Source: Deltaproteobacteria bacterium
GTDB lineage: Bacteria; Desulfobacterota; Desulfomonilia; UBA1062
NCBI GenBank assembly: GCA_029547045.1
Contig: JAKPQL010000083.1
Location: 3,425 to 67,424, forward strand
DNA: 64,000 bases
Reading direction: 5' to 3'
Below, piece by piece: positions 1 to 64,000 of this stretch. The notes under the pieces are model-generated. The model made no database searches and was not told the DNA's origin. It worked only from the letters and a program-made list of their open reading frames with translations. The translations under genes and the position numbers were made by a program. How positions within the stretch are numbered: the first letter of the stretch is position 1; each line of letters begins with the position of its first letter.

Positions 1-441
1 ACCCACCACGCCGTTGCCGGTGGTGAGGTCGATGGAGATGTCACCCCCCTGGCCCTGGACCCGGTACCCCTGGGGGGTCACGATGATGTTCTCGGTGTTG
101 ATCTGGAACGAGCCGGCCCGGGTGTACCGCGGACCGTCGTCGGTGTTCACAACGAAGAAACCCTCCCCGTTCATGGCCACATCCAGGGGGTTTCCGGTCT
201 GGATGGGTACGCCCGGGGTGGTGTCGATGGAGGGATTCAGGGCGACGACATCGATGGGAACCACCCGGTACTGCCCCGGGGAAAGCATGGAGGCGTCGAG
301 CACCTTGGAGAACTGCTCGAATCTCACCTGGTCCTTCTTGAACCCGATGGTGTTGAGATTTGCGATATTGTTGGAGATGACATTGAGCCTCTCCTCCATG
401 GCAATGGCCCCTGCAGCCGCCGTGTACATTCCCTGGTCCAT
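1..441 (-). CDS. flgF: Flagellar basal-body rod protein FlgF (5' part; runs off window edge)
   Basis: Not in the ORF track. The minus strand from ATG at 441 reads MDQGMYTAAAGAIAMEERLNVISNNIANLNTIGFKKD..., followed by TGNPLDVAMNGEGFFVV...YTRAGSF, the rod/hook family motifs. GGAGGG RBS upstream. Confidence 0.85.
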   Translation of the reverse strand, partial: MDQGMYTAAAGAIAMEERLNVISNNIANLNTIGFKKDQVRFEQFSKVLDASMLSPGQYRVVPIDVVALNPSIDTTPGVPIQTGNPLDVAMNGEGFFVVNTDDGPRYTRAGSFQINTENIIVTPQGYRVQGQGGDISIDLTTGNGVVG

Positions 442-467
442 ACGCCCTCCTTTTCCGGCTTTCTTTC

Positions 468-483
468 AGCAAAGGTGGTGCCA
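468..483 (-). promoter_or_regulatory. sigma54 (-24/-12) promoter of flgF operon
   Basis: Minus strand TGGCAC-CACCT-TTGCT matches TGGCAC-N5-TTGC, about 27 nt upstream of the flgF start. Confidence 0.75.
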
Positions 484-526
484 TGACCGGCAAGACCGCA
501 CAAATCCAGGGTCCGGTTGTTCCGGA

Positions 527-543
527 CGGGAAAAATTTTCCCG
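527..543. promoter_or_regulatory. Palindromic candidate activator site for flagellar sigma54 promoter
   Basis: CGGGAAAA-A-TTTTCCCG perfect inverted repeat upstream of the sigma54 promoter. Confidence 0.4.
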
Positions 544-688
544 ACCCGTGGGGGACGGCCCTGCACAACCCTGCCGGTGTTGCCCGTGACCGCATCCGGC
601 CCCAAGACACCCGGAAACGGGCGATACCTCGGGTCCTGATCCCGGTGGAACACGCTCTGCGGGTGAAATCATGAACATGAAAAACCGC

Positions 689-715
689 TAAAGGATTTCG
701 GGGGAAATCCGATAT
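689..715 (+). promoter_or_regulatory. sigma28 (FliA) promoter
   Basis: TAAA-N15-TCCGATAT versus consensus TAAA-N15-GCCGATAA, upstream of the small ORF-flgM pair. Confidence 0.75.
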
Positions 716-754
716 ACAAGGGTACGGACGGTTTATCAAACACAAGGAGTGTGT

Positions 755-979
755 ATGGAGGTCAAGAGCATCTTCATGAACCTCATCATGAGGACCTATG
801 AGAAGCAGCATGCAATGAACGCGGGTATCGTCAGGAACGATGCCGGCAGATCCGGCGGGGATCATGGGGAAGACACGGTCACGATATCCGAAGGGGCGAG
901 CAAACGGCTCTTCAGGGATATCATGGAAAACAGTCTGCAGAAAGGACTGAACGAGGTCGTGGTAAATGAAGGTAAGTAA
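755..979 (+). CDS. Small FlgM-associated protein (DVU0524-like)
   Basis: 74 aa with AAGGAG RBS. Contains a D-x-V-x-I-S motif (EDTVTISE) and overlaps the flgM start. Confidence 0.6.
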   Translation: MEVKSIFMNLIMRTYEKQHAMNAGIVRNDAGRSGGDHGEDTVTISEGASKRLFRDIMENSLQKGLNEVVVNEGK

Positions 980-1277
980 CACTCCCACCCCGGAAGCGCT
1001 CAAGGCCTATAACGCCCAGTCTCTTCCACGAGTACAGCCATATCAGGAGCAGTTGAACAGCACGAAGAACCCGCAGATGCCATCTTCAGACAAGGTGGAC
1101 ATCTCCAGCACCGTGAAGCTCATGCAGGACATACACAAGGCAGTGGCCGATGCGCCGGATATCCGAATGGACAAGGTCAGAGACGTCGAGGCACGGATCG
1201 ACAAGGGCATCTACAAGGCAGACCTCACCGTCGTTGCTGACAAGCTACTGAGTCACAACATCAGCGACCGGATCTGA
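966..1277 (+). CDS. flgM: Anti-sigma28 factor FlgM
   Basis: DKVDISS...DIRMDKVRDVEARIDKGIYKADLTVVADKLL is a typical FlgM C-terminus. Confidence 0.85.
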   Translation: MKVSNTPTPEALKAYNAQSLPRVQPYQEQLNSTKNPQMPSSDKVDISSTVKLMQDIHKAVADAPDIRMDKVRDVEARIDKGIYKADLTVVADKLLSHNISDRI

Positions 1278-2474
1278 GCGGTCCACCGTGATGGATGCGG
1301 CGTGCCTCAGGGCAGCGCCGCGCAGGAATCCAGTCTCCACCCTCCCGAAGGAAAGCCGGGGGTGAATCGCGCCCCGCGGCGTCGAACCGGCGATCCCCAG
1401 CAGCGATCCCTTCCAGGACGCGGCCGTTTTCACGGCGTCTTCCACGCTCGTCTTCTGGGCGCCCGAGAGCAGGTCGAGCATGAAGAAGTAGGCCTCCGCC
1501 CCTGTGGCAAGGGCTGATCCCAGGTATTGCGTCCGTCCCGAGTTTTTGCGGTGGAACTGCACGAAATCCCTGCCCCTGGTTGAGGTGACCGCCTCCCCTG
1601 CGAAATCCGTCAGGACGTAGACCCCGTCGAGCCTCCTGTCCTTCTCTGTGAGCAGCGTCTCCTCTGCGTCCGGACCGCTCAGCAGCACCGGCTCGGCCGC
1701 CTGGAGGGTACGGATTTTCACCGCCACCGCAAGGGACTGTCTCCCGGAAAACGGGATGTACACGGCATCGGGCCTTTCGGCCAGGAGGTGGACAACCCCT
1801 GCTGCCGGGTCCTGGCCCTTCTGCACGTACATGATGTCCATGATTCTGCCTTTTGCCCTGATCACCTCCGCGGAGAACAGGCTGGCACGGAGGACCGCAT
1901 CCGCATCGCCGACATCCACCACGACCCCGACCCTGCGGGCCTTTATCACCTGGGAAAGAAACCGGGCGCACGCGAACGCCTGATCCCGCCGGGGGACGCA
2001 GAACCTGATCAGGCCCGGGGGTGCGTCCCTCGCCATCCGTTCCGGCCCGCACGGCGAGGTCACGACGAACGGCACCGGACGGGCCTCCAGAATCTCCCGC
2101 ACCGCGGCGATGGCATCCGGCGATGCACAGGAGACGATGCCCGCGACCTGATCCTGCTCGATGAGTTCCCGGACGGAGCGCGCGTAGTCCCGGGGCGATG
2201 CGGCAGGGTCCTTTACGGCCAGGTCGACCCGCCTTGCCGTGGCGCTTCTCATCATGTCGTGCGCCAGCTTCAGGCCGGCCATCTGACGACCGGCATGTTC
2301 CGCAAGGGAACCGTACGAGGTCATGCAGATCCCTATCTTCACAGGGTCACCACCCGGGGTCAGAGGGATGTCGGCCCCCCTGCCCTTCCTGCCCTCGCTG
2401 CAGGAAGCCTGCAGGAGGACAATCAGGCACAGGGCAAGGAACCCGTGCAGGACCCGGTGATGTGCGCTCCCCAT
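1245..2474 (-). CDS. ABC transporter substrate-binding lipoprotein, branched-chain amino acid (LivK-like) family
   Basis: Lipobox LQASC followed by PVKIGICMTSYGSLAEHAG...RELIEQDQVAGIV. Start is uncertain (2474 or 2522). Confidence 0.65.
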   Translation of the reverse strand: MGSAHHRVLHGFLALCLIVLLQASCSEGRKGRGADIPLTPGGDPVKIGICMTSYGSLAEHAGRQMAGLKLAHDMMRSATARRVDLAVKDPAASPRDYARSVRELIEQDQVAGIVSCASPDAIAAVREILEARPVPFVVTSPCGPERMARDAPPGLIRFCVPRRDQAFACARFLSQVIKARRVGVVVDVGDADAVLRASLFSAEVIRAKGRIMDIMYVQKGQDPAAGVVHLLAERPDAVYIPFSGRQSLAVAVKIRTLQAAEPVLLSGPDAEETLLTEKDRRLDGVYVLTDFAGEAVTSTRGRDFVQFHRKNSGRTQYLGSALATGAEAYFFMLDLLSGAQKTSVEDAVKTAASWKGSLLGIAGSTPRGAIHPRLSFGRVETGFLRGAALRHAASITVDRSDPVADVVTQ

Positions 2475-2584
2475 GGCTCTCCGTCGACCCCTCCCGCGTG
2501 CAAAGTCCGTAGTATATATCACGGAACTGTGCTATCCAATCAATCGGAAAAGTTCCACACACAGCGTGATGCAGGAGGCACTCC

Positions 2585-3328
2585 GTGGCAAAGGTGGACA
2601 TTGCAGGCAAGACATACGAGCCGGATCTCGTCATCTTCGACAAGGACGGCACGCTCATCGACTTTCCCGAGACATGGGCCGCCATCATCCATGCCCTGCT
2701 CGAGGCCATGACCAGGCATATCCCAGTGGGAGATGCCCTGCGCGGCCGGGTGGAAAGGGCCCTGGGCATATCGGTCCAGCTGCGCACCGTCGACCCGAGG
2801 GGCCCCCTGGCCATGGGCACCTTCACCGAGTGCGATGCCCTGCTCACCTACTGCCTCTACCGGGAAGGCCTCCGATGGGACGAGGCCCAGACCATAGTGC
2901 GCACCCTCGGCGACGAGGTGTTCCGCTCGGAGGTCAGGGCGCGGTGCATCAGGCCGGCCCAAGGCGCCCTCGAGCTGCTGAAAAGGCTGAAGGAAAAGGG
3001 GCTCACCCTCGCCGTGGCCACGAACGACCGGGCAGCCGACGCCCTTGACGACATGTTCGCCATCGGCGCGGCGCCATACATCGATGCGGTGGTGGGCGCC
3101 GACAACGTGGAGCATTCCAAGCCCGCCCCGGACATGGTGGAAAAGATCTGCGGGCATTTCTCGATGAATCCGTCATCGTCCCTGCTCGTCGGAGACACCG
3201 TGATGGATGCCCTGCTCGGCAGGAATTCCGGCGTCATGCTCTCCGTGGGGATACCCGGCATCACAACCCGGAAGGACCTGGAAGGGTACATGGACGTGGT
3301 GGTGGATTCCCTCGACGAGATCACGTGA
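2585..3328 (+). CDS. HAD-family hydrolase (phosphoglycolate phosphatase-like)
   Basis: Motif I VIFDKDGTLID, AVATND, KPAPD, VGDTVMD. AGGAGG RBS. Confidence 0.85.
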   Translation: MAKVDIAGKTYEPDLVIFDKDGTLIDFPETWAAIIHALLEAMTRHIPVGDALRGRVERALGISVQLRTVDPRGPLAMGTFTECDALLTYCLYREGLRWDEAQTIVRTLGDEVFRSEVRARCIRPAQGALELLKRLKEKGLTLAVATNDRAADALDDMFAIGAAPYIDAVVGADNVEHSKPAPDMVEKICGHFSMNPSSSLLVGDTVMDALLGRNSGVMLSVGIPGITTRKDLEGYMDVVVDSLDEIT

Positions 3329-3342
3329 GATCCCGTAGGTAC

Positions 3343-3888
3343 TCACTCCGCCACTGTCTCGGCGTCGAACACCTCCCACTCCTCCGGGGCCTCGGATCCA
3401 TCGGCATCAATGGAGGCCCTGAGCCGCAGGGTCCTCAGGAGTCCGTCCAGGTCGCAGGGCTTGTCGGGGATCAGGTCCGGCAGGAAAACCTCCCGGCGCA
3501 ACCCCTTGCGCAGCGCGATCCCCCGGCACCTGCCCGTGAGCTGCGAGATGTCACGCAGCGGCCGGCACTCTCCCACGATGCAGATGGAGAACCTGGCACG
3601 GGGGAGGTCCCGCACCTCCATGGGCGCGGATCGGGGGTCCTTGTACACGGCATTGCGCGCGAAGACCCGGCATGCCTCCCACAGTGGGAGCAGAGCGAGC
3701 GTCGTGCCCACGCACCAGGTGCGATCCTGCCCGCAGGAGATGGTGACGAAGACCCCCTTTTCCTCCCTGAGCGCCGGGGACAGCCCGGGGTCCGGCAGGT
3801 CCTCGAGGATGCCCTGTTCCAGAAAATCCCGCACCGCGGCGCGCGCCTGCCGGATGAGCTCGCCTTTTTCGTGCTCTGTCAGCACCAT
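3343..3888 (-). CDS. AMMECR1-domain protein (AmmeMemoRadiSam protein A-like)
   Basis: ELIRQARAAV...LREEKGVFVTI...CVGT...NAVYKDPR...EVFLPD...EVFDAE. GGAGG RBS before ATG at 3888. Confidence 0.75.
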   Translation of the reverse strand: MVLTEHEKGELIRQARAAVRDFLEQGILEDLPDPGLSPALREEKGVFVTISCGQDRTWCVGTTLALLPLWEACRVFARNAVYKDPRSAPMEVRDLPRARFSICIVGECRPLRDISQLTGRCRGIALRKGLRREVFLPDLIPDKPCDLDGLLRTLRLRASIDADGSEAPEEWEVFDAETVAE

Positions 3889-3971
3889 GGTGTTTCCTCC
3901 GGGCGCGATTGTAACCGAAACGACCCAACCCCGCCAGGGGATTGTCCGGGACCCGGCGGCAGGATGGTTTG

Positions 3972-4000
3972 TTGACTCCACCCGGGAAATTATCTATAAA
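3972..4000 (+). promoter_or_regulatory. sigma70 promoter for lysS/envelope superoperon
   Basis: TTGACT-N17-TATAAA. Confidence 0.65.
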
Positions 4001-4033
4001 TGCGCTCAATTTGAAGCATAGGGAGATGCACTC

Positions 4034-5512
4034 GTGGATGATCTGAACCCTCTGATCCGGCAGCGGATCGAGAAATTCGAACAGCTCAAGGCTGAATCGG
4101 GCGTCCGGCACTTTCCCAACACCTTCCGGAAAGACACCGACATCGCTGCCTTCATCGAAGCCTACGGCCAAGGCTGCGCCGAGGAGCTCCAGGCAGTCTC
4201 CACGGTCCACCGCCTCGCAGGCAGGATCATCGCCTCCCGCAAGTTCGGCAAGGCCTCGTTCATCCATTTCCAGGACACAAGCGGCAAGCTCCAGGCCTTC
4301 TTCGAGCAGGCGAAGCTCGGCAGCGACGCCTACGACCTGTTCAAGAAGCTCGACATCGGGGACATCATCGGCCTGTGGGGCACGCCCATCAAGACCAGGA
4401 CCGGGGAGCTCTCCGTCTATGTCCAGGGCTTCGAGCTGTTGACCAAGTCGTTTCGGCCCCTGCCCGAGAAGTGGCACGGCCTCAAGGACGTGGAGACCCG
4501 CTACCGCCAGCGGTACGTGGACCTCATCTGCTCCCCCGAGGTGGCCCGGACCTTTGTCGCACGGACCCGCATCATATCGGCGCTCAGGCGTTACATGGAC
4601 GCGAAGGGGTTTCTCGAGGTGGAGACCCCCATGATGCAGAGCATCCCCGGCGGTGCCACGGCAAAACCCTTCCTCACCCACCACAACGCCCTGGACATGG
4701 ACCTCTACCTGAGGATCGCACCCGAGCTCTATCTCAAGCGGCTCCTGGTGGGCGGCTTCGAACGGGTCTACGAGATCAACCGCAACTTCAGGAACGAGGG
4801 CATCTCCACCCGGCACAACCCGGAATTCACCATGATGGAATTCTACCAGGCCTATGCCGACTACGAGGACCTCATGGTCTTCACCGAAGAGATGATCGCC
4901 CAGGTCGCCCGGGAGGTCCTGGGAACGGCCACGATCACCTACCAGGGGGCCGTCATCGACCTCACCCCTCCCTGGAAGCGCCTCACCCTCAGGGAGGCAG
5001 CATGCGAGGTGGGGGGCGTGCCAAGCGATGTCATGGACGACCCGGAAAAGGCGAAGGCCTTCTGCAGGGACCGGGGCCTGGAGCTCGCCGGAGACGAGAC
5101 GCAGGGCGACCTCCAGCTGCTCATCTTCGAGGCCACCGCGGAGGATAGGCTCACCGGACCCGTGTTCATCACCGCGTACCCCACGGACGTCTCCCCCCTT
5201 TCGCGGCCCAGCAACGACGACCCGTCCATCGTGGACCGGTTCGAGCTCTACATCGCGGGCCGCGAGATCGCGAATGCATTCAGCGAGCTGAACGATCCCT
5301 TCGACCAGAGGAGGCGGTTCGAGGAGCAGGTCCGGAAGAAGGAGGGCCCTTCCGAGGTGGACGAGGACTACCTCCGGGCCCTGGAATACGGCATGCCCCC
5401 GGCCGCAGGCGAGGGCATCGGGATCGACCGGCTCGTCATGCTCCTGACGGACAGCCCGTCCATACGGGACGTGATCCTGTTCCCCCTGCTGCGCAAAGGA
5501 GAACCGTCCTGA
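4034..5512 (+). CDS. lysS: Lysine--tRNA ligase (class II)
   Basis: YRQRYVDL, YLRIAPELYLKRLLVGG, FRNEGIS.RHNPEFT, GMPPAAGEGIGIDRL. Confidence 0.97.
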   Translation: MDDLNPLIRQRIEKFEQLKAESGVRHFPNTFRKDTDIAAFIEAYGQGCAEELQAVSTVHRLAGRIIASRKFGKASFIHFQDTSGKLQAFFEQAKLGSDAYDLFKKLDIGDIIGLWGTPIKTRTGELSVYVQGFELLTKSFRPLPEKWHGLKDVETRYRQRYVDLICSPEVARTFVARTRIISALRRYMDAKGFLEVETPMMQSIPGGATAKPFLTHHNALDMDLYLRIAPELYLKRLLVGGFERVYEINRNFRNEGISTRHNPEFTMMEFYQAYADYEDLMVFTEEMIAQVAREVLGTATITYQGAVIDLTPPWKRLTLREAACEVGGVPSDVMDDPEKAKAFCRDRGLELAGDETQGDLQLLIFEATAEDRLTGPVFITAYPTDVSPLSRPSNDDPSIVDRFELYIAGREIANAFSELNDPFDQRRRFEEQVRKKEGPSEVDEDYLRALEYGMPPAAGEGIGIDRLVMLLTDSPSIRDVILFPLLRKGEPS

Positions 5513-6741
5513 AATTCGAGCTGCTCGTCGCCAGAAAATACCTCCGCGCAAAGAAGAGCCAGCGCTTCATCAGCTTCACCTCAGGGCTCTCCGTGGCGGG
5601 GATAGCCATCGGGGTCATGGCGCTGATCGTGGTCCTGTCCGTCATGAACGGGTTTGAGGACGACATCAAGACCAAGCTCCTGGGCACCCAGTCCCACATC
5701 GTGATCTCCCACTACCAGGGGGGGCTGAGCGATCCCGGGCTCGTGATGGATGTCGTGGCAAGGGAAGAGGGCGTCATCGCGTCCACCCCGTTCATCCTTG
5801 CCCAGGGCCTGGTCTCGTCGCCCGGCGGCATCTCGGGCGCCGTGATCAGGGGGATCGACCCGGCGAGCGCCACAAAGGTCATCCGGCTCAACGAGATCAT
5901 CACCCACGGCACTGGCAGCCTGGACGATGCGGGCATCCTGGTGGGCTCCGAGCTCGCCTCCCTGTCGGGCATCCTGGTGGGGGACGCGGTGACGCTCATC
6001 TCCCCCACCGGGACCATCACCCCGCTGGGCATGATTCCCGCGTCCCGCACCTTCATCGTGCGCGGCATCTTCTCCACGGGCATGTACGAGTTCGACAGCA
6101 ACATGGTCTACATCTCCCTGGGAGCGGCGAAGAAGATGTTCCAGCGGGACACGCCGTCCGGGGTGGAGGTCAAGGTGCAGGACATCTACCGGGCCGACGC
6201 CATCGCCAAGAGCGCCACAAAGCGCCTCGGCGAAGGCTACTGGGCCAAGACGTGGAAGGACATGAACAAGAGCCTGTTCTCGGCCCTGAGGCTCGAGAAG
6301 ACCATCATGTTCATCATCCTGCTCTTCATCATCCTGGTGGCGGCGTTCAGCATCATCAGCACGCTCATCATGATGGTCATGGAAAAGCGCAAGGAGATCG
6401 CAATCCTCAAGTCCATGGGCGCCACCACGGAGCAGATCCTCAGGATCTTCATCACGGTGGGCATGGCCATCGGCATCAGCGGGACGCTCGCCGGGCTCGT
6501 CCTGGGCCTGCTCCTCGCCTACAACCTCAACGCCGTGGTGACCGCCGTGGAGTTCATATTCAAGATCCAGGTCATGCCAAAGGACGTGTACTACATCACC
6601 GGGCTGCCCACCAAGGTGGACGCCGTCGAGGTGGCATGCATCACCGTGGCCTCGCTGCTGCTGTGTTTCTTCGCCACCATCTACCCTGCCAGGCAGGCCG
6701 CCCGGCAGGATCCCGTGGAGGTGATCCGGTATGAGGGATGA
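5509..6741 (+). CDS. lolE: Lipoprotein-releasing ABC transporter permease LolC/E (LolF-type); probable CTG start
   Basis: VLSVMNGFE, EKRKEIAILKSMGA, ATIYPARQAAR. The conserved N-terminus KFELLVARKYLRAKK lies upstream of the track start (5593), in frame from CTG at 5509 with AAGGAG RBS. Confidence 0.88.
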   Translation: MKFELLVARKYLRAKKSQRFISFTSGLSVAGIAIGVMALIVVLSVMNGFEDDIKTKLLGTQSHIVISHYQGGLSDPGLVMDVVAREEGVIASTPFILAQGLVSSPGGISGAVIRGIDPASATKVIRLNEIITHGTGSLDDAGILVGSELASLSGILVGDAVTLISPTGTITPLGMIPASRTFIVRGIFSTGMYEFDSNMVYISLGAAKKMFQRDTPSGVEVKVQDIYRADAIAKSATKRLGEGYWAKTWKDMNKSLFSALRLEKTIMFIILLFIILVAAFSIISTLIMMVMEKRKEIAILKSMGATTEQILRIFITVGMAIGISGTLAGLVLGLLLAYNLNAVVTAVEFIFKIQVMPKDVYYITGLPTKVDAVEVACITVASLLLCFFATIYPARQAARQDPVEVIRYEG

Positions 6742-7420
6742 GCGGGTTCTCACCGTGCGCGACCTCCACAAATCCTTCCGCAAGGGCCCGGAGTTCATCG
6801 AGGTGCTCAAGGGGGTTGACCTCGAGGCGCACGCAGCGGAGGGTATCGCCATCGTTGGCGCGTCCGGCTCGGGAAAGAGCACCCTCCTGCACCTGCTGGG
6901 GGGCCTGGAAAGGCCGGACGCGGGGAGCATCGTCTACGGCGGCAGCGACATCTCGGACATGGACGAGAAGGCAAAAGCCCGGTTCAGGAACACCCGGATC
7001 GGGTTCGTGTTCCAGTTCCACTACCTGCTGCCCGAGTTCACGGCCCTGGAAAACGTCATGGTGCCGTCTCTGCTCTGTGCCGGGAGTACCTTGGACGCGG
7101 CCAGACGCGCCGAGGAACTCCTGGACATGGTGGGGCTCGGCCACCGGAGGTTCCACAAGCCCGGCGAGCTATCCGGCGGGGAGCAGCAGCGCGTGGCCAT
7201 CGCCCGCTCCCTCATGATGTCCCCCGGGATCATGCTCGCCGACGAGCCCACGGGCGACCTCGACCCCGAAACAGGCCAGAAGATCATCGAGCTCTTCACC
7301 GGGCTGAGGCAGCGCCTCGACGTCACCTGCGTCATCGCCACCCACAACATGGAGCTGGCCCGGACCATGGACACCGTGCTCGTGCTGAAAGGGGGACACC
7401 TTGAACCGACCGTGCCGTAA
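6731..7420 (+). CDS. lolD: Lipoprotein-releasing ABC transporter ATPase
   Basis: GASGSGKST, GFVFQFHYLL, LSGGEQQRVAIAR, ADEPTGDLD. Confidence 0.92.
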   Translation: MRDERVLTVRDLHKSFRKGPEFIEVLKGVDLEAHAAEGIAIVGASGSGKSTLLHLLGGLERPDAGSIVYGGSDISDMDEKAKARFRNTRIGFVFQFHYLLPEFTALENVMVPSLLCAGSTLDAARRAEELLDMVGLGHRRFHKPGELSGGEQQRVAIARSLMMSPGIMLADEPTGDLDPETGQKIIELFTGLRQRLDVTCVIATHNMELARTMDTVLVLKGGHLEPTVP

Positions 7421-9833
7421 GGGCATCCTGCTCCTGGTCCTCATCGCCGCCATACCGGCCCTGGCAAATGCGGATCAGTTCGTCCTGAAGACGACGGACC
7501 CGGCGGTCTCGGACCACCTATCTGACATCCCCTGCGTGACCCTGTCTGCGTCTGCCCCCACCGAACTCGTGGTGGAACGGGGCGAGTCCATCGTCCGGGT
7601 ATCCGATGCCTCGGGCACAGGCTACAGCGCGTCGAGCCTGGGAGAGGCCGTGGACGGATACCTACGCCTCAAGGGGGTCTGCGTGGTCAGGGACGTGACC
7701 GTGACGGGCCATGTCCGCATCAGCCCCGAGGCGATCCGCTTCCGCATCAAGACCGCCAAGGGCGACATCCTGCACAAGAACGAGATCAAGAGGGACATCG
7801 AGCAGGTCTATGCCATGGGATACTTCGAGAAGTGCGACGCCACCTTCGAGGACAACGCCGTGGCGTTCGTGGTCAGGGAATACCCGGTCATCATGTCCAT
7901 CGAGGTAAAGGGCAACGAGGAGATCAAGGAGAAGGAGCTGCTGGAAACCATCGGCCTCAAGAAGTTCGACATCCTGAACACCCGCCTCCTCAAGACCAGC
8001 ACCGACCGCATCAAGGACTCCTACCGCCAGCGGGGATACTACAACGTGGAGGTGGCCACGGATACACGCCCCACCGAGGGCGGGATCGTCCTCACCTTCA
8101 CCATCACCGAGAACGAGCAGCTCTACATCGAGAAGATCTCCTTCGACGGGAACGTGAACATAGCGTCTGGCAAGCTCAAGGACGCCATGGAGACCAAGAC
8201 CCGCTGGCCGCTCGGCATCTTCGGCCACGAGGGTGCCTACCGTGACGCGGCGCTGGACACGGACCTGCTCCGCATCGAGCAGTACTACGGCGACAACGGG
8301 TACATGCAGGCAAAGGTGGGCAGGCCGAGGGTCGATATCCGGGAGGATGACGGCATCTACATCACCATCCCGGTCTTTGAAGGGCCGCTCTTCACCGTGG
8401 GCACCGTGGCAGTGGCCGGGGACCTCATCGTGCCCGAAGAGGAACTCCTGAAGGCCATCGACATCGCTCCGGGCGACGTCATGAGCAGGGCGAACATTCA
8501 GAAGGCCATGGGGAGCGTGCGGTCCATCTACACGGACAAGGGGTACGCCTATGTCCAGATCAAGCCCGAGAGCACCGAGGAGGACCAGAACCGGATCGGG
8601 CTCACCTTCCGCATCACCCAGGGCAAGCAGGTCACCATCGACACCATCCAGATCAGGGGGAACACCAAGACCAGGGACAAGGTCATCCGGCGCGAGCTCG
8701 AGATCGAGGAGGGCTCTACCTTCTCGTCGAGCGCCATCAGCTACAGCAAGGACAGCCTCGGCAGGCTCGGCTACTTCAGCTCGGCCACCATCGACCCGGT
8801 CCCCAGGGACGACTCCACCATGTCACTCCTGGTGGACGTGGAGGAGACCACCACGGGCAGCTTCTCCTTCGGCTTCGCCTACTCCTCCGAGGACGGCCCC
8901 ATGGCCACCACGAGCCTGAGCGAGATCAACCTGCTCGGCCGCGGCCTCAAGCTCAAGGGGAGCGTCGAATACGGCCCGGAGAAGAAGAACTTCTCCATCG
9001 ACGGGGAGGAGCCATGGCTCCTCGACCATAACCTGTCACTGGGCATGCGCGTCTACAACCTGGAAAAGGAGTACACCTACTACACCAAGAAGGCCCGAGG
9101 GGGAAACATACGGCTCGGCTACCCCCTCTGGGAGCGGTTCAGGCACAGCATCATCTATTCCTACGCCCACGTGTACGAGCTCGAGGACATCGACCCCCTC
9201 TACAGGCCCTCACTGAGCGAGGACGAGATCAACGGGGGGATAACGAGCAGCATCACCAATTCGATCTACCGCACCACCACCAACGACTACTTCCGGCCCA
9301 CCCGGGGCTCGGAGCTCAGTGCGTCCATCGAGTACGCAGGCCTCGGCGGTGACTTCCACTTCACCCGGGCCACCGCTTCCGCGGCCCAGTTCTTCCCGGT
9401 CTGGAGCGACAAACTCGCCTTGATGTTGAAAATGAGATGGGGTACAGTGAATGCCGCCCGGGGCGATACGATCCCCGAGTACGAGCGGTTCGACCTGGGG
9501 GGGTTGAATAGTGTCCGCGGATTCAAGTACGGCGAGATGGGGCCACAGGACAGCCTGGGCAACTTCATCGGTGGAGAACGGATGCTCGTCATGAACGCCG
9601 AGCTCACCTTTCCCCTGGGCCCGATTCCGGGACTGTACGGGGTCGTGTTTCACGACGAGGGGAACAGCTACGAAAAACGCATCGACCTGACAAACCTGAA
9701 AAAGTCCTATGGCGCGGGCATCAGGTGGGTGACGCCCATGGGGCCTCTGCGGCTGGAATACGCCCGGGTCATCAATCCGGAAGAGTACGAGTCCCCGTCA
9801 CGGTGGGACTTCTCCATCGGCACCTTCTTCTAG
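7401..9833 (+). CDS. bamA: Outer membrane protein assembly factor BamA
   Basis: Signal peptide, five POTRA repeats, GNTKTRDKVIRRE, VRGF motif, C-terminal FSIGTFF. TTG start. Confidence 0.95.
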   Translation: MNRPCRKGILLLVLIAAIPALANADQFVLKTTDPAVSDHLSDIPCVTLSASAPTELVVERGESIVRVSDASGTGYSASSLGEAVDGYLRLKGVCVVRDVTVTGHVRISPEAIRFRIKTAKGDILHKNEIKRDIEQVYAMGYFEKCDATFEDNAVAFVVREYPVIMSIEVKGNEEIKEKELLETIGLKKFDILNTRLLKTSTDRIKDSYRQRGYYNVEVATDTRPTEGGIVLTFTITENEQLYIEKISFDGNVNIASGKLKDAMETKTRWPLGIFGHEGAYRDAALDTDLLRIEQYYGDNGYMQAKVGRPRVDIREDDGIYITIPVFEGPLFTVGTVAVAGDLIVPEEELLKAIDIAPGDVMSRANIQKAMGSVRSIYTDKGYAYVQIKPESTEEDQNRIGLTFRITQGKQVTIDTIQIRGNTKTRDKVIRRELEIEEGSTFSSSAISYSKDSLGRLGYFSSATIDPVPRDDSTMSLLVDVEETTTGSFSFGFAYSSEDGPMATTSLSEINLLGRGLKLKGSVEYGPEKKNFSIDGEEPWLLDHNLSLGMRVYNLEKEYTYYTKKARGGNIRLGYPLWERFRHSIIYSYAHVYELEDIDPLYRPSLSEDEINGGITSSITNSIYRTTTNDYFRPTRGSELSASIEYAGLGGDFHFTRATASAAQFFPVWSDKLALMLKMRWGTVNAARGDTIPEYERFDLGGLNSVRGFKYGEMGPQDSLGNFIGGERMLVMNAELTFPLGPIPGLYGVVFHDEGNSYEKRIDLTNLKKSYGAGIRWVTPMGPLRLEYARVINPEEYESPSRWDFSIGTFF

Positions 9834-9863
9834 ATAAACGGAAACCATATGAGAGGAGCAGAT

Positions 9864-10400
9864 ATGACCAGATGCATGACTGTCGCGTGCGCCGCACTGA
9901 TGGTGGTCTTCTTTGCAGGAGCCGTCCCGGCCCAGGAGCTCAAGATCGTGTACATCGATTCCCAGAAGGTCCTGGCGGATTCCATGGTTGGCAAGGAAGC
10001 CTTTGCGAAGCTGAAGTCCATGAGCGAATCCAAGGAGGCAGATCTCAAGAAGAAGGAAACCAAGATCAAGGGCCTTTCGGACCAGCTCCAGGCCAAGTCC
10101 GCCACCATGAAACCCGAAGCCAAGGATGACCTCCAGAAGCAGTACGAGAGAGAGGTAAAGGACTTCAACCGAGCCTACAAGGAGGCCCAGGAGGACCTGA
10201 GGTCCGAGGAGATGAAGATCCTGAAACCCTGGACCAAGGACCTCGAGGACATCATCAAGGACTACGGCAAGAAGAACAAGATCGATCTCATCCTGGACAA
10301 GACAAACCCGGTGGTGGTCTATGCATCGGACAGGATCGACATCACCGCGGCCATCGTGGAACTCTTCGACAAACACTACCAGCAGAAGAAATCCAAGTAA
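9864..10400 (+). CDS. skp: Periplasmic chaperone Skp/OmpH
   Basis: Signal peptide, KIVYIDSQKVL, coiled coil, DITAAIV. Located between bamA and lpxD. Confidence 0.88.
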   Translation: MTRCMTVACAALMVVFFAGAVPAQELKIVYIDSQKVLADSMVGKEAFAKLKSMSESKEADLKKKETKIKGLSDQLQAKSATMKPEAKDDLQKQYEREVKDFNRAYKEAQEDLRSEEMKILKPWTKDLEDIIKDYGKKNKIDLILDKTNPVVVYASDRIDITAAIVELFDKHYQQKKSK

Positions 10401-10409
10401 GGGAAGACC

Positions 10410-11420
10410 ATGCTGCTGTCCAGGCTGACTGAGATCCTCGGCGGGACCCTTCAGGGCCAGGACCGGGAGATCACCGGGGCCTCCACCCTGGAGGAGGCCT
10501 CCGCCACGGACATCTCCTTCCTGGCGAATCCCAGGTATCGCGACAAGGCCATGGCGACCGGTGCGGGGGCCATCATCGTGCAGGAACTGCTCCCCCGGGA
10601 CATACCGCAGATCCGTGCGGACAACCCCTACCTCTGGTTCGCCCGGGCGCTCGCGCTCCTCTATCCCGACAAGCCGGTGCAGCAGGGCGTCTCGAGCATG
10701 GCCTGTGTGCACCCCGAGGCCAGGGTGCATGAGAGTGCCTGCATCCACCCCCACGTATACGTGGGAAAGGGCGCATGCGTATCCGAGGGCTGCATCGTCC
10801 ACCCGGGGTGCTTCATCGGGGACGGGGCCAGCGTGGGAGATCACACCGTCATGCACCCCAACGTGGTGGTCTACGACGGGTGCATGGTGGGCTCCCACTG
10901 CATCCTGCACGCGGGCGTCGTCATCGGCTCCGACGGGTTCGGGTTCGCCTGGGACGGCAAGCGCCACGTCAAGGTGCCCCAGAAGGGTATCGTCATCATC
11001 GGAGACCACGTGGAGATCGGCGCCAACTGCACCATCGACCGGGCAGCGCTCACGAGCACCCGGATCGGATCGGGCGTGAAGATGGACAACCTCGTCCAGA
11101 TCGGCCACAACGTCGTGGTGGGGGACCACACCATCCTCGTGGCCCAGACCGGCATCTCGGGCAGCGCGCACATCGGTGCCGGGGTGGTCCTGGCAGGCCA
11201 GTGCGGTGTTGCGGGACACATCACCATCGGCGACAGGGTCACCGCCGCGGCCAGGACGGGTATCGCCACGGACGTCCCCGCGGGAAAGGTGATCGCGGGG
11301 TTCCCCTCCATGGACCACGGCCACTGGCTGCGGGTGCAGGCCGTCTACAAGACCCTGCCCGAACTCCTCAAGAGGGTCCGGGAACTGGAAAGGAAGGTGA
11401 AGGACCTTGCCACGGATTGA
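10410..11420 (+). CDS. lpxD: UDP-3-O-acylglucosamine N-acyltransferase
   Basis: Hexapeptide repeats, GSDGFGF, IGANCTIDRA, KMDNLVQIGHN. Confidence 0.95.
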   Translation: MLLSRLTEILGGTLQGQDREITGASTLEEASATDISFLANPRYRDKAMATGAGAIIVQELLPRDIPQIRADNPYLWFARALALLYPDKPVQQGVSSMACVHPEARVHESACIHPHVYVGKGACVSEGCIVHPGCFIGDGASVGDHTVMHPNVVVYDGCMVGSHCILHAGVVIGSDGFGFAWDGKRHVKVPQKGIVIIGDHVEIGANCTIDRAALTSTRIGSGVKMDNLVQIGHNVVVGDHTILVAQTGISGSAHIGAGVVLAGQCGVAGHITIGDRVTAAARTGIATDVPAGKVIAGFPSMDHGHWLRVQAVYKTLPELLKRVRELERKVKDLATD

Positions 11421-12183
11421 TCCCACCGCACGGGTGTCGGACGCCGCGTCCCTTGCCCCGGGCGTCACCATAGGGCCCTACAGCGTGATATCACACGGCG
11501 TGAGCATCGGCGAAGACACCGCTGTGGGCCCCTTCTGCCTCATCGAGGGCCCCACCGACATCGGCAGGGGATGCACCTTCACGGGGTATGCGAGCATCGG
11601 CACCCCGCCCCAGGACCATTCCTACCGCGGGGAGGACACGCGCCTGTCCATTGGCGACAACAACACGTTCCGCGAGTTCGTCACCGTGAACCGCGGCACG
11701 GCCAAGGACAAGGCCCTGACCACCATCGGCAGCAACAACCTCATCATGGCCTACTGCCACGTGGCCCACGACTGCGTGGTGGGAGACCGCGTGGTCATGG
11801 GCAACCAGGCGACCCTGGCCGGCCACGTGGAGGTGCAGAGCAACGCCATCATCGGAGGGCTCTCCGCAATGCATCAGTTCACGCGGGTGGGCGCCTACGC
11901 CATCGTGGGTGGAGGGTCCATGGTGAGCCTGGACGTGGTGCCCTATGCCAAGGCCTCGGGGGACCGGGCCTCGCTCTACGGGGTGAACACCATCGGGCTG
12001 AAGCGGGGCGGGTTCACCAAAGAGCAGATCTCGAACATCGAGAAGGCCTACCGTATCCTGTTCAAGCAGGGGCTCCTCCTCAAGGACGCCCTTGTCCTCC
12101 TGGAACAGGATTTCGCCCATGCCCCGGAGATAGGCCGGCTCCTCGACTTCCTGAAGACCACCCGCAGGGGGATCGCGCGGTGA
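11407..12183 (+). CDS. lpxA: Acyl-ACP--UDP-GlcNAc acyltransferase
   Basis: PQD, REFVTVNRGT, MAYCHVAHDC, LAGHV, HQFTRVG. TTG start. Confidence 0.95.
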   Translation: MPRIDPTARVSDAASLAPGVTIGPYSVISHGVSIGEDTAVGPFCLIEGPTDIGRGCTFTGYASIGTPPQDHSYRGEDTRLSIGDNNTFREFVTVNRGTAKDKALTTIGSNNLIMAYCHVAHDCVVGDRVVMGNQATLAGHVEVQSNAIIGGLSAMHQFTRVGAYAIVGGGSMVSLDVVPYAKASGDRASLYGVNTIGLKRGGFTKEQISNIEKAYRILFKQGLLLKDALVLLEQDFAHAPEIGRLLDFLKTTRRGIAR

Positions 12184-13106
12184 GACGGCTGAAGGTGGCG
12201 GTGATCGGGGTGGGCTACCTGGGGCGCTTCCATGCCCAGAAGTACGCAGCCATGGACAATGTCGACCTGGTGGGCGTGGTCGACACGGATCTGGCCCGGG
12301 CCGAGGAGGTCGCCCGGGAGGTGGGCACGGGGGCCTTCACGTCTGTGGACCCCCTCAGGGACAGGATCGAGGCGGCAAGCGTGGCCGTCCCCACCACCCT
12401 GCACGCGGAGGTGGCCATCCCCCTGCTGAAGGCCGGCATCCCGGTGCTGCTGGAAAAGCCCATCGCGGGAACCATCCCGGAGGCCGAGGCCATCATCAGC
12501 GCCATGCGGCAGGGGGGTACGATCCTCCAGATCGGGCATCTGGAACGGTTCAACCCCGCCCTGCTGGAACTCAAGGGGAGCATCCGCGACCCCATGTTCA
12601 TCGAGGCCCACCGCATCAGCCCCTTCAGGGCACGGGGCACGGACGTGGACGTGATCCTCGACGTCATGATCCACGACCTGGACATCATCCTCGCCCTGGT
12701 GGGCTCCCCCGTGGCGTCCATGGAGGCGGTGGGCGTGCCCGTGCTCACCGACGGGGTGGACATCGCAAACGCCCGGCTCCGCTTCGAAAACGGCTGCATC
12801 GCGAATATCACTGCCAGCCGGGTGAGCGCGGACGTCATGCGCAAGATCAGGATCTTCCAGAAGGACTCCTACATCTCCCTGGACTTCGCCAAGGCCACGG
12901 CCGACGTGTACTCCCTGACGAAGGCCAGGGAAATCACCCACAAGCACCTGGCCATATCCGAGTCCGACGCCCTGGCCGGCGAGATCCGCTCCTTCGTGGA
13001 TGCGGCCCTGCACGCAGGGTCCGTGGTGGTGGACGGGGAAGCAGGGCTCAAGGCCCTCCAGATGGCCTATGCCATCAAGGACTCCCTCATAGTGCCCAAG
13101 CGATGA
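12180..13106 (+). CDS. Gfo/Idh/MocA oxidoreductase (GnnA-like UDP-GlcNAc 3-dehydrogenase)
   Basis: GTG start overlapping the lpxA stop. VIGVGYLGRFHA, EKPIA, GHLERFNPA, DVMIHDLD. Lies between lpxA and lpxB. Confidence 0.8.
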   Translation: MRRLKVAVIGVGYLGRFHAQKYAAMDNVDLVGVVDTDLARAEEVAREVGTGAFTSVDPLRDRIEAASVAVPTTLHAEVAIPLLKAGIPVLLEKPIAGTIPEAEAIISAMRQGGTILQIGHLERFNPALLELKGSIRDPMFIEAHRISPFRARGTDVDVILDVMIHDLDIILALVGSPVASMEAVGVPVLTDGVDIANARLRFENGCIANITASRVSADVMRKIRIFQKDSYISLDFAKATADVYSLTKAREITHKHLAISESDALAGEIRSFVDAALHAGSVVVDGEAGLKALQMAYAIKDSLIVPKR

Positions 13107-14200
13107 GCGAGTGCACGATCCTCATGGTGGCGGGCGAGGCGAGCGCCGACGCCCATGCCGCACAGGTGATCAGGGCGCTGCGGGCGCTGATGCCCCACTG
13201 CAGGTTCGTCGGCATGGGCGGGCCCCGGATGCAAGAGGCGGGCATGGAGTGTGCCTGGGGCATGGACGAGCTCTCGGTGATGGGGTTCACGGATGTGGCC
13301 CGGCGCATCAGGCACATCTACCGCGTCTTTGCAGGCATCAAGGAGCTCATGGGGACGCAGAGGCCGTCGCTCTTCATCCCCGTGGACCTGCCGGATTTCA
13401 ACATGCGCCTCTGCCGGCACGCCAGGGACCTCGGCATCAGGGTGCTCTACTACATCGCGCCCCAGGCGTGGGCATGGAGGCGCTCCCGGGCCCGGACCCT
13501 GGCCCGGATCACCGACGGCCTGGCCGTCATCTTCCCCTTCGAGGAGGCCTTCTTCCGGGCATCCGGGGTCAACGCCCGGTACGTGGGGCACCCCTTCATG
13601 GAGGATGCCGGACAGATACCAGGCTCCATGTCCTCGTGGCCCCCCCGGCGTATCGCCATGCTGCCCGGGAGCAGGCGCCACGAGATCAGCCGGATCCTGC
13701 CCGTCATGATGGACGCCAAGCGGCGCATCGCTCTGACACACCCGGGCCTCGACTGGGTCCTGCCCGTGGCCCGCGGGATCGACCCTGCAGCAGTCCGCGT
13801 CCTGACCGACCCGGACGTGCGGCTTGCGGATTCTCTGCCCGAGGTGGATCTGGCCATGGTGAAGTCGGGCACCTCCTCCCTGGAGGTGGCGATCCGGGGG
13901 GCGCCGGGCGTCATCTGCTACAAGACGTCGCTGGTGAATTATCTCCTTGCAAGGATCTTCGTAAAGATCCACCATATCGGCATGCCCAACATCATCGCAG
14001 GCAGCACCGTCATGCCCGAGCTCATCCAGGCCGACCTCACCGGCGAGTCCCTGGCCCAGACCATGCTGGCCTACCTGGAAGACCGCGGCCGCTTCGAGAC
14101 GGCCCGGCAGGCATGCACGGGGCTGCGCCATGTCCTGGGACCGAAGAAGGCCTCCACCGAAGTGGCCCGGTGGGCCCGCGAACTGCTGGAGGCCGCATGA
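13103..14200 (+). CDS. lpxB: Lipid-A-disaccharide synthase
   Basis: VAGEASAD, DLPDFN, YYIAPQAWAWR, YVGHP, LPGSR, SGTSSLE, PELIQ. Confidence 0.95.
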   Translation: MSECTILMVAGEASADAHAAQVIRALRALMPHCRFVGMGGPRMQEAGMECAWGMDELSVMGFTDVARRIRHIYRVFAGIKELMGTQRPSLFIPVDLPDFNMRLCRHARDLGIRVLYYIAPQAWAWRRSRARTLARITDGLAVIFPFEEAFFRASGVNARYVGHPFMEDAGQIPGSMSSWPPRRIAMLPGSRRHEISRILPVMMDAKRRIALTHPGLDWVLPVARGIDPAAVRVLTDPDVRLADSLPEVDLAMVKSGTSSLEVAIRGAPGVICYKTSLVNYLLARIFVKIHHIGMPNIIAGSTVMPELIQADLTGESLAQTMLAYLEDRGRFETARQACTGLRHVLGPKKASTEVARWARELLEAA

Positions 14201-15933
14201 GGGACCTCGGCGTCTACCGCAGGCTGCTCACCTACCTGAAGCCCTACCGCCCGAAGCTCGCGGCCTCCATCGTCCTCACCGCCATCATCGCGGCATCCAT
14301 GCCGGCCATCGCCCTGCTCGTGAAGAACGTGATGGACGACGTCTTCATCGCCAGGGACATGTTCATGCTCAAGCTCATCGCCGGTGCCATCGTCGCCATC
14401 TACCTCATCAAGACGGTGTGCGACTACTTCAGCTTCTACTTCATGAACGACGTGGGCCAGAGCGTGATCAGGGACATCCGCGACAGGCTCTACGGCCACA
14501 TCCAGACACTGTCCATGCCCTTCTTCATCCGTACCCCCACGGGCATCCTCATGAGCCGCATCACCAACGACGTGAACCTGGTGCAGCTCTCGGTGACCGA
14601 GAGCGTCACCGAGTTCATCCGGCAGACGCTGACGCTCATCGGTCTGATCTGCGCGGTCTTCTACCGCGACTGGCAGCTCGCGCTCCTGGCCATGCTCGTG
14701 TTCCCCCTGGTCGTCTACCCCATCAACCGCTTCGGCCAGCGCCTGAAACGTTACTCCACCCGGAGCATGAAGGTCATGGGCAGCGTCATGAGCATCCTGA
14801 ACGAGGCCATCAGCGGCATCAGGATCGTCAAGGCCTACTCCATGGAGGACTACGAGACAGACCGCTTCGCGAAGGAGAACATGAACTACTACCGGAACTG
14901 GATGAAGCGGGTCTCGGTGCGGGCCCTGTCGGGCCCCCTCCTGGAGCTCATCGGCGGCCTCGGAACGGCCCTGCTCCTGTGGTACGGGGGCTCGCGGGTC
15001 ATCGAAGGAGCCATGTCCCCGGGCGACTTCCTGTCCTTCATAACCGCCCTGTCCCTGCTCTACTCCCCCATCCGGAAGCTCAACAAGGTAAACATCGAGA
15101 TCCAGGAGGGCATCGCTGCATCACGCAGGATCTTCGAGCTCATGGACACCCAGCCAGAGATCATGGAAAAGCCCAATGCCATCGAGCTGGGCCGGGTCCC
15201 GGGGGACTTCGAGCTCAAGGGCGTATGGTTCAGCTATACGAATGACGAAACCTATGCCCTCCAGGACATCAGCTTCTCCGTGGATAAAGGCTCCACCGTT
15301 GCCCTCGTGGGGGAGTCGGGGTCAGGCAAGTCCACGGTGGCCAACCTCATGCCCCGCTTCTTCGACGTGAGCAGGGGGGCGATCCTCGTCTCGGGCACCG
15401 ACATCAGGGACGTCACCCTGCGCTCGTTGCGCGACAACATGGCACTGGTAACCCAGGAGATGATCCTGTTCGACGACACCATCCGGAACAACATCGCCTA
15501 CGGCACGAGATCCGCCACCTTCGAGGAGGTCGTGGAGGCGGCCAGGGCCGCCAATGCTCACGACTTCATCTCGGCGCTGCCCGACGGGTACGACACGGTG
15601 GTGGGAGAGAGCGGGGTGAGGCTCTCGGGCGGCCAACGCCAGCGGATCTGCATTGCCCGGGCCATTGTCAGGAACGCGCCCATCCTCATCCTGGACGAGG
15701 CCACCTCGTCCCTGGACACGGAAAGCGAGCGGGAGGTCCAGGCCGCCCTGGAGCGCCTCATGCAGGGCAGGACCACCCTGGTCATCGCCCACAGGCTCTC
15801 CACGATTGTCAATGCGGACAAGATCATCGTGCTCAGCAAGGGCCGCGTGGTGGAACAGGGGACCCACCGGGAACTCCTGGCCGGCGGCGGCCATTATGCG
15901 AGGCTCCATGCCCTCCAGTTCGGGAATTCGTAA
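14197..15933 (+). CDS. msbA: Lipid A ABC exporter MsbA
   Basis: TM domain plus NBD (GESGSGKST, LSGGQRQR, LDEATSSLD). ATGA overlap with lpxB. Confidence 0.9.
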   Translation: MRDLGVYRRLLTYLKPYRPKLAASIVLTAIIAASMPAIALLVKNVMDDVFIARDMFMLKLIAGAIVAIYLIKTVCDYFSFYFMNDVGQSVIRDIRDRLYGHIQTLSMPFFIRTPTGILMSRITNDVNLVQLSVTESVTEFIRQTLTLIGLICAVFYRDWQLALLAMLVFPLVVYPINRFGQRLKRYSTRSMKVMGSVMSILNEAISGIRIVKAYSMEDYETDRFAKENMNYYRNWMKRVSVRALSGPLLELIGGLGTALLLWYGGSRVIEGAMSPGDFLSFITALSLLYSPIRKLNKVNIEIQEGIAASRRIFELMDTQPEIMEKPNAIELGRVPGDFELKGVWFSYTNDETYALQDISFSVDKGSTVALVGESGSGKSTVANLMPRFFDVSRGAILVSGTDIRDVTLRSLRDNMALVTQEMILFDDTIRNNIAYGTRSATFEEVVEAARAANAHDFISALPDGYDTVVGESGVRLSGGQRQRICIARAIVRNAPILILDEATSSLDTESEREVQAALERLMQGRTTLVIAHRLSTIVNADKIIVLSKGRVVEQGTHRELLAGGGHYARLHALQFGNS

Positions 15934-16888
15934 CCTCCTGGCGGTCGTCTACGGCGCCGCCATCAGGGTACGGGATACCCTGTACGACATAGGCGCCCTC
16001 CCGGTCCGGGCCGTACCGTCCGTGGTGGTGAGCGTGGGCAACATCGAGGCCGGCGGCACCGGCAAGACCCCCTTCACCATGGCCCTGGTCTCCATCCTCG
16101 CGTCGCGGGGCATACGCACCTGTGTCGTGACCCGGGGCTACCGGGGCAGACTCTCTGGCCCGGTGGTGGTGAGGCCGGACCACGCGAGCGAGGAAGTGGG
16201 AGACGAGGCCCTGCTCATGGCCAGGACGCTGAGCGTACCGGTCATCAAGAGCCCGGACCGCATCAGGGGTGCACTGCTGGCAAGGGTATGCTGCGGCGCC
16301 GAGGTGGTGGTCCTTGACGACGGATTCCAGCACCGCAGGATCCGTCGCGACCTGGACATCGTGTTGGTGAGCCGGGACGTCTCGAAGGAGCGGCTTCTGC
16401 CCGCAGGACCGCTGCGGGAGCATGCGGGCGCCCTGGCGAGGGCCCATCACGTGGTCGCCATGAAGGGCTCGGGGTTCCCGGGGCTCGCGGCCGATCTCAG
16501 ACCCCAATGCCTGGTGGGCACGGACGGCAGAACCTCGTCGCTCGACACCCTTGCGGGCAGGAGCATCCTCGCCTTCTGCGCCATCGGGAGGCCTGAGCAC
16601 TTCTTCGGCATGCTCAAAGGCATGTGCTCCCGCCTGGACCGCATCGCCTATCCCGACCACCACCGCTACACCCGGGGGGATGTAGCGGCAATCATGGATC
16701 GGGCGTCAATGGCCGACCTGATCGTGACCACGGAAAAGGACCTGGTGAAGATCGACCCGACCTGGCTGTCAGGGATTGCGGAGCGGGTCAGGGCCGTGAG
16801 AGTATCCCTGGACATGCCGGGGCTCGAGGACATAGCAGATGGGATCGAAGAACTCGCACGAATGCGCCGTGTTCCTGGACAGGGATGA
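15908..16888 (+). CDS. lpxK: Tetraacyldisaccharide 4'-kinase
   Basis: SVGNIEAGGTGKTP, TRGY, GDEA, LDDGFQH, PAGPLRE, PDHH, TTEKD. Confidence 0.93.
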   Translation: MPSSSGIRNLLAVVYGAAIRVRDTLYDIGALPVRAVPSVVVSVGNIEAGGTGKTPFTMALVSILASRGIRTCVVTRGYRGRLSGPVVVRPDHASEEVGDEALLMARTLSVPVIKSPDRIRGALLARVCCGAEVVVLDDGFQHRRIRRDLDIVLVSRDVSKERLLPAGPLREHAGALARAHHVVAMKGSGFPGLAADLRPQCLVGTDGRTSSLDTLAGRSILAFCAIGRPEHFFGMLKGMCSRLDRIAYPDHHRYTRGDVAAIMDRASMADLIVTTEKDLVKIDPTWLSGIAERVRAVRVSLDMPGLEDIADGIEELARMRRVPGQG

Positions 16889-17414
16889 CACCCTCATCCG
16901 CGACACCGGCTACCTGAGCGACCCGGATGGCATCGAGATCCTCCCCGGGGCCGTGGAGGGCTTGCGACTGCTCAACGAGGCGGGGATACCGGCCATCGTG
17001 GTCACCAACCAGTCGGCCATCGCCCGGGGCCTGCTGGACGAGAAGACCCTCCATGTCATCCATGCACGGCTGCTGAAAATGTTCCGGGCCCGAGGCGTGC
17101 GCATCGATGCCCTGTACTACTGTCCCCACCACCCCCAGGCCATTGTCGAGCAGTACCGCGTCGCCTGCTCCTGCCGTAAGCCCGAGCCGGGCATGCTGCT
17201 GGAGGCGGCCCGCGATTTCTCCCTGGATCTGCGGCGCTGTTGTCTGGTAGGGGACAAGGCGGAGGACATCCAGGCCATCCACCGGGTGGGAGGAACCGGG
17301 GTCCTCATCCTGACAGACAGGCAGGTCCGGCTGGAGCCGGGCCCCGAGTACACCGCCTTGGACCTCCGGGACGCGGTGGAGTGGATACTGGAGAACAGGA
17401 CGCCATGCACGTGA
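16839..17414 (+). CDS. gmhB: D-glycero-D-manno-heptose 1,7-bisphosphate phosphatase-like HAD-IIIA
   Basis: AVFLDRDDT, VTNQS, YCPHHP...CSCRKPEPGM, VGDK. Confidence 0.85.
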   Translation: MGSKNSHECAVFLDRDDTLIRDTGYLSDPDGIEILPGAVEGLRLLNEAGIPAIVVTNQSAIARGLLDEKTLHVIHARLLKMFRARGVRIDALYYCPHHPQAIVEQYRVACSCRKPEPGMLLEAARDFSLDLRRCCLVGDKAEDIQAIHRVGGTGVLILTDRQVRLEPGPEYTALDLRDAVEWILENRTPCT

Positions 17415-18373
17415 TCGCACGCGCCTTCAGCGCTGCCCAGTACTGGGGAACGCGCTTCATGATACGGCTCATCCGCACCGCCCCCTACCATGCCGCCATT
17501 GCCCTGGGTCGCCTCGTGGGGGTCCTCCTGTTCGCCTGCATGCCGCTGCGCAGGAAGCTCGTAATGGTGCAGATGGAGGCCGCCCTGGGCACGCCGGACA
17601 CCTTCCGGCTCGCCCTGAAGGTCTTCATGAACCAGGGCGAGATCCTGGTGGACACCGTGCGGTACGCGTACATGGACGACGCAGAGATCAGGAACAGGAT
17701 CAGGGTGGAGGGCAAAGAGCACCTGGAAGAGGCCCTCGGGAGGGGCGCGGGCGTCATGATGATCACCGGCCACATCGGCAACTGGGAAATCCTCTCCCAC
17801 CTGCCCCGGCTCCTGGGCATTCAGTTCTGCGTCATGGCGGACAGGCGCAAGGACGCACGGCTCGAGTCGCTCATCGACGATATCCGCGCGAAGAGTGGCG
17901 CCACCATCCTGCCGCCCAAGGGCAAGGCCCTCATGCTCATCCGGGAACTGAAGAAAGGAAACACCATCGGCATGGTCGTGGACCAGAAGGGAAGCCGGTC
18001 CGGAGGGATCTTCTGCGACTTTCTCGGCATGCCCGCGCCCACCAACCCTGCACCCGCCCTCATCGCCATCAAGGGGGGCGCCCTCGTGCTGCCGGTGTGC
18101 GCCCTCAGGGAGCGCTCCGGGTTCCTCGTGCGCTTTTTCCCGGCCATGGACGCAGCGGCCTTCGGCCGGGGGCCAGAGGCCATCCATGCACTGAGCCAGC
18201 GCATGCAGTCCTGGGTGGCCGAGGTGGTGAGCCGGCACCCGGACCAGTGGTTCTGGCTGCACAGCAGATGGGTCAAGCGGAAGACCGCCTCGAAGATCAT
18301 CCAAAGCGGCAGGGACTTCCGCGCTTCGGTCATCGACCTCGCCGGACAGACCCGGCAGGAGGGCGCTTCATGA
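17405..18373 (+). CDS. Lipid A late acyltransferase (LpxL/HtrB family), copy 1
   Basis: GHIGNWE (HX4E), VDQ, PDQWFWLHSRW. Confidence 0.85.
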   Translation: MHVIARAFSAAQYWGTRFMIRLIRTAPYHAAIALGRLVGVLLFACMPLRRKLVMVQMEAALGTPDTFRLALKVFMNQGEILVDTVRYAYMDDAEIRNRIRVEGKEHLEEALGRGAGVMMITGHIGNWEILSHLPRLLGIQFCVMADRRKDARLESLIDDIRAKSGATILPPKGKALMLIRELKKGNTIGMVVDQKGSRSGGIFCDFLGMPAPTNPAPALIAIKGGALVLPVCALRERSGFLVRFFPAMDAAAFGRGPEAIHALSQRMQSWVAEVVSRHPDQWFWLHSRWVKRKTASKIIQSGRDFRASVIDLAGQTRQEGAS

Positions 18374-19344
18374 AGGAAGGGATCAAAGACCTGGCCTCCA
18401 GGGCCATGGCTCTCGGTGCCAGGGCCTTCCTGCTCCTCATCCGGGTGCTGCCCTACCCGGCGGCGCTCGCTTTGTTCAGGGGCCTGGCCCTCATTGCCTG
18501 GATGGTCGATGCCTTCCACCGCAACGTGGCCGTCACCCAGATCCGCTCCGCGCTGCCCGCCGAGAATGCGGCCCTGCTGACGCTCAGGGTCTTCACGAAC
18601 CAGGCGGACATCCTGGTGGACACCATCCGGTACGCCTACCTGAGCGATGACGAGATCAGGGCGCGCGTCACGGTGGAGGGCAGGGAGCACCTCGCTAAGG
18701 CGCTGGCCTCGGGCAGGGGGCTCATGATGCTCACCGGCCACGTGGGCAACTGGGAGATCCTCCTGCACCTGCCCCGCATCCTGGGCATAGAGTTCTGCGT
18801 CATGGCGGACAGGCGCAACGACCCCCGGCTGGAGGCCATCGTGAACGAGGTCCGCGCGCTGAGCGGCGCCACCATCCTGCCGCCCACGGGAAAGGCCCTC
18901 ATGCTCATCCGGGAGCTGCGAAAGGGCCGCACCATCGGCATCGTCGCCGACGGCCGGGCCGGCCCCAGGGAGGCAGTGTACTGCGACGTGTTCGGCATGC
19001 CAGCGCCCACCAACCCTGCCCCGGCCTTCATCGCCATCAAGGGGGGCGCCCTGGTGCTGCCGGTGTGCGCCCACAAGATCGGCGGCACCTACCGCATCAG
19101 GTTCGCGGAACCCTTCGACGCCGCGGCACGGGGCACGAAAGACGAGGCCGTGCGGGACCTGAGCGCACGCATGCAGTCATGGGTGGAATCCATGGTGCGC
19201 GAGCACCCCCACCAGTGGTTCTGGCTGTACAGCCGCTGGGTGAACCGCTCCGACATGAGGGATATCATCAGGCAGGGGAAAGGACTCAGGGAATTCCTGA
19301 TGCACCGGGGCATGAACCCTGACGGACCGCATCTGACATCTTGA
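18370..19344 (+). CDS. Lipid A late acyltransferase (LpxL/HtrB family), copy 2
   Basis: GHVGNWE, PHQWFWLYSRW. Tandem paralogue of the previous gene. Confidence 0.85.
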   Translation: MKEGIKDLASRAMALGARAFLLLIRVLPYPAALALFRGLALIAWMVDAFHRNVAVTQIRSALPAENAALLTLRVFTNQADILVDTIRYAYLSDDEIRARVTVEGREHLAKALASGRGLMMLTGHVGNWEILLHLPRILGIEFCVMADRRNDPRLEAIVNEVRALSGATILPPTGKALMLIRELRKGRTIGIVADGRAGPREAVYCDVFGMPAPTNPAPAFIAIKGGALVLPVCAHKIGGTYRIRFAEPFDAAARGTKDEAVRDLSARMQSWVESMVREHPHQWFWLYSRWVNRSDMRDIIRQGKGLREFLMHRGMNPDGPHLTS

Positions 19345-19392
19345 CTTTTCCGTGCGCTCCCCGGTATACCTAGGAGGCTCCGGTCAGGACAG

Positions 19393-19467
19393 GGCGGCAT
19401 AGCCAAGTGGTAAGGCGACGGTCTGCAAAACCGTTATTCACCGGTTCAAATCCGGTTGCCGCCTCCA
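19393..19467 (+). tRNA. tRNA-Cys(GCA)
   Basis: GGCGGCA/TGCCGCC acceptor stem, anticodon loop CTGCAAA, GGTTCAAATCC, encoded CCA. Confidence 0.95.
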
Positions 19468-19545
19468 TTCTTCACTCTCCTGCAAGAGTCATTGTCGTTG
19501 ACACGCACCATGGGACTGTGGCACGAATCAGATCGGAGGTGCCAC

Positions 19546-19962
19546 ATGTCGGAACTCGTACGGTTCGGCGTTTCCCTGGAAAAGGGCCTGCTCCACCGGT
19601 TCGATGACCTCATAGAAAGTCGCGGGTACGCCACCCGCTCCGAGGCGCTGCGCGACCTCATCCGCCAGGAACTGGTGAAGCAGGAGTGGGAGAACGACCA
19701 GGAGGTGGCGGGCACCATCACCTTCATCTACGACCACCACCAGCGGGGGCTCTCGAGCCGGCTCACCGACATCCAGCACGACCACCAGGACATCATCATC
19801 TCCACCCAGCACATCCACCTCGACCACCACAACTGCCTGGAGATCGTGGCGGTCAGGGGCAGGGCCAGCGGGGTGCAGGAGCTCGCAGATTCGCTGCGGT
19901 CCGTCAAGGGCGTGCGGCACGGCGCGCTCAGCATGACCAGCACCGGCAAGGCCATCGAGTAA
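19546..19962 (+). CDS. nikR: Nickel-responsive regulator NikR
   Basis: RFGVSL, RSEALRDLIR, YDHH, HIHLDHHNCLE. Confidence 0.95.
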   Translation: MSELVRFGVSLEKGLLHRFDDLIESRGYATRSEALRDLIRQELVKQEWENDQEVAGTITFIYDHHQRGLSSRLTDIQHDHQDIIISTQHIHLDHHNCLEIVAVRGRASGVQELADSLRSVKGVRHGALSMTSTGKAIE

Positions 19963-19975
19963 GACCCGGGTTATC

Positions 19976-20034
19976 GTGTCACGAATCTATTATTCGTATT
20001 TTATTTTGACACATTTTATCATTTTGTGTTACTG
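19976..20034 (+). promoter_or_regulatory. sigma70 promoter overlapped by candidate NikR half-sites
   Basis: AT-rich gap containing GTGTCAC (19976), TGACAC (20007) and GTGTTAC (20026), plus a TTGACA -35 at 20006. Confidence 0.5.
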
Positions 20035-20064
20035 CAATCTGAAATTCCCGGGAGGTTTCCACCT

Positions 20065-21090
20065 ATGCATATGGCCGATGCGTTATTATCCCCAACGGTG
20101 GGTGGAGTCATGTGGGCAGCTTCAGCCACCGGGATCGCGTACTGCTCGAAAAAGGTGAAGGAGCATCTGGACGAGCGGGCCGTGCCCCTCATGGGGGTGC
20201 TCGGGGCGTTCGTGTTCGCAGCCCAGATGATCAACTTCACCATCCCCGGCACCGGCTCCAGCGGCCACCTGGGCGGGGGCATGTTACTGGCGATCCTGCT
20301 GGGGCCGCATGCGGCCTTCCTGGTGATTGCCTCGGTCCTGGTGGTGCAGGCCCTGTTTTTTGCCGACGGGGGCCTGCTGGCGCTGGGCTGCAACATCTTC
20401 AACCTGGGCTTCTTCCCTGCCTTCATCGGATACCCACTGATCTACCGGAAGATCGTCACCGGCGATGTCACCAGGGCCAAACTCGTCATGGGTTCCACCC
20501 TGGCAGCCGTGGCGAGTCTTCAACTCGGGGCCCTCGGCGTGGTCATCGAGACCCTCGCCTCAGGCATTACAGAACTCCCGTTCTCCACCTTCGTGATGTT
20601 CATGCAACCCATCCACCTGGCCATCGGCCTCGTGGAAGGCATCGTCACCGCAGCGGTGGTTTCCTTTGTCTGGGAGGCGAACCCGGACATGCTCGGGGGA
20701 CTGCAGGGCAAGGCCCCTGCCGGCGTGATGCCGCGGAAGGCTATCCTGGCAGCCCTCCTCGCTGTGGCCGTAATCACCGGCGGGGTCATCTCCTGGTATG
20801 CATCCTCGCATCCCGACGGACTCGAATGGTCCATAGCAAAGGTCTCCGGAAAAGAGGAGCTCGAAAGCCCGGACGGCATCCACTCACAGCTCGCTTCCCT
20901 GCAGGACAAGATCGCATTCCTGCCGGATTACTCATTCAGGAACACCGCCGAAGCCGCAGAGTCTCTGCAGGGGGATGCGTCGTCCAGGCTCGGCACATCG
21001 GTGTCGGGCATCCTCGGGGGCTCCGTCGTTCTGTGCCTCGCCTTCCTGGTGGGGTTCATCCTGAAGAAATTCGCCGTCAAGAATGGCTGA
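20065..21090 (+). CDS. nikM: ECF nickel/cobalt transporter S component NikM/CbiM fused to PDGLE (NikN) domain
   Basis: N-terminal metal-binding MHMAD, SSGHLGG, C-terminal HPDGLEW. Confidence 0.88.
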   Translation: MHMADALLSPTVGGVMWAASATGIAYCSKKVKEHLDERAVPLMGVLGAFVFAAQMINFTIPGTGSSGHLGGGMLLAILLGPHAAFLVIASVLVVQALFFADGGLLALGCNIFNLGFFPAFIGYPLIYRKIVTGDVTRAKLVMGSTLAAVASLQLGALGVVIETLASGITELPFSTFVMFMQPIHLAIGLVEGIVTAAVVSFVWEANPDMLGGLQGKAPAGVMPRKAILAALLAVAVITGGVISWYASSHPDGLEWSIAKVSGKEELESPDGIHSQLASLQDKIAFLPDYSFRNTAEAAESLQGDASSRLGTSVSGILGGSVVLCLAFLVGFILKKFAVKNG

Positions 21091-21102
21091 TGGAACCATA
21101 CC

Positions 21103-21915
21103 GTGTCCGAGATCGCGCGTTCGCTCCATGAACTGAATGCCATGGACACCCTGGCCGGAAAGGACAGCCCTGTCCACCGCATCGACCCCAGGGCCAAAGT
21201 GATCACCTTTGTGGTTTTCGCAGGGTGCGTGGTCTCGTTCCGGAAATACGAGGTTTCGGCCCTCCTCCCCTATTTTCTCTTTCCAGCGGTCATCCTGCCC
21301 CTGGGACGCATACCGATGGGGTTTCTCGCCCGGAAGGTCCTGCTCGTGCTCCCCATCGCCGTGCTCATCGGGATCTTCAACCCCATCTTTGACCGGACAG
21401 TGCTCTTTTCCGTGGCCGGCCTGGGCGTGAGCGGAGGAATGGTGTCTTTCACCTCCATCCTCCTGCGGTTCGTTCTCACCGTGGTCGCAGCGCTCATGCT
21501 CGTCGCCGTGACGGGTTTCAACGGTATCTGTGCGACCCTGGAACGCTTCGGCGTACCCAGAGCCTTCAGCGTACAACTCATGATGCTCTATCGATACCTG
21601 TTCGTACTCACGGCAGAGGGTGTCCGCATGAGCCGCGCCCGGGAGCTCCGCTCGGTCGGCAGGGCCGGAACGGGCCTGAGGGACTTCAGCGCTCTGATCG
21701 GCCACCTCCTGCTGCGTACCTGGCACCGGGCCCAGCGCATCCACATGGCCATGCTCTCCCGGTGCTTCAGGGGGGAGTTCTTCCTGAGGAGACCGATGAG
21801 GCTGGGCAGCGCCGACATCGTATTCACCCTCGCATGGTCCTCGGCCTTCATTGTCATGCGCCTTGTCAACATGCCACAGGCTGTGGGACGGTTCCTCCTG
21901 GAGGTGTTCCCATAA
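21103..21915 (+). CDS. nikQ: ECF transporter T component NikQ/CbiQ
   Basis: SPVHRIDPRAK, YRYLFVL, RAQRIHMAMLSR. Confidence 0.88.
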   Translation: MSEIARSLHELNAMDTLAGKDSPVHRIDPRAKVITFVVFAGCVVSFRKYEVSALLPYFLFPAVILPLGRIPMGFLARKVLLVLPIAVLIGIFNPIFDRTVLFSVAGLGVSGGMVSFTSILLRFVLTVVAALMLVAVTGFNGICATLERFGVPRAFSVQLMMLYRYLFVLTAEGVRMSRARELRSVGRAGTGLRDFSALIGHLLLRTWHRAQRIHMAMLSRCFRGEFFLRRPMRLGSADIVFTLAWSSAFIVMRLVNMPQAVGRFLLEVFP

Positions 21916-22676
21916 GCCATCACATTGTCGAACTGAAGGGGCTGTCTCACGTGTATCCTGACGGGACAGAAGCGCTCTCGGACATCAGCATCCGTATAAC
22001 CCACGGCGAGTCCGTTGCCGTCGTGGGGGCCAACGGCGCGGGTAAGTCGACACTGCTCCTCCACCTCAACGGTTTTCTGAAGCCATCCTCGGGCAGCGTG
22101 CGCATCGGGGATTACCCCCTCACAAAGGAAACCCTTCAGGAAGTCAGACGAACCGTGGGCATGATCTTCCAGGACCCCGACGACCAGCTCTTTATGTCCA
22201 CCATCCAGGAAGACGTGGCCTTCGGACCGTTCAACCTCGGCCTGCCCCGTGACGAGGTCGATCAGAGGGTGGCTGATGCCCTCGAGCGCATGGGCATCAA
22301 CCATCTCAGGGACAAGCCGCCCTTCAGGCTCTCCGCCGGAGAGAAGCGCCGCGCCGCCATCGCAACGGTCCTATCCATGACCCCGGACATCATGGTGCTC
22401 GACGAGCCCACCACCGGCCTCGATCCCCTCGGCAGAAGGCAGATCATCACCATCCTGAGGGAGTTCACCCACACCAAGATCATCGCCACCCATGATCTGG
22501 ACCTGGTCCTTGACCTCTGCGCCAGGACCATCGTGCTCCATCAGGGCCGGATATGGGCCGACGGGCAGACTTGTGACATCTTCCGGGATGAGGCGCTCCT
22601 TCATGAATGCCATCTTGAGAAACCCTTGTCTATGCAGGGGTGCCCGGTATGCTCCGCAGGGACTCCTGAGGATTGA
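21912..22676 (+). CDS. nikO: ECF transporter ATPase NikO/CbiO; probable ATA start
   Basis: (I)SHHIVELKGLSHVYPDG, GANGAGKST, FQDPDDQLF, LSAGEKRR, LDEPT. GGAGGTG RBS before ATA at 21912. Confidence 0.88.
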   Translation: MSHHIVELKGLSHVYPDGTEALSDISIRITHGESVAVVGANGAGKSTLLLHLNGFLKPSSGSVRIGDYPLTKETLQEVRRTVGMIFQDPDDQLFMSTIQEDVAFGPFNLGLPRDEVDQRVADALERMGINHLRDKPPFRLSAGEKRRAAIATVLSMTPDIMVLDEPTTGLDPLGRRQIITILREFTHTKIIATHDLDLVLDLCARTIVLHQGRIWADGQTCDIFRDEALLHECHLEKPLSMQGCPVCSAGTPED

Positions 22677-22744
22677 AGGACTGGATCCACTCCACCCCCT
22701 GATTTTTCTTGCCTGAAAAAAAAGGTTCGTGGTAACCCGTCAGG

Positions 22745-23797
22745 ATGGACGCATCATCTCGCCGTGAGCCCTTCCGCATGCAGGACAGCGTCCAGGCCCT
22801 GCACAGCAGGCATCTGACATATCGCTGCACATTGGCAACCAGCCGGATATTCCTCGAATGGATCTCCTTCATGGCATGTTTCCTTGCCTGCCTGGGATTG
22901 CCAGTCAATGCAGGGGCGGCCTCGCTCCCCGGAACCGTCAGGGTGGACGGCGTCCTCATGACCGGCAGGACCACGAACACCACCACCTTTGACGGCGGGA
23001 CGAGCAGGCTCAGGTGGCCCATCGACGTGAAGACCCCGGGCCTCGGCATGAACCTGGGGCTCCTGGACTGCATGGACCTTGACCTGAGCGTCGTGGCCGA
23101 GCCGTGGGGGGCGAACAACAGCCCCATGCTCGACTGCGACTACCTGGACGAGGCCGAGTATGCGGGAAGACAGCCCCACGCGGGCGTGGACATCGCATCC
23201 ACCACCGAGCTGGACTCCAAGGCGCTGGTGATGGCCGTGAGCTCCCGCATCTTCCCGGTGCGCAGGGGAGCCCTGTCTGCCGGCATCTCTCTGGGGTACC
23301 GCCACGAGGAGTACGACTACCGGGGGTTCAACACCTCTCAGACCGGCTACGGCCCCTGGGCGTCCAGCTCCGCCGTGGTTGACGGCCCCTCTACGCTCTA
23401 CTCCGTGGACTACGACATATTCTCGGCCGGCATCGCCCTGAAGTCAGCCATCGAGGATGGCATCGAGATCACCTTCGAGGTCTTGGCCCTGCCGTATGTC
23501 TGCGCAAGCGACGAGGACGATCATCTGAGGCGGAACAGGGTCACCCGAACCAGCTCCACGGGCAGCGGCTACCAGACCTCCGTGCGGGGGTCCTTTACCG
23601 TCACGGACCACTGGGTCCTCGCATCGGAGTGCGCCTACGCCCGCATCGCCACGGACGGCCACCAGACCCAGTACTGGTACGGAGACGACCCCGCCACGCC
23701 CGGGTTCAACGATACGGGTTACAGCCTGAGCGGCATTGATGCGGAACTCGACCTGAAGACCTTCCGGGTCGCCATCGGCCTTGAGCGCCGCTTCTAG
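22745..23797 (+). CDS. Omptin-family outer-membrane protease
   Basis: SRLRW, MLDCDYL (DxD), DEDDHLRR (D-x-H), C-terminal Phe. Signal-like segment from ATG at 22871, which is the likelier start. Confidence 0.65.
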   Translation: MDASSRREPFRMQDSVQALHSRHLTYRCTLATSRIFLEWISFMACFLACLGLPVNAGAASLPGTVRVDGVLMTGRTTNTTTFDGGTSRLRWPIDVKTPGLGMNLGLLDCMDLDLSVVAEPWGANNSPMLDCDYLDEAEYAGRQPHAGVDIASTTELDSKALVMAVSSRIFPVRRGALSAGISLGYRHEEYDYRGFNTSQTGYGPWASSSAVVDGPSTLYSVDYDIFSAGIALKSAIEDGIEITFEVLALPYVCASDEDDHLRRNRVTRTSSTGSGYQTSVRGSFTVTDHWVLASECAYARIATDGHQTQYWYGDDPATPGFNDTGYSLSGIDAELDLKTFRVAIGLERRF

Positions 23798-24010
23798 CTG
23801 GAGCGGCGGACTGTGAGCACTCCCCAGCACTCAAACACGGACCCGCCCTGCACCCATCTGCCGCTTGCCCCGGGAGTCTGCGGCATTTATTATAGTTATC
23901 ACCATGGGAGAGCAGCAGAGAACATGTGAAGACCCCCGCGCCGGGAAGAGGGTTACCGGCCGGGCACTTTCCGGTACGGCGCCGAAGATGCACTCGGGAA
24001 AGGAATCGCC

Positions 24011-25036
24011 ATGACCATTGCCCCGGGTATCCGGATCCTCATTATCGGGCCGAATGCCTTCCTGCACAAGAATCTCACCGCCATGCTCGCAAAAATCGGC
24101 TGCACCTCGGTGGAACATACCGATGACGGTCCTTCCGGATGGGAGCTCATAAAGCGGATCAACCCCGGCATCGTCATCGCCCAGTGGGAGATGCCCGAAA
24201 TGAACGGCCTGGCACTGCTCAGGGTCATCCGCTCGGACACCTACTATGCGGATACTCCGGTGGTGCTCTGGACCAACGAGATAACCCGGAGCGACGTCAT
24301 CAAGGCGGGAGAGGCGGGGGTGAATGCCATCCTCGTGGAACCCCTGAGCGTGGATATCCTGGAAAACAAGCTCAGGCTCATCATGGAATTCGACATGAGC
24401 CCGTCCGCAAAGAAGGCCAGGGCCATCCTGGAGAAGGGCGACGCGTACATGAGGGCCGGGGTCTTCGACAGGGCGCTCCAGGAGTACGAGAACGTGCTCA
24501 CCATCCTCGAATCGGCGGAGGTCTACTACAACATCGGCTACATCAAGACCGCCCGGGGCGAATACGACGAGGCCCTGGCGGCCTTCCGGAAGGCCACCCA
24601 GATCAACCAGCTCTTCGCCAAGGCATACCAGGCAATGGCGGAGGTCTACATCAAGATGGGCAACAACGAGATGGCGGAAAAGTACCTCAACATGGCGGGC
24701 GAGATCTTCCTGGAGCGAGACATGCACGACCAGGCGGAGAGCATCTTCAACGAGATCATCTCGCTGAACCCGAACACCACGAACGTGTACAACAGCCTGG
24801 GCATTATCTACCGGAGGCAGAACCGGCACGCCGATGCGGTGAAGGTCTACCAGAAGGCGGTGAAGATCGACCCCGAAGACGAGAACATCCACTTCAACAT
24901 GGGCAGGGCCTACCTGGAGATGGGGCAGAACCACCTGGCCAGGGAATGCTTCATCAGGGCGCTGCGCATCAACCCCGAGTTCGAGACGGCCGCAGCCATG
25001 ATGAAGGCCATCGACGCCCTGGGCAGGACGCCCTGA
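24011..25036 (+). CDS. Atypical receiver domain plus TPR-repeat protein
   Basis: CheY-like fold (WEMPEMNGLALLR) followed by several TPR repeats (VYYNIG, VYNSLG, IHFNMG). Confidence 0.8.
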   Translation: MTIAPGIRILIIGPNAFLHKNLTAMLAKIGCTSVEHTDDGPSGWELIKRINPGIVIAQWEMPEMNGLALLRVIRSDTYYADTPVVLWTNEITRSDVIKAGEAGVNAILVEPLSVDILENKLRLIMEFDMSPSAKKARAILEKGDAYMRAGVFDRALQEYENVLTILESAEVYYNIGYIKTARGEYDEALAAFRKATQINQLFAKAYQAMAEVYIKMGNNEMAEKYLNMAGEIFLERDMHDQAESIFNEIISLNPNTTNVYNSLGIIYRRQNRHADAVKVYQKAVKIDPEDENIHFNMGRAYLEMGQNHLARECFIRALRINPEFETAAAMMKAIDALGRTP

Positions 25037-25048
25037 CACGGCTGATGC

Positions 25049-26269
25049 CTAGGCGTACTTCTTGAGCTCGAACACCTTGCGGTCCTGGGTGGCCACGATG
25101 TGGTAGACCTTGTCCTGGGGCACGTAGATGTAGGGCACGTCGTCCTCGCGCCGGTAGAGGAAGTGCGACAGGATCATGCGGTTGACGGCCCGGTGCCCGA
25201 TGATCATGATGTTGTCGGGCTTCTGGTTCAGGAAGAAGGCCTTCTTGATGCCGATCTTGATCCGCTCCTTCATGGTGGCGTACCCCTCCCCTCCCGGATA
25301 CGCGTAGGTGTACTTGTTCGCCTTGCGGGCCGAGTGGATGTCCGGCTTGAACCGCTGGATCTCGTCATAGGTCATGCCCTCGCAGATGCCGGCATTGATC
25401 TCGTTGAATTCCCTGAGCGGCACGATCTCGCAGTCCTCCTGCTCGGCCCTGATGGCCTCCGCCGTCTGGATGGTGCGTTTCTTCTCGCTGGTGAAGATGT
25501 AGGCGAGCCTCTTCTTCCGGAAGAACCTCCCCAGGGCCCGGGCCTGTTCCCTGCCGCGCTCCGTGAGGTCCGGGTCTCCGCCGATGCGGTCCTCCACGTT
25601 GTACATGCTCTCTGTGTGCCGGATGAGATACAGGCTCTTCACCACGTCCGTGACCAGGCAGTCCCGGATGCGGGAGTACAGGGGCAGCTGGTCCTCGATC
25701 TGCTCGTTCACGATGCGGTTGTGCAGGGAATCCATGAGGATATAGTTCCGCTCCACGTGGAGCGGATTGTAGATCAGGCGGTAGTAGTCGATGCGCTTCT
25801 TGAACTCGGCAACGGCCTGCTCCTGGGTCAGCGAGCCGAACTCGGGCGAACGGACCTTGTGGCGGATGCTCAGGTCCACGATATCCTCGTCGTTGTTGAT
25901 GCACTCGATGTAGAGGATGGGGTGGTCCTGCAGGTGCTCTTCGATGAGCTGCCGACGGGACCGGCTCACGTTGGTGGCGTCCAGGATGGCCACCATGCCC
26001 CTGTTCCTCAAATAGGCCTTGGCCCGCTGGATGTTCATGAGGGCGAAATGCTTCCGCAGGTCCACGGCCTCGGTGTTCTCGGGGTTGTAGAACTCGGACA
26101 TCCACGTTTCGGTGGGGGCGTACCTCCTGCGGAGCTCGCCGTTGTTGTAGATCATGGTGGGGATGTCGTTCTTCTTGAAGATGTCCTGCAGCCGGTACGC
26201 GATGGTGGATTTGCCCTGGGACGGCAGGCCCACCATCACGATATAGAGTTTCTCGTCCTTGATGGTCAT
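25049..26269 (-). CDS. Bifunctional 6-phosphofructo-2-kinase/fructose-2,6-bisphosphatase-like protein
   Basis: Kinase: VMVGLPSQGKST, NNGELRR, ILDATN, FKKRI. His-phosphatase: RHTES, RIGGD, KRTIQTA, NEINAGICEGMTY, YPGGEGY, HRAV. Confidence 0.88.
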   Translation of the reverse strand: MTIKDEKLYIVMVGLPSQGKSTIAYRLQDIFKKNDIPTMIYNNGELRRRYAPTETWMSEFYNPENTEAVDLRKHFALMNIQRAKAYLRNRGMVAILDATNVSRSRRQLIEEHLQDHPILYIECINNDEDIVDLSIRHKVRSPEFGSLTQEQAVAEFKKRIDYYRLIYNPLHVERNYILMDSLHNRIVNEQIEDQLPLYSRIRDCLVTDVVKSLYLIRHTESMYNVEDRIGGDPDLTERGREQARALGRFFRKKRLAYIFTSEKKRTIQTAEAIRAEQEDCEIVPLREFNEINAGICEGMTYDEIQRFKPDIHSARKANKYTYAYPGGEGYATMKERIKIGIKKAFFLNQKPDNIMIIGHRAVNRMILSHFLYRREDDVPYIYVPQDKVYHIVATQDRKVFELKKYA

Positions 26270-26419
26270 TACCTGAAGATACCATCGGCGCAGGTGCAAG
26301 ACAAGGCATTTCCCCCGGCCTCACGGGCCCCTTGAACAAACCTCCGATGCCGGGTCCGCATGCCACCAAAACGGCTCCCGGGCTCCATCCGCCCCTGTTC
26401 AGGACAGGAGAAAAACACC

Positions 26420-26448
26420 TTGACAAGGCCCGGTTCTGTCATTAGAAG
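26420..26448 (+). promoter_or_regulatory. Candidate sigma70 promoter of tRNA pair
   Basis: TTGACA-N17-TAGAAG. The -10 element is weak. Confidence 0.45.
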
Positions 26449-26460
26449 AGCTAAGTACGC

Positions 26461-26534
26461 TGGGGGATCGTCCAATGGTAAGACAGCGGACTCTGACTCC
26501 GTTTATCTAGGTTCGAATCCTAGTCCCCCAGCCA
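26461..26534 (+). tRNA. tRNA-Gln(CTG)
   Basis: TGGGGGA/TCCCCCA acceptor stem, loop CTCTGAC, GGTTCGAATCC, CCA end. Confidence 0.95.
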
Positions 26535-26542
26535 GTGAGTGC

Positions 26543-26618
26543 GGTCCCATCGTCTAGTGGCCTAGGACAACGGCCTCTCACGCCGTAAACAGGGGTTCGA
26601 TTCCCCTTGGGACTACCA
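26543..26618 (+). tRNA. tRNA-Glu(CTC)
   Basis: GGTCCCA/TGGGACT acceptor stem, loop CTCTCAC, GGTTCGATTCC, CCA end. Confidence 0.95.
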
Positions 26619-26624
26619 ACAGGC

Positions 26625-26659
26625 AGGAGGGGGGCATGATCCCATCATGCCCCCCTCCT
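26625..26659. terminator. Hairpin between convergent tRNA pair and gdhA (likely bidirectional terminator)
   Basis: AGGAGGGGGGCATGAT-CCC-ATCATGCCCCCCTCCT, a 16-bp perfect stem. Confidence 0.75.
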
Positions 26660-26706
26660 CTGCTTCAGTCTATCCTGTGCCGTTCGGGTGCGCCCGCAAG
26701 AGCGCC

Positions 26707-28137
<1,431 letters not shown>

Positions 28138-28235
28138 TCACAGGTCATGGGCAGGCCCTCATGTCCTGGAACACCAGCTCCTCTTGGGCACCAGAAAACC
28201 TCTGATCATCAAACCCGAAAAAGGAAGGTTTGGCA

Positions 28236-28298
28236 ATCAGGGATTTGCCGATTTATCTATAGGGGATTACCTTATTTATAAATAAGGTTTTCCCTGAT
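28236..28298. promoter_or_regulatory. Three 17-bp operator-like boxes at 23-bp periodicity upstream of gdhA
   Basis: ATCAGGGATTTGCCGAT (28236), ATAGGGGATTACCTTAT (28259), ATAAGGTTTTCCCTGAT (28282; reverse complement ATCAGGGAAAACCTTAT). Confidence 0.6.
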
Positions 28299-28340
28299 GC
28301 TTGTCTTCTGCAAGCCTGGATGTCCGGCGATGAGACTCGG

Positions 28341-28997
28341 TCAGTTTCCGCTCTGGGCCCACTGGATGGCATACTTCATGAGGTCATTGCCGGTGGAGAG
28401 CCTGAGCTTTTCCTTGATGTGGGAGCGGTACGACTCGATGGTCTTCACGCTCAGGTGGAGTTCTTCTGCGATCTGGCTCGTCTTGAACCCCTGGCCGATG
28501 AGGCGGAACACGGTGAGCTCGCGGTTGCTCAGCAGGTCGAGCGGGGTGCTCGCCCCCTTTGTGTCACCGGAAATGAGCGTTTCCAGCATCTTGGTGGTGA
28601 TGCGGTCGCTCACGAAGATCTCGCCGTCCAGCACCTTGCGGATGGCCACGAGCACCTTGTCCACCGCCTCCTGCTTCATGATGTACCCGCGCGCCCCTGC
28701 GCGGAGCGCCCGCTCGGCGAAGAGGGTCTCGTCGTGCATGGACACCACCAGGGCGGGCAGGTCCCGGTACTTCAGCTTCATGGTCTTTATGAGCTCGATG
28801 CCATCGACCCCGGGCAGGGCAAGGTCAACGATGACGAGGTCCGGCGCCAGGGATTCGATCTTCTCGAGGGCTCCCTGCACCTCTTGGGCCTCGCCCACCA
28901 CCTTCAGGTCGGGCTCCGAGTCTATGACCATGGCAAGCCCCTTGCGCAGGATGGGGTGGTCGTCAACGATGAGAATCTTTCTGCGTCCCATGTGCAT
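28341..28997 (-). CDS. NarL/LuxR-family response regulator
   Basis: ILIVDDHP, VDLALP, GYIMK, HTH LSNRELTVFRLIGQG...LHLSVKTIESYR. Confidence 0.92.
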   Translation of the reverse strand: MHMGRRKILIVDDHPILRKGLAMVIDSEPDLKVVGEAQEVQGALEKIESLAPDLVIVDLALPGVDGIELIKTMKLKYRDLPALVVSMHDETLFAERALRAGARGYIMKQEAVDKVLVAIRKVLDGEIFVSDRITTKMLETLISGDTKGASTPLDLLSNRELTVFRLIGQGFKTSQIAEELHLSVKTIESYRSHIKEKLRLSTGNDLMKYAIQWAQSGN

Positions 28998-29038
28998 CGT
29001 CCTTTCCTCAGCACGCTCTCAGAGGTGCTGAAACGATA

Positions 29039-30625
29039 TTAGATCCCATCTCGAAGGGGAAAGCAACACACAAGGTCGGTCCCTCCCCCGGGGCGTGCGC
29101 GGATGTCCAGGGTCGCCTCGATCATTGAGGCGCGGTACTGCATGATGTTCAGCCCCATGCCCCTGCCGTGGCCCCTTGCCTGCCCCATGCCCACGCCGTT
29201 GTCGCTCACCCGCAGCTCGCACCCGGCGCCCCTGCGCTCGAGGCAGACCTCGATCCGGTCCGCGTGCCCGTGCTTGATGGCGTTATTCAGGGCTTCCTGC
29301 ACGATCCGGTACAGGTTCGTGGCCGCCTCGGTGTCCAGGATGTAGATGGGCTCCGCGCAGACGAACGAACACGAGACGCCGAAGAGTTTCTGCACGTTCT
29401 CGGCAAGCTTCCCGAGTGCGTGCATGAGACCGTCGGCCTGCAGTTCCACCGGGTTCAGCCCGCGGGCGAAGCCCCGGGTCATGGTGATGGCCTGGTCGAT
29501 GAGTTCGAGGATCTCGGCGATGTCCGAGGGTTCCAGCGGGATTCCCGACGCCACCTTCTTCTCCAGGACCTTCCCCATGAACCCGATGCCCGTGAGGTGC
29601 TGGGACAGGCTGTCGTGGAGATCCTGCCCGATCCTGCGCTGCTCGCGGTTGCTGATCTCGAGGATCTCCCGCTCCAGCTGCTTGCGCTTGGTGATGTCCC
29701 GCACGATGCCCAGCACCTCGTCGTTCCGGTACACCACCATACGGACCTCGAAATCCCTGGACACCCCGTCTATGGACAGGTGCTGCTCGTACACCTGGGG
29801 GTTGCCGGTCTCGAGGGCCCGTCTCACCGTGAGCATGCCCTGGTCCAGGAGCCTGCGGGGGATGAGTCCTTCCCTGTCGGCGAGCGTGTAGATGTTCCTG
29901 CCGATCATCTTCTTGCCCGGTTCCCGCAATGTGACGAAGGTCCCCTCGTGGAACCCCACCAGGGTCCCGTGGGTGTCCACCTGAAACATGAGGTCGGGTA
30001 TGGCGTTCAGCAGGGCCCGGTTCTTGAACTCGCTCTCCTTGAGCGCCTCCTCGGTGAAGTGCCGCTCCAGCACCATGCCGATGCGCTCGGCGATCACCCT
30101 CATGAGGCTCCGCTCCTCCTTGAGGAAGGGCCCCTCGTCCCTGTCTGGCTTCTGCTCGCGGTAGAAGACCTCCAGGGTCCCCCGCTTGAGGCCTCCCACC
30201 ATGATGTCCTGGGACTGCCTCCAGGGGGTCTCGGCGAAATCCGGGCTCTGCACCACCATGTCCCCCAGTCCGAGGCGGCAACAGGTGATCTCGGGGTACT
30301 GCCAGGCGTCCGGGATGATCTCCACGATCCGCTGGAGGATCTCGTCCAGGTCAAGGCCGTATTTCTCCACGATGCTGGAAATGCCGTAGAGGCAATTCAG
30401 CTCCTTGACCCGCTCCTTGAGTGCCTGGGCAAACTCGCCGTAGCGTTCCCAGTCCCTGTCCCTGGGGGACTCGGCCCTGCGCAGCCTCTGGATAGCCTTC
30501 TCGGCCCGGTGGAGCTCGGCGATGACCTCACGTCGAGGCTTCTCGAGGGATGTTCCCCTCGCCCTCTTCCCTGCGCTTTTCCTAACCTTCGGCCCGGTCG
30601 GTCCTGGTGGCTTCATATGATTCAT
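29039..30625 (-). CDS. Cytoplasmic GAF-like/PAS sensor histidine kinase (HisKA_3 type)
   Basis: EQRRIGQDLHDSLSQ, YRIVQEALNNAIKH, DNGVG, GMGL. PAS LNAIPDLMF. Start uncertain (30625 or 30616). Confidence 0.88.
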   Translation of the reverse strand: MNHMKPPGPTGPKVRKSAGKRARGTSLEKPRREVIAELHRAEKAIQRLRRAESPRDRDWERYGEFAQALKERVKELNCLYGISSIVEKYGLDLDEILQRIVEIIPDAWQYPEITCCRLGLGDMVVQSPDFAETPWRQSQDIMVGGLKRGTLEVFYREQKPDRDEGPFLKEERSLMRVIAERIGMVLERHFTEEALKESEFKNRALLNAIPDLMFQVDTHGTLVGFHEGTFVTLREPGKKMIGRNIYTLADREGLIPRRLLDQGMLTVRRALETGNPQVYEQHLSIDGVSRDFEVRMVVYRNDEVLGIVRDITKRKQLEREILEISNREQRRIGQDLHDSLSQHLTGIGFMGKVLEKKVASGIPLEPSDIAEILELIDQAITMTRGFARGLNPVELQADGLMHALGKLAENVQKLFGVSCSFVCAEPIYILDTEAATNLYRIVQEALNNAIKHGHADRIEVCLERRGAGCELRVSDNGVGMGQARGHGRGMGLNIMQYRASMIEATLDIRARPGGGTDLVCCFPLRDGI

Positions 30626-30786
30626 CCGTCCGTGTGATCCGGAACATGTATACCCTTCGGGCACCTCTCTGCAAGAACGGATCGAATCCCGTCCTGGTGC
30701 TGCTCCCATAGATGGGTGCACAAGGGCCCGGTCCTGTGGTATGATGGCCGTCGAACGAAACCAAACCACACCGAGGACGCAAGGCC

Positions 30787-32922
30787 ATGGCACAACCCGG
30801 AGACAAGGGACACGGCAGGGGCGAAGGCCCCCGGGAGGGTACGGCGGAATCCGCACGATCCGTGGATTTCATCCGCGCCATCATCAACGAGGAGCTCTCC
30901 ATGGGCAAGCACGGCGGCAGGGTACACACCCGCTTCCCACCGGAGCCCAACGGCTACCTCCACATCGGCCACGCCAAGTCCATCTGCCTGAACTTCGGCA
31001 TCGCGGCCGACTATAACGGTCTGTGCAACCTGCGGTTCGACGACACCAACCCTTCCAAGGAGGACCAGGAATACATCGACTCCATCATGGAGGATGTCAA
31101 GTGGTTGGGCTTCGACTGGGAAAACCGCCTCTACTACGCCTCGGACTACTTCGAGCAGACCTACCGCTTCGCCGAGGAGCTCATCAAAAAGGGCCTGGCA
31201 TACGTATGCGACCTGAGCGCCGAGGAGGTGCGGCAGTACCGGGGCACCCTCACCGAGGCGGGGAAGGACAGCCCGTACCGGAACCGCAGCGTCGAGGAGA
31301 ACCTCGACCTGTTCCGCCGCATGCGCTCGGGCGAGTTCCCGGACGGTTCCCGGACCCTGCGGGCAAAAATCGACATGGCATCGCCCAACCTGAACATGCG
31401 GGACCCGGTCATCTACAGGATCCTTCGGTCCACCCACCACCGCACAGGCGACGACTGGTGCATCTACCCCATGTACGACTATGCCCACCCCGTCTCCGAC
31501 TCCCTGGAGGAGATCACCCACTCCATCTGCACCCTTGAGTTCGAAGACCACCGGCCGCTGTACGACTGGTGCCTGGAGAAGCTCGGCATCTTCCGTTCCC
31601 GGCAGATCGAGTTCGCCCGGCTGAACCTCAGCTACACCCTGATGAGCAAGCGCAGGCTCCTGGAGCTCGTGCAGATGGGCATCGTGAGCGGATGGGACGA
31701 CCCGCGCATGCCCACCATCGCAGGGCTCCGCCGCAGGGGCTGCACCCCTGAAGCCATCAGGGCCTTCTGCGACCGCATCGGGGTGGCCAAGAAGGACAGC
31801 ATGGTGGACATGGCCCTCCTGGAGTTCCACATCCGCGAGGACCTGAACGTCCGAACGCCGCGGATCATGGCCGTGCTGGAGCCCCTCAAGGTAACCATCG
31901 AGAACTATCCCGAAGGCCAAACCGAAGAGTTCGACATCCCCTTCCACCCGGATGACCCCTCCATGGGGAGCCGCGCCGTCCCCTTCGGCAGGACCCTGTA
32001 CATCGAGCAGGACGATTTCATGGAGAACCCTCCACCGAAGTACTTCCGCCTCGCACCCGGACGCGAGGTCCGCCTGCGGGGGGCCTACTTCATCACCTGC
32101 ACGGGCGTGGTCAAAGACCCCCAGACCGGGCTCGTCACGGAGCTCCGCTGCATCTATGACCCGTCCACCAGGGGGGGGGACGCGCCCGACGGCCGCAAGG
32201 TGAAGGGCACCCTGCACTGGGTTTCGGCCGCGCACGCCGTGCCGGCCCAGGTCCGCCTCTACGAGAGGCTCTTCCTGGTGGAGAACATCGGCTCCGAGTG
32301 CGAGCGCACCGGCAGGGACTACAAGGACTTCCTGAACCCGGACTCGCTGCGCACCCTGAATGGCTGCATGCTGGAACCCTCCGTGAAGGGAGCGCCACCC
32401 CTGAGCCGGTACCAGTTCGAGCGCCAGGGCTACTTCTGCGTGGACAGCGCGGACTCGAAGCCCGACAGCCTGGTGTTCAACCGCACCGTGACGCTTCGCG
32501 ACTCGTGGGCGAAGGTTGAGAAGACCGCTCGCGTTACCAGGGAGACGCCGAAGGCTGCATCGAAAAAGTCCCCTGCAAAGGGGGCACCCGTGCCGGAGAT
32601 CACCTTCGACGACTTCGCCAGGCTCGACCTCAGGGTGGGAAGGGTCCTCGAAGCGGCACTGGTGGAGGGCGCGGACAAACTCGTGAAGCTGCTCGTGGAT
32701 GTGGGTGAAGACAGGCCCAGGCAGATCCTTGCAGGCATCCGGAGGGCATACCCCGACCCGGCAGCGCTCGTGGGAAAGCGTGTCGTGGTGGTGGCCAACC
32801 TCAAGCCGCGCGCGATGAAGTCCGGCACCTCCGAGGGCATGATCCTGGCGGGGGGCAGCGGAGACGACTGGCGGGTCTGCACCTTCGACGGCGAGCCCGA
32901 GCCGGGTGACAAGGTCTCCTGA
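30787..32922 (+). CDS. glnS: Glutamine--tRNA ligase with C-terminal Trbp111/MetRS-type tRNA-binding domain
   Basis: [27 protein letters not shown]. Tail [14 protein letters not shown]...ADKL...RQILAGI...VANLKPR...SEGMIL. Confidence 0.95.
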
Positions 32923-33078
32923 GCGGCACGCCGTTGCGGTGAAAATGTTCATCCGGGTCTTGTCCCGGGTGTTTTCATCAGTACTTTAGTATAGGTGGAA
33001 TGAACTGATGATACCCCACCATGGAGGAAGCCCTTGTCCCGAGCCCCTTCATGGGCTGTTCTGCTGGGTTCGGATGAC

Positions 33079-36000
33079 ATGAAGAAGAGAGAAGGCACAG
33101 CCCCTCCGCAGAAGAAACCCGAGAAGGAGACCCCGCGCCAGCGGGTGCTCCTCTCCCAGGTCATCGACTTCCTGCCCGACCCCACCTTTGCCATCGACCG
33201 GGCGGGCAGGGTCACCGTGTGGAACCGGGCCATGGAGGAGATGACCGGGGTGAAGGCCAGGGACATGGTGGGAAAGGGGGACTACGAGTACGCCGTCCCC
33301 TTTTACGGTGAGCGCCGCCCCATCCTCGCGGACCTGGTCCTGCACCCCGACCCGGAGCGGGAAAGGTCCTACTCTTCCCTGATCCGCCAGGGCGACAGCC
33401 TCTATGCCGAGACCATCGGATTGCCTTCCAGGCGGTTTCTCTGGGGAAAGGCGAGCCCCATCCGCGACAGGAGGGGAACCATCACGGGCGCCATCGAATC
33501 GATCCGCGACATCACGGACCACAAGCACATCGAGGAGACCGTCATCAAGAGCGAGGCCAGGTACCGGGACATCTTCGAGAACGTCTCCGACTACCTCTAC
33601 CTCCATGACCTCGACGGCGTGTTCATCGAGACGAACTTCGCGAACAAGAAGGAGTCGGGCTTCTCCGAGGAAGAGCTGAACAGCCTCTCCATCAGGGACC
33701 TGCTCCCGGACCGCCACCGGCACCGGTTCCAGAACTACATGAAGAACGTCGTGGACAAGGGGAGAGACGAGGGGTTCCTCACCATCGTCTTCAAGGACGG
33801 GCAGGAACGCGTCCTGGAGTACCGCAACTCGCTCATCACGGACAATCAGGGATGGCCCGTGGCGGTGCGTGGCTCCGCCCGGGACATCACCGCCAGGCTC
33901 AAGGCGCAGAAGGAGCTCAAAAGGGAGCGCGACTTCATCACCACCATCATACAGACCTCTCCCGCCTTCTATGTGGCGATGGATCCCGCGGGGAGGATCA
34001 TCCTCATGAACGAGGCCATGCTCGCCTCGCTCAACTACGGTCTCAAGGCCGTCCTCGGACGCGACTTCGTCACCACCCTCGTGCACCCCGAAGACCAAGC
34101 GTTCATCGCCCGGGGCATCTCCGACATGACCTCGTCAAGCCGATCGACCGTGCTCATGCTCAGGATGATCTCCCGCGACGGCAGGGACATGCTGGTCCAG
34201 TGGCAGTACAAGCCAGTCCACAAAACGGACGGCGGCATCGACTTCATCTTCGGCATGGGCATCGACATCACCGGCCAGAAACGGGCCGAGGAGCTGGGCC
34301 GGATCTCGGAGAAGAAGTTCCAGGCCGCCTTCCATGCCAGCGCCGATCCCATGGCCATCTTCGATCCTCCCACCGGGAGGATCATCGACGTCAACACCGC
34401 TTTTGTCACCTGGTCGGGCTACACCGCGGACGAGGCCATCGGCCGCACCACCATGGACCTGGACATCTGGCAGGACCCTTCCGACCGCGACCGGTACATC
34501 GGCAGGCTGCGCCTGGGGGAAACCGTGGACAGGGAGGAGGTGCGGCTCAGGAACAGGACCGGGGCCCAATACATAGTCATCCTGTCCGCTGCCATGGTGG
34601 AGGTGGAAGGCAGGTCCTACCTCTTCCTCACGCTCCATGACATCACCGATCTCCGCAATGCCCAGACGAGGCTGGCCAAGAGTGAGCGGCACTACCGGCT
34701 CCTGGCCGAGAATGCCTCGGACGTCATCTGGGTCCTCAACCCGGACCTGACCTACCGGTTCGTGAGCCCGTCCGTGGAGAACCTGAGGGGGTACACGGTG
34801 AAGGAGGTGCTCGGGCAGACCCTCAGAGACGTCCTTACCCCGGAATCGTACCGGAACGCCATGGAGCTCATGCAGCGGGAACGCCTCCAGGAGGTAAGCG
34901 GCCACCGGCACGGCCCCCAGTGGTCCACCACCGCCGAGTTCGAGATGACCCGCAGAGACGGCACCACCGTCTGGACCGAGGCGCGGCTGAGCGTGCTGTA
35001 TGACGACGAGGGAAAGGTTTCGGGCATCCTGGGCATCACCCGGGACATCACCCAGCGAAAACAGGCCGAGACCGCCCTGAGAGAGCGGCAGCGACAGATG
35101 GAGACCCTCATGGGCAACCTGCCCGGCATGGCGTACCGGTGCAGGAACGACGAGAACTGGACCATGGAGTTCGTCAGCCAGGGGTGCCTCGACATCACCG
35201 GATACTCGCCTGAAGACCTCGTGGGGAGCGCCCGGGTGTCCTATGCGGGACTCATCCACCCCGAAGACCGCGACCCGGTGTGGTCGCAGGTGCAGGAGGC
35301 GCTGTCCCGCAGGGAGCATTTCCGCCTCACCTACCGGATCATCCACCGGGACACCGGTGTGCGGTGGGTGTGGGAGCAGGGCACGGGAGTCCCCGATACG
35401 GACGGCAGGGTGGCGTTTCTGGAGGGATTCATCACCGACATCACAGAGCGCAAGCTCGCCGAGGAGGCGCTCAGGAAAAGCGAGGAGCGCTACCGGCTCC
35501 TGGCCGAGAACGTCAGGGACGTGATCTGGGTCCTGGACATGGACCTCCGCTACACTTACATCAGCCCATCGGTGGAGCGCATGCGAGGATTTACCGTGGA
35601 GGAGGCCATGGGAATGCCCCTGGACAAGGTCATGACTCCCGAATTCTACCAGCTCGCACTGACGGTCATCGGGGAGGAGCTGGAGCGCGAAAGGCATGGC
35701 CTCATCCACGACCCCTACTGGTCCCGGACCATCGAAGGGCAGATCTTGCACAAGGACGGGTCCTTCCTCTGGGTGGAGATAACCGCGACCTTCCTCCGGG
35801 ATGACGACGGGAACATCACCGGGATCCTGGGCGTCACCCGGGACATCAGCAAGCGCAGGCACGCCGAGGACGTACTCCAGCAGATCCGCTTCGCGGTGGA
35901 ACACCTGGGGGAGGAGGCCTTCTGGATCAGCAGGGAGGGACGCTTCATCTATGTGAACGAGGCTTCCTGCAGGGCCCTGGGCTGCACCCGCGAGGAACTG

Positions 36001-37782
36001 CTCTCCATGGGGGTGCAGGACATCGACCCCCTGTTCCAACCGGACCGCTGGCCCGAGCACTGGCAGGAGCTGAAGGAACGAGGATCTCTGGTCTTCGAGT
36101 CCATCCACCGGAGAAAGAACGGCTCCGAGTACCCGGTGGAGATCCAGGCCAACTTCCTGGAGTTCGGCGGCCAGGAATTCAACTGGGCCTTTGCCCGGGA
36201 CATCACGGAGCGCAAACACGCGGACGCCAAGCTCCGCGAGAGCGAGGAGCGGTTCCGGAGGATGGCCGAGGTCAGCCCGGAGGTCTTCTGGATGACCTCC
36301 CCGGACTGGTCCCGGGTCATCTACCTGAGCCCGGCCTTCGAGAAGATCTTCGGCTTTCCGGCTGAGGAGCTCGTCCAAAACCCGTCGGCATGCCTCGGCC
36401 TCATCCACGAGCAGGACAGAGACGCGGTGATCTCATTCTTCAGACGGAGCCAGGGCCCTGACGCGGTGTACGAGTTTCGCATCGTGCGGCCGGACGGCTC
36501 GGTGCGGTGGATCCGCAACAGGCGATCCTCCGTCCTTGACGAGCAGGGAAGGACCATCCTCCTCGTGGGCATCGCCGAGGACATCACAGAACGGGTGCAG
36601 GCAGAGGAGGAGCGCAAGGTATTCGAAGCCCGCCTGGCCAGATCCCAGAAGCTCGAGGCCATCGGGACCCTGGCGGGCGGCATCGCCCACGACTTCAACA
36701 ACATCCTGTCCGCGATCATCGGATACTCCGAGCTTGCCCAGGAGGAACTCCCGGCATCCAGCCCGGCCCACGCGAGCCTTGCAGAGGTCATCCGGGCTGG
36801 CGACAGGGCCAAGGACCTGGTGAGGCAGATCCTTACCTTCAGCCGCCAGATGGAGACCGAACGGAAACCGGTCCGTGTCCAGCTTATCGTGAAGGAGGTC
36901 ATGAAGCTGCTCCGGTCCTCCATACCGAGGACCATCACGATCAGAGACTCCGTGGATCCGTCTGCAGGACCGGTCTTTGCTGACCCCACCCAGATCCATC
37001 AGGTCATCATGAACCTGTGCACCAATGCCTACCATGCCATGCTCCCCGCTGGCGGCGAGCTCACCATCTCAGTGGATTCCGTGTTCCTGGATGCGCATTT
37101 CGCCTCCCAGCACCCCGAGCTCAGGGAGGGGGCCTATCTCCGGCTGGCCGTGCAGGACACCGGCACCGGTATGGACCCGGAGACCATGAAGCGCATATTC
37201 GACCCCTTCTTCACCACCAAGGAAAAGACAAAGGGCACAGGCCTCGGGCTGGCCACGGTGCACGGGATCGTCACGGACCTGGGCGGGTCGGTCATGGTGA
37301 CATCCACCGTGGGTAAGGGGAGCACCTTCGAGGTCTACCTGCCCGTGTCGAAAAAGCAGGAGGACGAGGACGAGGAACCCGAGGAAGAACTTGGCAAAGG
37401 CAGGGGTCAGACCATCCTCCTGGTGGATGACGAGGAGGCCATCCTCCACTTCACCGGAACCATGCTCGAACAGCTCGGATACCTGGTCATCAGGACGTCC
37501 TCCAGCCTGGAGGCCCTGGGCATGTTCCGATCCAACCCCCAGGGGATCGATCTGGTGATCACCGACCAGACCATGCCAGGCCTCACCGGCATGGCTCTGG
37601 CGTCCGAGATCATCAGGACAAGGCCCGGCATTCCCGTCATCCTCATGACCGGCTACAGCGAGACCGTCTCCCCCGAGGAAGCCCTTGCCCAGGGCATCGA
37701 GGAGTACATCGAGAAACCCTTCACCCGGAGCACCCTGGCCCGATCCGTGCAGCGGTGCCTCAGCGAAAAGAACCGGCCATGA
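33079..37782 (+). CDS. Multi-PAS (about 9) hybrid sensor histidine kinase with C-terminal receiver
   Basis: Repeated PAS/PAC units ending DIT, GGIAHDFNNIL, QVIMNLCTNA, PFFTTK, GTGLGL, receiver LLVDDE...ITDQTMP...KP. Confidence 0.92.
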   Translation: MKKREGTAPPQKKPEKETPRQRVLLSQVIDFLPDPTFAIDRAGRVTVWNRAMEEMTGVKARDMVGKGDYEYAVPFYGERRPILADLVLHPDPERERSYSSLIRQGDSLYAETIGLPSRRFLWGKASPIRDRRGTITGAIESIRDITDHKHIEETVIKSEARYRDIFENVSDYLYLHDLDGVFIETNFANKKESGFSEEELNSLSIRDLLPDRHRHRFQNYMKNVVDKGRDEGFLTIVFKDGQERVLEYRNSLITDNQGWPVAVRGSARDITARLKAQKELKRERDFITTIIQTSPAFYVAMDPAGRIILMNEAMLASLNYGLKAVLGRDFVTTLVHPEDQAFIARGISDMTSSSRSTVLMLRMISRDGRDMLVQWQYKPVHKTDGGIDFIFGMGIDITGQKRAEELGRISEKKFQAAFHASADPMAIFDPPTGRIIDVNTAFVTWSGYTADEAIGRTTMDLDIWQDPSDRDRYIGRLRLGETVDREEVRLRNRTGAQYIVILSAAMVEVEGRSYLFLTLHDITDLRNAQTRLAKSERHYRLLAENASDVIWVLNPDLTYRFVSPSVENLRGYTVKEVLGQTLRDVLTPESYRNAMELMQRERLQEVSGHRHGPQWSTTAEFEMTRRDGTTVWTEARLSVLYDDEGKVSGILGITRDITQRKQAETALRERQRQMETLMGNLPGMAYRCRNDENWTMEFVSQGCLDITGYSPEDLVGSARVSYAGLIHPEDRDPVWSQVQEALSRREHFRLTYRIIHRDTGVRWVWEQGTGVPDTDGRVAFLEGFITDITERKLAEEALRKSEERYRLLAENVRDVIWVLDMDLRYTYISPSVERMRGFTVEEAMGMPLDKVMTPEFYQLALTVIGEELERERHGLIHDPYWSRTIEGQILHKDGSFLWVEITATFLRDDDGNITGILGVTRDISKRRHAEDVLQQIRFAVEHLGEEAFWISREGRFIYVNEASCRALGCTREELLSMGVQDIDPLFQPDRWPEHWQELKERGSLVFESIHRRKNGSEYPVEIQANFLEFGGQEFNWAFARDITERKHADAKLRESEERFRRMAEVSPEVFWMTSPDWSRVIYLSPAFEKIFGFPAEELVQNPSACLGLIHEQDRDAVISFFRRSQGPDAVYEFRIVRPDGSVRWIRNRRSSVLDEQGRTILLVGIAEDITERVQAEEERKVFEARLARSQKLEAIGTLAGGIAHDFNNILSAIIGYSELAQEELPASSPAHASLAEVIRAGDRAKDLVRQILTFSRQMETERKPVRVQLIVKEVMKLLRSSIPRTITIRDSVDPSAGPVFADPTQIHQVIMNLCTNAYHAMLPAGGELTISVDSVFLDAHFASQHPELREGAYLRLAVQDTGTGMDPETMKRIFDPFFTTKEKTKGTGLGLATVHGIVTDLGGSVMVTSTVGKGSTFEVYLPVSKKQEDEDEEPEEELGKGRGQTILLVDDEEAILHFTGTMLEQLGYLVIRTSSSLEALGMFRSNPQGIDLVITDQTMPGLTGMALASEIIRTRPGIPVILMTGYSETVSPEEALAQGIEEYIEKPFTRSTLARSVQRCLSEKNRP

Positions 37783-38108
37783 GGAACGCGCACACCCTCG
37801 TCATCGAAGACGAGGAACGCATCCGGCACACCTTCGGCTCCTTCCTGGCCGGGGAACGACCCGGAGCTGATCCGCGCCCGGGGAATACCTTCGTGGTGTG
37901 CCCTGGAGACACCACGGGCAGGCAGGACCTGTCCCCCGAGACAAGGAGGTTCGAGTCGCCCCCTGATGCCCCTGGGAAGACGGCCTCCCACGACTGGGAA
38001 ACGATCCTGCAGGCCCTGCAGAGGAGGGGGCATGAGAAATGGTCTGTGCCGCCGCCGCGGTGGATCAGCCGCCAGATTGTGAACCGGAAGATGAGGGAGT
38101 ACGGATGA
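37779..38108 (+). pseudogene. Remnant of sigma54-dependent (NtrC-type) response regulator
   Basis: Receiver start TLVIEDEERIR joined almost directly to a decayed Fis-HTH (ILQAL...ISRQIVNRKMREYG). The AAA+ domain is absent. ATGA-coupled to the kinase. Confidence 0.6.
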
Positions 38109-38127
38109 GAGCGCCCTGACAGGCACG

Positions 38128-38175
38128 TGTACCATGTAACATATCTGTAACAGCGCCACCTGTAACAAGTTACAG
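38128..38175. promoter_or_regulatory. TGT-N8-ACA enhancer-like site array
   Basis: TGTACCATGTAACA (38128), TGTAACA (38146), TGTAACAAGTTACA (38161), followed by an AT-rich tract. Confidence 0.55.
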
Positions 38176-38333
38176 ATTCCTGCCCCATCTCATGCCTCCA
38201 GTCTTGCAGCGATCCTTATAATTAACTGATTTATTTATTTCATTTTTTATGCAATGTACTGGCGCCTGGCCTGGCATGCTTTGTGGTACCCAGGGACAGG
38301 CGCCAGGGACTCCATGCTCGAGGGAGAGCGTAC

Positions 38334-38756
38334 ATGCAGGACATCAGGACCGTGATCCTTCTCAGGGATGCGCACATCGAGACCGTGCTGAACGATGAGT
38401 GCGGCCTGGTCCTGCTCGCCTGCATCAGAACCGATGCGGGCTTCCGCTCCACCATGCAGGTCCTGGACACGGTGGCGGTCTTTTCCGGACCCGGCCTGCT
38501 TGTCTGCTGCGCCACCGAAGACCTCCTCCCCTCCCTTGAGCGCCGTTTCGACATACCCGGCACCCCCACCCACCTCCTGCTGAACCATGGCCGCGTCCTG
38601 GACTCGCTCATGGGCAGGACCACGGCGCAAAACCTCATCTCCTTCGTCAGGCCCCACCTTCAGGGGTTCCTGCAGGCATCAGAAGCCCGAGGAAAACCCG
38701 TGCCTGAAGGAAAGGCGCGGGAGGTCCCGAGGGGAAAAAGGATCAAGGCCCCATGA
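38334..38756 (+). CDS. Thioredoxin-fold-like hypothetical protein without CxxC
   Basis: FDIPGTPTHLLLNHGRVLDSLMG resembles the thioredoxin cis-Pro region. GGGAGA RBS. Confidence 0.45.
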   Translation: MQDIRTVILLRDAHIETVLNDECGLVLLACIRTDAGFRSTMQVLDTVAVFSGPGLLVCCATEDLLPSLERRFDIPGTPTHLLLNHGRVLDSLMGRTTAQNLISFVRPHLQGFLQASEARGKPVPEGKAREVPRGKRIKAP

Positions 38757-38892
38757 TGGGATCCCCTCTCTCCCATGCGAAACCGATGGCTCACACCTTC
38801 GCCATACCCTCTCCCTCACGCGAAGGAGAGGGTGTCTTCCGTCGAAGCGGGACGAGCGTGACAGAGACCGGGCCATGCCCGGGAGAATCCCC

Positions 38893-39969
38893 ATGAACAG
38901 GATAAGGGTGATCATCCTGGACGAGTCCGCCCTGGTGCGGCAGACCCTGAAGGACATCCTCGACGCCGACGAGCGGATAGAGGTTGTTGGTACCGCCTCC
39001 GAGCCTTCCCTCGCCCTGGCCAGGCTCAGGGACCCTATGGCCGAGGTGATCACCCTGGAGATCCAGATGCCCGGGCCGGACAGATTCACCCTTTCGTTCA
39101 GGAAAGTCTCCCCCCCGGCGGAGGCCACCCTGCAGTCACGCGCCACGGGCGTCCAGCCCCTGGGCAGGGCCCTGGAACTCGGCGCCATGGAGGTGATCCA
39201 CAAGCCTGCCCCGGGCATCAGCGGGATGCTCCGCGAATCGGCCACCCTGCTCTGTGATGCGGTGGTGGCCGCGGCCCGGGGGCAGAACAGGCGCCTTTCC
39301 CTCGACAGGGACCTGATCCAGCCCAAATTCGGCGCAGACGTCATCCTGCCTGCACCGAGACCGGACGGAGCCATGCCGGTCACGGACAAGGTGGTTGCCA
39401 TCGGCGCATCCGCAGGCGGCACAGAGGCTCTGAGGATCTTCCTTGAGGCCCTGCCCTGCGACTGCCCGGGCATGGTCATCGTGCAGCACATGCCCGAGGG
39501 CTTCACTGCGGCCTTTGCCAGGCGCCTCGACTCCCTGTGCGCCGTCTCCGTACAGGAAGCCTCCAGCAAAGACCCCGTGCTGCCGGGCCACGTCCTCATC
39601 GCCCCGGGCAACCGCCACCTCCTGCTCAGGCGCAGCGGTTCCCGCTACTTCGTGGAGGTCAGGGGCGGCCCGCTGGTGTCGCGCCACCGGCCCTCCGTGG
39701 ACGTGCTCTTCAGGTCCGTGGCCCACTGCGCGGGGATAAACGGCATCGGGATCATCATGACCGGCATGGGAGACGACGGGGCCCGTGGTATGCGGGAGAT
39801 GAAGGAGGCGGGCGCATTCACACTGGCCCAGGACGAACAGTCCTGCGTGGTCTTCGGCATGCCCCAGGAGGCCATCAAGGCCGGCGGCGTGGACAGGGTG
39901 CTCCCTTTGGAGGCCCTGGCCCCCGAGGTCATGCGGCTGTCCCTGCTCGCACGGAAGAAGATGGAGTGA
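38893..39969 (+). CDS. cheB: Chemotaxis methylesterase CheB with degenerate receiver
   Basis: GASAGG, VQHMP, HRPSVDVLF, TGMGDDGA intact. Receiver reads LDES and TLEIQMP. Confidence 0.88.
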   Translation: MNRIRVIILDESALVRQTLKDILDADERIEVVGTASEPSLALARLRDPMAEVITLEIQMPGPDRFTLSFRKVSPPAEATLQSRATGVQPLGRALELGAMEVIHKPAPGISGMLRESATLLCDAVVAAARGQNRRLSLDRDLIQPKFGADVILPAPRPDGAMPVTDKVVAIGASAGGTEALRIFLEALPCDCPGMVIVQHMPEGFTAAFARRLDSLCAVSVQEASSKDPVLPGHVLIAPGNRHLLLRRSGSRYFVEVRGGPLVSRHRPSVDVLFRSVAHCAGINGIGIIMTGMGDDGARGMREMKEAGAFTLAQDEQSCVVFGMPQEAIKAGGVDRVLPLEALAPEVMRLSLLARKKME

Positions 39970-39974
39970 CGACC

Positions 39975-41175
39975 ATGGGCCTGAAGACCATCCTCGCCGG
40001 ATTCCTGACCAGACACCCGGCCCATGACCGCACCCGCCACCCGGACGAGGACAGGGCAGTCGGATGTTGGGCGGAACAGCTGCTCGGGGTCGGGGAGAGG
40101 CTCGATGCCGTGGTGGCGACCTCAGAGGACCGATTCCTGACCCTGGTGGAACGGCTCCAGGATTTCGAGGACATGAGTTCACGTTCCCACGAGATGGTGG
40201 AGCTCATGAGCGGGGAAGGCATCCGAAAAACAACCGAGGGCCTGCGGGACATCCTGCAGGAGCTCAGGCTGAACCTGGAGAACCCAGACCACTCCACGGA
40301 GCGGACCAGGGCGGTGTTCCACGAGCACCTGCGGGCCATCAGGAGCCTCACCTCCTGCCTTGACGAGTTCGGCATGCTCGTCATGAACCTCTCCATGATG
40401 GGCTTCCTCACCCGGATGGAGAATGCCACCCTCTCTGCGAACTCCGGGGGCTTCGCAAGCCTCAGCGACGACGTGCGGCTCCTGGCGGACACGATCAAGG
40501 CCAAAACTCACCATACGGTCCGGCTCTGAGTCGGTGCACGCGTATCTGGTCCGCGCCCTGGGGGAGATATCCGTCTTCGAGACCATCAAGGGGGAACAGA
40601 CGCGCACCATGCTGGACAATGCCTTCAAGAACCACCGGTCCCTTCTGGATAGGCATGCCGCAGCCTCGGGCTCAGCGCTGCGGATCGATCAGGGCACCCG
40701 GAAGATCACAGCCAGCATCGCAGAGATCGTCATGTCCCTGCAGTTCCACGACATCACCCGACAGACGGTTGTCACGGACCGGCTGGTGGAGAGGCTGAGA
40801 GACCTCATCACATCGCTCCACGACATCAACAAGGCCATACGGACCATGCTCTCGGAACTGTGTGACCTGGGCGGATCACTCGTGCGGGATACCGAGGACG
40901 CGGCGACCCACACCGCGGTTCACCGGGAGATCGAGACGGCACTGAACGGGGTCAGACAGACCCTTGCCGGGATCATCGACAATGCCAGGAAGAGAAACCC
41001 GGGCGCGCTCCTCGAAGCGTCCTCACCGTTCTTTGCCGCCATCGACCGCCTCTACACCATGGAAAGCGAGCGCGCCATACACCTCAGGCACCTCGAGGCT
41101 TCATCCGGGAGCAGAGACTAAGCCATGGCCCCGGTCGAAGCAGGCGACACGGGCGGAAACCTGGAGCTGTTCTGA
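39975..41175 (+). pseudogene. Disrupted soluble MCP-like chemotaxis protein
   Basis: GGFASLSDDVRLLA, then a frameshift near 40510. Continues IVMSLQFHDITRQ...YTMESERAIH, with an in-frame TAA at 41119 before GGNLELF-stop. Confidence 0.7.
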
Positions 41176-41426
41176 TGGAAAGACGCTGCAGCAGACATAC
41201 TTGCCGGGGTGCACCGGAACCCTCCCCTGGGGCCGGGCTGCGTGGGGATGCACCCGGTCACCGGCCGATGGGACTGCTGAGGGGGCGAACCGGCTGACGC
41301 CGGATCGTCCTGACGTTCCATCCATTGGCCCGTTGCCTTGGACCCTGCCCTTACTTCCGGTGGGGTTTTTTTCTCCTGACCCCATGGTCTGCACCGGGGA
41401 ATGGATGGATCAGGCCCCTCTCTTTC

Positions 41427-41464
41427 TATGGCACGCTCACCATAGATTATGGCACGGAGACCAT
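41427..41464. promoter_or_regulatory. Tandem enhancer-like sites (ATGG-N8-CCAT x2)
   Basis: TATGGCACGCTCACCAT (41427) and TATGGCACGGAGACCAT (41448), 21 bp apart. Confidence 0.55.
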
Positions 41465-41560
41465 TTCGTCTTACTGTATTACCAGTCTATACGGCACCGG
41501 GTATTCTCCACCCCCCGATATAACAGGATGATTCCGTGAGCCGGCCACGGCCTGGTCCCT

Positions 41561-41576
41561 TGGCACAAAACTGGCA
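41561..41576 (+). promoter_or_regulatory. sigma54 promoter candidate
   Basis: TGGCAC-AAAAC-TGGCA: GG and GC at correct -24/-12 spacing. Confidence 0.55.
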
Positions 41577-41627
41577 GATACATGCGCACAAGGTCAGAAA
41601 CAGGTTCCACAGGGAAAGGAGATCACC

Positions 41628-41855
41628 ATGCAGACGGCACTGAAGCTTGACAGGTGTGCATGCGGCGTCCATTCCGATACATCCTGCGCCGGGTGCGGAG
41701 CACCGGTATGCAGGAAATGCGGCCATCAGGAGATCGCATCCACCGATCCGGCGCGCATCGTGGTAATCCACTACTGCCACACATGCACTGCAGACCCAAA
41801 GAAAAACACCTGGGGCACCCTGTACTGGGACGGCCTCAAGGCATTGTATATCTGA
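41628..41855 (+). CDS. Small cysteine-rich (putative zinc-finger) protein
   Basis: 75 aa with AAGGAG RBS. CxC, CxxC, CxxC(GH), CxxC, ending WGTLYW. Confidence 0.7.
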   Translation: MQTALKLDRCACGVHSDTSCAGCGAPVCRKCGHQEIASTDPARIVVIHYCHTCTADPKKNTWGTLYWDGLKALYI

Positions 41856-42086
41856 ACACGCGAGCAGACATGGGGGCGAGCTTCCCATCTGACCGCAAGG
41901 GACAGCTCGAAGCGCTTTCACACCACGATCCACTCATCATCGCACACAGGAGGCGCACCCCATCATGACGGGCTGATGGCGTACCGCAACACGCCACCGC
42001 ACCGAATGAACCGCCATCAGCCCACCCTTGCGGTATTCTGAGAAAGAACCCTTCCCCACACGCCGCAATGCGCATGCATGAGGGCT

Positions 42087-43505
42087 TCAGCGATCATCCT
42101 CCCTGCCCGGCGGCCTGACATCACCCCGTGCGAGGGAGGCCGCAATCCCCGGGATGCAGAGCGCGCTGAAGAACAGGATGCCCGTACGGAAGGCATGCAT
42201 GAAGGACCCTGCGGAATCGGGCGTGATCCGTACGTGCCCGATGATCAGGGAGAAGAGCACCAGTACGATCCCCATGCTGAACGCCTGGCCCGTAATGCGC
42301 ATGGTGGCGATCATGCTGGATGCCACCCCGTAGTCGGCCCTCGACACGGAGCTCATGACCGCGTTGGTGTTGGGGGAGGAGAAAAGCGAGAACCCGACGC
42401 CGAGGACCACGAGGCAACCCACCAGGACCCCTGTAGCGCTGTTGCCGCCCATGAAGGCGAGGGCCATCAGGCCCGCTGACGTCACGGCCATTCCTGTGGA
42501 GGCCAGGATGCGGGGCTCCAATCGGTCCGACAGGCGCCCCGTCAGGGGGGAGAGCGCGGTCATGACCGCCGGCTGGGTCACCAGGACAAGCCCTGCCTGA
42601 GAAGGGCTCATGCCCTTGACGTACTGGAGAAAAAGGCTGAGCAGGAAGCCGGTGGAGAAGGTGGCGCTGTAATGGATGAAAGCGGCCAGGTTCGACCATG
42701 CGAATACGCGGTTTTCCTTCAGGAGTCTGAGGTCGAGGACCGGTGAGACGTGGTTCCTCTCCCAGAGCAGGAACCCGGCCATGGCACAGATGCCCGTGCA
42801 GAGGAGCACGATCCCGGTCCGTGCTGGCAGCAGCGAGAACCCGAGCATCAGACAGACAAGGCCCACGGAATAGATGAGCGACCCCGCGAGGTCGAACCCT
42901 CGGGAGACCCTGTCCGCATGGTCTTCCTCGACACAGAACAGCACCATCAGGAACGCGCAGCCCCCCAGCACCGCGGCCAGCAGAAAGATGCCCTTCCAGC
43001 CGAAGCCTTCGGTGAGAACCCCGCCGATGAACGGACCCGCGGTGAGGCCGGCGTACACCGCGCCCACGGTGATGCCGATGGCACGGCCCCTGCGGGAAGG
43101 GCTCGTGACGGCGGTGAGGATGGCCATGGAGGTGCTGAAGATCATGGCCCCGCCAAGGCCCTGGAGGGCACGGAGCGCCAGGAACATCCAGGCGCCCGGC
43201 GCAAGGGGCATGAACAGACTCGTCAGCGAGAAGACGAGGATGCCCGAGACGAAGATCCTCTTTCTGCCCAGGATGTCGGATGCCCTGCCCAGGGGGAGGA
43301 GGAACACGGCCGACGCGATGATGTACGCGGTGGTGACCCAGCCGATGAGCACGGCGTCCATGCCGAAGGACACTCCGATGGCGGGCAGGGCGATATTCAC
43401 GGAAGACCCCATGAAGGGCGTGAGGAACGAGGAGATGGAGGCGATGACGAGCACGCTGCCCTCGCCCCCGTGGCCCTGCCCATGATCCCGCACGGAGCCT
43501 CTCAT
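42087..43505 (-). CDS. MFS transporter, DHA2/EmrB-like (14 TM)
   Basis: SSVNIALPAI, GRASDILGRKR, RALQGLG, FSSPNTNA. Start approximate. Confidence 0.88.
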   Translation of the reverse strand: MRGSVRDHGQGHGGEGSVLVIASISSFLTPFMGSSVNIALPAIGVSFGMDAVLIGWVTTAYIIASAVFLLPLGRASDILGRKRIFVSGILVFSLTSLFMPLAPGAWMFLALRALQGLGGAMIFSTSMAILTAVTSPSRRGRAIGITVGAVYAGLTAGPFIGGVLTEGFGWKGIFLLAAVLGGCAFLMVLFCVEEDHADRVSRGFDLAGSLIYSVGLVCLMLGFSLLPARTGIVLLCTGICAMAGFLLWERNHVSPVLDLRLLKENRVFAWSNLAAFIHYSATFSTGFLLSLFLQYVKGMSPSQAGLVLVTQPAVMTALSPLTGRLSDRLEPRILASTGMAVTSAGLMALAFMGGNSATGVLVGCLVVLGVGFSLFSSPNTNAVMSSVSRADYGVASSMIATMRITGQAFSMGIVLVLFSLIIGHVRITPDSAGSFMHAFRTGILFFSALCIPGIAASLARGDVRPPGREDDR

Positions 43506-43539
43506 GACACTGCACCGGATGCCCGGCATCCCCGGACGC

Positions 43540-44979
43540 CTACGGCAGCCTCTCCCGCTTCCTGGTGAGCCCGTACTTCTCCACCTTGAGGTAGAACGTC
43601 TTGTAGTTCAGCCCAGACTCGCGGGCCGCTTCGGCGATGACCCCCCCGTGCTTCTCCAGCAGGTGGGCGAAGTACCTCCGCTCGAACTGCTCGAGGATGG
43701 CCTTCTTGATGGCGTGGTAATCGTTCCCCTCACCCGCATCCACGAGGATGGAGGGTTCCTCGGGGGCGGACGCGGCCTTTTCGCCGCCCGCCTGGGCGAG
43801 GATCCGGCCGAGTTCAGGGAAGTCCGTGATGAGTTCGGCGCGCGTGGACACCATGGCGTGCTGGATGATGTTCTCCATCTCCCGGACATTGCCCGGCCAT
43901 GAGTAGGCCTCGAGCTGCGCCATGGCGGCGCTCGAGATCCCGCGCACCGGGGAAGCGAGCTTCTTGGAGTACTTGCCGATGAAGTGCCCGGCGAGCCTCG
44001 ATATGTCCTCCCTGCGTTCCCGCAGCGGCGGCACGATGATGGGCAGGACGCTGATGCGGTAGTAGAGGTCTTCCCGGAAGACCTCCTTGCGGATCATGTC
44101 CTGGACGGGCCGGTTCGTGGCGCAGATGACCCGGAAGTCGAGCTCGATCTCGCGGTTGCTGCCGAGCCGGGTGATCCGGTGGTCTTCCAGCACGCGCAGG
44201 ATCTTGGCCTGGAGATCCAGCGGGATGTCGCCGATCTCGTCCAAGAAGATGGTGCCGGTGTGCGCCTTCTCGAATTTTCCGATGCGCTGGCTGATGGCCC
44301 CGCTGAAGGCGCCCTTCTCGTGGCCGAAGAACTCGGACTCCAGCAGGTTCACCGGGATGGCGGCGCAGTTGATCACCACGAAGGGCTTGGAGCGGCGGTC
44401 GCTGCGCGAGTGGATGGACCGGGCGATGAGTTCCTTTCCGGTACCGGTCTCGCCCAGGATGAGCACGGTGAGGTCCGTCTCTGCGGCGGTGAGGATCTGC
44501 TCGTAGAGACGCTGCATCTTCGGGTGGGACCCCACGAGCTGGTCGAGGCCCTCGGTGTGCTGCTGGATCTGCCCCTTGAGCTCGATGTTCTCCTTCAGGA
44601 TCTCGTGCTGCCTGAGCATCTTGGTGAGCGAGATCTCCAGGGTGTCCATGTTGAAGGGTTTTTCCAGGAAGTCGTAGGCCCCGTACTTCATGGCCTCCAC
44701 TGCCCCGGATATGCTCCCGAAGGCCGTGACCACCACAACGTACGTCGTGGGGTAGCGGTTGTGGATCTCCCTGAGCAGTGCATACCCGTCCATGCGGGGC
44801 ATCTTGATGTCGGTGATGACGATGTCGTGGCGGACCGCCTCGATCTTCTCCAGGGCATCGAGGCCGTCGCACGCCGTGTCTATCTGGAGTTCGAGGCTGG
44901 ACTGCTCCAGGGCGTCCCGGAGCTGCTCGAGGAAGACCTCTTCGTCATCAACGAGCAGGATTTTTTTTCTTTCTTCCAC
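43540..44979 (-). CDS. sigma54-dependent NtrC-family response regulator
   Basis: Receiver LVDDE/TDIKMP, GETGTGKE, GAFSGA, FLDEIGD, WPGNVRE, C-terminal HTH. GTG start with GAGGA RBS. Confidence 0.93.
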   Translation of the reverse strand: MEERKKILLVDDEEVFLEQLRDALEQSSLELQIDTACDGLDALEKIEAVRHDIVITDIKMPRMDGYALLREIHNRYPTTYVVVVTAFGSISGAVEAMKYGAYDFLEKPFNMDTLEISLTKMLRQHEILKENIELKGQIQQHTEGLDQLVGSHPKMQRLYEQILTAAETDLTVLILGETGTGKELIARSIHSRSDRRSKPFVVINCAAIPVNLLESEFFGHEKGAFSGAISQRIGKFEKAHTGTIFLDEIGDIPLDLQAKILRVLEDHRITRLGSNREIELDFRVICATNRPVQDMIRKEVFREDLYYRISVLPIIVPPLRERREDISRLAGHFIGKYSKKLASPVRGISSAAMAQLEAYSWPGNVREMENIIQHAMVSTRAELITDFPELGRILAQAGGEKAASAPEEPSILVDAGEGNDYHAIKKAILEQFERRYFAHLLEKHGGVIAEAARESGLNYKTFYLKVEKYGLTRKRERLP

Positions 44980-47302
44980 GAATGTCCTCGCTGTCGTTCC
45001 GGCCTGCGCCGGCCTCACGCTCCCCGGCCGATGCCCTCGCCGGCCCTCCCTGCTCACGGGGGAGCCTGATCACGAACTCCGTGCCCCTACCCTTTTCGCT
45101 TCTCGCCTCGATCTCGCCGTGGTGCATGTCGATGACCTTCATGACCAGTGCCAGTCCCAGGCCTGTCCCCTTCGCCTTCTTCGTGAAGAACGGCTGGAAG
45201 ATCCTGGCCAGGTCCTCCTGCTCGATGCCCGATCCCGTATCGGCGAGGCGGATCTCCACTGCGTCCTCGCAGAAGGTCTCCGTACCGCGGCTGAATGTAT
45301 GGCGCTTGATCACGGCGGTGGATATCCTGAACGTGCCGCCCTCGGGCATGGCGTCCAGCGCGTTCTCGATGATGTTCTCGAAGACCTGGCGGAGCTGGAT
45401 GCCGTCCGCCACCACGGTGTCCGCGTCCGGGTCGAAGGATGTCTCCACGCGGACCCGGCGCCTCTCGAGGGCCTCGGTCTGGTTGAAGAGCAGTCCTTCG
45501 ACGATGTTGCTGATGCGGTGTGGCCTGGGCCGCAGCTCGCCCGTGCGGGTCCATTCGAGGATCTGGGTGACGAATTTCTCCAGGTTGTCCACCCCGTTCC
45601 TCACGCCCTCGAGCTGCCTGCGCTGGCGGGCGTCCATGGCCAGCGATCCGGAGAGCAGCTCCACGCCGGTCTTGATCTTCTGGAGGGGGTTGCGCACCTC
45701 GTGGGCCACATGCGCGGACATCTCGCCCAGGATGGCCATCTTCCTCGCCTGCTCCAGGTCGCGCTGCATCTGTTTGACCTCGGTGATGTCCATGATGGAC
45801 ACGATGCTCTGCATGGTGCCGGGGATCATGCCGATGGTGAGGAAGGACTCCCGGATGCGGCCGAACTTGTCCCGGAAGCGGAACTCATACTGGGACGGCA
45901 CGTCCGGCGCACCCTGGCGTCTGGCCTTGGAGTAGGCCTTCATCCGTTCCACGTCCTCGGGGTGCACCACCTCGGTCCAGCGCATCTTCCCGATGATCTC
46001 CTCCTTGGTGAAGCCGCTGAGCCGCTCCATCTGGTTGTTGGCAAAGGTGACCGTGTAGTCTTCGTCCAGGATCATCATGGCAGTGCCGGTGTGCTCCACG
46101 GTGGCGCGGTACTTGGCCTCGCTGGCGCGGAGCGCCTTCTGGGCCTCGCGCTTCTCCGTGATGTCGCGGATCACGTTCTGCGTGGCCGGCCTGCCCTCGT
46201 ACTCGATGACCGAGGGCGTGATCTCGAAGGCCCGCCAGTTCTCGTCCCTGCTCTTCAGCGCGATCTCGTACTGCTCGGGCACCTTCTCACCCCGGATGCG
46301 CTTGTCGTAGCGGGCCTCGATCATGTGCGCGAGTTCGGGCCGCACGATATCCTTGAGGCCCATGTCCGCGATCTCCTCCTCGGAGTATCCCAGGAGCTCC
46401 CGGAAGGCCGGGTTCGTGTACCTGAACCGGTGGTCCTGGTAGACGAAGATGCCGTCAGCGGTCTTCTCCACGAGCATCCGGTACTTCTGCTCGGACTCCT
46501 TCAGCCTGTTCTCCACGGCCTTCATGGGCCGCAGATCGCGGAACACGCTGATGGCCGCCACGGGCCTGCCCTCGGAATAGAGGTACGAGATGGACAGCGA
46601 GATGGGGATGAGGGTCCCGCCCTTGGAGTGGACCCACGTCTCCTCGCCCACGACCCAGCGCGGGTTCTCCTCGGTGCCCTCGTCCAGGATGGCCAGGATC
46701 CGGTCGCGTTCGCCCTCCACCAGGAACTGGGCGATGTTGGTCCTGTGGCTGAGCATGTCGTCTGCGCTGAACCCCGTGATCTCCTCGGCGGCCCGGTTGA
46801 AGATGAGCGCCCTGCCCTTCAGGTCCGAGGCCACGATGGCGTCCGACGAGCTGGCGATGAGTCCTGCCAGGAACTTGTTCGAGGACTCCATGCTCTGCTC
46901 CATCCCCTTGCGCCGGGTGATGTCGCGGCAGATGTTCAGGGTGGCGGGAATGCCCCCCGAGAGCTTGATGGCCGAGGTGGACAGGGAGATGGTGCGCTCA
47001 TTGCCGGCCTTGGTGACGAAGATCATGTCGAGCCTGCGGGGGCGGACCTCGTCGCCGTTGATGAAGGCCTCGCAGCGCTTTTCCATGGGTCGCCACGCGT
47101 CCTTGTGCATGACGTCCCTGAAGCCCATCTCCTCGAGTTCCTCGGCCGAGTATCCGAGCATCCGCTCGAAGGCGGGGTTTACATAATGGAAGCGCCCTCC
47201 CTGGTAGACGAAGATGCCCTCGTAGGCCATCTCCACGATAGTCTCGTAGATGGCCTTGCTGAACTTCTTCGACTTCAGGTGCGCGGCGTCGTGGGCATGC
47301 AT
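44948..47302 (-). CDS. Multi-PAS (about 4) sensor histidine kinase
   Basis: AHEVRNPL, NALDAM, DTGSGI, PFFTKK, GTGLGL. No TM segments seen. Confidence 0.9.
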   Translation of the reverse strand: MHAHDAAHLKSKKFSKAIYETIVEMAYEGIFVYQGGRFHYVNPAFERMLGYSAEELEEMGFRDVMHKDAWRPMEKRCEAFINGDEVRPRRLDMIFVTKAGNERTISLSTSAIKLSGGIPATLNICRDITRRKGMEQSMESSNKFLAGLIASSSDAIVASDLKGRALIFNRAAEEITGFSADDMLSHRTNIAQFLVEGERDRILAILDEGTEENPRWVVGEETWVHSKGGTLIPISLSISYLYSEGRPVAAISVFRDLRPMKAVENRLKESEQKYRMLVEKTADGIFVYQDHRFRYTNPAFRELLGYSEEEIADMGLKDIVRPELAHMIEARYDKRIRGEKVPEQYEIALKSRDENWRAFEITPSVIEYEGRPATQNVIRDITEKREAQKALRASEAKYRATVEHTGTAMMILDEDYTVTFANNQMERLSGFTKEEIIGKMRWTEVVHPEDVERMKAYSKARRQGAPDVPSQYEFRFRDKFGRIRESFLTIGMIPGTMQSIVSIMDITEVKQMQRDLEQARKMAILGEMSAHVAHEVRNPLQKIKTGVELLSGSLAMDARQRRQLEGVRNGVDNLEKFVTQILEWTRTGELRPRPHRISNIVEGLLFNQTEALERRRVRVETSFDPDADTVVADGIQLRQVFENIIENALDAMPEGGTFRISTAVIKRHTFSRGTETFCEDAVEIRLADTGSGIEQEDLARIFQPFFTKKAKGTGLGLALVMKVIDMHHGEIEARSEKGRGTEFVIRLPREQGGPARASAGEREAGAGRNDSEDIRGRKKKNPAR

Positions 47303-47379
47303 ATATGCGGGGAAAATACACGATGTCTGGGGTGTCTATCAACAGAAAAGGGGGGTGGGATTCCGTGAGGGACAGCGGA

Positions 47380-47895
47380 TCAGGCCTTGAACTTGCCGAA
47401 GTCCTCCGGGTTCATCTTCTCCAGGATCTCCTTGAGCTTCTCGGTGTCCTGTTCGAAGCCAACCATGACCTTACCCGCGCTGGACTTGGCATCCACGCGG
47501 ATGGCGTCCTTGATCACGTGGTCTGCCACGTAGATGGCGGACTTGGTGCGCAGGGCAACGGCAATGGCGTCGGACGGCCGTGCGTCTATGGTCAGCCGCG
47601 ACCCGCCATGGGCCACGGTGATGAGCGCATAAAAGACGTTCTCCCGGATGTCCACCACCTCGATCTTCTCGATGACGGCGCCCAGGGTCTCCACGAGGGA
47701 CTTGAAGAGGTCGTGAGTCATGGGCCGGGAGTATTGGACCCCTTCCAGGGCCGCTGCGATGGCGCTCGCCTCCATGATGCCGATCCAGATGGGGAGGATG
47801 AACTTGCCCTCGAGGTCGCGGAGCACCACGATGGGCGCGTTGTTGGTGGGGTCAAGGGCGATGCCCGCCACCTTCATTTCCACGAAACCGGCCAT
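47380..47895 (-). CDS. Bifunctional nuclease family protein (DUF151)
   Basis: LPIWIG..EA, RPMTHDL, IDARPSDAIAVALR. Confidence 0.9.
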   Translation of the reverse strand: MAGFVEMKVAGIALDPTNNAPIVVLRDLEGKFILPIWIGIMEASAIAAALEGVQYSRPMTHDLFKSLVETLGAVIEKIEVVDIRENVFYALITVAHGGSRLTIDARPSDAIAVALRTKSAIYVADHVIKDAIRVDAKSSAGKVMVGFEQDTEKLKEILEKMNPEDFGKFKA

Positions 47896-47975
47896 GGGAG
47901 ACTCCTCCTGATCTGTAAGATTAAGACCGCCCACCCGAATAGTCAATACTTCATCAACCCCACAGAGCCTGTCTC

Positions 47976-48833
47976 TCACCCTTTGCCGCGGAGCTGCACC
48001 ATGCCCGCCAGCGTCCTGACGAGCTCCTCCATCTCGCAGGGTGCGCCGCCGATGGCCACACCCTCCTGCCTGAGCCAGTGCTGCACTCGCATCACCAGCG
48101 GCGCCTCTATAGCATGGCTCTCCAGCAGATCGATGCGCTGCAGGAGGTCCTCCTTCTGTACGTCGAGCACCTTTTCCCCCCGGGCAATGCCCACGATGCG
48201 GTGGGCAAGGGCGAGGAAGTCCTCCTGGTTATGGGTGACGATGATCACCGTCGTCTCCTCCAGCGAGGCGATGATGCGCATGAGCTCCCGCCTTCCCGCG
48301 GCATCCAGCCCTGCGGTGGGCTCGTCCAGCATGAGAACCTGGGGCCGGATCATGAGGGCCGATGCCAGGGCGAGTTTGCGCTTCTCGCCCGAGCTCAGGG
48401 AAAAGGGGGAACACGCCTTCAGCCTGCCCACATCCAGACCGAAGCCCCGGGTGACGTCATGCGCCCTCCGCTCCAGTTCCGGCTCGTCGGGGCTGAAGAA
48501 GTTCCTCAGGGCAAAGACGAGCTCGTCATAGGCCCTCTCCTGGAAGAACTGCTCCTCCGGGAACTGGAAGAGCACTCCCATCCGCCTCCGCACCGAGGGC
48601 AGCTCTTTACGCCGGGCCAGGGTGTGCACGCTGATCCCGTCGTAGAAGATCTCGCCTTTCGTGGGGAGGATCAGTGCGTCCAGGAGCTGGAGCATGGTGG
48701 TTTTCCCGGAACCGGCAGGACCGGCCACCACGACCTTCTCTCCCTGCTCGATCTTCAGATCGATCCCCGATAGCGCCCACTCGTCGCCCGGCATGTCGTA
48801 CTGGTAGGAGACATCGACGAATTCTATGACCAT
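47976..48833 (-). CDS. ECF transporter ATPase (EcfA2-like), no adjacent T/S component
   Basis: GPAGSGKTT, FQFPEEQFF, SPFSLSSGEKRK, LDEPTAGLD. Confidence 0.8.
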   Translation of the reverse strand: MVIEFVDVSYQYDMPGDEWALSGIDLKIEQGEKVVVAGPAGSGKTTMLQLLDALILPTKGEIFYDGISVHTLARRKELPSVRRRMGVLFQFPEEQFFQERAYDELVFALRNFFSPDEPELERRAHDVTRGFGLDVGRLKACSPFSLSSGEKRKLALASALMIRPQVLMLDEPTAGLDAAGRRELMRIIASLEETTVIIVTHNQEDFLALAHRIVGIARGEKVLDVQKEDLLQRIDLLESHAIEAPLVMRVQHWLRQEGVAIGGAPCEMEELVRTLAGMVQLRGKG

Positions 48834-50569
48834 CTCGCCCTGAGCGCCTCCTTCACATGGTCGGCGTCCAGTGCGTTCAGGCATGCACCGGGCTCCACCA
48901 GCCCCTTCCTGGCCATGACAATGCCGTAGCGCATGCAATCGAGGCCTGCTGCCGTGTGGGCATCCGGCGTGATGACGATGCGCCCTCCCCTCTCGACGAA
49001 TCCCGGAACGAGCCGCCAGTCGATGTCGAGCCGCATGGGGTGTGCGTTCAGTTCCACGGCCACTCCGCACCGGGCGGCCTCCTCCAGGATTGCCTCCATG
49101 TCCAGGGCATAGGGTCTCCGAGACAGGAGTAGCCTGCCCGTGGGATGGCCGATGACCGAGGTGCACGGGTTGCGGATGGCCTTGATGATCCGCTCGGTCA
49201 TGGCAGGCCCTTCCATGTTCATGTGAGAGTGGATGCTGGCGAAGACGAAGTCCAGGCCCTTGAGCACGGTTTCGCCGTAATCCAGGGACCCGTCTGGCAG
49301 GATCTCGGACTCTATGCCGCTCAGGATGGCGATGTCCGGAAACCGGTCGTTCAGCCGCGCGATCTCTTCCTGCTGCCGCCTGAGGTCCTTCACGCTCAGG
49401 CCTCCCGCATAGTACGCGGATCGGCTGTGGTCCGAGATGCCGACCCACTCATAGCCGCGGTCCCTGGCGGCCTGCACCATGTCCGCAAGGGGGGTACGGC
49501 CATCGCTCATGGTGGTGTGGATGTGGAGCACGCCCCGGATATCGTCGGCACTGATGAGCCTCTGCACCCGGCCTGAAGCGGCACGGTCCCATTCGATACC
49601 CCTTCCCTCCCTGATCTCGGGGGGGAGCAGGGGCATGCCCAGCAGCGCGTAGATCTCCGCCTCGTCGGAGACCATGACCGTGCGGGAGTCCCTGAGGACC
49701 GCACCGGGGGTCACCTCCACCCCGCATGCCCTGCCCCGGGCGCTGACCTGTTCCAGGTGCCCGCCCGACCCGGTGGTGACGAAGAGCGCCGGTATCAGAG
49801 ATTCCGGGGGTTCCACCCGGATCGTGACCGGCGGCCTGTCCGGATGGGTGAGCGCGTATTCCCGCCCGTTCCGGACCCACCGGACACCCTGGATGCCGTC
49901 CAGGCAGGTGGGGATGATGTCGTACGTATCCCGGTCTTCCCTGCAGAGCAGCTCCACGCGGTCCATGACCTCCATGCCCCTGCGGCAGACTCCGGTGGGA
50001 ACGGCCTCGAGCCCCGCGTTCCGGAGACTCGTGATCATGGTATCCATCCAGCCCCATGCGGCATCCATGAGGAACCACCCCCGGTACCCGAGAACGTCAA
50101 GGGCCGCCTGCCTCAGCCTCGCAATGCCCTTTTCCGTGAACCCCTTCACCGGGGCGAGCCGGCCCTCCTCGATGGCCGCGAGGAGGTCTTCGATCCCCGA
50201 AATGCCCAGGTCCCTGTGGAGCATCCGCAGCTTCCTCGTGCCCAGGCCGGGCACCTTGAGCAGCTCGGCATGGCCGTGGGGAAGCCGCGCGCGGAGATCT
50301 GACAGCAGGGAGAAGTCACCCTCGAGCACCCAGGCCTTCAGGGCCGCGCCGATGGAGGGCCCGATGTCCCTGACATGGTTGATCTCCCCGCTCTCCACGA
50401 GTTCTCTCACCGGTTCACGGAGGTCCGCCACGGCGTGTGCGGCCTTCCGGTATGCCCTGGCCCTGAAGGGATTCTCGTCGAGGAAATCCAGGGCCTCGGC
50501 CACCTCGAGGAGGGCTTCTGCGAGGGCTGCGTTATCCAAGGAGCTCTCCTTGCAGGGTGCTTCCGTCAT
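48824..50569 (-). CDS. polX: PolX-PHP protein with substituted polymerase triad
   Basis: ENPFRARAY, HhH VPGLG, TGS, PPEIRE. PHP motifs HIHT, SDH, IES, SIH, GHP, DAH. Confidence 0.9.
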   Translation of the reverse strand: MTEAPCKESSLDNAALAEALLEVAEALDFLDENPFRARAYRKAAHAVADLREPVRELVESGEINHVRDIGPSIGAALKAWVLEGDFSLLSDLRARLPHGHAELLKVPGLGTRKLRMLHRDLGISGIEDLLAAIEEGRLAPVKGFTEKGIARLRQAALDVLGYRGWFLMDAAWGWMDTMITSLRNAGLEAVPTGVCRRGMEVMDRVELLCREDRDTYDIIPTCLDGIQGVRWVRNGREYALTHPDRPPVTIRVEPPESLIPALFVTTGSGGHLEQVSARGRACGVEVTPGAVLRDSRTVMVSDEAEIYALLGMPLLPPEIREGRGIEWDRAASGRVQRLISADDIRGVLHIHTTMSDGRTPLADMVQAARDRGYEWVGISDHSRSAYYAGGLSVKDLRRQQEEIARLNDRFPDIAILSGIESEILPDGSLDYGETVLKGLDFVFASIHSHMNMEGPAMTERIIKAIRNPCTSVIGHPTGRLLLSRRPYALDMEAILEEAARCGVAVELNAHPMRLDIDWRLVPGFVERGGRIVITPDAHTAAGLDCMRYGIVMARKGLVEPGACLNALDADHVKEALRARWS

Positions 50570-51737
50570 GACCCACGAGACGGACCTTCACCAGGGAACC
50601 GGGCGCCGCATCACCCCGGGTGGTGACGGTGAGGTAGTTGGACGAGATGCCAGAAAAGCCCCCGCAGCGTGAGCCGGTGACCAGGACCTCTTCTACGGAA
50701 CCGATACGGGATGCGGCGAATTCCCGGCGTTTACTCCTCGAGAGTTCCCGGAGGAAGGACGACCGCTGCCTCACGGCGCCGCTCCCCGGCCTGTCCTGCA
50801 GTGAGGCCGCGACGGTGCCGGGTCGAGGCGAGAAGGTGAAGACGTGCAGGTAGGTGATGTCCATGCCTTCGATGAGGGCGTAGGATTCCTCGAAGGCACG
50901 CTCGTCTTCTCCGGGGAACCCCACGATGACGTCGGCGCCGATGGCCATCGAAGGCGACGTATCCCTGATCCGTGCCACGAGCGACCGGACCGCCTCCGCC
51001 GTGTACGGCCTGCCCATGGCCCTCAGCACGCGGTCGCTGCCGTGCTGCAGGGGGAGGTGCAGGTGAGCGCAGACTCTGGGTTCGTGGGCCGCCATGTCGA
51101 TGAGGCAGTCCTCCACGGTCCACGGCTCCATGGAACTGACGCGGACCCTCGATATGGCGGTGTGGCCCAGTATCTTCTGGATGAGGCGGGTGAGGCCGCC
51201 TCTGTACAGGCCGATATTGATGCCCGTGAGTACCACCTCGTGGTACCCCCCGGCGACCAGGGTCCGGACCTCCGTGACGACGTCCTGCCAGGGCCTGCTC
51301 ACCGGAGCGCCCCGGGCCATGGGGACGATGCAGTAGGTGCAGTACCGGTCGCAGCCCTGCTGGACCTTGACAAAGGCCCTGTTCTGGGATCCGAATTCCG
51401 AGATGAACCGGGGAAGGTCGATGTCGAGGACCTCTGACAGGTTCTCCGGTCTGACCACCTCCACCTCCCGGGAGACCTTCCGGATGTCGTCGGGGTAGAC
51501 CCCTGCCTGGCATCCCGTCACGATCACCCGGCCTCCCGACCCCAGGGCCCTGCGGATGAGCCTGCGGCCATCGGCATCGGCCTTGTGGGTGACGGTGCAG
51601 GTGTTGATGATGTACACATCCGCCCCCGGCTCGGAAAAAGGCTGCTCGCAGTGGCCGGCATGGAGAAGCCCCTGGCGGATGCGCTGGCCCTCGTAGTGGT
51701 TGACCTTGCATCCCAGGGTGACGATGGCGAACCTCAT
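50532..51737 (-). CDS. mtaB: tRNA t6A37 methylthiotransferase MtaB
   Basis: TLGCKVN, INTCTVT, KVQQGCDRYCTYC, LHVFTFSPRPGT. Confidence 0.88.
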   Translation of the reverse strand: MRFAIVTLGCKVNHYEGQRIRQGLLHAGHCEQPFSEPGADVYIINTCTVTHKADADGRRLIRRALGSGGRVIVTGCQAGVYPDDIRKVSREVEVVRPENLSEVLDIDLPRFISEFGSQNRAFVKVQQGCDRYCTYCIVPMARGAPVSRPWQDVVTEVRTLVAGGYHEVVLTGINIGLYRGGLTRLIQKILGHTAISRVRVSSMEPWTVEDCLIDMAAHEPRVCAHLHLPLQHGSDRVLRAMGRPYTAEAVRSLVARIRDTSPSMAIGADVIVGFPGEDERAFEESYALIEGMDITYLHVFTFSPRPGTVAASLQDRPGSGAVRQRSSFLRELSRSKRREFAASRIGSVEEVLVTGSRCGGFSGISSNYLTVTTRGDAAPGSLVKVRLVGHDGSTLQGELLG

Positions 51738-51773
51738 ATTTTCAGGGGGAATACTATGGCGCTCCGGGCAGTG

Positions 51774-52370
51774 TCAATCGCCGGTATTCCCCGGCTTCTT
51801 CGCAGTCTTCCGCAGGACCTTCCTGGCCTCCTGCATGAATTCCTCAGGGGGGTTCATGAGCTTTACCCCGGTCTCCACGCGTCCGGCCTCGTCCGGTATG
51901 GACCACATGGCCTTGCCCCGCGCCTTCTTCCCGTCGAGGACGACCCTCACCTCGTGGTCGATGGAAACCTTCTCGGAGGTCTCCAGCAGCAGCCCGGTGT
52001 CGTCCACATTGAGAAGGCCCCCGTCCTCGGGACCCGACCCCACATCGTAGACCACGGGCGCATGGACGCGGTGGCGCCTGAGCTTCATCTGCCGCTTGAT
52101 GGCATCACGGTTCCCCATGCTCCTGAGCTGTGAATCCATGTTGTTCGTGGCATTGAAATACCGTATCCGCTGCTCCAGCTTCGCCACCCTGGAGAGGTCC
52201 TTGAGCAGGGCCTTCCTGTTCCGTTCCAGGGTCTCCACGAGGTGCGTGAAGGCCGCCTCGAACTCCCGGTTGCCCCGGTTGGCCAGGTAGGTGTTGATCA
52301 TGGAGGGGAGTTTCTTCTTGATGAGCGCCTCGAAATCCTTCAGTGCCCGCTCGAACTCTTCCCTGTTCAT
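51774..52370 (-). CDS. Hypothetical protein with C-terminal PilZ-like domain
   Basis: Helical N-terminus, then LRRHRV...LNVDDTGLLL...GKAMW...GVKL. Confidence 0.55.
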   Translation of the reverse strand: MNREEFERALKDFEALIKKKLPSMINTYLANRGNREFEAAFTHLVETLERNRKALLKDLSRVAKLEQRIRYFNATNNMDSQLRSMGNRDAIKRQMKLRRHRVHAPVVYDVGSGPEDGGLLNVDDTGLLLETSEKVSIDHEVRVVLDGKKARGKAMWSIPDEAGRVETGVKLMNPPEEFMQEARKVLRKTAKKPGNTGD

Positions 52371-52530
52371 GCCCTGAGCATACCGAAAAGGAGGTGCAAA
52401 TGCAAACGTCACGATGGTTACGGGGGGCAGGGACAGAGGGTCTGGAACATGCCCGTTCACCGGGAGAGATGATGGGGAACACGAGAGTATTTCTTTACGG
52501 ATCCTTGACACATCATGTATGGTGGGTTCC

Positions 52531-53964
52531 ATGGATACGTTGAAGATTTTACTGTGTTCTTCGGAGGTGACACCCTTTGCCAAGACCGGCGGCCTGGCCG
52601 ATGTGAGCGCCGCCCTGCCGGCCCAGCTCAACCGTCAGGGACTGAACTGTTCCGTTGTCATGCCCCTGTACCGCGAGGTCAGGAACATGGACCTCCCGCT
52701 GAAACCCTGCACCGAGGTGGCGGTGGTCACGGGTGCAGGGATTTCCGAGGCCCGTATCTTCTCCTACAAGACCATGTACTTCATCTCCCACCCCCTCTTC
52801 TCGGACCGCACAGGCCTGTACTCCTACGCGGGACAGGACTACCCGGACAACCTCGAACGCTTCGCCTTCTTCTCCAGGGCCTGCGTGGAGCTGATCCGCT
52901 TCCTAGGGGATATCCAGGTCGTGCACTGCAACGACTGGCAGACGGCCCTGGTGCTGCCCTACCTGAAGGATGCGGGCCTCGACCACGTGGCAAGCCTGTT
53001 CACCATCCACAACCTCGCCTACCAGGGCATCTTCGACGCCATCCTCTGGTCCATGCTCTTCCTGCCCCACGAGTTCTTCCATCCCGACTGCATGGAGTTC
53101 TTCGGCAGGATCAACGTCATGAAGGCAGGCATCGTGTTCTCGGACGCGGTGAACACCGTCAGCCCCACCTATGCCCGCGAGATCCAGACCGGCGAGTTCG
53201 GCAGCGGCCTGGACGGCCTTCTGCGAGCCGTTTCACACAAGCTCTCCGGCATCACCAACGGCATCGACGATGTCATCTGGGACCCGGCCACGGACCCCCT
53301 CATCGCCAGGAACTATTCGCGCCACGACATGACGGGCAAGCAGGACTGCAAGCGCGCGCTTCTGGAGGAGTTCTCCCTCCCCAGAGACGATGGACCGGTC
53401 TTCGGACTCATCAGCCGCCTGGTGGAGCAGAAGGGGATCGACTGCGTGCTGGATGCCGTGCCGGCCATGGCCGGCATGGGCGCCAGGATCGTGGTGCTGG
53501 GCAACGGCAACCCGGTCTTTGAGCGCCGCCTAAAAGACCTCCGGCAGGAGCTGCCCGGCCACGTGGGCATCCACATCGGGTTCGATGAGGCGAAGGCCCA
53601 TGCCATCGAGGCCGGGGCCGACTTCTTCCTCATGCCGTCGAGGTTCGAGCCCTGCGGGCTGAACCAGATGATCTCCATGCGCTACGGGACCATCCCCATC
53701 GTCACCGGGGTCGGCGGGCTGCGGGACACGGTCAGAGCCCTGGGCGAGGGAGAGAGGCCGTACGGGCTCCGCGTGGCATCCCCGAACACCCCTTGTCTCC
53801 TGGACACCGTCACGCAGGCCTGCCGGCTCTCCCATGACGACCCGGGTCTCCTCCTCGCCATGCGGCTCACCGCCATGGAGCAGGATGTGAGCTGGGATAC
53901 GCCCGCGCGCCAGTACGCCCACATCTACCGCAATTGCAAAATTTTGAAAGAAAGAACAAGATAA
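52531..53964 (+). CDS. glgA: Glycogen synthase
   Basis: KTGGLADV, HCNDWQT, TIHNLAYQG, SRLVEQKG, PSRFEPCGLNQ. Confidence 0.95.
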   Translation: MDTLKILLCSSEVTPFAKTGGLADVSAALPAQLNRQGLNCSVVMPLYREVRNMDLPLKPCTEVAVVTGAGISEARIFSYKTMYFISHPLFSDRTGLYSYAGQDYPDNLERFAFFSRACVELIRFLGDIQVVHCNDWQTALVLPYLKDAGLDHVASLFTIHNLAYQGIFDAILWSMLFLPHEFFHPDCMEFFGRINVMKAGIVFSDAVNTVSPTYAREIQTGEFGSGLDGLLRAVSHKLSGITNGIDDVIWDPATDPLIARNYSRHDMTGKQDCKRALLEEFSLPRDDGPVFGLISRLVEQKGIDCVLDAVPAMAGMGARIVVLGNGNPVFERRLKDLRQELPGHVGIHIGFDEAKAHAIEAGADFFLMPSRFEPCGLNQMISMRYGTIPIVTGVGGLRDTVRALGEGERPYGLRVASPNTPCLLDTVTQACRLSHDDPGLLLAMRLTAMEQDVSWDTPARQYAHIYRNCKILKERTR

Positions 53965-53978
53965 TCACAGCTCGCAGG

Positions 53979-54229
53979 TTTTCTACATTTTGTCGATAAC
54001 CCGAACGGAACGTGCCCGGACCGGGCTCCTGAACGCACCCTTCCGGAAGCTCTCATGGGCGCATTTTCTTGTACAGCATATTGTTATTATTGATTATTTA
54101 TGACTTCACACAAAATTCACACAGCCCACCGATAACCGGTGCCTATTACCGTTGACCTTTTGCAATGCCCGCATCATTATGGCGCTCGTTGCTTCTGAAG
54201 TTTCTCTCTCTGGGGGGTTTTGTGGATCA
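53979..54229. promoter_or_regulatory. DnaA-box-like sites, AT-rich tract and promoter upstream of dnaA homologue
   Basis: TTTTCTACA (53979), TGTCGATAA (53991) and TGTGGATCA (54221), each one mismatch from TTWTNCACA or its complement. TTCACACA x2, AT-rich tract at about 54079-54102, TTGACC-N17-CATTAT at 54152. Confidence 0.45.
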
Positions 54230-55568
54230 TTTTGCAATCATTAAGAAATCTATACTCTCACAGTCACACGCGGCTTCAGACAGGGCGCTCCTGGATCAGC
54301 TCGAGATCAGCGAGGACGGCGGCACCGTGTTCGTCCGGTGTCCCAACGTGTTCGCCCAGAAATTCCTGATCCGCACGTACCGGGACCTCATCATCTCATC
54401 CATCAGGACACAGCTCGGAGAAGGGGTGGACGTGGAGTTCTGCGCCGCACGGGGCGAGCACGCCCAGGAGCGGGGTCCGGCGCCGACAGGGGACAGGGCC
54501 GTCCAGATGAGCCTGCCCTCAACGGCGCAGGAGTCTTCCTGGTCGGGCCTGAATGCACACTTCACCTTCGACGAGTTCGTGGTGGGCAGGTGCAATGCCT
54601 TTGCCTATGAGGCGGCCCAGGCGGTCTCCCAGGGGGACATGACCAGGTACAACCCCCTGTACTTCTACTCGGACATCGGCCTCGGCAAGAGCCATATCGC
54701 CCACGCCATAGGCAACAAGGTCCTCTCGAGCCGGAGCGGCATCAATGTCCGGTACACCACGGCCAGGGACTTCACCCACGACTATGTCCACTCGGTGCGG
54801 AACAACTGCCTGAGCTCGTTCAAGAGCTCGTACCGGAGCGCCAAGGTGGACGTGTTCTTCATCGATGACGTCCACCTCTTCAAGAACAAGGAAAAGACCC
54901 AGGTGGAGCTGTGCCATGTGCTGGACGACCTGATCAGCGCGGGCAAGCAGGTGATCCTGTCGGGATTCAGACCCCCCACCTCCATCCCGCAGATCGACAA
55001 GGGGTTGCGGTCACGGCTGTCGGCCGGGCTCGTCATCGACATCAAACGCCCGGACAAGGCGACCCGCGCCAGGATCGTGCGTCACAAGGCGAACAAGAGC
55101 GGTGTCACCATGCCCGAGCCGGTGGTGGAGTTCATCAGCGATACGGTGCACACCAGCATCCGCGACCTGGAGAGCGCCGTGATGACGCTTGCCGCCATGA
55201 GTTCCCTCATGAAGAAGACCATCACCATGGAACTCGCCCAGGAGCTGCTGGAAGGGACCCTGGAGAGGCAGCAGCGGATCACCATCCCCTACATCATCGA
55301 TTTCATCTCCAAGAACTTTTCCATCCCCAGGGAAAAACTCGTCTCGCCTTCCCGCAAGAAGGACGTCGCGTATCCCCGCCAGGTGGCCATCTTCCTGTGC
55401 AGGCGCTACACCGAGGAGCCGCTCCAGATCATCGGCCAGGCCTTCAGCAGGAAACACTCGTCCATCATCCATTCCCTGGAGACCATCGACACCCAGTACA
55501 GCCAGAACCTGAAGGTGAAGCGGGAGATCGACTTCCTCATGGAAAAGCTCGACAGCGAGAGGTCCTAG
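54222..55568 (+). CDS. dnaA: Chromosomal replication initiator DnaA homologue (divergent, probable paralogue)
   Basis: FTFDEFVVG..N.FA, YNPLY, GLGKSH, IDD, IRDLE, domain IV PRQVAIFLCR...IGQAF.RKHSSIIHS. Confidence 0.85.
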   Translation: MDHFAIIKKSILSQSHAASDRALLDQLEISEDGGTVFVRCPNVFAQKFLIRTYRDLIISSIRTQLGEGVDVEFCAARGEHAQERGPAPTGDRAVQMSLPSTAQESSWSGLNAHFTFDEFVVGRCNAFAYEAAQAVSQGDMTRYNPLYFYSDIGLGKSHIAHAIGNKVLSSRSGINVRYTTARDFTHDYVHSVRNNCLSSFKSSYRSAKVDVFFIDDVHLFKNKEKTQVELCHVLDDLISAGKQVILSGFRPPTSIPQIDKGLRSRLSAGLVIDIKRPDKATRARIVRHKANKSGVTMPEPVVEFISDTVHTSIRDLESAVMTLAAMSSLMKKTITMELAQELLEGTLERQQRITIPYIIDFISKNFSIPREKLVSPSRKKDVAYPRQVAIFLCRRYTEEPLQIIGQAFSRKHSSIIHSLETIDTQYSQNLKVKREIDFLMEKLDSERS

Positions 55569-55604
55569 CGAACCAGGGTGATTCCCGGAGCAGGGGATGG
55601 CAGG

Positions 55605-56852
55605 TCACAGACCGGCCGCCTCCCTGCTCAGGTCGCGGAAGGTGTCCACGCCGGTGAAGAACTCGCGCATCATGACGACCCAGTAATAACGCCCGCGGCG
55701 GGTGAGTCCGATCCGCGATCCGTTGAACCGCAGCGCCCCGATGAGGGAGAAGAACAAGAGTTCCACCCCGAGCAGCGCCCAGACGGGACGGCCGAAGCGC
55801 CTGCGGAAGTCCGCCGTGTCGAGCCTGAGTCCGAATAGATTCATGAGGAGGTTGTACCTGGCCAGATCCCTGGTGGAGAAGGCCTTCCTGTGCTTCACGG
55901 GAAGCACCCCCGCCTGAAGGGTTTGCATATACTCGGCCAGGGAGAAGGTGTTGGCATGGATCGCCCCTCCCACGAACCCGAAGGCCCCGCTGCCTGCACC
56001 CACGTATTCCTCGCCGCCCACCACGTATTCGTCGATCATGCCTGCACCACCCCGGGAAAAGCACCAGGCCGAGTTCGGACGATACGCGGTCTCGAGCTCC
56101 CGGGCGATGAGGTCATGGTAGAGCCGTTCCGTGCGGGGGCTGACCCGGCCCATGATCCGTTCCATGTGTGACCGGGTGGCCCGGGACACCATGAGTGGGT
56201 AGAAGGTGATCTGGTCCGGAAGGATGGAAAGGAGGGTCTGCAGGTCGTGCTCCAGCATCGCCGTATCCTGGAGGGGGAAGTTGTAGATCATGTCCACGTT
56301 CAGGGTCTCCACCGCACCCAGGACATCCCTTATCCTGCGTTCCAGGGTGGATGCGCTCCCATATTTGTCGTACCTTCCGATGGCCTTCAGTATCGTATCC
56401 GAAAAGCTCTGAACGCCCACCGAGACACGCCTCACCCCGGAGGCGGCCAGTGACGCCAGCGTGGGCCTGTCCAAACGGTCAGGATTCGTCTCCACGGATA
56501 TCTCGGCAGGGCTGAAGAGCCTGCCCACGAGTTCGAGGGTGGAGAGCAGCTCGTCCATCATGATGGTGGGTGTGCCGCCGCCCATGTACACGGATGAGAA
56601 CCTGAACCCCCTGCCCGCATAGATCTGCAGTTCCTTTCTCAGTGCCAGGAAGTAGTCCCTGACGGCGCGCTCTTCAAAGGGATACCGGTGGAACGAACAG
56701 TAGGGACACAGCTGCATGCAGAAAGGGACGTGGATGTAGAGGTGGATGGGGTATGCCGGCGGATTCGGCGCCCTCGCCGGTGCACCCTCCTCAAAGGCGA
56801 AGCACGCCTGGGAACCACGCCCCACGAACCAGGTGATGAACCGTTCGATCAC
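55605..56852 (-). CDS. HemN-like radical SAM protein (coproporphyrinogen III oxidase family)
   Basis: LYIHVPFCMQLCPYCSF, YMGGGTPT, RVSVGVQSF. GTG start inferred. Confidence 0.85.
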   Translation of the reverse strand: MIERFITWFVGRGSQACFAFEEGAPARAPNPPAYPIHLYIHVPFCMQLCPYCSFHRYPFEERAVRDYFLALRKELQIYAGRGFRFSSVYMGGGTPTIMMDELLSTLELVGRLFSPAEISVETNPDRLDRPTLASLAASGVRRVSVGVQSFSDTILKAIGRYDKYGSASTLERRIRDVLGAVETLNVDMIYNFPLQDTAMLEHDLQTLLSILPDQITFYPLMVSRATRSHMERIMGRVSPRTERLYHDLIARELETAYRPNSAWCFSRGGAGMIDEYVVGGEEYVGAGSGAFGFVGGAIHANTFSLAEYMQTLQAGVLPVKHRKAFSTRDLARYNLLMNLFGLRLDTADFRRRFGRPVWALLGVELLFFSLIGALRFNGSRIGLTRRGRYYWVVMMREFFTGVDTFRDLSREAAGL

Positions 56853-56860
56853 GACGCTGC

Positions 56861-57079
56861 CTACCGGAGGAACCTGAACAGTGCAAGTACCAGGCTGAGG
56901 ATGCAGCTGAGCACAAGGGATGTGGTGATGGGGAAGAAGAACCTGGTGCCGTGACGTTCGATCATGATGTCTCCGGGGAGCCTGCCGAGCCAGGAGATGC
57001 CTCCTCCCATGGAGAAGAAGATGCCAAGCGCCAGCATGATGATCCCTGCGGCGACGAGCGCATGTCCGAGCTGTCTCAT
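56861..57079 (-). CDS. DUF2905 family small membrane protein
   Basis: WLGRLPGDI...FFFPITTSLVLS. Confidence 0.85.
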   Translation of the reverse strand: MRQLGHALVAAGIIMLALGIFFSMGGGISWLGRLPGDIMIERHGTRFFFPITTSLVLSCILSLVLALFRFLR

Positions 57080-57327
57080 GGTATGAGCCTATATACCACA
57101 TCCTCCCCCCGGGCAAGTCGGCTCTGGGTCCCTGGCTCTCCTTCTCCAGGCCGTCCTTGCCCGGTGGTTTTTTTCATGATAGTCCAAACCATCATGGAGC
57201 GGCCGAGAAGGTCAAGGGGTATGCGCCCATGCACCGTATCATCGAGTGCACCTGCGGCTCCCCCCGCCATTTGTGGCGCCCTGCCGATCCGGCGCCCTGG
57301 ACGACATCGATCCGAGGCGGGCATACC

Positions 57328-57981
57328 ATGATCCCGGTGCGGGACACGAGCGTCGCCAGGGGGTTCGCCCCCCTCACCGCAGCGCTCATCCTGTGCAACC
57401 TCGCCATGTTTATCCAGGAGATTCGCCTCGGGGAGCAGATCTTCCACATGTTCAGCGCCAGCCCCGCCGACCTGAGCGGCTACCTCATCCGCGGGACTCC
57501 GGGCTTCTTCGGCATCCATGGATCCATCGTGGCCTCGGGATTCATCCATACCGGGTACGTCCACCTCATCGGGAACTTGATCTTCCTGTCCGTCTTCGGC
57601 CCGCCCGTGGAGAAGACCATGGGCCGGCTTCGCTTTGCGCTCTTCTACCTGGCGGCGCTGTGCATATCCTTCTATGTCCATGCAGTCATCAACCCACTCT
57701 CGTCAATACCTGTTGTCGGCGCATCAGGAGCCATCGCGGCCATCATGGGGGCATACCTGATCCTGAACCCCACGGGGCGAATCCTGACGATCATACCCTT
57801 GATCCTCATGCTGGAGGTCATCGAGGTGCCATCTCTCATCTTCGTCCTGATCTGGTTTACGCTCCAGGGGATTCAGGGCTTCATGAGTGTGCACACGAAC
57901 AGCCCGGTGGCATGGTTCTCCCACATCGGGGGCTTTCTCATGGGCCTGATCTCGGGGATCCAGTTCCGAATGTCCCGATAG
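57328..57981 (+). CDS. Rhomboid-family intramembrane serine protease
   Basis: MIPVRD, FIH...HLIGN, VGASGAI, AWFSHIGG. Confidence 0.9.
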   Translation: MIPVRDTSVARGFAPLTAALILCNLAMFIQEIRLGEQIFHMFSASPADLSGYLIRGTPGFFGIHGSIVASGFIHTGYVHLIGNLIFLSVFGPPVEKTMGRLRFALFYLAALCISFYVHAVINPLSSIPVVGASGAIAAIMGAYLILNPTGRILTIIPLILMLEVIEVPSLIFVLIWFTLQGIQGFMSVHTNSPVAWFSHIGGFLMGLISGIQFRMSR

Positions 57982-58222
57982 CTTCACCCCGGAAGGACCG
58001 CACAAAAGGGCTGACGTTCTCCATCCTTGCGCCCCGGGGGAGGGGATGCGGCGTTACCACACCGTAATGCCGCGCATGTATCTTTTCATGCCCTTGACAA
58101 CGGCTGTTACCAAATTGATATTTCTCTAAAGATTCACTTTCGCCTTCCCGATAGAGAGGCTATGCATAGGGAAGAATTGATTTTTAATGCGATTCCAATA
58201 TGTTTAAGGTATAGAGAAGACA

Positions 58223-58510
58223 ATGAGCGCTACACACTCCTTCTCCATGGGCCTTGTCATGGCGATCGCGTTGCTGCTCGTCTTCACCCTGCCCGGGGAA
58301 AAGGGCATCATCCGGGGATATCAGCTTCATCGAGAACTCACCAGCCTGAAAAAACACAATGCGGCCATCGAGCAGGAGAACGCCGGCCTGGCTCGCGAAG
58401 CGACCATGTTGAGGGACAACATGGCCTACATAGAACACGTCATCGTCAAGGAACTGAACCTGGTGAAGCCTGGCGATACGATTGTCGTGTTCAAGCGGAA
58501 AAAGACCTGA
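58223..58510 (+). CDS. ftsB: Septum formation initiator FtsB/DivIC family
   Basis: TM segment, coiled coil, YIEHVIVKELNLVKPGD. Confidence 0.75.
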   Translation: MSATHSFSMGLVMAIALLLVFTLPGEKGIIRGYQLHRELTSLKKHNAAIEQENAGLAREATMLRDNMAYIEHVIVKELNLVKPGDTIVVFKRKKT

Positions 58511-58525
58511 TCGCGGGGTGATTCG

Positions 58526-59581
58526 ATGTTTTTTGAAAAAAATTTGTTGGGATTGGATATCGGGTCACAGTCCATTAAGATGGTGGACATAGAGAAGACA
58601 CGGAACGGCTACCAGCTCAAGTCCTTGGGAGTCGGCCTGATACCCGCCGAATGCATCGTGGACAAGGACATCATGGATTCGGAGACCGTGGTGGACACGG
58701 TGAAGAACCTGAGGGAAAACCTCAAGGTCAAGGCGCGGGGCAGCGCCACCGCCATCTCGGGACATTCCGTCATCGTGAAGAAGGCCGAACTTCCCATCAT
58801 GAACGAGGGCGAGCTCAGGCAGTCGCTTCCCATCGAGGCGGAACAGTACATCCCCTTCGACATCAACGACGTGTACCTGGACACCTTCATCCTCGGCGAG
58901 AGCATCGAGCGCACCGACATGATGGACGTGCTCTTCGTCGCCGCCAAGAGGGAGCTGGTGGACGAATACGCATCGGCGGTGAGAAACGCAGGGCTCAAGC
59001 CCATGCTCATCGACATCGATGTATTCTCCCTGGAAACCATGTACGAGGCGAATTACCCGGATGCCCCGGAGAACATCGTGGCACTGGTGGACGCCGGCGC
59101 ATCCATGATCAACGTGAACATCCTCAAGGACGGCATGTCCATCTTCGCCCGCGACATCTCCATGGGCGGCCGCCAGCTCACGGAGAGGATCCAGCGCGAG
59201 TTCAACGTGAGCTTCGAGCGGGCCGAGAACATCAAGACCGGGGCGAACATCGAGGGCATCGACCTGGAGAAGATCAACTACATCTTCAAGATGGCGGCAG
59301 AGACCTATGTGCAGGAGATCCGGAGGACCCTGGACTTCTTCCTGTCCACCATGGTCAACGAGAACATCGAAAAGATCTATATGAGCGGAGGATCCAGCAG
59401 GATACCTGGCCTCACCAAGCTTCTGGAAAAACAGATGGAGATCCCGGTGGAGATCATCAACCCGTTCAACAATATCAGGTGGGACGACCGGGTGTTTGAT
59501 CCGGAATACATGGCCTATATCGCACCGCAGATGGCTGTGGCTGTGGGCCTTGCACTAAGGAGGGCCGACTATAAATGGTAA
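58526..59581 (+). CDS. pilM: Type IV pilus assembly protein PilM
   Basis: GLDIGSQSIK, EAEQYIPF, LVDAGA, SGGSS, NPF, AVGLALR. Confidence 0.95.
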   Translation: MFFEKNLLGLDIGSQSIKMVDIEKTRNGYQLKSLGVGLIPAECIVDKDIMDSETVVDTVKNLRENLKVKARGSATAISGHSVIVKKAELPIMNEGELRQSLPIEAEQYIPFDINDVYLDTFILGESIERTDMMDVLFVAAKRELVDEYASAVRNAGLKPMLIDIDVFSLETMYEANYPDAPENIVALVDAGASMINVNILKDGMSIFARDISMGGRQLTERIQREFNVSFERAENIKTGANIEGIDLEKINYIFKMAAETYVQEIRRTLDFFLSTMVNENIEKIYMSGGSSRIPGLTKLLEKQMEIPVEIINPFNNIRWDDRVFDPEYMAYIAPQMAVAVGLALRRADYKW

Positions 59582-60108
59582 AAATAAACCTGTTACCCAT
59601 CCGCGTCGAGCTGAGGAAAAAGGCCTTGGTGGAGCACCTCGTCCTTGCGATCCTCTGCATTGCCCTGGTGATCATCGGTGCATACTTCACCCAGCTCACC
59701 GTCATCAAGGAGAGGGACGACCTCCAGAAGGAGATCGCCGACACCAAGGTGGAGATCAAGAAACTCACCGCTGAAGCTGGCGAGATCGAGAAGTTCAAGC
59801 AGCAGAAGCAGGAACTGGAACGGAAGCTCGACGTGATCCGCGACCTGAACGCACAGAAGACCGGCCCGGTGGAAATGCTGGACGAGCTGAGCCTCATTAT
59901 CCCCGAAAAAGCCTGGCTGAGCACGCTCACCAACCAGGGGGACAAGATCGTGCTCGAGGGTGCTGCCGTGGACAACACCACCATTGCCGCCTTCATGAAG
60001 CAGCTCCAGGCATCCAAGCATTTCGATAAGGTAACCCTTGTCCTCTCGAAGCAGGAGGGAGGCGTCCAGAGATTCTCCATCACCTGCATGATCAAGCAGA
60101 CGACTTGA
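59575..60108 (+). CDS. pilN: Type IV pilus assembly protein PilN
   Basis: INLLP motif, TM segment, coiled coil. Confidence 0.93.
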   Translation: MVKINLLPIRVELRKKALVEHLVLAILCIALVIIGAYFTQLTVIKERDDLQKEIADTKVEIKKLTAEAGEIEKFKQQKQELERKLDVIRDLNAQKTGPVEMLDELSLIIPEKAWLSTLTNQGDKIVLEGAAVDNTTIAAFMKQLQASKHFDKVTLVLSKQEGGVQRFSITCMIKQTT

Positions 60109-60116
60109 GGTAGACC

Positions 60117-60773
60117 ATGGACAAAGTGATCGATACCCTATTACGGCAAAAGCCCTACATCAAGCTCCTCGTCCTGCTGGTGATCCTGGGGGCCATTGCC
60201 GGGCTCTACTGGCAATTCCTCTACCGGCCTGTGCGGGCGGAGATCAGTGCCATGGAACCCGACCTGAACAAGCTCAAGGCCGAGCTCGCTGCAAAAAAGG
60301 AGATCGTGAAGGAAAAACCCCGGTACATCGCCGAACTCGAGCAGACCAGGGGCAAGCTCTACATAGCCCTGAAGCAGCTCCCTGACAAGAGCGAGATCCC
60401 CTCGCTGCTGGAGAACGTCTCCTCGCTGGGCACCGCCGCCGGTCTCCAGTTCAAGCTCTTCAAGCCCATGCCCGAGGTGTCGAAGAACTTCTATGCCGAG
60501 ATCCCGGTGGACATCCAGGTTGACGGGGTGTACCGCGACATCGTCACCTTCTTCGACACCGTGTCCAAGATGCCCAGGATCGTGAACATCCTCGACATAA
60601 AGATGACCACACCGAAGAAGAGCATGTCAGGAGGCATGATGCTGAGCACCTCGTGCAGGGCCGTCACCTACAAGTTCATCGAAGGCGCCAAGGCCGAATC
60701 CACGGACAAGGGTGACACGAAGAAGGGTGAGAAGGACAAGAAAAACGATACTAAGGAGGAGGAGAAGAAATGA
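60117..60773 (+). CDS. pilO: Type IV pilus assembly protein PilO
   Basis: QLPDKSEIPSLL, FYAEIP, MPRIVN, TYKF. Confidence 0.93.
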   Translation: MDKVIDTLLRQKPYIKLLVLLVILGAIAGLYWQFLYRPVRAEISAMEPDLNKLKAELAAKKEIVKEKPRYIAELEQTRGKLYIALKQLPDKSEIPSLLENVSSLGTAAGLQFKLFKPMPEVSKNFYAEIPVDIQVDGVYRDIVTFFDTVSKMPRIVNILDIKMTTPKKSMSGGMMLSTSCRAVTYKFIEGAKAESTDKGDTKKGEKDKKNDTKEEEKK

Positions 60774-61291
60774 ACAGGATCATCTATTCTCTCCTCATTG
60801 TCTGCCTCTTTGCCATGCCCTGTTCCTGCAGCGGGGGGAAGAAGGCAGTTCCCACCGAGGCTCAGAAACCTGCAGCGGCGAAGAAGGCCGAAATGGTGAA
60901 GCCTGTACTTGCCCAGGCAGAGGAGCAGAAGAAGCCCGAGTACCAGGTGATAGGCGTGCGAGACCCCTTCATGCCCTTTGCAGGGATCAATCCCTTGGAC
61001 GCAGGCATGGGCGGAGTCGGGAAGGGTATAGACGCCCTCCAGCGGCTCTCCCTTGCCCAGATCTACCTCGTGGGGGTGATCCTCGGCAAGCAGAACCGGG
61101 CCCTGCTCCAGGATACTTCCGGAATGGGCTACATCGTCACCGAGGGCACGCTGGTGGGAGAAAACAACGGGATCGTCACAAGGATTACCAAGGACACCGT
61201 CTCAGTGAAACAGCATTTCAAGGACTACATGGGTCGCGTGAGCACCCGGGAAATAGTCTTGGCTCTGAGGAAGGAAGAGGGGGTAAAGTAG
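60770..61291 (+). CDS. pilP: Type IV pilus assembly lipoprotein PilP
   Basis: Lipoprotein-like signal, RDPF, GYIV..G..VGENNG. Confidence 0.9.
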   Translation: MNRIIYSLLIVCLFAMPCSCSGGKKAVPTEAQKPAAAKKAEMVKPVLAQAEEQKKPEYQVIGVRDPFMPFAGINPLDAGMGGVGKGIDALQRLSLAQIYLVGVILGKQNRALLQDTSGMGYIVTEGTLVGENNGIVTRITKDTVSVKQHFKDYMGRVSTREIVLALRKEEGVK

Positions 61292-61293
61292 GC

Positions 61294-63132
61294 ATGAAGA
61301 AAAATACCATCCTGGCATTCATAATCGGCTTGCTGGTCCTGCCGCTCTCTGCGTACGGGTTGAGCATCAAGACCGTGGATTTCATGAACGTCGAGAACAA
61401 GTCAAGGTTGCAGATTGGTCTTGACGGGCAGGCTTCCTACGACGTGAACAGGGTAGGCAACAGCGTGGTGCTGAAGATCAACAAGGCGCGGATCCCCAGC
61501 CATCTTGCCCGGCCCTTCATCACGTCGGAATTCATTACAGCCGTCGAGCAGATCCTCCCAAGACAGGACAGGGAGGACGTGGTTTTTGCCGTTGCCATGA
61601 AAGAGATGACCCCCTACTTCGTATCACAGGACAACAACCTCCTCATCATGGACTTCGACATCCCTGCAGGCCTCAAGGACGCCATGCAGCAGGCCGCGCC
61701 CGTAACCCTGGCAAAGACCGCATTCACAGCCGGTCCGGCAGAAACCCAGGCGGCCCTGGCCCCGTCGTACGTGAAGGGGCTCTCTCCGGCCCCGTCCACA
61801 CAGAGCACCATCATCGACACCGACCGCTCTCCAAAGTACAAGGGTGAGCGCATCACGCTCGATTTCCAGAACGCCGACATCCACAACATCCTGAGGATCA
61901 TCGCGGACGTGAGCGGTCTCAATATCGTGACCTCTGACGAGGTCAAGGGCACGGTGACCATCCGCCTCAAGGACGTCCCGTGGGACCAGGCGCTGGACGT
62001 GGTCCTGGAGAGCAAGGACCTCGACAAGATGGCCATCGGCAACGTGGTCCGCATCGCGCCGGCCGACAAGATCAAGCAGGCCCAGGAACGCCAGCTCTCC
62101 TCCAAGAAGACCCAGGAGCAGCTGGAGCCCCTGGTGACCTCGGTGATCCCGGTGAACTTCGCCAAGGCCTCCGAGATCTCCGGCACCATCAAGGGGAAAG
62201 AGGTGGGCCTCCTGTCCGAGCGGGGGAACATCACTGCGGAGAACCGTACGAACGTCCTCATCGTGAAGGACATCCGCAAGAGCGTGGACGAGATCAATGC
62301 CATGGTGAGAAGGCTCGACCAGCCCACGCCCCAAGTGCTCATATCCGCCAGGATCGTCCAGGCCGACTCCACCTTCACCCGTGGACTGGGTGTCATGTGG
62401 GGCGGCTCGTACCGGAGCCAGTCGGGAAGCCACCAGTTCGGCCTGACCGGTGTGAACACGGGCCCGGCATGGAACCTGTTCGACACGTCCACAACGGCCG
62501 GCAGAAATGCTTCCTGGTCATCAACCGTGGTTCCCACCCCGTCCATGGCGGTGAACTTCCCCCAGAACCAGGCCGCCGGTTTCGGCATCACCGTGGGCAG
62601 GCTCGGCAGTACCGCAGCCCAGCTCGACCTGAGGCTCGACATCGGCGAATCCACGGGCAGTATCAATGTGCTGTCAAGACCCAAGGTCGTCACCATGGAC
62701 AACAAGAAGGCCACCATCCGGCAGGGCGAGAAGTATCCGTACATCGTCCGTGACGACGAGGGCCAGCTCTCCACCGAACTTAAGGACATCGACCTGGTCC
62801 TGGAGGTAACCCCCCGGATCGCCTTTGACGGGAGCGTGAACATGGAGGTCAGCGTAGCACGGAACTCCCTGGGCTCCATAAGGAACCAGCTGGGAGACCC
62901 CTCCATCGCCAACCGCGAGGCAGTGACCGAGGTGCTGGTGAAGAACGGCGAGACCAGCGTCATCGGCGGGATCATCGAGGAAGAGGATCGGGACAATCTG
63001 TCCAAGGTGCCGTTCCTGGGCGACCTCCCGGTCATCGGATACCTCTTCAAGGGGACAACGACCGAAAAAACCAAGAAAGAGCTCCTGATCTTCATCACGC
63101 CCCAGATCATCGAGCCCGTTGCCCTGAAATAG
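61294..63132 (+). CDS. pilQ: Type IV pilus secretin PilQ
   Basis: YKGERITLDFQ, VPWDQALD, QVLISARIV, KVPFLGDLPVIGYLFK, ELLIFITP. Confidence 0.95.
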   Translation: MKKNTILAFIIGLLVLPLSAYGLSIKTVDFMNVENKSRLQIGLDGQASYDVNRVGNSVVLKINKARIPSHLARPFITSEFITAVEQILPRQDREDVVFAVAMKEMTPYFVSQDNNLLIMDFDIPAGLKDAMQQAAPVTLAKTAFTAGPAETQAALAPSYVKGLSPAPSTQSTIIDTDRSPKYKGERITLDFQNADIHNILRIIADVSGLNIVTSDEVKGTVTIRLKDVPWDQALDVVLESKDLDKMAIGNVVRIAPADKIKQAQERQLSSKKTQEQLEPLVTSVIPVNFAKASEISGTIKGKEVGLLSERGNITAENRTNVLIVKDIRKSVDEINAMVRRLDQPTPQVLISARIVQADSTFTRGLGVMWGGSYRSQSGSHQFGLTGVNTGPAWNLFDTSTTAGRNASWSSTVVPTPSMAVNFPQNQAAGFGITVGRLGSTAAQLDLRLDIGESTGSINVLSRPKVVTMDNKKATIRQGEKYPYIVRDDEGQLSTELKDIDLVLEVTPRIAFDGSVNMEVSVARNSLGSIRNQLGDPSIANREAVTEVLVKNGETSVIGGIIEEEDRDNLSKVPFLGDLPVIGYLFKGTTTEKTKKELLIFITPQIIEPVALK

Positions 63133-63157
63133 CCCCTCGAGACAGGCAGGAATGTAC

Positions 63158-63196
63158 GAGGGTCCCGGTGCCATGGCGCCGGGACCCTCTCCTTTG
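63158..63196 (+). terminator. Hairpin terminator after pilQ
   Basis: GAGGGTCCCGGTGCC-AT-GGCGCCGGGACCCTC followed by TCCTTT. Confidence 0.65.
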
Positions 63197-63339
63197 TCCT
63201 GCAGCGGGAATACCCAGTCAGGACCTGCACCCGATCACCCCATACACGAGACGGCCTGATCACCTGGAAAGATTCCGCAATTGACATGTCGCTCCAAGAC
63301 TTACTATATGTGAGCTATCGATCAGGAGGTTCACGATTC

Positions 63340-63993
63340 ATGGCTCGAATGAAACGGAAAGATCTGCTTAAAGGCCCGGATGAATTCGTCACGACCACCA
63401 GCAGCGCCCTTGTCTGGATCAAGGAACATCCGGCCCAGTTCGCAGCAGGCGCGCTCATCATCCTGTGCATCCTGGCAGGAGGCTACGGGATCTCCTACTG
63501 GAAGACATCACGGGAGCACACGGCCATGAACGAATACGTGAAGGCCATGGAAGACTCGCAGCTGACCCTCAAGGTGGCCCAGGACTTCTCGGATACCAGG
63601 GCGGGCAAACTGGCGAAACTGCGTCTCGCCCGCATGGCCTTCGATAAGGGCGACGGCAGGACTGCCCTGTCCAACGCCAACGAGTTCATGGACAGCTGGT
63701 CCCGCAAGGATGCCCTCCACTGGCAGGCTGCCCTTATCATCGCCGGCACCTACATAAACCAGAAGGAGCCCGCCAAGGCTGTTCCCCTGCTCGACGAATG
63801 CATCGACTCCGCCTCCACCGACCTCAGGGACCAGGCCCTCTTCCTGAAGGCCAGTGCCCTGATAACGCTGGGCAAACCCGCAGAGGCCCGTCAGATCCTG
63901 AGCGCGGTATCAGGGAACTACCAGGAGCTCGCCAAGGTCGTCACCGCCTCGCTGGGCCCCCTCCCGGGGGCGAAAGCAGCCATCAAACCGTGA
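63340..63993 (+). CDS. YfgM-like membrane-anchored TPR protein
   Basis: RKDLLKGPDEFVT, single TM segment, then TPR-like helices. Confidence 0.65.
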   Translation: MARMKRKDLLKGPDEFVTTTSSALVWIKEHPAQFAAGALIILCILAGGYGISYWKTSREHTAMNEYVKAMEDSQLTLKVAQDFSDTRAGKLAKLRLARMAFDKGDGRTALSNANEFMDSWSRKDALHWQAALIIAGTYINQKEPAKAVPLLDECIDSASTDLRDQALFLKASALITLGKPAEARQILSAVSGNYQELAKVVTASLGPLPGAKAAIKP

Positions 63994-64000
63994 GTCGTGC

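Follow-up and report, generated by a model that had tools for sequence, protein, structure and literature searches.

Fructose 2,6-bisphosphate (F2,6BP) is presented in textbooks as the master switch by which eukaryotes change between glycolysis and gluconeogenesis, and the apparent eukaryote-type 6-phosphofructo-2-kinase/fructose-2,6-bisphosphatase (PFK-2/FBPase-2) gene found in the window (the whole 64,000-nucleotide stretch of bacterial DNA analysed) raises the question of whether bacteria also make, degrade and use this effector. A sequence-only reading of the locus had proposed an undescribed bacterial switch or an enzyme with a different substrate pair, and had noted that F2,6BP signalling is regarded as eukaryotic. 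A passage of PMC9721465 does describe it as such but cites Rider et al. 2004 for an exception in Desulfovibrio desulfuricans, and NCBI names some members PFK-2/FBPase-2, so that 'undescribed' was too strong. A bacterial homologue was already noted in print in 2004. In the literature searched, neither a characterised bacterial role, in line with the earlier statement that none is defined, nor any enzyme activity, F2,6BP measurement or effector test for a bacterial member was found.

Gene and domain architecture

The host assembly (2.97 Mb) has one copy of the gene, which translates into 406 amino acids plus a stop codon at 25049-25051 (Table 1). A longer start is available (TTG at 26299); because homologues start approximately 5-7 residues ahead of the conserved KLYIVMVGLP, the ATG at 26269 is the best-fitting start. 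The 6PF2K and His_Phos_1 domains reside in one chain in the order seen in eukaryotic PFKFB, each approximately 100 bits over its Pfam cut-off, and a phmmer search against PDB sequences matched query residues 8-391 to PFKFB2, PFKFB1, PFKFB3 and rat testis PFKFB, with E values of 4.8e-65 to 1.4e-58. The Pfam and phmmer matches are far beyond chance. Both domains in the eukaryotic order and all motifs named in the sequence-only reading were found in the translation (MVGLPSQGK, DATN, RHTESMYNVEDRIGGD, KRTIQTA, NEINAGICEGMTY, YPGGEGY and HRAV), together with the two substitutions that it had pointed out, namely SQ preceding GK instead of AR, and RHT instead of RHG. Judged from its translation, the product is a true PFK-2/FBPase-2 of full length, in which both predicted active sites are intact.

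Table 1. Features at and around the PFK-2/FBPase-2 gene (positions in the window)
Feature	Position	Strand	Basis or remark
CDS, 406-aa bifunctional 6-phosphofructo-2-kinase/fructose-2,6-bisphosphatase homologue (P0001)	25049..26269	-	ORF list, translation, Pfam, PDB sequence search
Kinase (6PF2K) domain, residues 4-195	25685..26260	-	PF01591, E 3.3e-38, 131.7 bits, cut-off 27
Fructose-2,6-bisphosphatase (His_Phos_1) domain, residues 213-401	25067..25633	-	PF00300, E 1.9e-38, 132.5 bits, cut-off 21.7
Walker A loop GLPSQGKS (residues 14-21), with SQ in place of the AR of most relatives	26207..26230	-	Translation; G14, P16, G19 and K20 invariant
RHT motif (R217, H218, T219); H218, predicted phospho-acceptor histidine	25613..25621	-	R217 and H218 82/82 in clade
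H359 codon, predicted second catalytic histidine, HRAV motif	25193..25195	-	H359 invariant in all 159 aligned sequences
tRNA-Gln(ctg) 26461-26534 and tRNA-Glu(ctc) 26543-26618	26461..26618	+	ARAGORN, Rfam; divergent from CDS
Response-regulator receiver and TPR protein	24011..25036	+	Pfam; convergent with CDS, 12 nt between stop codons

Mammalian PFKFB1-4 (1bif, 1k6m, 2axn, 5hr5 and 5htk) contain both Pfam domains in the query's order and align with it end to end, at 31-35% identity over approximately 390 residues. In the query, the kinase domain has the PFKFB Walker A loop, DATN and the basic residues of the F6P site, and the phosphatase domain has the His-Glu-His triad and the residues that bind the 6-phosphate, but the protein has RHT, HRAV and GLPSQGKS where the mammalian enzymes have RHG, HQAV and GLPARGKT, respectively. 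In addition, its 406 residues include no N- or C-terminal regulatory extension, whereas eukaryote-side cores are embedded in proteins of 432-1069 amino acids.

Stand-alone CobC-, PspA- and dPGM-type histidine phosphatases were rejected as identities for the query. No NCBIfam equivalog model reached its cut-off on the protein: the scores for CobC (TIGR03162) and PspA (NF045917) were 92 and 73.2 against cut-offs of 162.9 and 350, respectively, the GpmB and dPGM models remained far under theirs, and all equivalog matches were limited to residues ~212-387. PhoE/YhfR, PspA and CobC share with the query the fold of the C-terminal domain (Z 23-25, rmsd 2.0-2.2 Å) and the RH...H catalytic core but have no fused kinase domain, and the stand-alone histidine phosphatases in sister-family genomes are 23-36% identical to its phosphatase part.

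Active-site conservation and predicted structure

Conservation was assessed in an alignment of 159 sequences, including 82 members of the prokaryotic clade (described below) and 71 eukaryote-side sequences. Each of the 26 listed catalytic and substrate-binding positions is identical in 82/82 clade members, i.e. G14, P16, G19, K20, R47, R48, R72, D97, N100, R105, R106, K138, R159 and Y163 in the kinase domain and R217, H218, N224, R265, E290, Y301, R315, K319, Y330, R336, H359 and R364 in the phosphatase domain. In the PDB sequence alignment, these positions coincide with the PFKFB2/PFKFB1 motifs GLPARGKT, YRR, DATN..RERR, KRI..Y, RHGES, KRTIQTA, NEIDAGVCE, R...KY.YRYP.GESY and HQAV.R, and we take their roles in ATP, F6P and F2,6BP binding to be those known from mammalian PFKFB structures. 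The translation contains a Walker A loop of the form G-x-P-x-x-G-K-[ST] (GLPSQGKS) as well as DATN, and the putative F6P-site residues (R47, R48, R72, R105, R106, K138, R159 and Y163) match their PFKFB2/PFKFB1 counterparts. The phosphatase core R-H...E...H is also present (R217, H218, E290 and H359), and the putative F2,6BP-site residues (N224, R265, Y301, R315, K319, Y330, R336 and R364) align to KRTIQTA, MTY, R..DKY and GESY of PFKFB. In contrast to the clade, the eukaryote side is looser, with single sequences deviating at most of the substrate-contact positions.

Variation in the clade was seen at positions 99 (T65/S12/A5), 219 (G39/T35/A8, versus G in 71/71 eukaryote-side sequences) and 360 (R57/Q25, the eukaryote side having mostly Q, 60/71). 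From this distribution, RHT is a clade variant at position 219, which is predicted to be non-catalytic, and threonine in place of the glycine that invariably follows the catalytic histidine on the eukaryote side might lower phosphatase activity.

The AlphaFold model of the protein had a pLDDT of 92.8 and a pTM of 0.86, and the top 26 Foldseek rows for it were all PFKFB (best E 3.8e-35). VIA gave Z scores of 31-34 over 387-393 aligned residues against PFKFB structures, and, for the phosphatase domain alone against rat liver FBPase-2 (1fbt), a Z score of 27.0 with an rmsd of 1.6 Å over 187 residues. Both domains are thus predicted to fold as in solved PFKFB. Despite the high Z scores, the whole-chain rmsd between the monomer model and mammalian PFKFB crystals was 15.5-16.9 Å; the model packs the two domains in a manner unlike the crystals, so that quaternary structure and domain cross-talk may differ.

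Distribution, inheritance and gene neighbourhoods

The gene is present in 21/24 genomes of the host family and 51/401 genomes of the phylum, and a search built on a 5-sequence alignment detected relatives in 313 prokaryotic species genomes. The clade includes members from Syntrophia/Smithella, Desulfobacteria, Desulfobulbia, Desulfarculia, anammox Scalindua/Brocadiaceae and Desulfovibrio. In the trees constructed (FastTree on 109 rows and IQ-TREE on 59 rows), the prokaryotic proteins group in a single clade, separate from mammalian PFKFB1-4. This clade is the sister of the eukaryotic and giant-virus-like enzymes across a 100% supported branch and is nested within none of the eukaryotic groups sampled. 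The sporadic Desulfovibrio homologues mentioned in the sequence-only reading were therefore an understatement. The Desulfovibrio desulfuricans homologue (Rider et al. 2004, as cited in a passage of PMC9721465) is the same kind of protein from the same phylum, and Desulfovibrio and Halodesulfovibrio sequences fall inside the clade at 42-50% identity to the query, but the query lineage is labelled Desulfomonilia/Syntrophaceae and the clade is much wider than Desulfovibrio. NCBI names for other members include 'histidine phosphatase family protein' and 'bifunctional nucleoside/nucleotide kinase/histidine phosphatase'.

Separate from this clade, bacterial assembly G137 encodes a 779-aa eukaryote-type copy whose best matches are eukaryote-side representatives, and the Myxococcota-labelled cluster P0154 falls inside the eukaryote side of the tree.

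The position beside tRNA genes, recovered by both ARAGORN and Rfam, had been read as compatible with horizontal acquisition. tRNA genes are common integration sites, and the two tRNA genes located 190 nt upstream of the CDS, a protein family best known from eukaryotes and the occurrence of eukaryote-type copies in a few bacterial assemblies (G137 and P0154) would fit a recent import from a eukaryote, a sporadic passenger with no integrated host role. Such an import is nevertheless extremely improbable: the identical tRNA-Gln/tRNA-Glu pair flanks the gene in 7/7 congeneric genomes, in which the proteins are 82-97% identical, and is a conserved syntenic neighbour rather than an insertion mark; the composition of the gene is native (GC 0.60 and GC3 0.94, with GC3 of 0.72-0.90 in six neighbouring genes); a pattern search of viral contigs found no viral relatives of the query; and neither the wide distribution of the gene nor the placement of its clade on one side of a fully supported branch is that of a passenger. 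A recent transfer into the host genome was ruled out by the tRNA synteny, the composition and the empty viral-contig search. The gene is an old, vertically kept part of many Desulfobacterota-type anaerobes.

Among 80 related loci, a homologue of the receiver and TPR gene lies convergent and directly downstream of the PFK-2 gene in 19, pyruvate kinase lies upstream on the same strand in eight and GAPDH is divergent upstream in 10; PGK (three loci), PGM (three), MalQ (one) and a PfkB kinase (one) are also neighbours. The PFK-2 gene of Smithella relatives is situated within a glycolytic cluster. FBPase was found within 3 kb of the PFK-2 gene in 0/80 loci; in five genomes of two families (f36 and f71), it is found on the same strand at a distance of 3-6 kb, and an operon was rejected there on account of intervening opposite-strand genes (HGD-D, Metallophos, radical SAM, Bax1-I and M48 peptidase). 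The window also contains the glgA-type gene noted earlier (Glyco_transf_5 match at ~52543-53226, E 6.4e-74).

An Rfam search at E up to 0.1 for RNA elements and riboswitches in the 190-nt region upstream of the CDS gave only the two tRNAs. All matches of a promoter/terminator consensus scan lay on the plus strand within the CDS, at a frequency close to chance. Metatranscriptome contigs from two studies contain pieces spanning 25623-26339 at 96-100% identity, with low depth and from libraries that may contain DNA, and hint at expression of the gene. Small word shares with the locus occurred in 15 RNA runs, of which four were aligned; one of these (X6) mostly covers the tRNAs. For the strand-switch joints in the RNA contigs at 26180-26269, the best explanation is not biology but an imperfect inverted repeat within the CDS (26198-26240).

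Proposed function at the FBPase/PFK node

The host possesses a single class I fructose-1,6-bisphosphatase (FBPase), which scores 477.6 bits with NF006778 (cut-off 368), as well as two PFK-family genes, and no GlpX or FBPase_3 match was found in its assembly (92% complete). The FBPase and PFK-2 genes are on different contigs. Across the 401 genomes of the phylum, with related genomes counted as independent, class I FBPase is present in 50/51 PFK-2-positive genomes versus 166/350 PFK-2-negative genomes. By family, all 11 PFK-2-positive families and 13/27 of the other itemised families have class I FBPase, and a sister family (f2) has neither PFK-2 (0/7) nor class I FBPase (0/7) but the long ATP-PFK in 7/7. 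The long ATP-PFK (NF005301) was rejected as a co-evolving partner, since its association (33/51 positive versus 138/350 negative genomes) is weaker than that of FBPase.

These observations point to a true F6P 2-kinase/F2,6-bisphosphatase that probably gates the FBPase/PFK node as a minimal catalytic core without regulatory tails. The N-terminal P-loop domain would transfer the ATP gamma-phosphate to the 2-hydroxyl of fructose 6-phosphate (F6P), giving F2,6BP, and the C-terminal histidine-phosphatase domain would strip that phosphate via a phospho-His218 intermediate, assisted by E290 and H359; that the enzyme both makes and degrades F2,6BP is quite probable. The level of F2,6BP would then signal, at the F6P/F1,6BP node, how much hexose phosphate and ATP are available. 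Class I FBPases of bacteria may respond to this effector, and the most likely target would be the host class I FBPase, inhibited at its active site as in eukaryotes; the chances that FBPase is the main target seem about even, and one of the two host PFKs may also be activated by F2,6BP. By this means, gluconeogenic growth with glycogen synthesis and the glycolytic breakdown of stored glucan would be kept from futile cycling. We infer what the substrates are, that these cells contain F2,6BP and which enzyme it acts on.

An enzyme of the same fold and chemistry might instead act on another substrate pair, e.g. another ketose phosphate, or serve in metabolism and not as a signal maker and breaker. 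The literature searched holds no assay of any bacterial member, positions 219 and 360 beside the two catalytic histidines depart from the eukaryotic consensus, the predicted domain packing is unlike that in mammalian crystals, and the member names at NCBI vary, including one for a nucleoside/nucleotide kinase, all of which leave some room for such a role. However, the aligned positions in contact with F6P or F2,6BP, going by the roles given above, are all conserved in 82/82 clade members, tighter than on the eukaryote side, and on this ground the different substrate pair raised in the sequence-only reading is not favoured; neighbourhoods and co-occurrence also point to the glycolysis/gluconeogenesis node, and we consider a change of substrate or role unlikely.

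The query could also be bifunctional in architecture only, the Gly-to-Thr change crippling the phosphatase and leaving mainly a kinase, or, conversely, with a dead kinase. The replaced glycine is the one found in 71/71 eukaryote-side sequences, and there is precedent in some unicellular eukaryotes: Michels and Rigden are said to have described in 2006 that many of these organisms have isoforms turned monofunctional by substitutions. On the other hand, H218, E290, H359, R217, R265, N224 and all 6-phosphate-binding positions are invariant in the clade, which speaks for purifying selection acting to keep the phosphatase site functional; position 219 alternates between G, T and A within one conserved clade with no other site decaying; and the kinase motifs are intact too. 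Loss of either activity thus appears quite unlikely, and an enzyme with two working activities is preferred.

An intact putative maker and breaker of F2,6BP is a stable, selected part of hundreds of anaerobic bacterial species, including sulfate reducers, syntrophs (Smithella, for instance) and anammox Scalindua, and its gene goes along with class I FBPase and with clusters of glycolytic genes. Whether bacteria use F2,6BP becomes directly testable, with candidate targets named in the same genome. If true, the proposed role would account for how energy-starved anaerobes store and re-use polyglucose without futile cycling, and would raise the question of the source of the eukaryotic regulator.

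Origin of F2,6BP signalling

As a tentative and rather doubtful proposal, F2,6BP signalling may not be a eukaryotic invention: the fused PFK-2/FBPase-2 would be ancestral in Desulfobacterota-type sulfate-reducing and syntrophic anaerobes, and the eukaryotic and giant-virus enzyme would descend from that of such a bacterium. One conceivable donor is a syntrophic deltaproteobacterium such as those that eukaryogenesis models call upon as partners (a section of PMC11793985 describes the syntrophy and E3 models). The monophyly of the prokaryotic clade and its un-nested position relative to the sampled eukaryotes are compatible with a bacterial origin, as is the outgroup-rooted phosphatase-domain tree, in which the root fell between the prokaryotic clade and the eukaryote and giant-virus-like side, a rooting biased by the use of an outgroup selected for its similarity to the query. 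These data are equally compatible with a single, very early transfer into bacteria from a stem eukaryote.

The giant-virus-like or marine PFK-2/FBPase-2 clusters (P0138, P0152, P0170, P0185, P0197 and P0247) resemble the query in their minimal length (~400-411 amino acids) and keep its invariant catalytic positions, yet they are only 30-33% identical to it, and in the trees they group on the eukaryote side. A relative 64% identical to P0197 was found in a giant-virus MAG.

Gene organization, predicted structure and active sites

Translation of the PFK-2/FBPase-2 ORF yields a protein of 406 residues. All of the motifs listed in the sequence-only reading, which described a eukaryote-order PFK-2/FBPase-2 in a bacterium, are present in this translation, including both substitutions (GLPSQGK and RHTES), and that description is upheld. 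Homologues start a few residues ahead of KLYIVMVGLP, which points to the ATG at 26269 as the probable start codon. When all PDB chains were searched by sequence, PFKFB2, PFKFB1, PFKFB3 and the rat testis enzyme matched over query residues 8-391 (E 4.8e-65 to 1.4e-58), and isolated FBPase-2 domains ranked next after the full PFKFB chains. No NCBIfam equivalog reached its cut-off for this protein; the models of stand-alone phosphatases (CobC, PspA and GpmB) matched the C-terminal half only, far under threshold. The query is a genuine and intact PFK-2/FBPase-2, and it is present in one copy in the host assembly (2.97 Mb, 92% complete).

Features of the window and of related loci
Sequence	Feature	Position	Strand	Remarks
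Window	PFK-2/FBPase-2 gene (query)	25049-26269	-	
Query	6PF2K domain	residues 4-195		Pfam, E 3.3e-38
Query	His_Phos_1 domain	residues 213-401		Pfam, E 1.9e-38
Window	Inverted repeat	26198-26240		imperfect, 18 nt; within the Walker-A coding region of the PFK-2/FBPase-2 gene
Window	tRNA-Gln(ctg) and tRNA-Glu(ctc)			190 nt upstream of the PFK-2/FBPase-2 gene, divergent; ARAGORN
Window	Receiver-domain and TPR protein	24011-25036	+	convergent with the PFK-2 gene, ending 12 nt from its stop codon
Window	CbiM/ABC cobalt-transport cluster	20026-22676		
Window	350-aa protein	22745-23797	+	weak Omptin-family match (E 9.5e-10)
Window	776-aa ORF	30622-32952	-	no Pfam match at E up to 1e-5; overlapped by a 711-aa ORF on the opposite strand
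Window	Hybrid sensor kinase	33034-37782	+	1582 aa; up to 8 PAS-domain stretches, HisKA, HATPase_c, receiver domain
L052 (Smithella/Syntrophaceae)	Pyruvate kinase, FMN reductase, PFK-2, DUF1330	877-4614		co-directional, gaps about 7-100 nt
L035 (Smithella/Syntrophaceae)	Pyruvate kinase, FMN reductase, PFK-2, DUF1330	857-4218		co-directional, gaps about 7-100 nt
L099 (IMG/VR giant-virus MAG contig)	PFK-2/FBPase-2	2661-3869		
L107 (G137:C51, same phylum)	Eukaryote-type PFK-2/FBPase-2	222-2558		779-aa open frame; contig of 73% GC

The AlphaFold monomer model, computed from a 47-row alignment, has a pLDDT of 92.8 and a pTM of 0.86. All top Foldseek matches were PFKFB (E 3.8e-35). In the VIA comparison with PFKFB, Z was 31-34 across 387-393 aligned residues, with an rmsd of 15.5-16.9 A for the whole chain; the phosphatase domain by itself gave a Z of 27 and an rmsd of 1.6 A. 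Both predicted domain folds match those of PFKFB, although the packing of kinase and phosphatase in the predicted monomer differs from that in all mammalian PFKFB crystals.

The active sites were compared in an alignment of 159 sequences: 82 members of the prokaryotic clade (the query and its relatives), 6 giant-virus-like and 71 eukaryote-side sequences. Fourteen kinase positions (G14, P16, G19, K20, R47, R48, R72, D97, N100, R105, R106, K138, R159 and Y163) and 12 phosphatase positions (R217, H218, N224, R265, E290, Y301, R315, K319, Y330, R336, H359 and R364) are identical in 82/82 clade members. In the PDB sequence search they align to the motifs with which mammalian PFKFB binds ATP, fructose 6-phosphate and fructose 2,6-bisphosphate (F2,6BP) in the solved structures. 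Of the positions compared, only a few vary. With G in 39, T in 35 and A in 8 clade members at position 219 (G in 71/71 on the eukaryote side), RHT reads as a common variant of the clade and not as a mark of decay. The others are positions 360 (R57/Q25 in the clade; Q in 60/71 on the eukaryote side), 99 (T65/S12/A5; T in 67/71) and 21 (S78/T4; T41/S29).

Distribution and inheritance

A word-indexed protein search with the query, cut at E 1e-10, returned 2195 proteins. The 120 top-ranked ones are all 395-460 aa long, have the two domains and stem from prokaryotic sources, labelled, where given, Desulfomonilia, Smithella or 'Deltaproteobacteria', and their product names vary from 'PFK-2/FBPase-2' to 'histidine phosphatase family protein'. 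The 50%-identity representatives, searched exhaustively, yielded 12474 matches with E up to 0.001; 2026 of these passed at 1e-10 and 291 passed at 1e-30. Two peptide patterns picked out 393 stretches in the GTDB species collection, of which 313 encode a relative. The best 80 of the 313 carry the labels Desulfomonilia, Syntrophaceae/Smithella, Desulfobacteraceae, Desulfatiglandales, Desulfobulbia, Desulfarculaceae and Desulfovibrio/Halodesulfovibrio, and they include five loci of anammox Planctomycetes (L056, L062, L064, L068 and L069; Candidatus Scalindua/Scalinduaceae/Brocadiaceae, 55-58% identity). Some NCBI labels seem automatic and were not relied on ('uncultured Bacteriovoracaceae'; 'Deltaproteobacteria' mapped to Myxococcota). 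PF01591 was found above its cut-off in 51/401 sampled genomes of the phylum, clustered by family (f1, 6/6; f18, 6/6; f26, 5/7; f2, 0/7). The 'sporadic' occurrence given in the sequence-only reading is at odds with the GTDB and phylum counts; the prokaryotic clade is large, old and uncharacterised.

Horizontal acquisition beside the tRNA genes had also been considered, and is not borne out. The tRNA pair adjoins the gene in all seven congeneric loci examined, whose proteins share 82-97% identity with the query. The gene has a GC of 0.60 and a GC3 of 0.94, similar to the GC3 of six neighbouring genes (0.72-0.90), and a homologue, full-length or contig-truncated (61-97% identity), occurs in 21 of the 24 other genomes of the host family, the three without one being 92%, 88% and 77% complete. 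The conserved tRNA pair, composition and family-wide presence rule out a recent import. In the sister family f2, matches in 16 genomes cover the phosphatase half only, with 23-36% identity, and thus represent stand-alone histidine phosphatases. No relative turned up when viral contigs were pattern-searched with the query. The convergent response regulator with TPR repeats is a conserved neighbour in the query's own lineage (19/80 related loci, down to 56% identity, one weak 30% match being left out).

Among 231 candidates with a match, 159 covered both domains. The tree set contained 109 rows: the query, 81 protein representatives and 27 locus sequences (77 full-length sequences thinned at 72% identity). 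FastTree grouped the query with the 27 locus sequences and with P0061, P0123 (a Desulfovibrio MAG protein), P0124 and P0125 across a branch with 100% local support; on the opposite side were the named eukaryotes (fish, bird, insects, acoel, choanoflagellates, Pygsuia, red alga and an MMETSP protist), with six AT-rich marine clusters (~400 aa) at the base. IQ-TREE (LG+G4), run on 59 rows hand-picked out of the 109, recovered an identical split with 100% SH-aLRT. The marine clusters may be giant-virus genes; because the giant-virus MAG protein of L099 is 64% identical to one of them (P0197), this grade is probably viral or eukaryote-associated, as judged from that one locus. A phosphatase-domain tree rooted on seven stand-alone histidine phosphatases separates, at its root, the prokaryotic clade (97%) from a group uniting the giant-virus-like and eukaryote sequences (90%). 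The rooting gives only a hint, since the outgroups were picked by similarity to the query and have long branches. The anammox sequence L056 branches among Desulfobacterales sequences, a placement that suggests gene transfer between bacteria.

P0125, a 405-aa protein on a 30.9-kb contig labelled as a Nanobdellota (DPANN) archaeon MAG, branches deepest within the prokaryotic clade; its label may be correct or may stem from a binning error. P0154, a Myxococcota-labelled cluster, is of the eukaryote-side type, apart from the query's clade. The 779-aa protein of genome G137 has its best matches in P0162 and P0175 (eukaryote-side, about 440 bits), not in the query's clade, and could reflect a separate transfer or contamination.

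The FBPase/PFK node and glycolytic neighbourhoods

Besides a class I FBPase, the host has two genes of the PFK family, one of which is a long ATP-PFK equivalog (661 bits; cut-off, 400); GlpX and FBPase_3 had no match in the host assembly (92% complete). Among the same 401 genomes, class I FBPase (PF00316) was found in 50/51 PFK-2-positive versus 166/350 PFK-2-negative genomes and long ATP-PFK (NF005301) in 33/51 versus 138/350, a contrast that overstates independence since related genomes are counted separately. The only PFK-2-positive genome without FBPase is 80% complete. By family, class I FBPase occurs in 11/11 PFK-2-positive and 13/27 other itemised families.

Neighbourhoods were counted by Pfam annotation in the best 80 of the 313 loci. 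A same-strand pyruvate kinase gene lies upstream in 8/80 loci, as do genes for GAPDH in 10/80 and PGK in 3/80; genes for PGM (3/80), MalQ (1/80, directly upstream) and a PfkB kinase (1/80) were also found. In Smithella/Syntrophaceae, gap(-pgk) stands divergent to pyk, which is followed by FMN reductase, PFK-2 and DUF1330; in L052 and L035, where gap(-pgk) is likewise upstream and divergent, the arrangement looks like a glycolytic operon including PFK-2. No FBPase gene was found within 3 kb of the PFK-2 gene in the 80 loci; in families f36 and f71, five genomes have FBPase on the same strand 3-6 kb off, with unrelated opposite-strand genes between. In the window, a glgA-type gene is located 27 kb from the PFK-2 gene; storage of polyglucose by Desulfovibrio and Desulfobulbus is indicated by the titles of cited works.

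A putative bacterial F2,6BP switch, the main proposal of the sequence-only reading, is the interpretation with the best support, and class I FBPase is its leading candidate target. The introduction of PMC9721465 treats F2,6BP signalling as eukaryotic and cites Rider et al. 2004 for an exception in Desulfovibrio desulfuricans. No characterised bacterial PFK-2/FBPase-2 was found in the literature searched, outside which subscription papers fall (e.g. Michels and Rigden 2006), so that absence is not proven. The occurrence of PFK-2/FBPase-2 in bacteria makes the textbook 'eukaryote-only' claim directly testable.

Expression and other genes in the window

Metatranscriptome contigs from two studies (anaerobic digester and activated sludge) matched pieces spanning 25623-26339 with 96-100% identity at a depth of about 3, which lends weak support to expression because such libraries can carry DNA. 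The inverted repeat coincides with strand-switch joints in these low-depth contigs, and the joints are probably an assembly artefact. Elsewhere in the window, the cobalt-transport cluster adjoins the gene for the 350-aa protein with the weak Omptin match, and the hybrid sensor kinase is very large.
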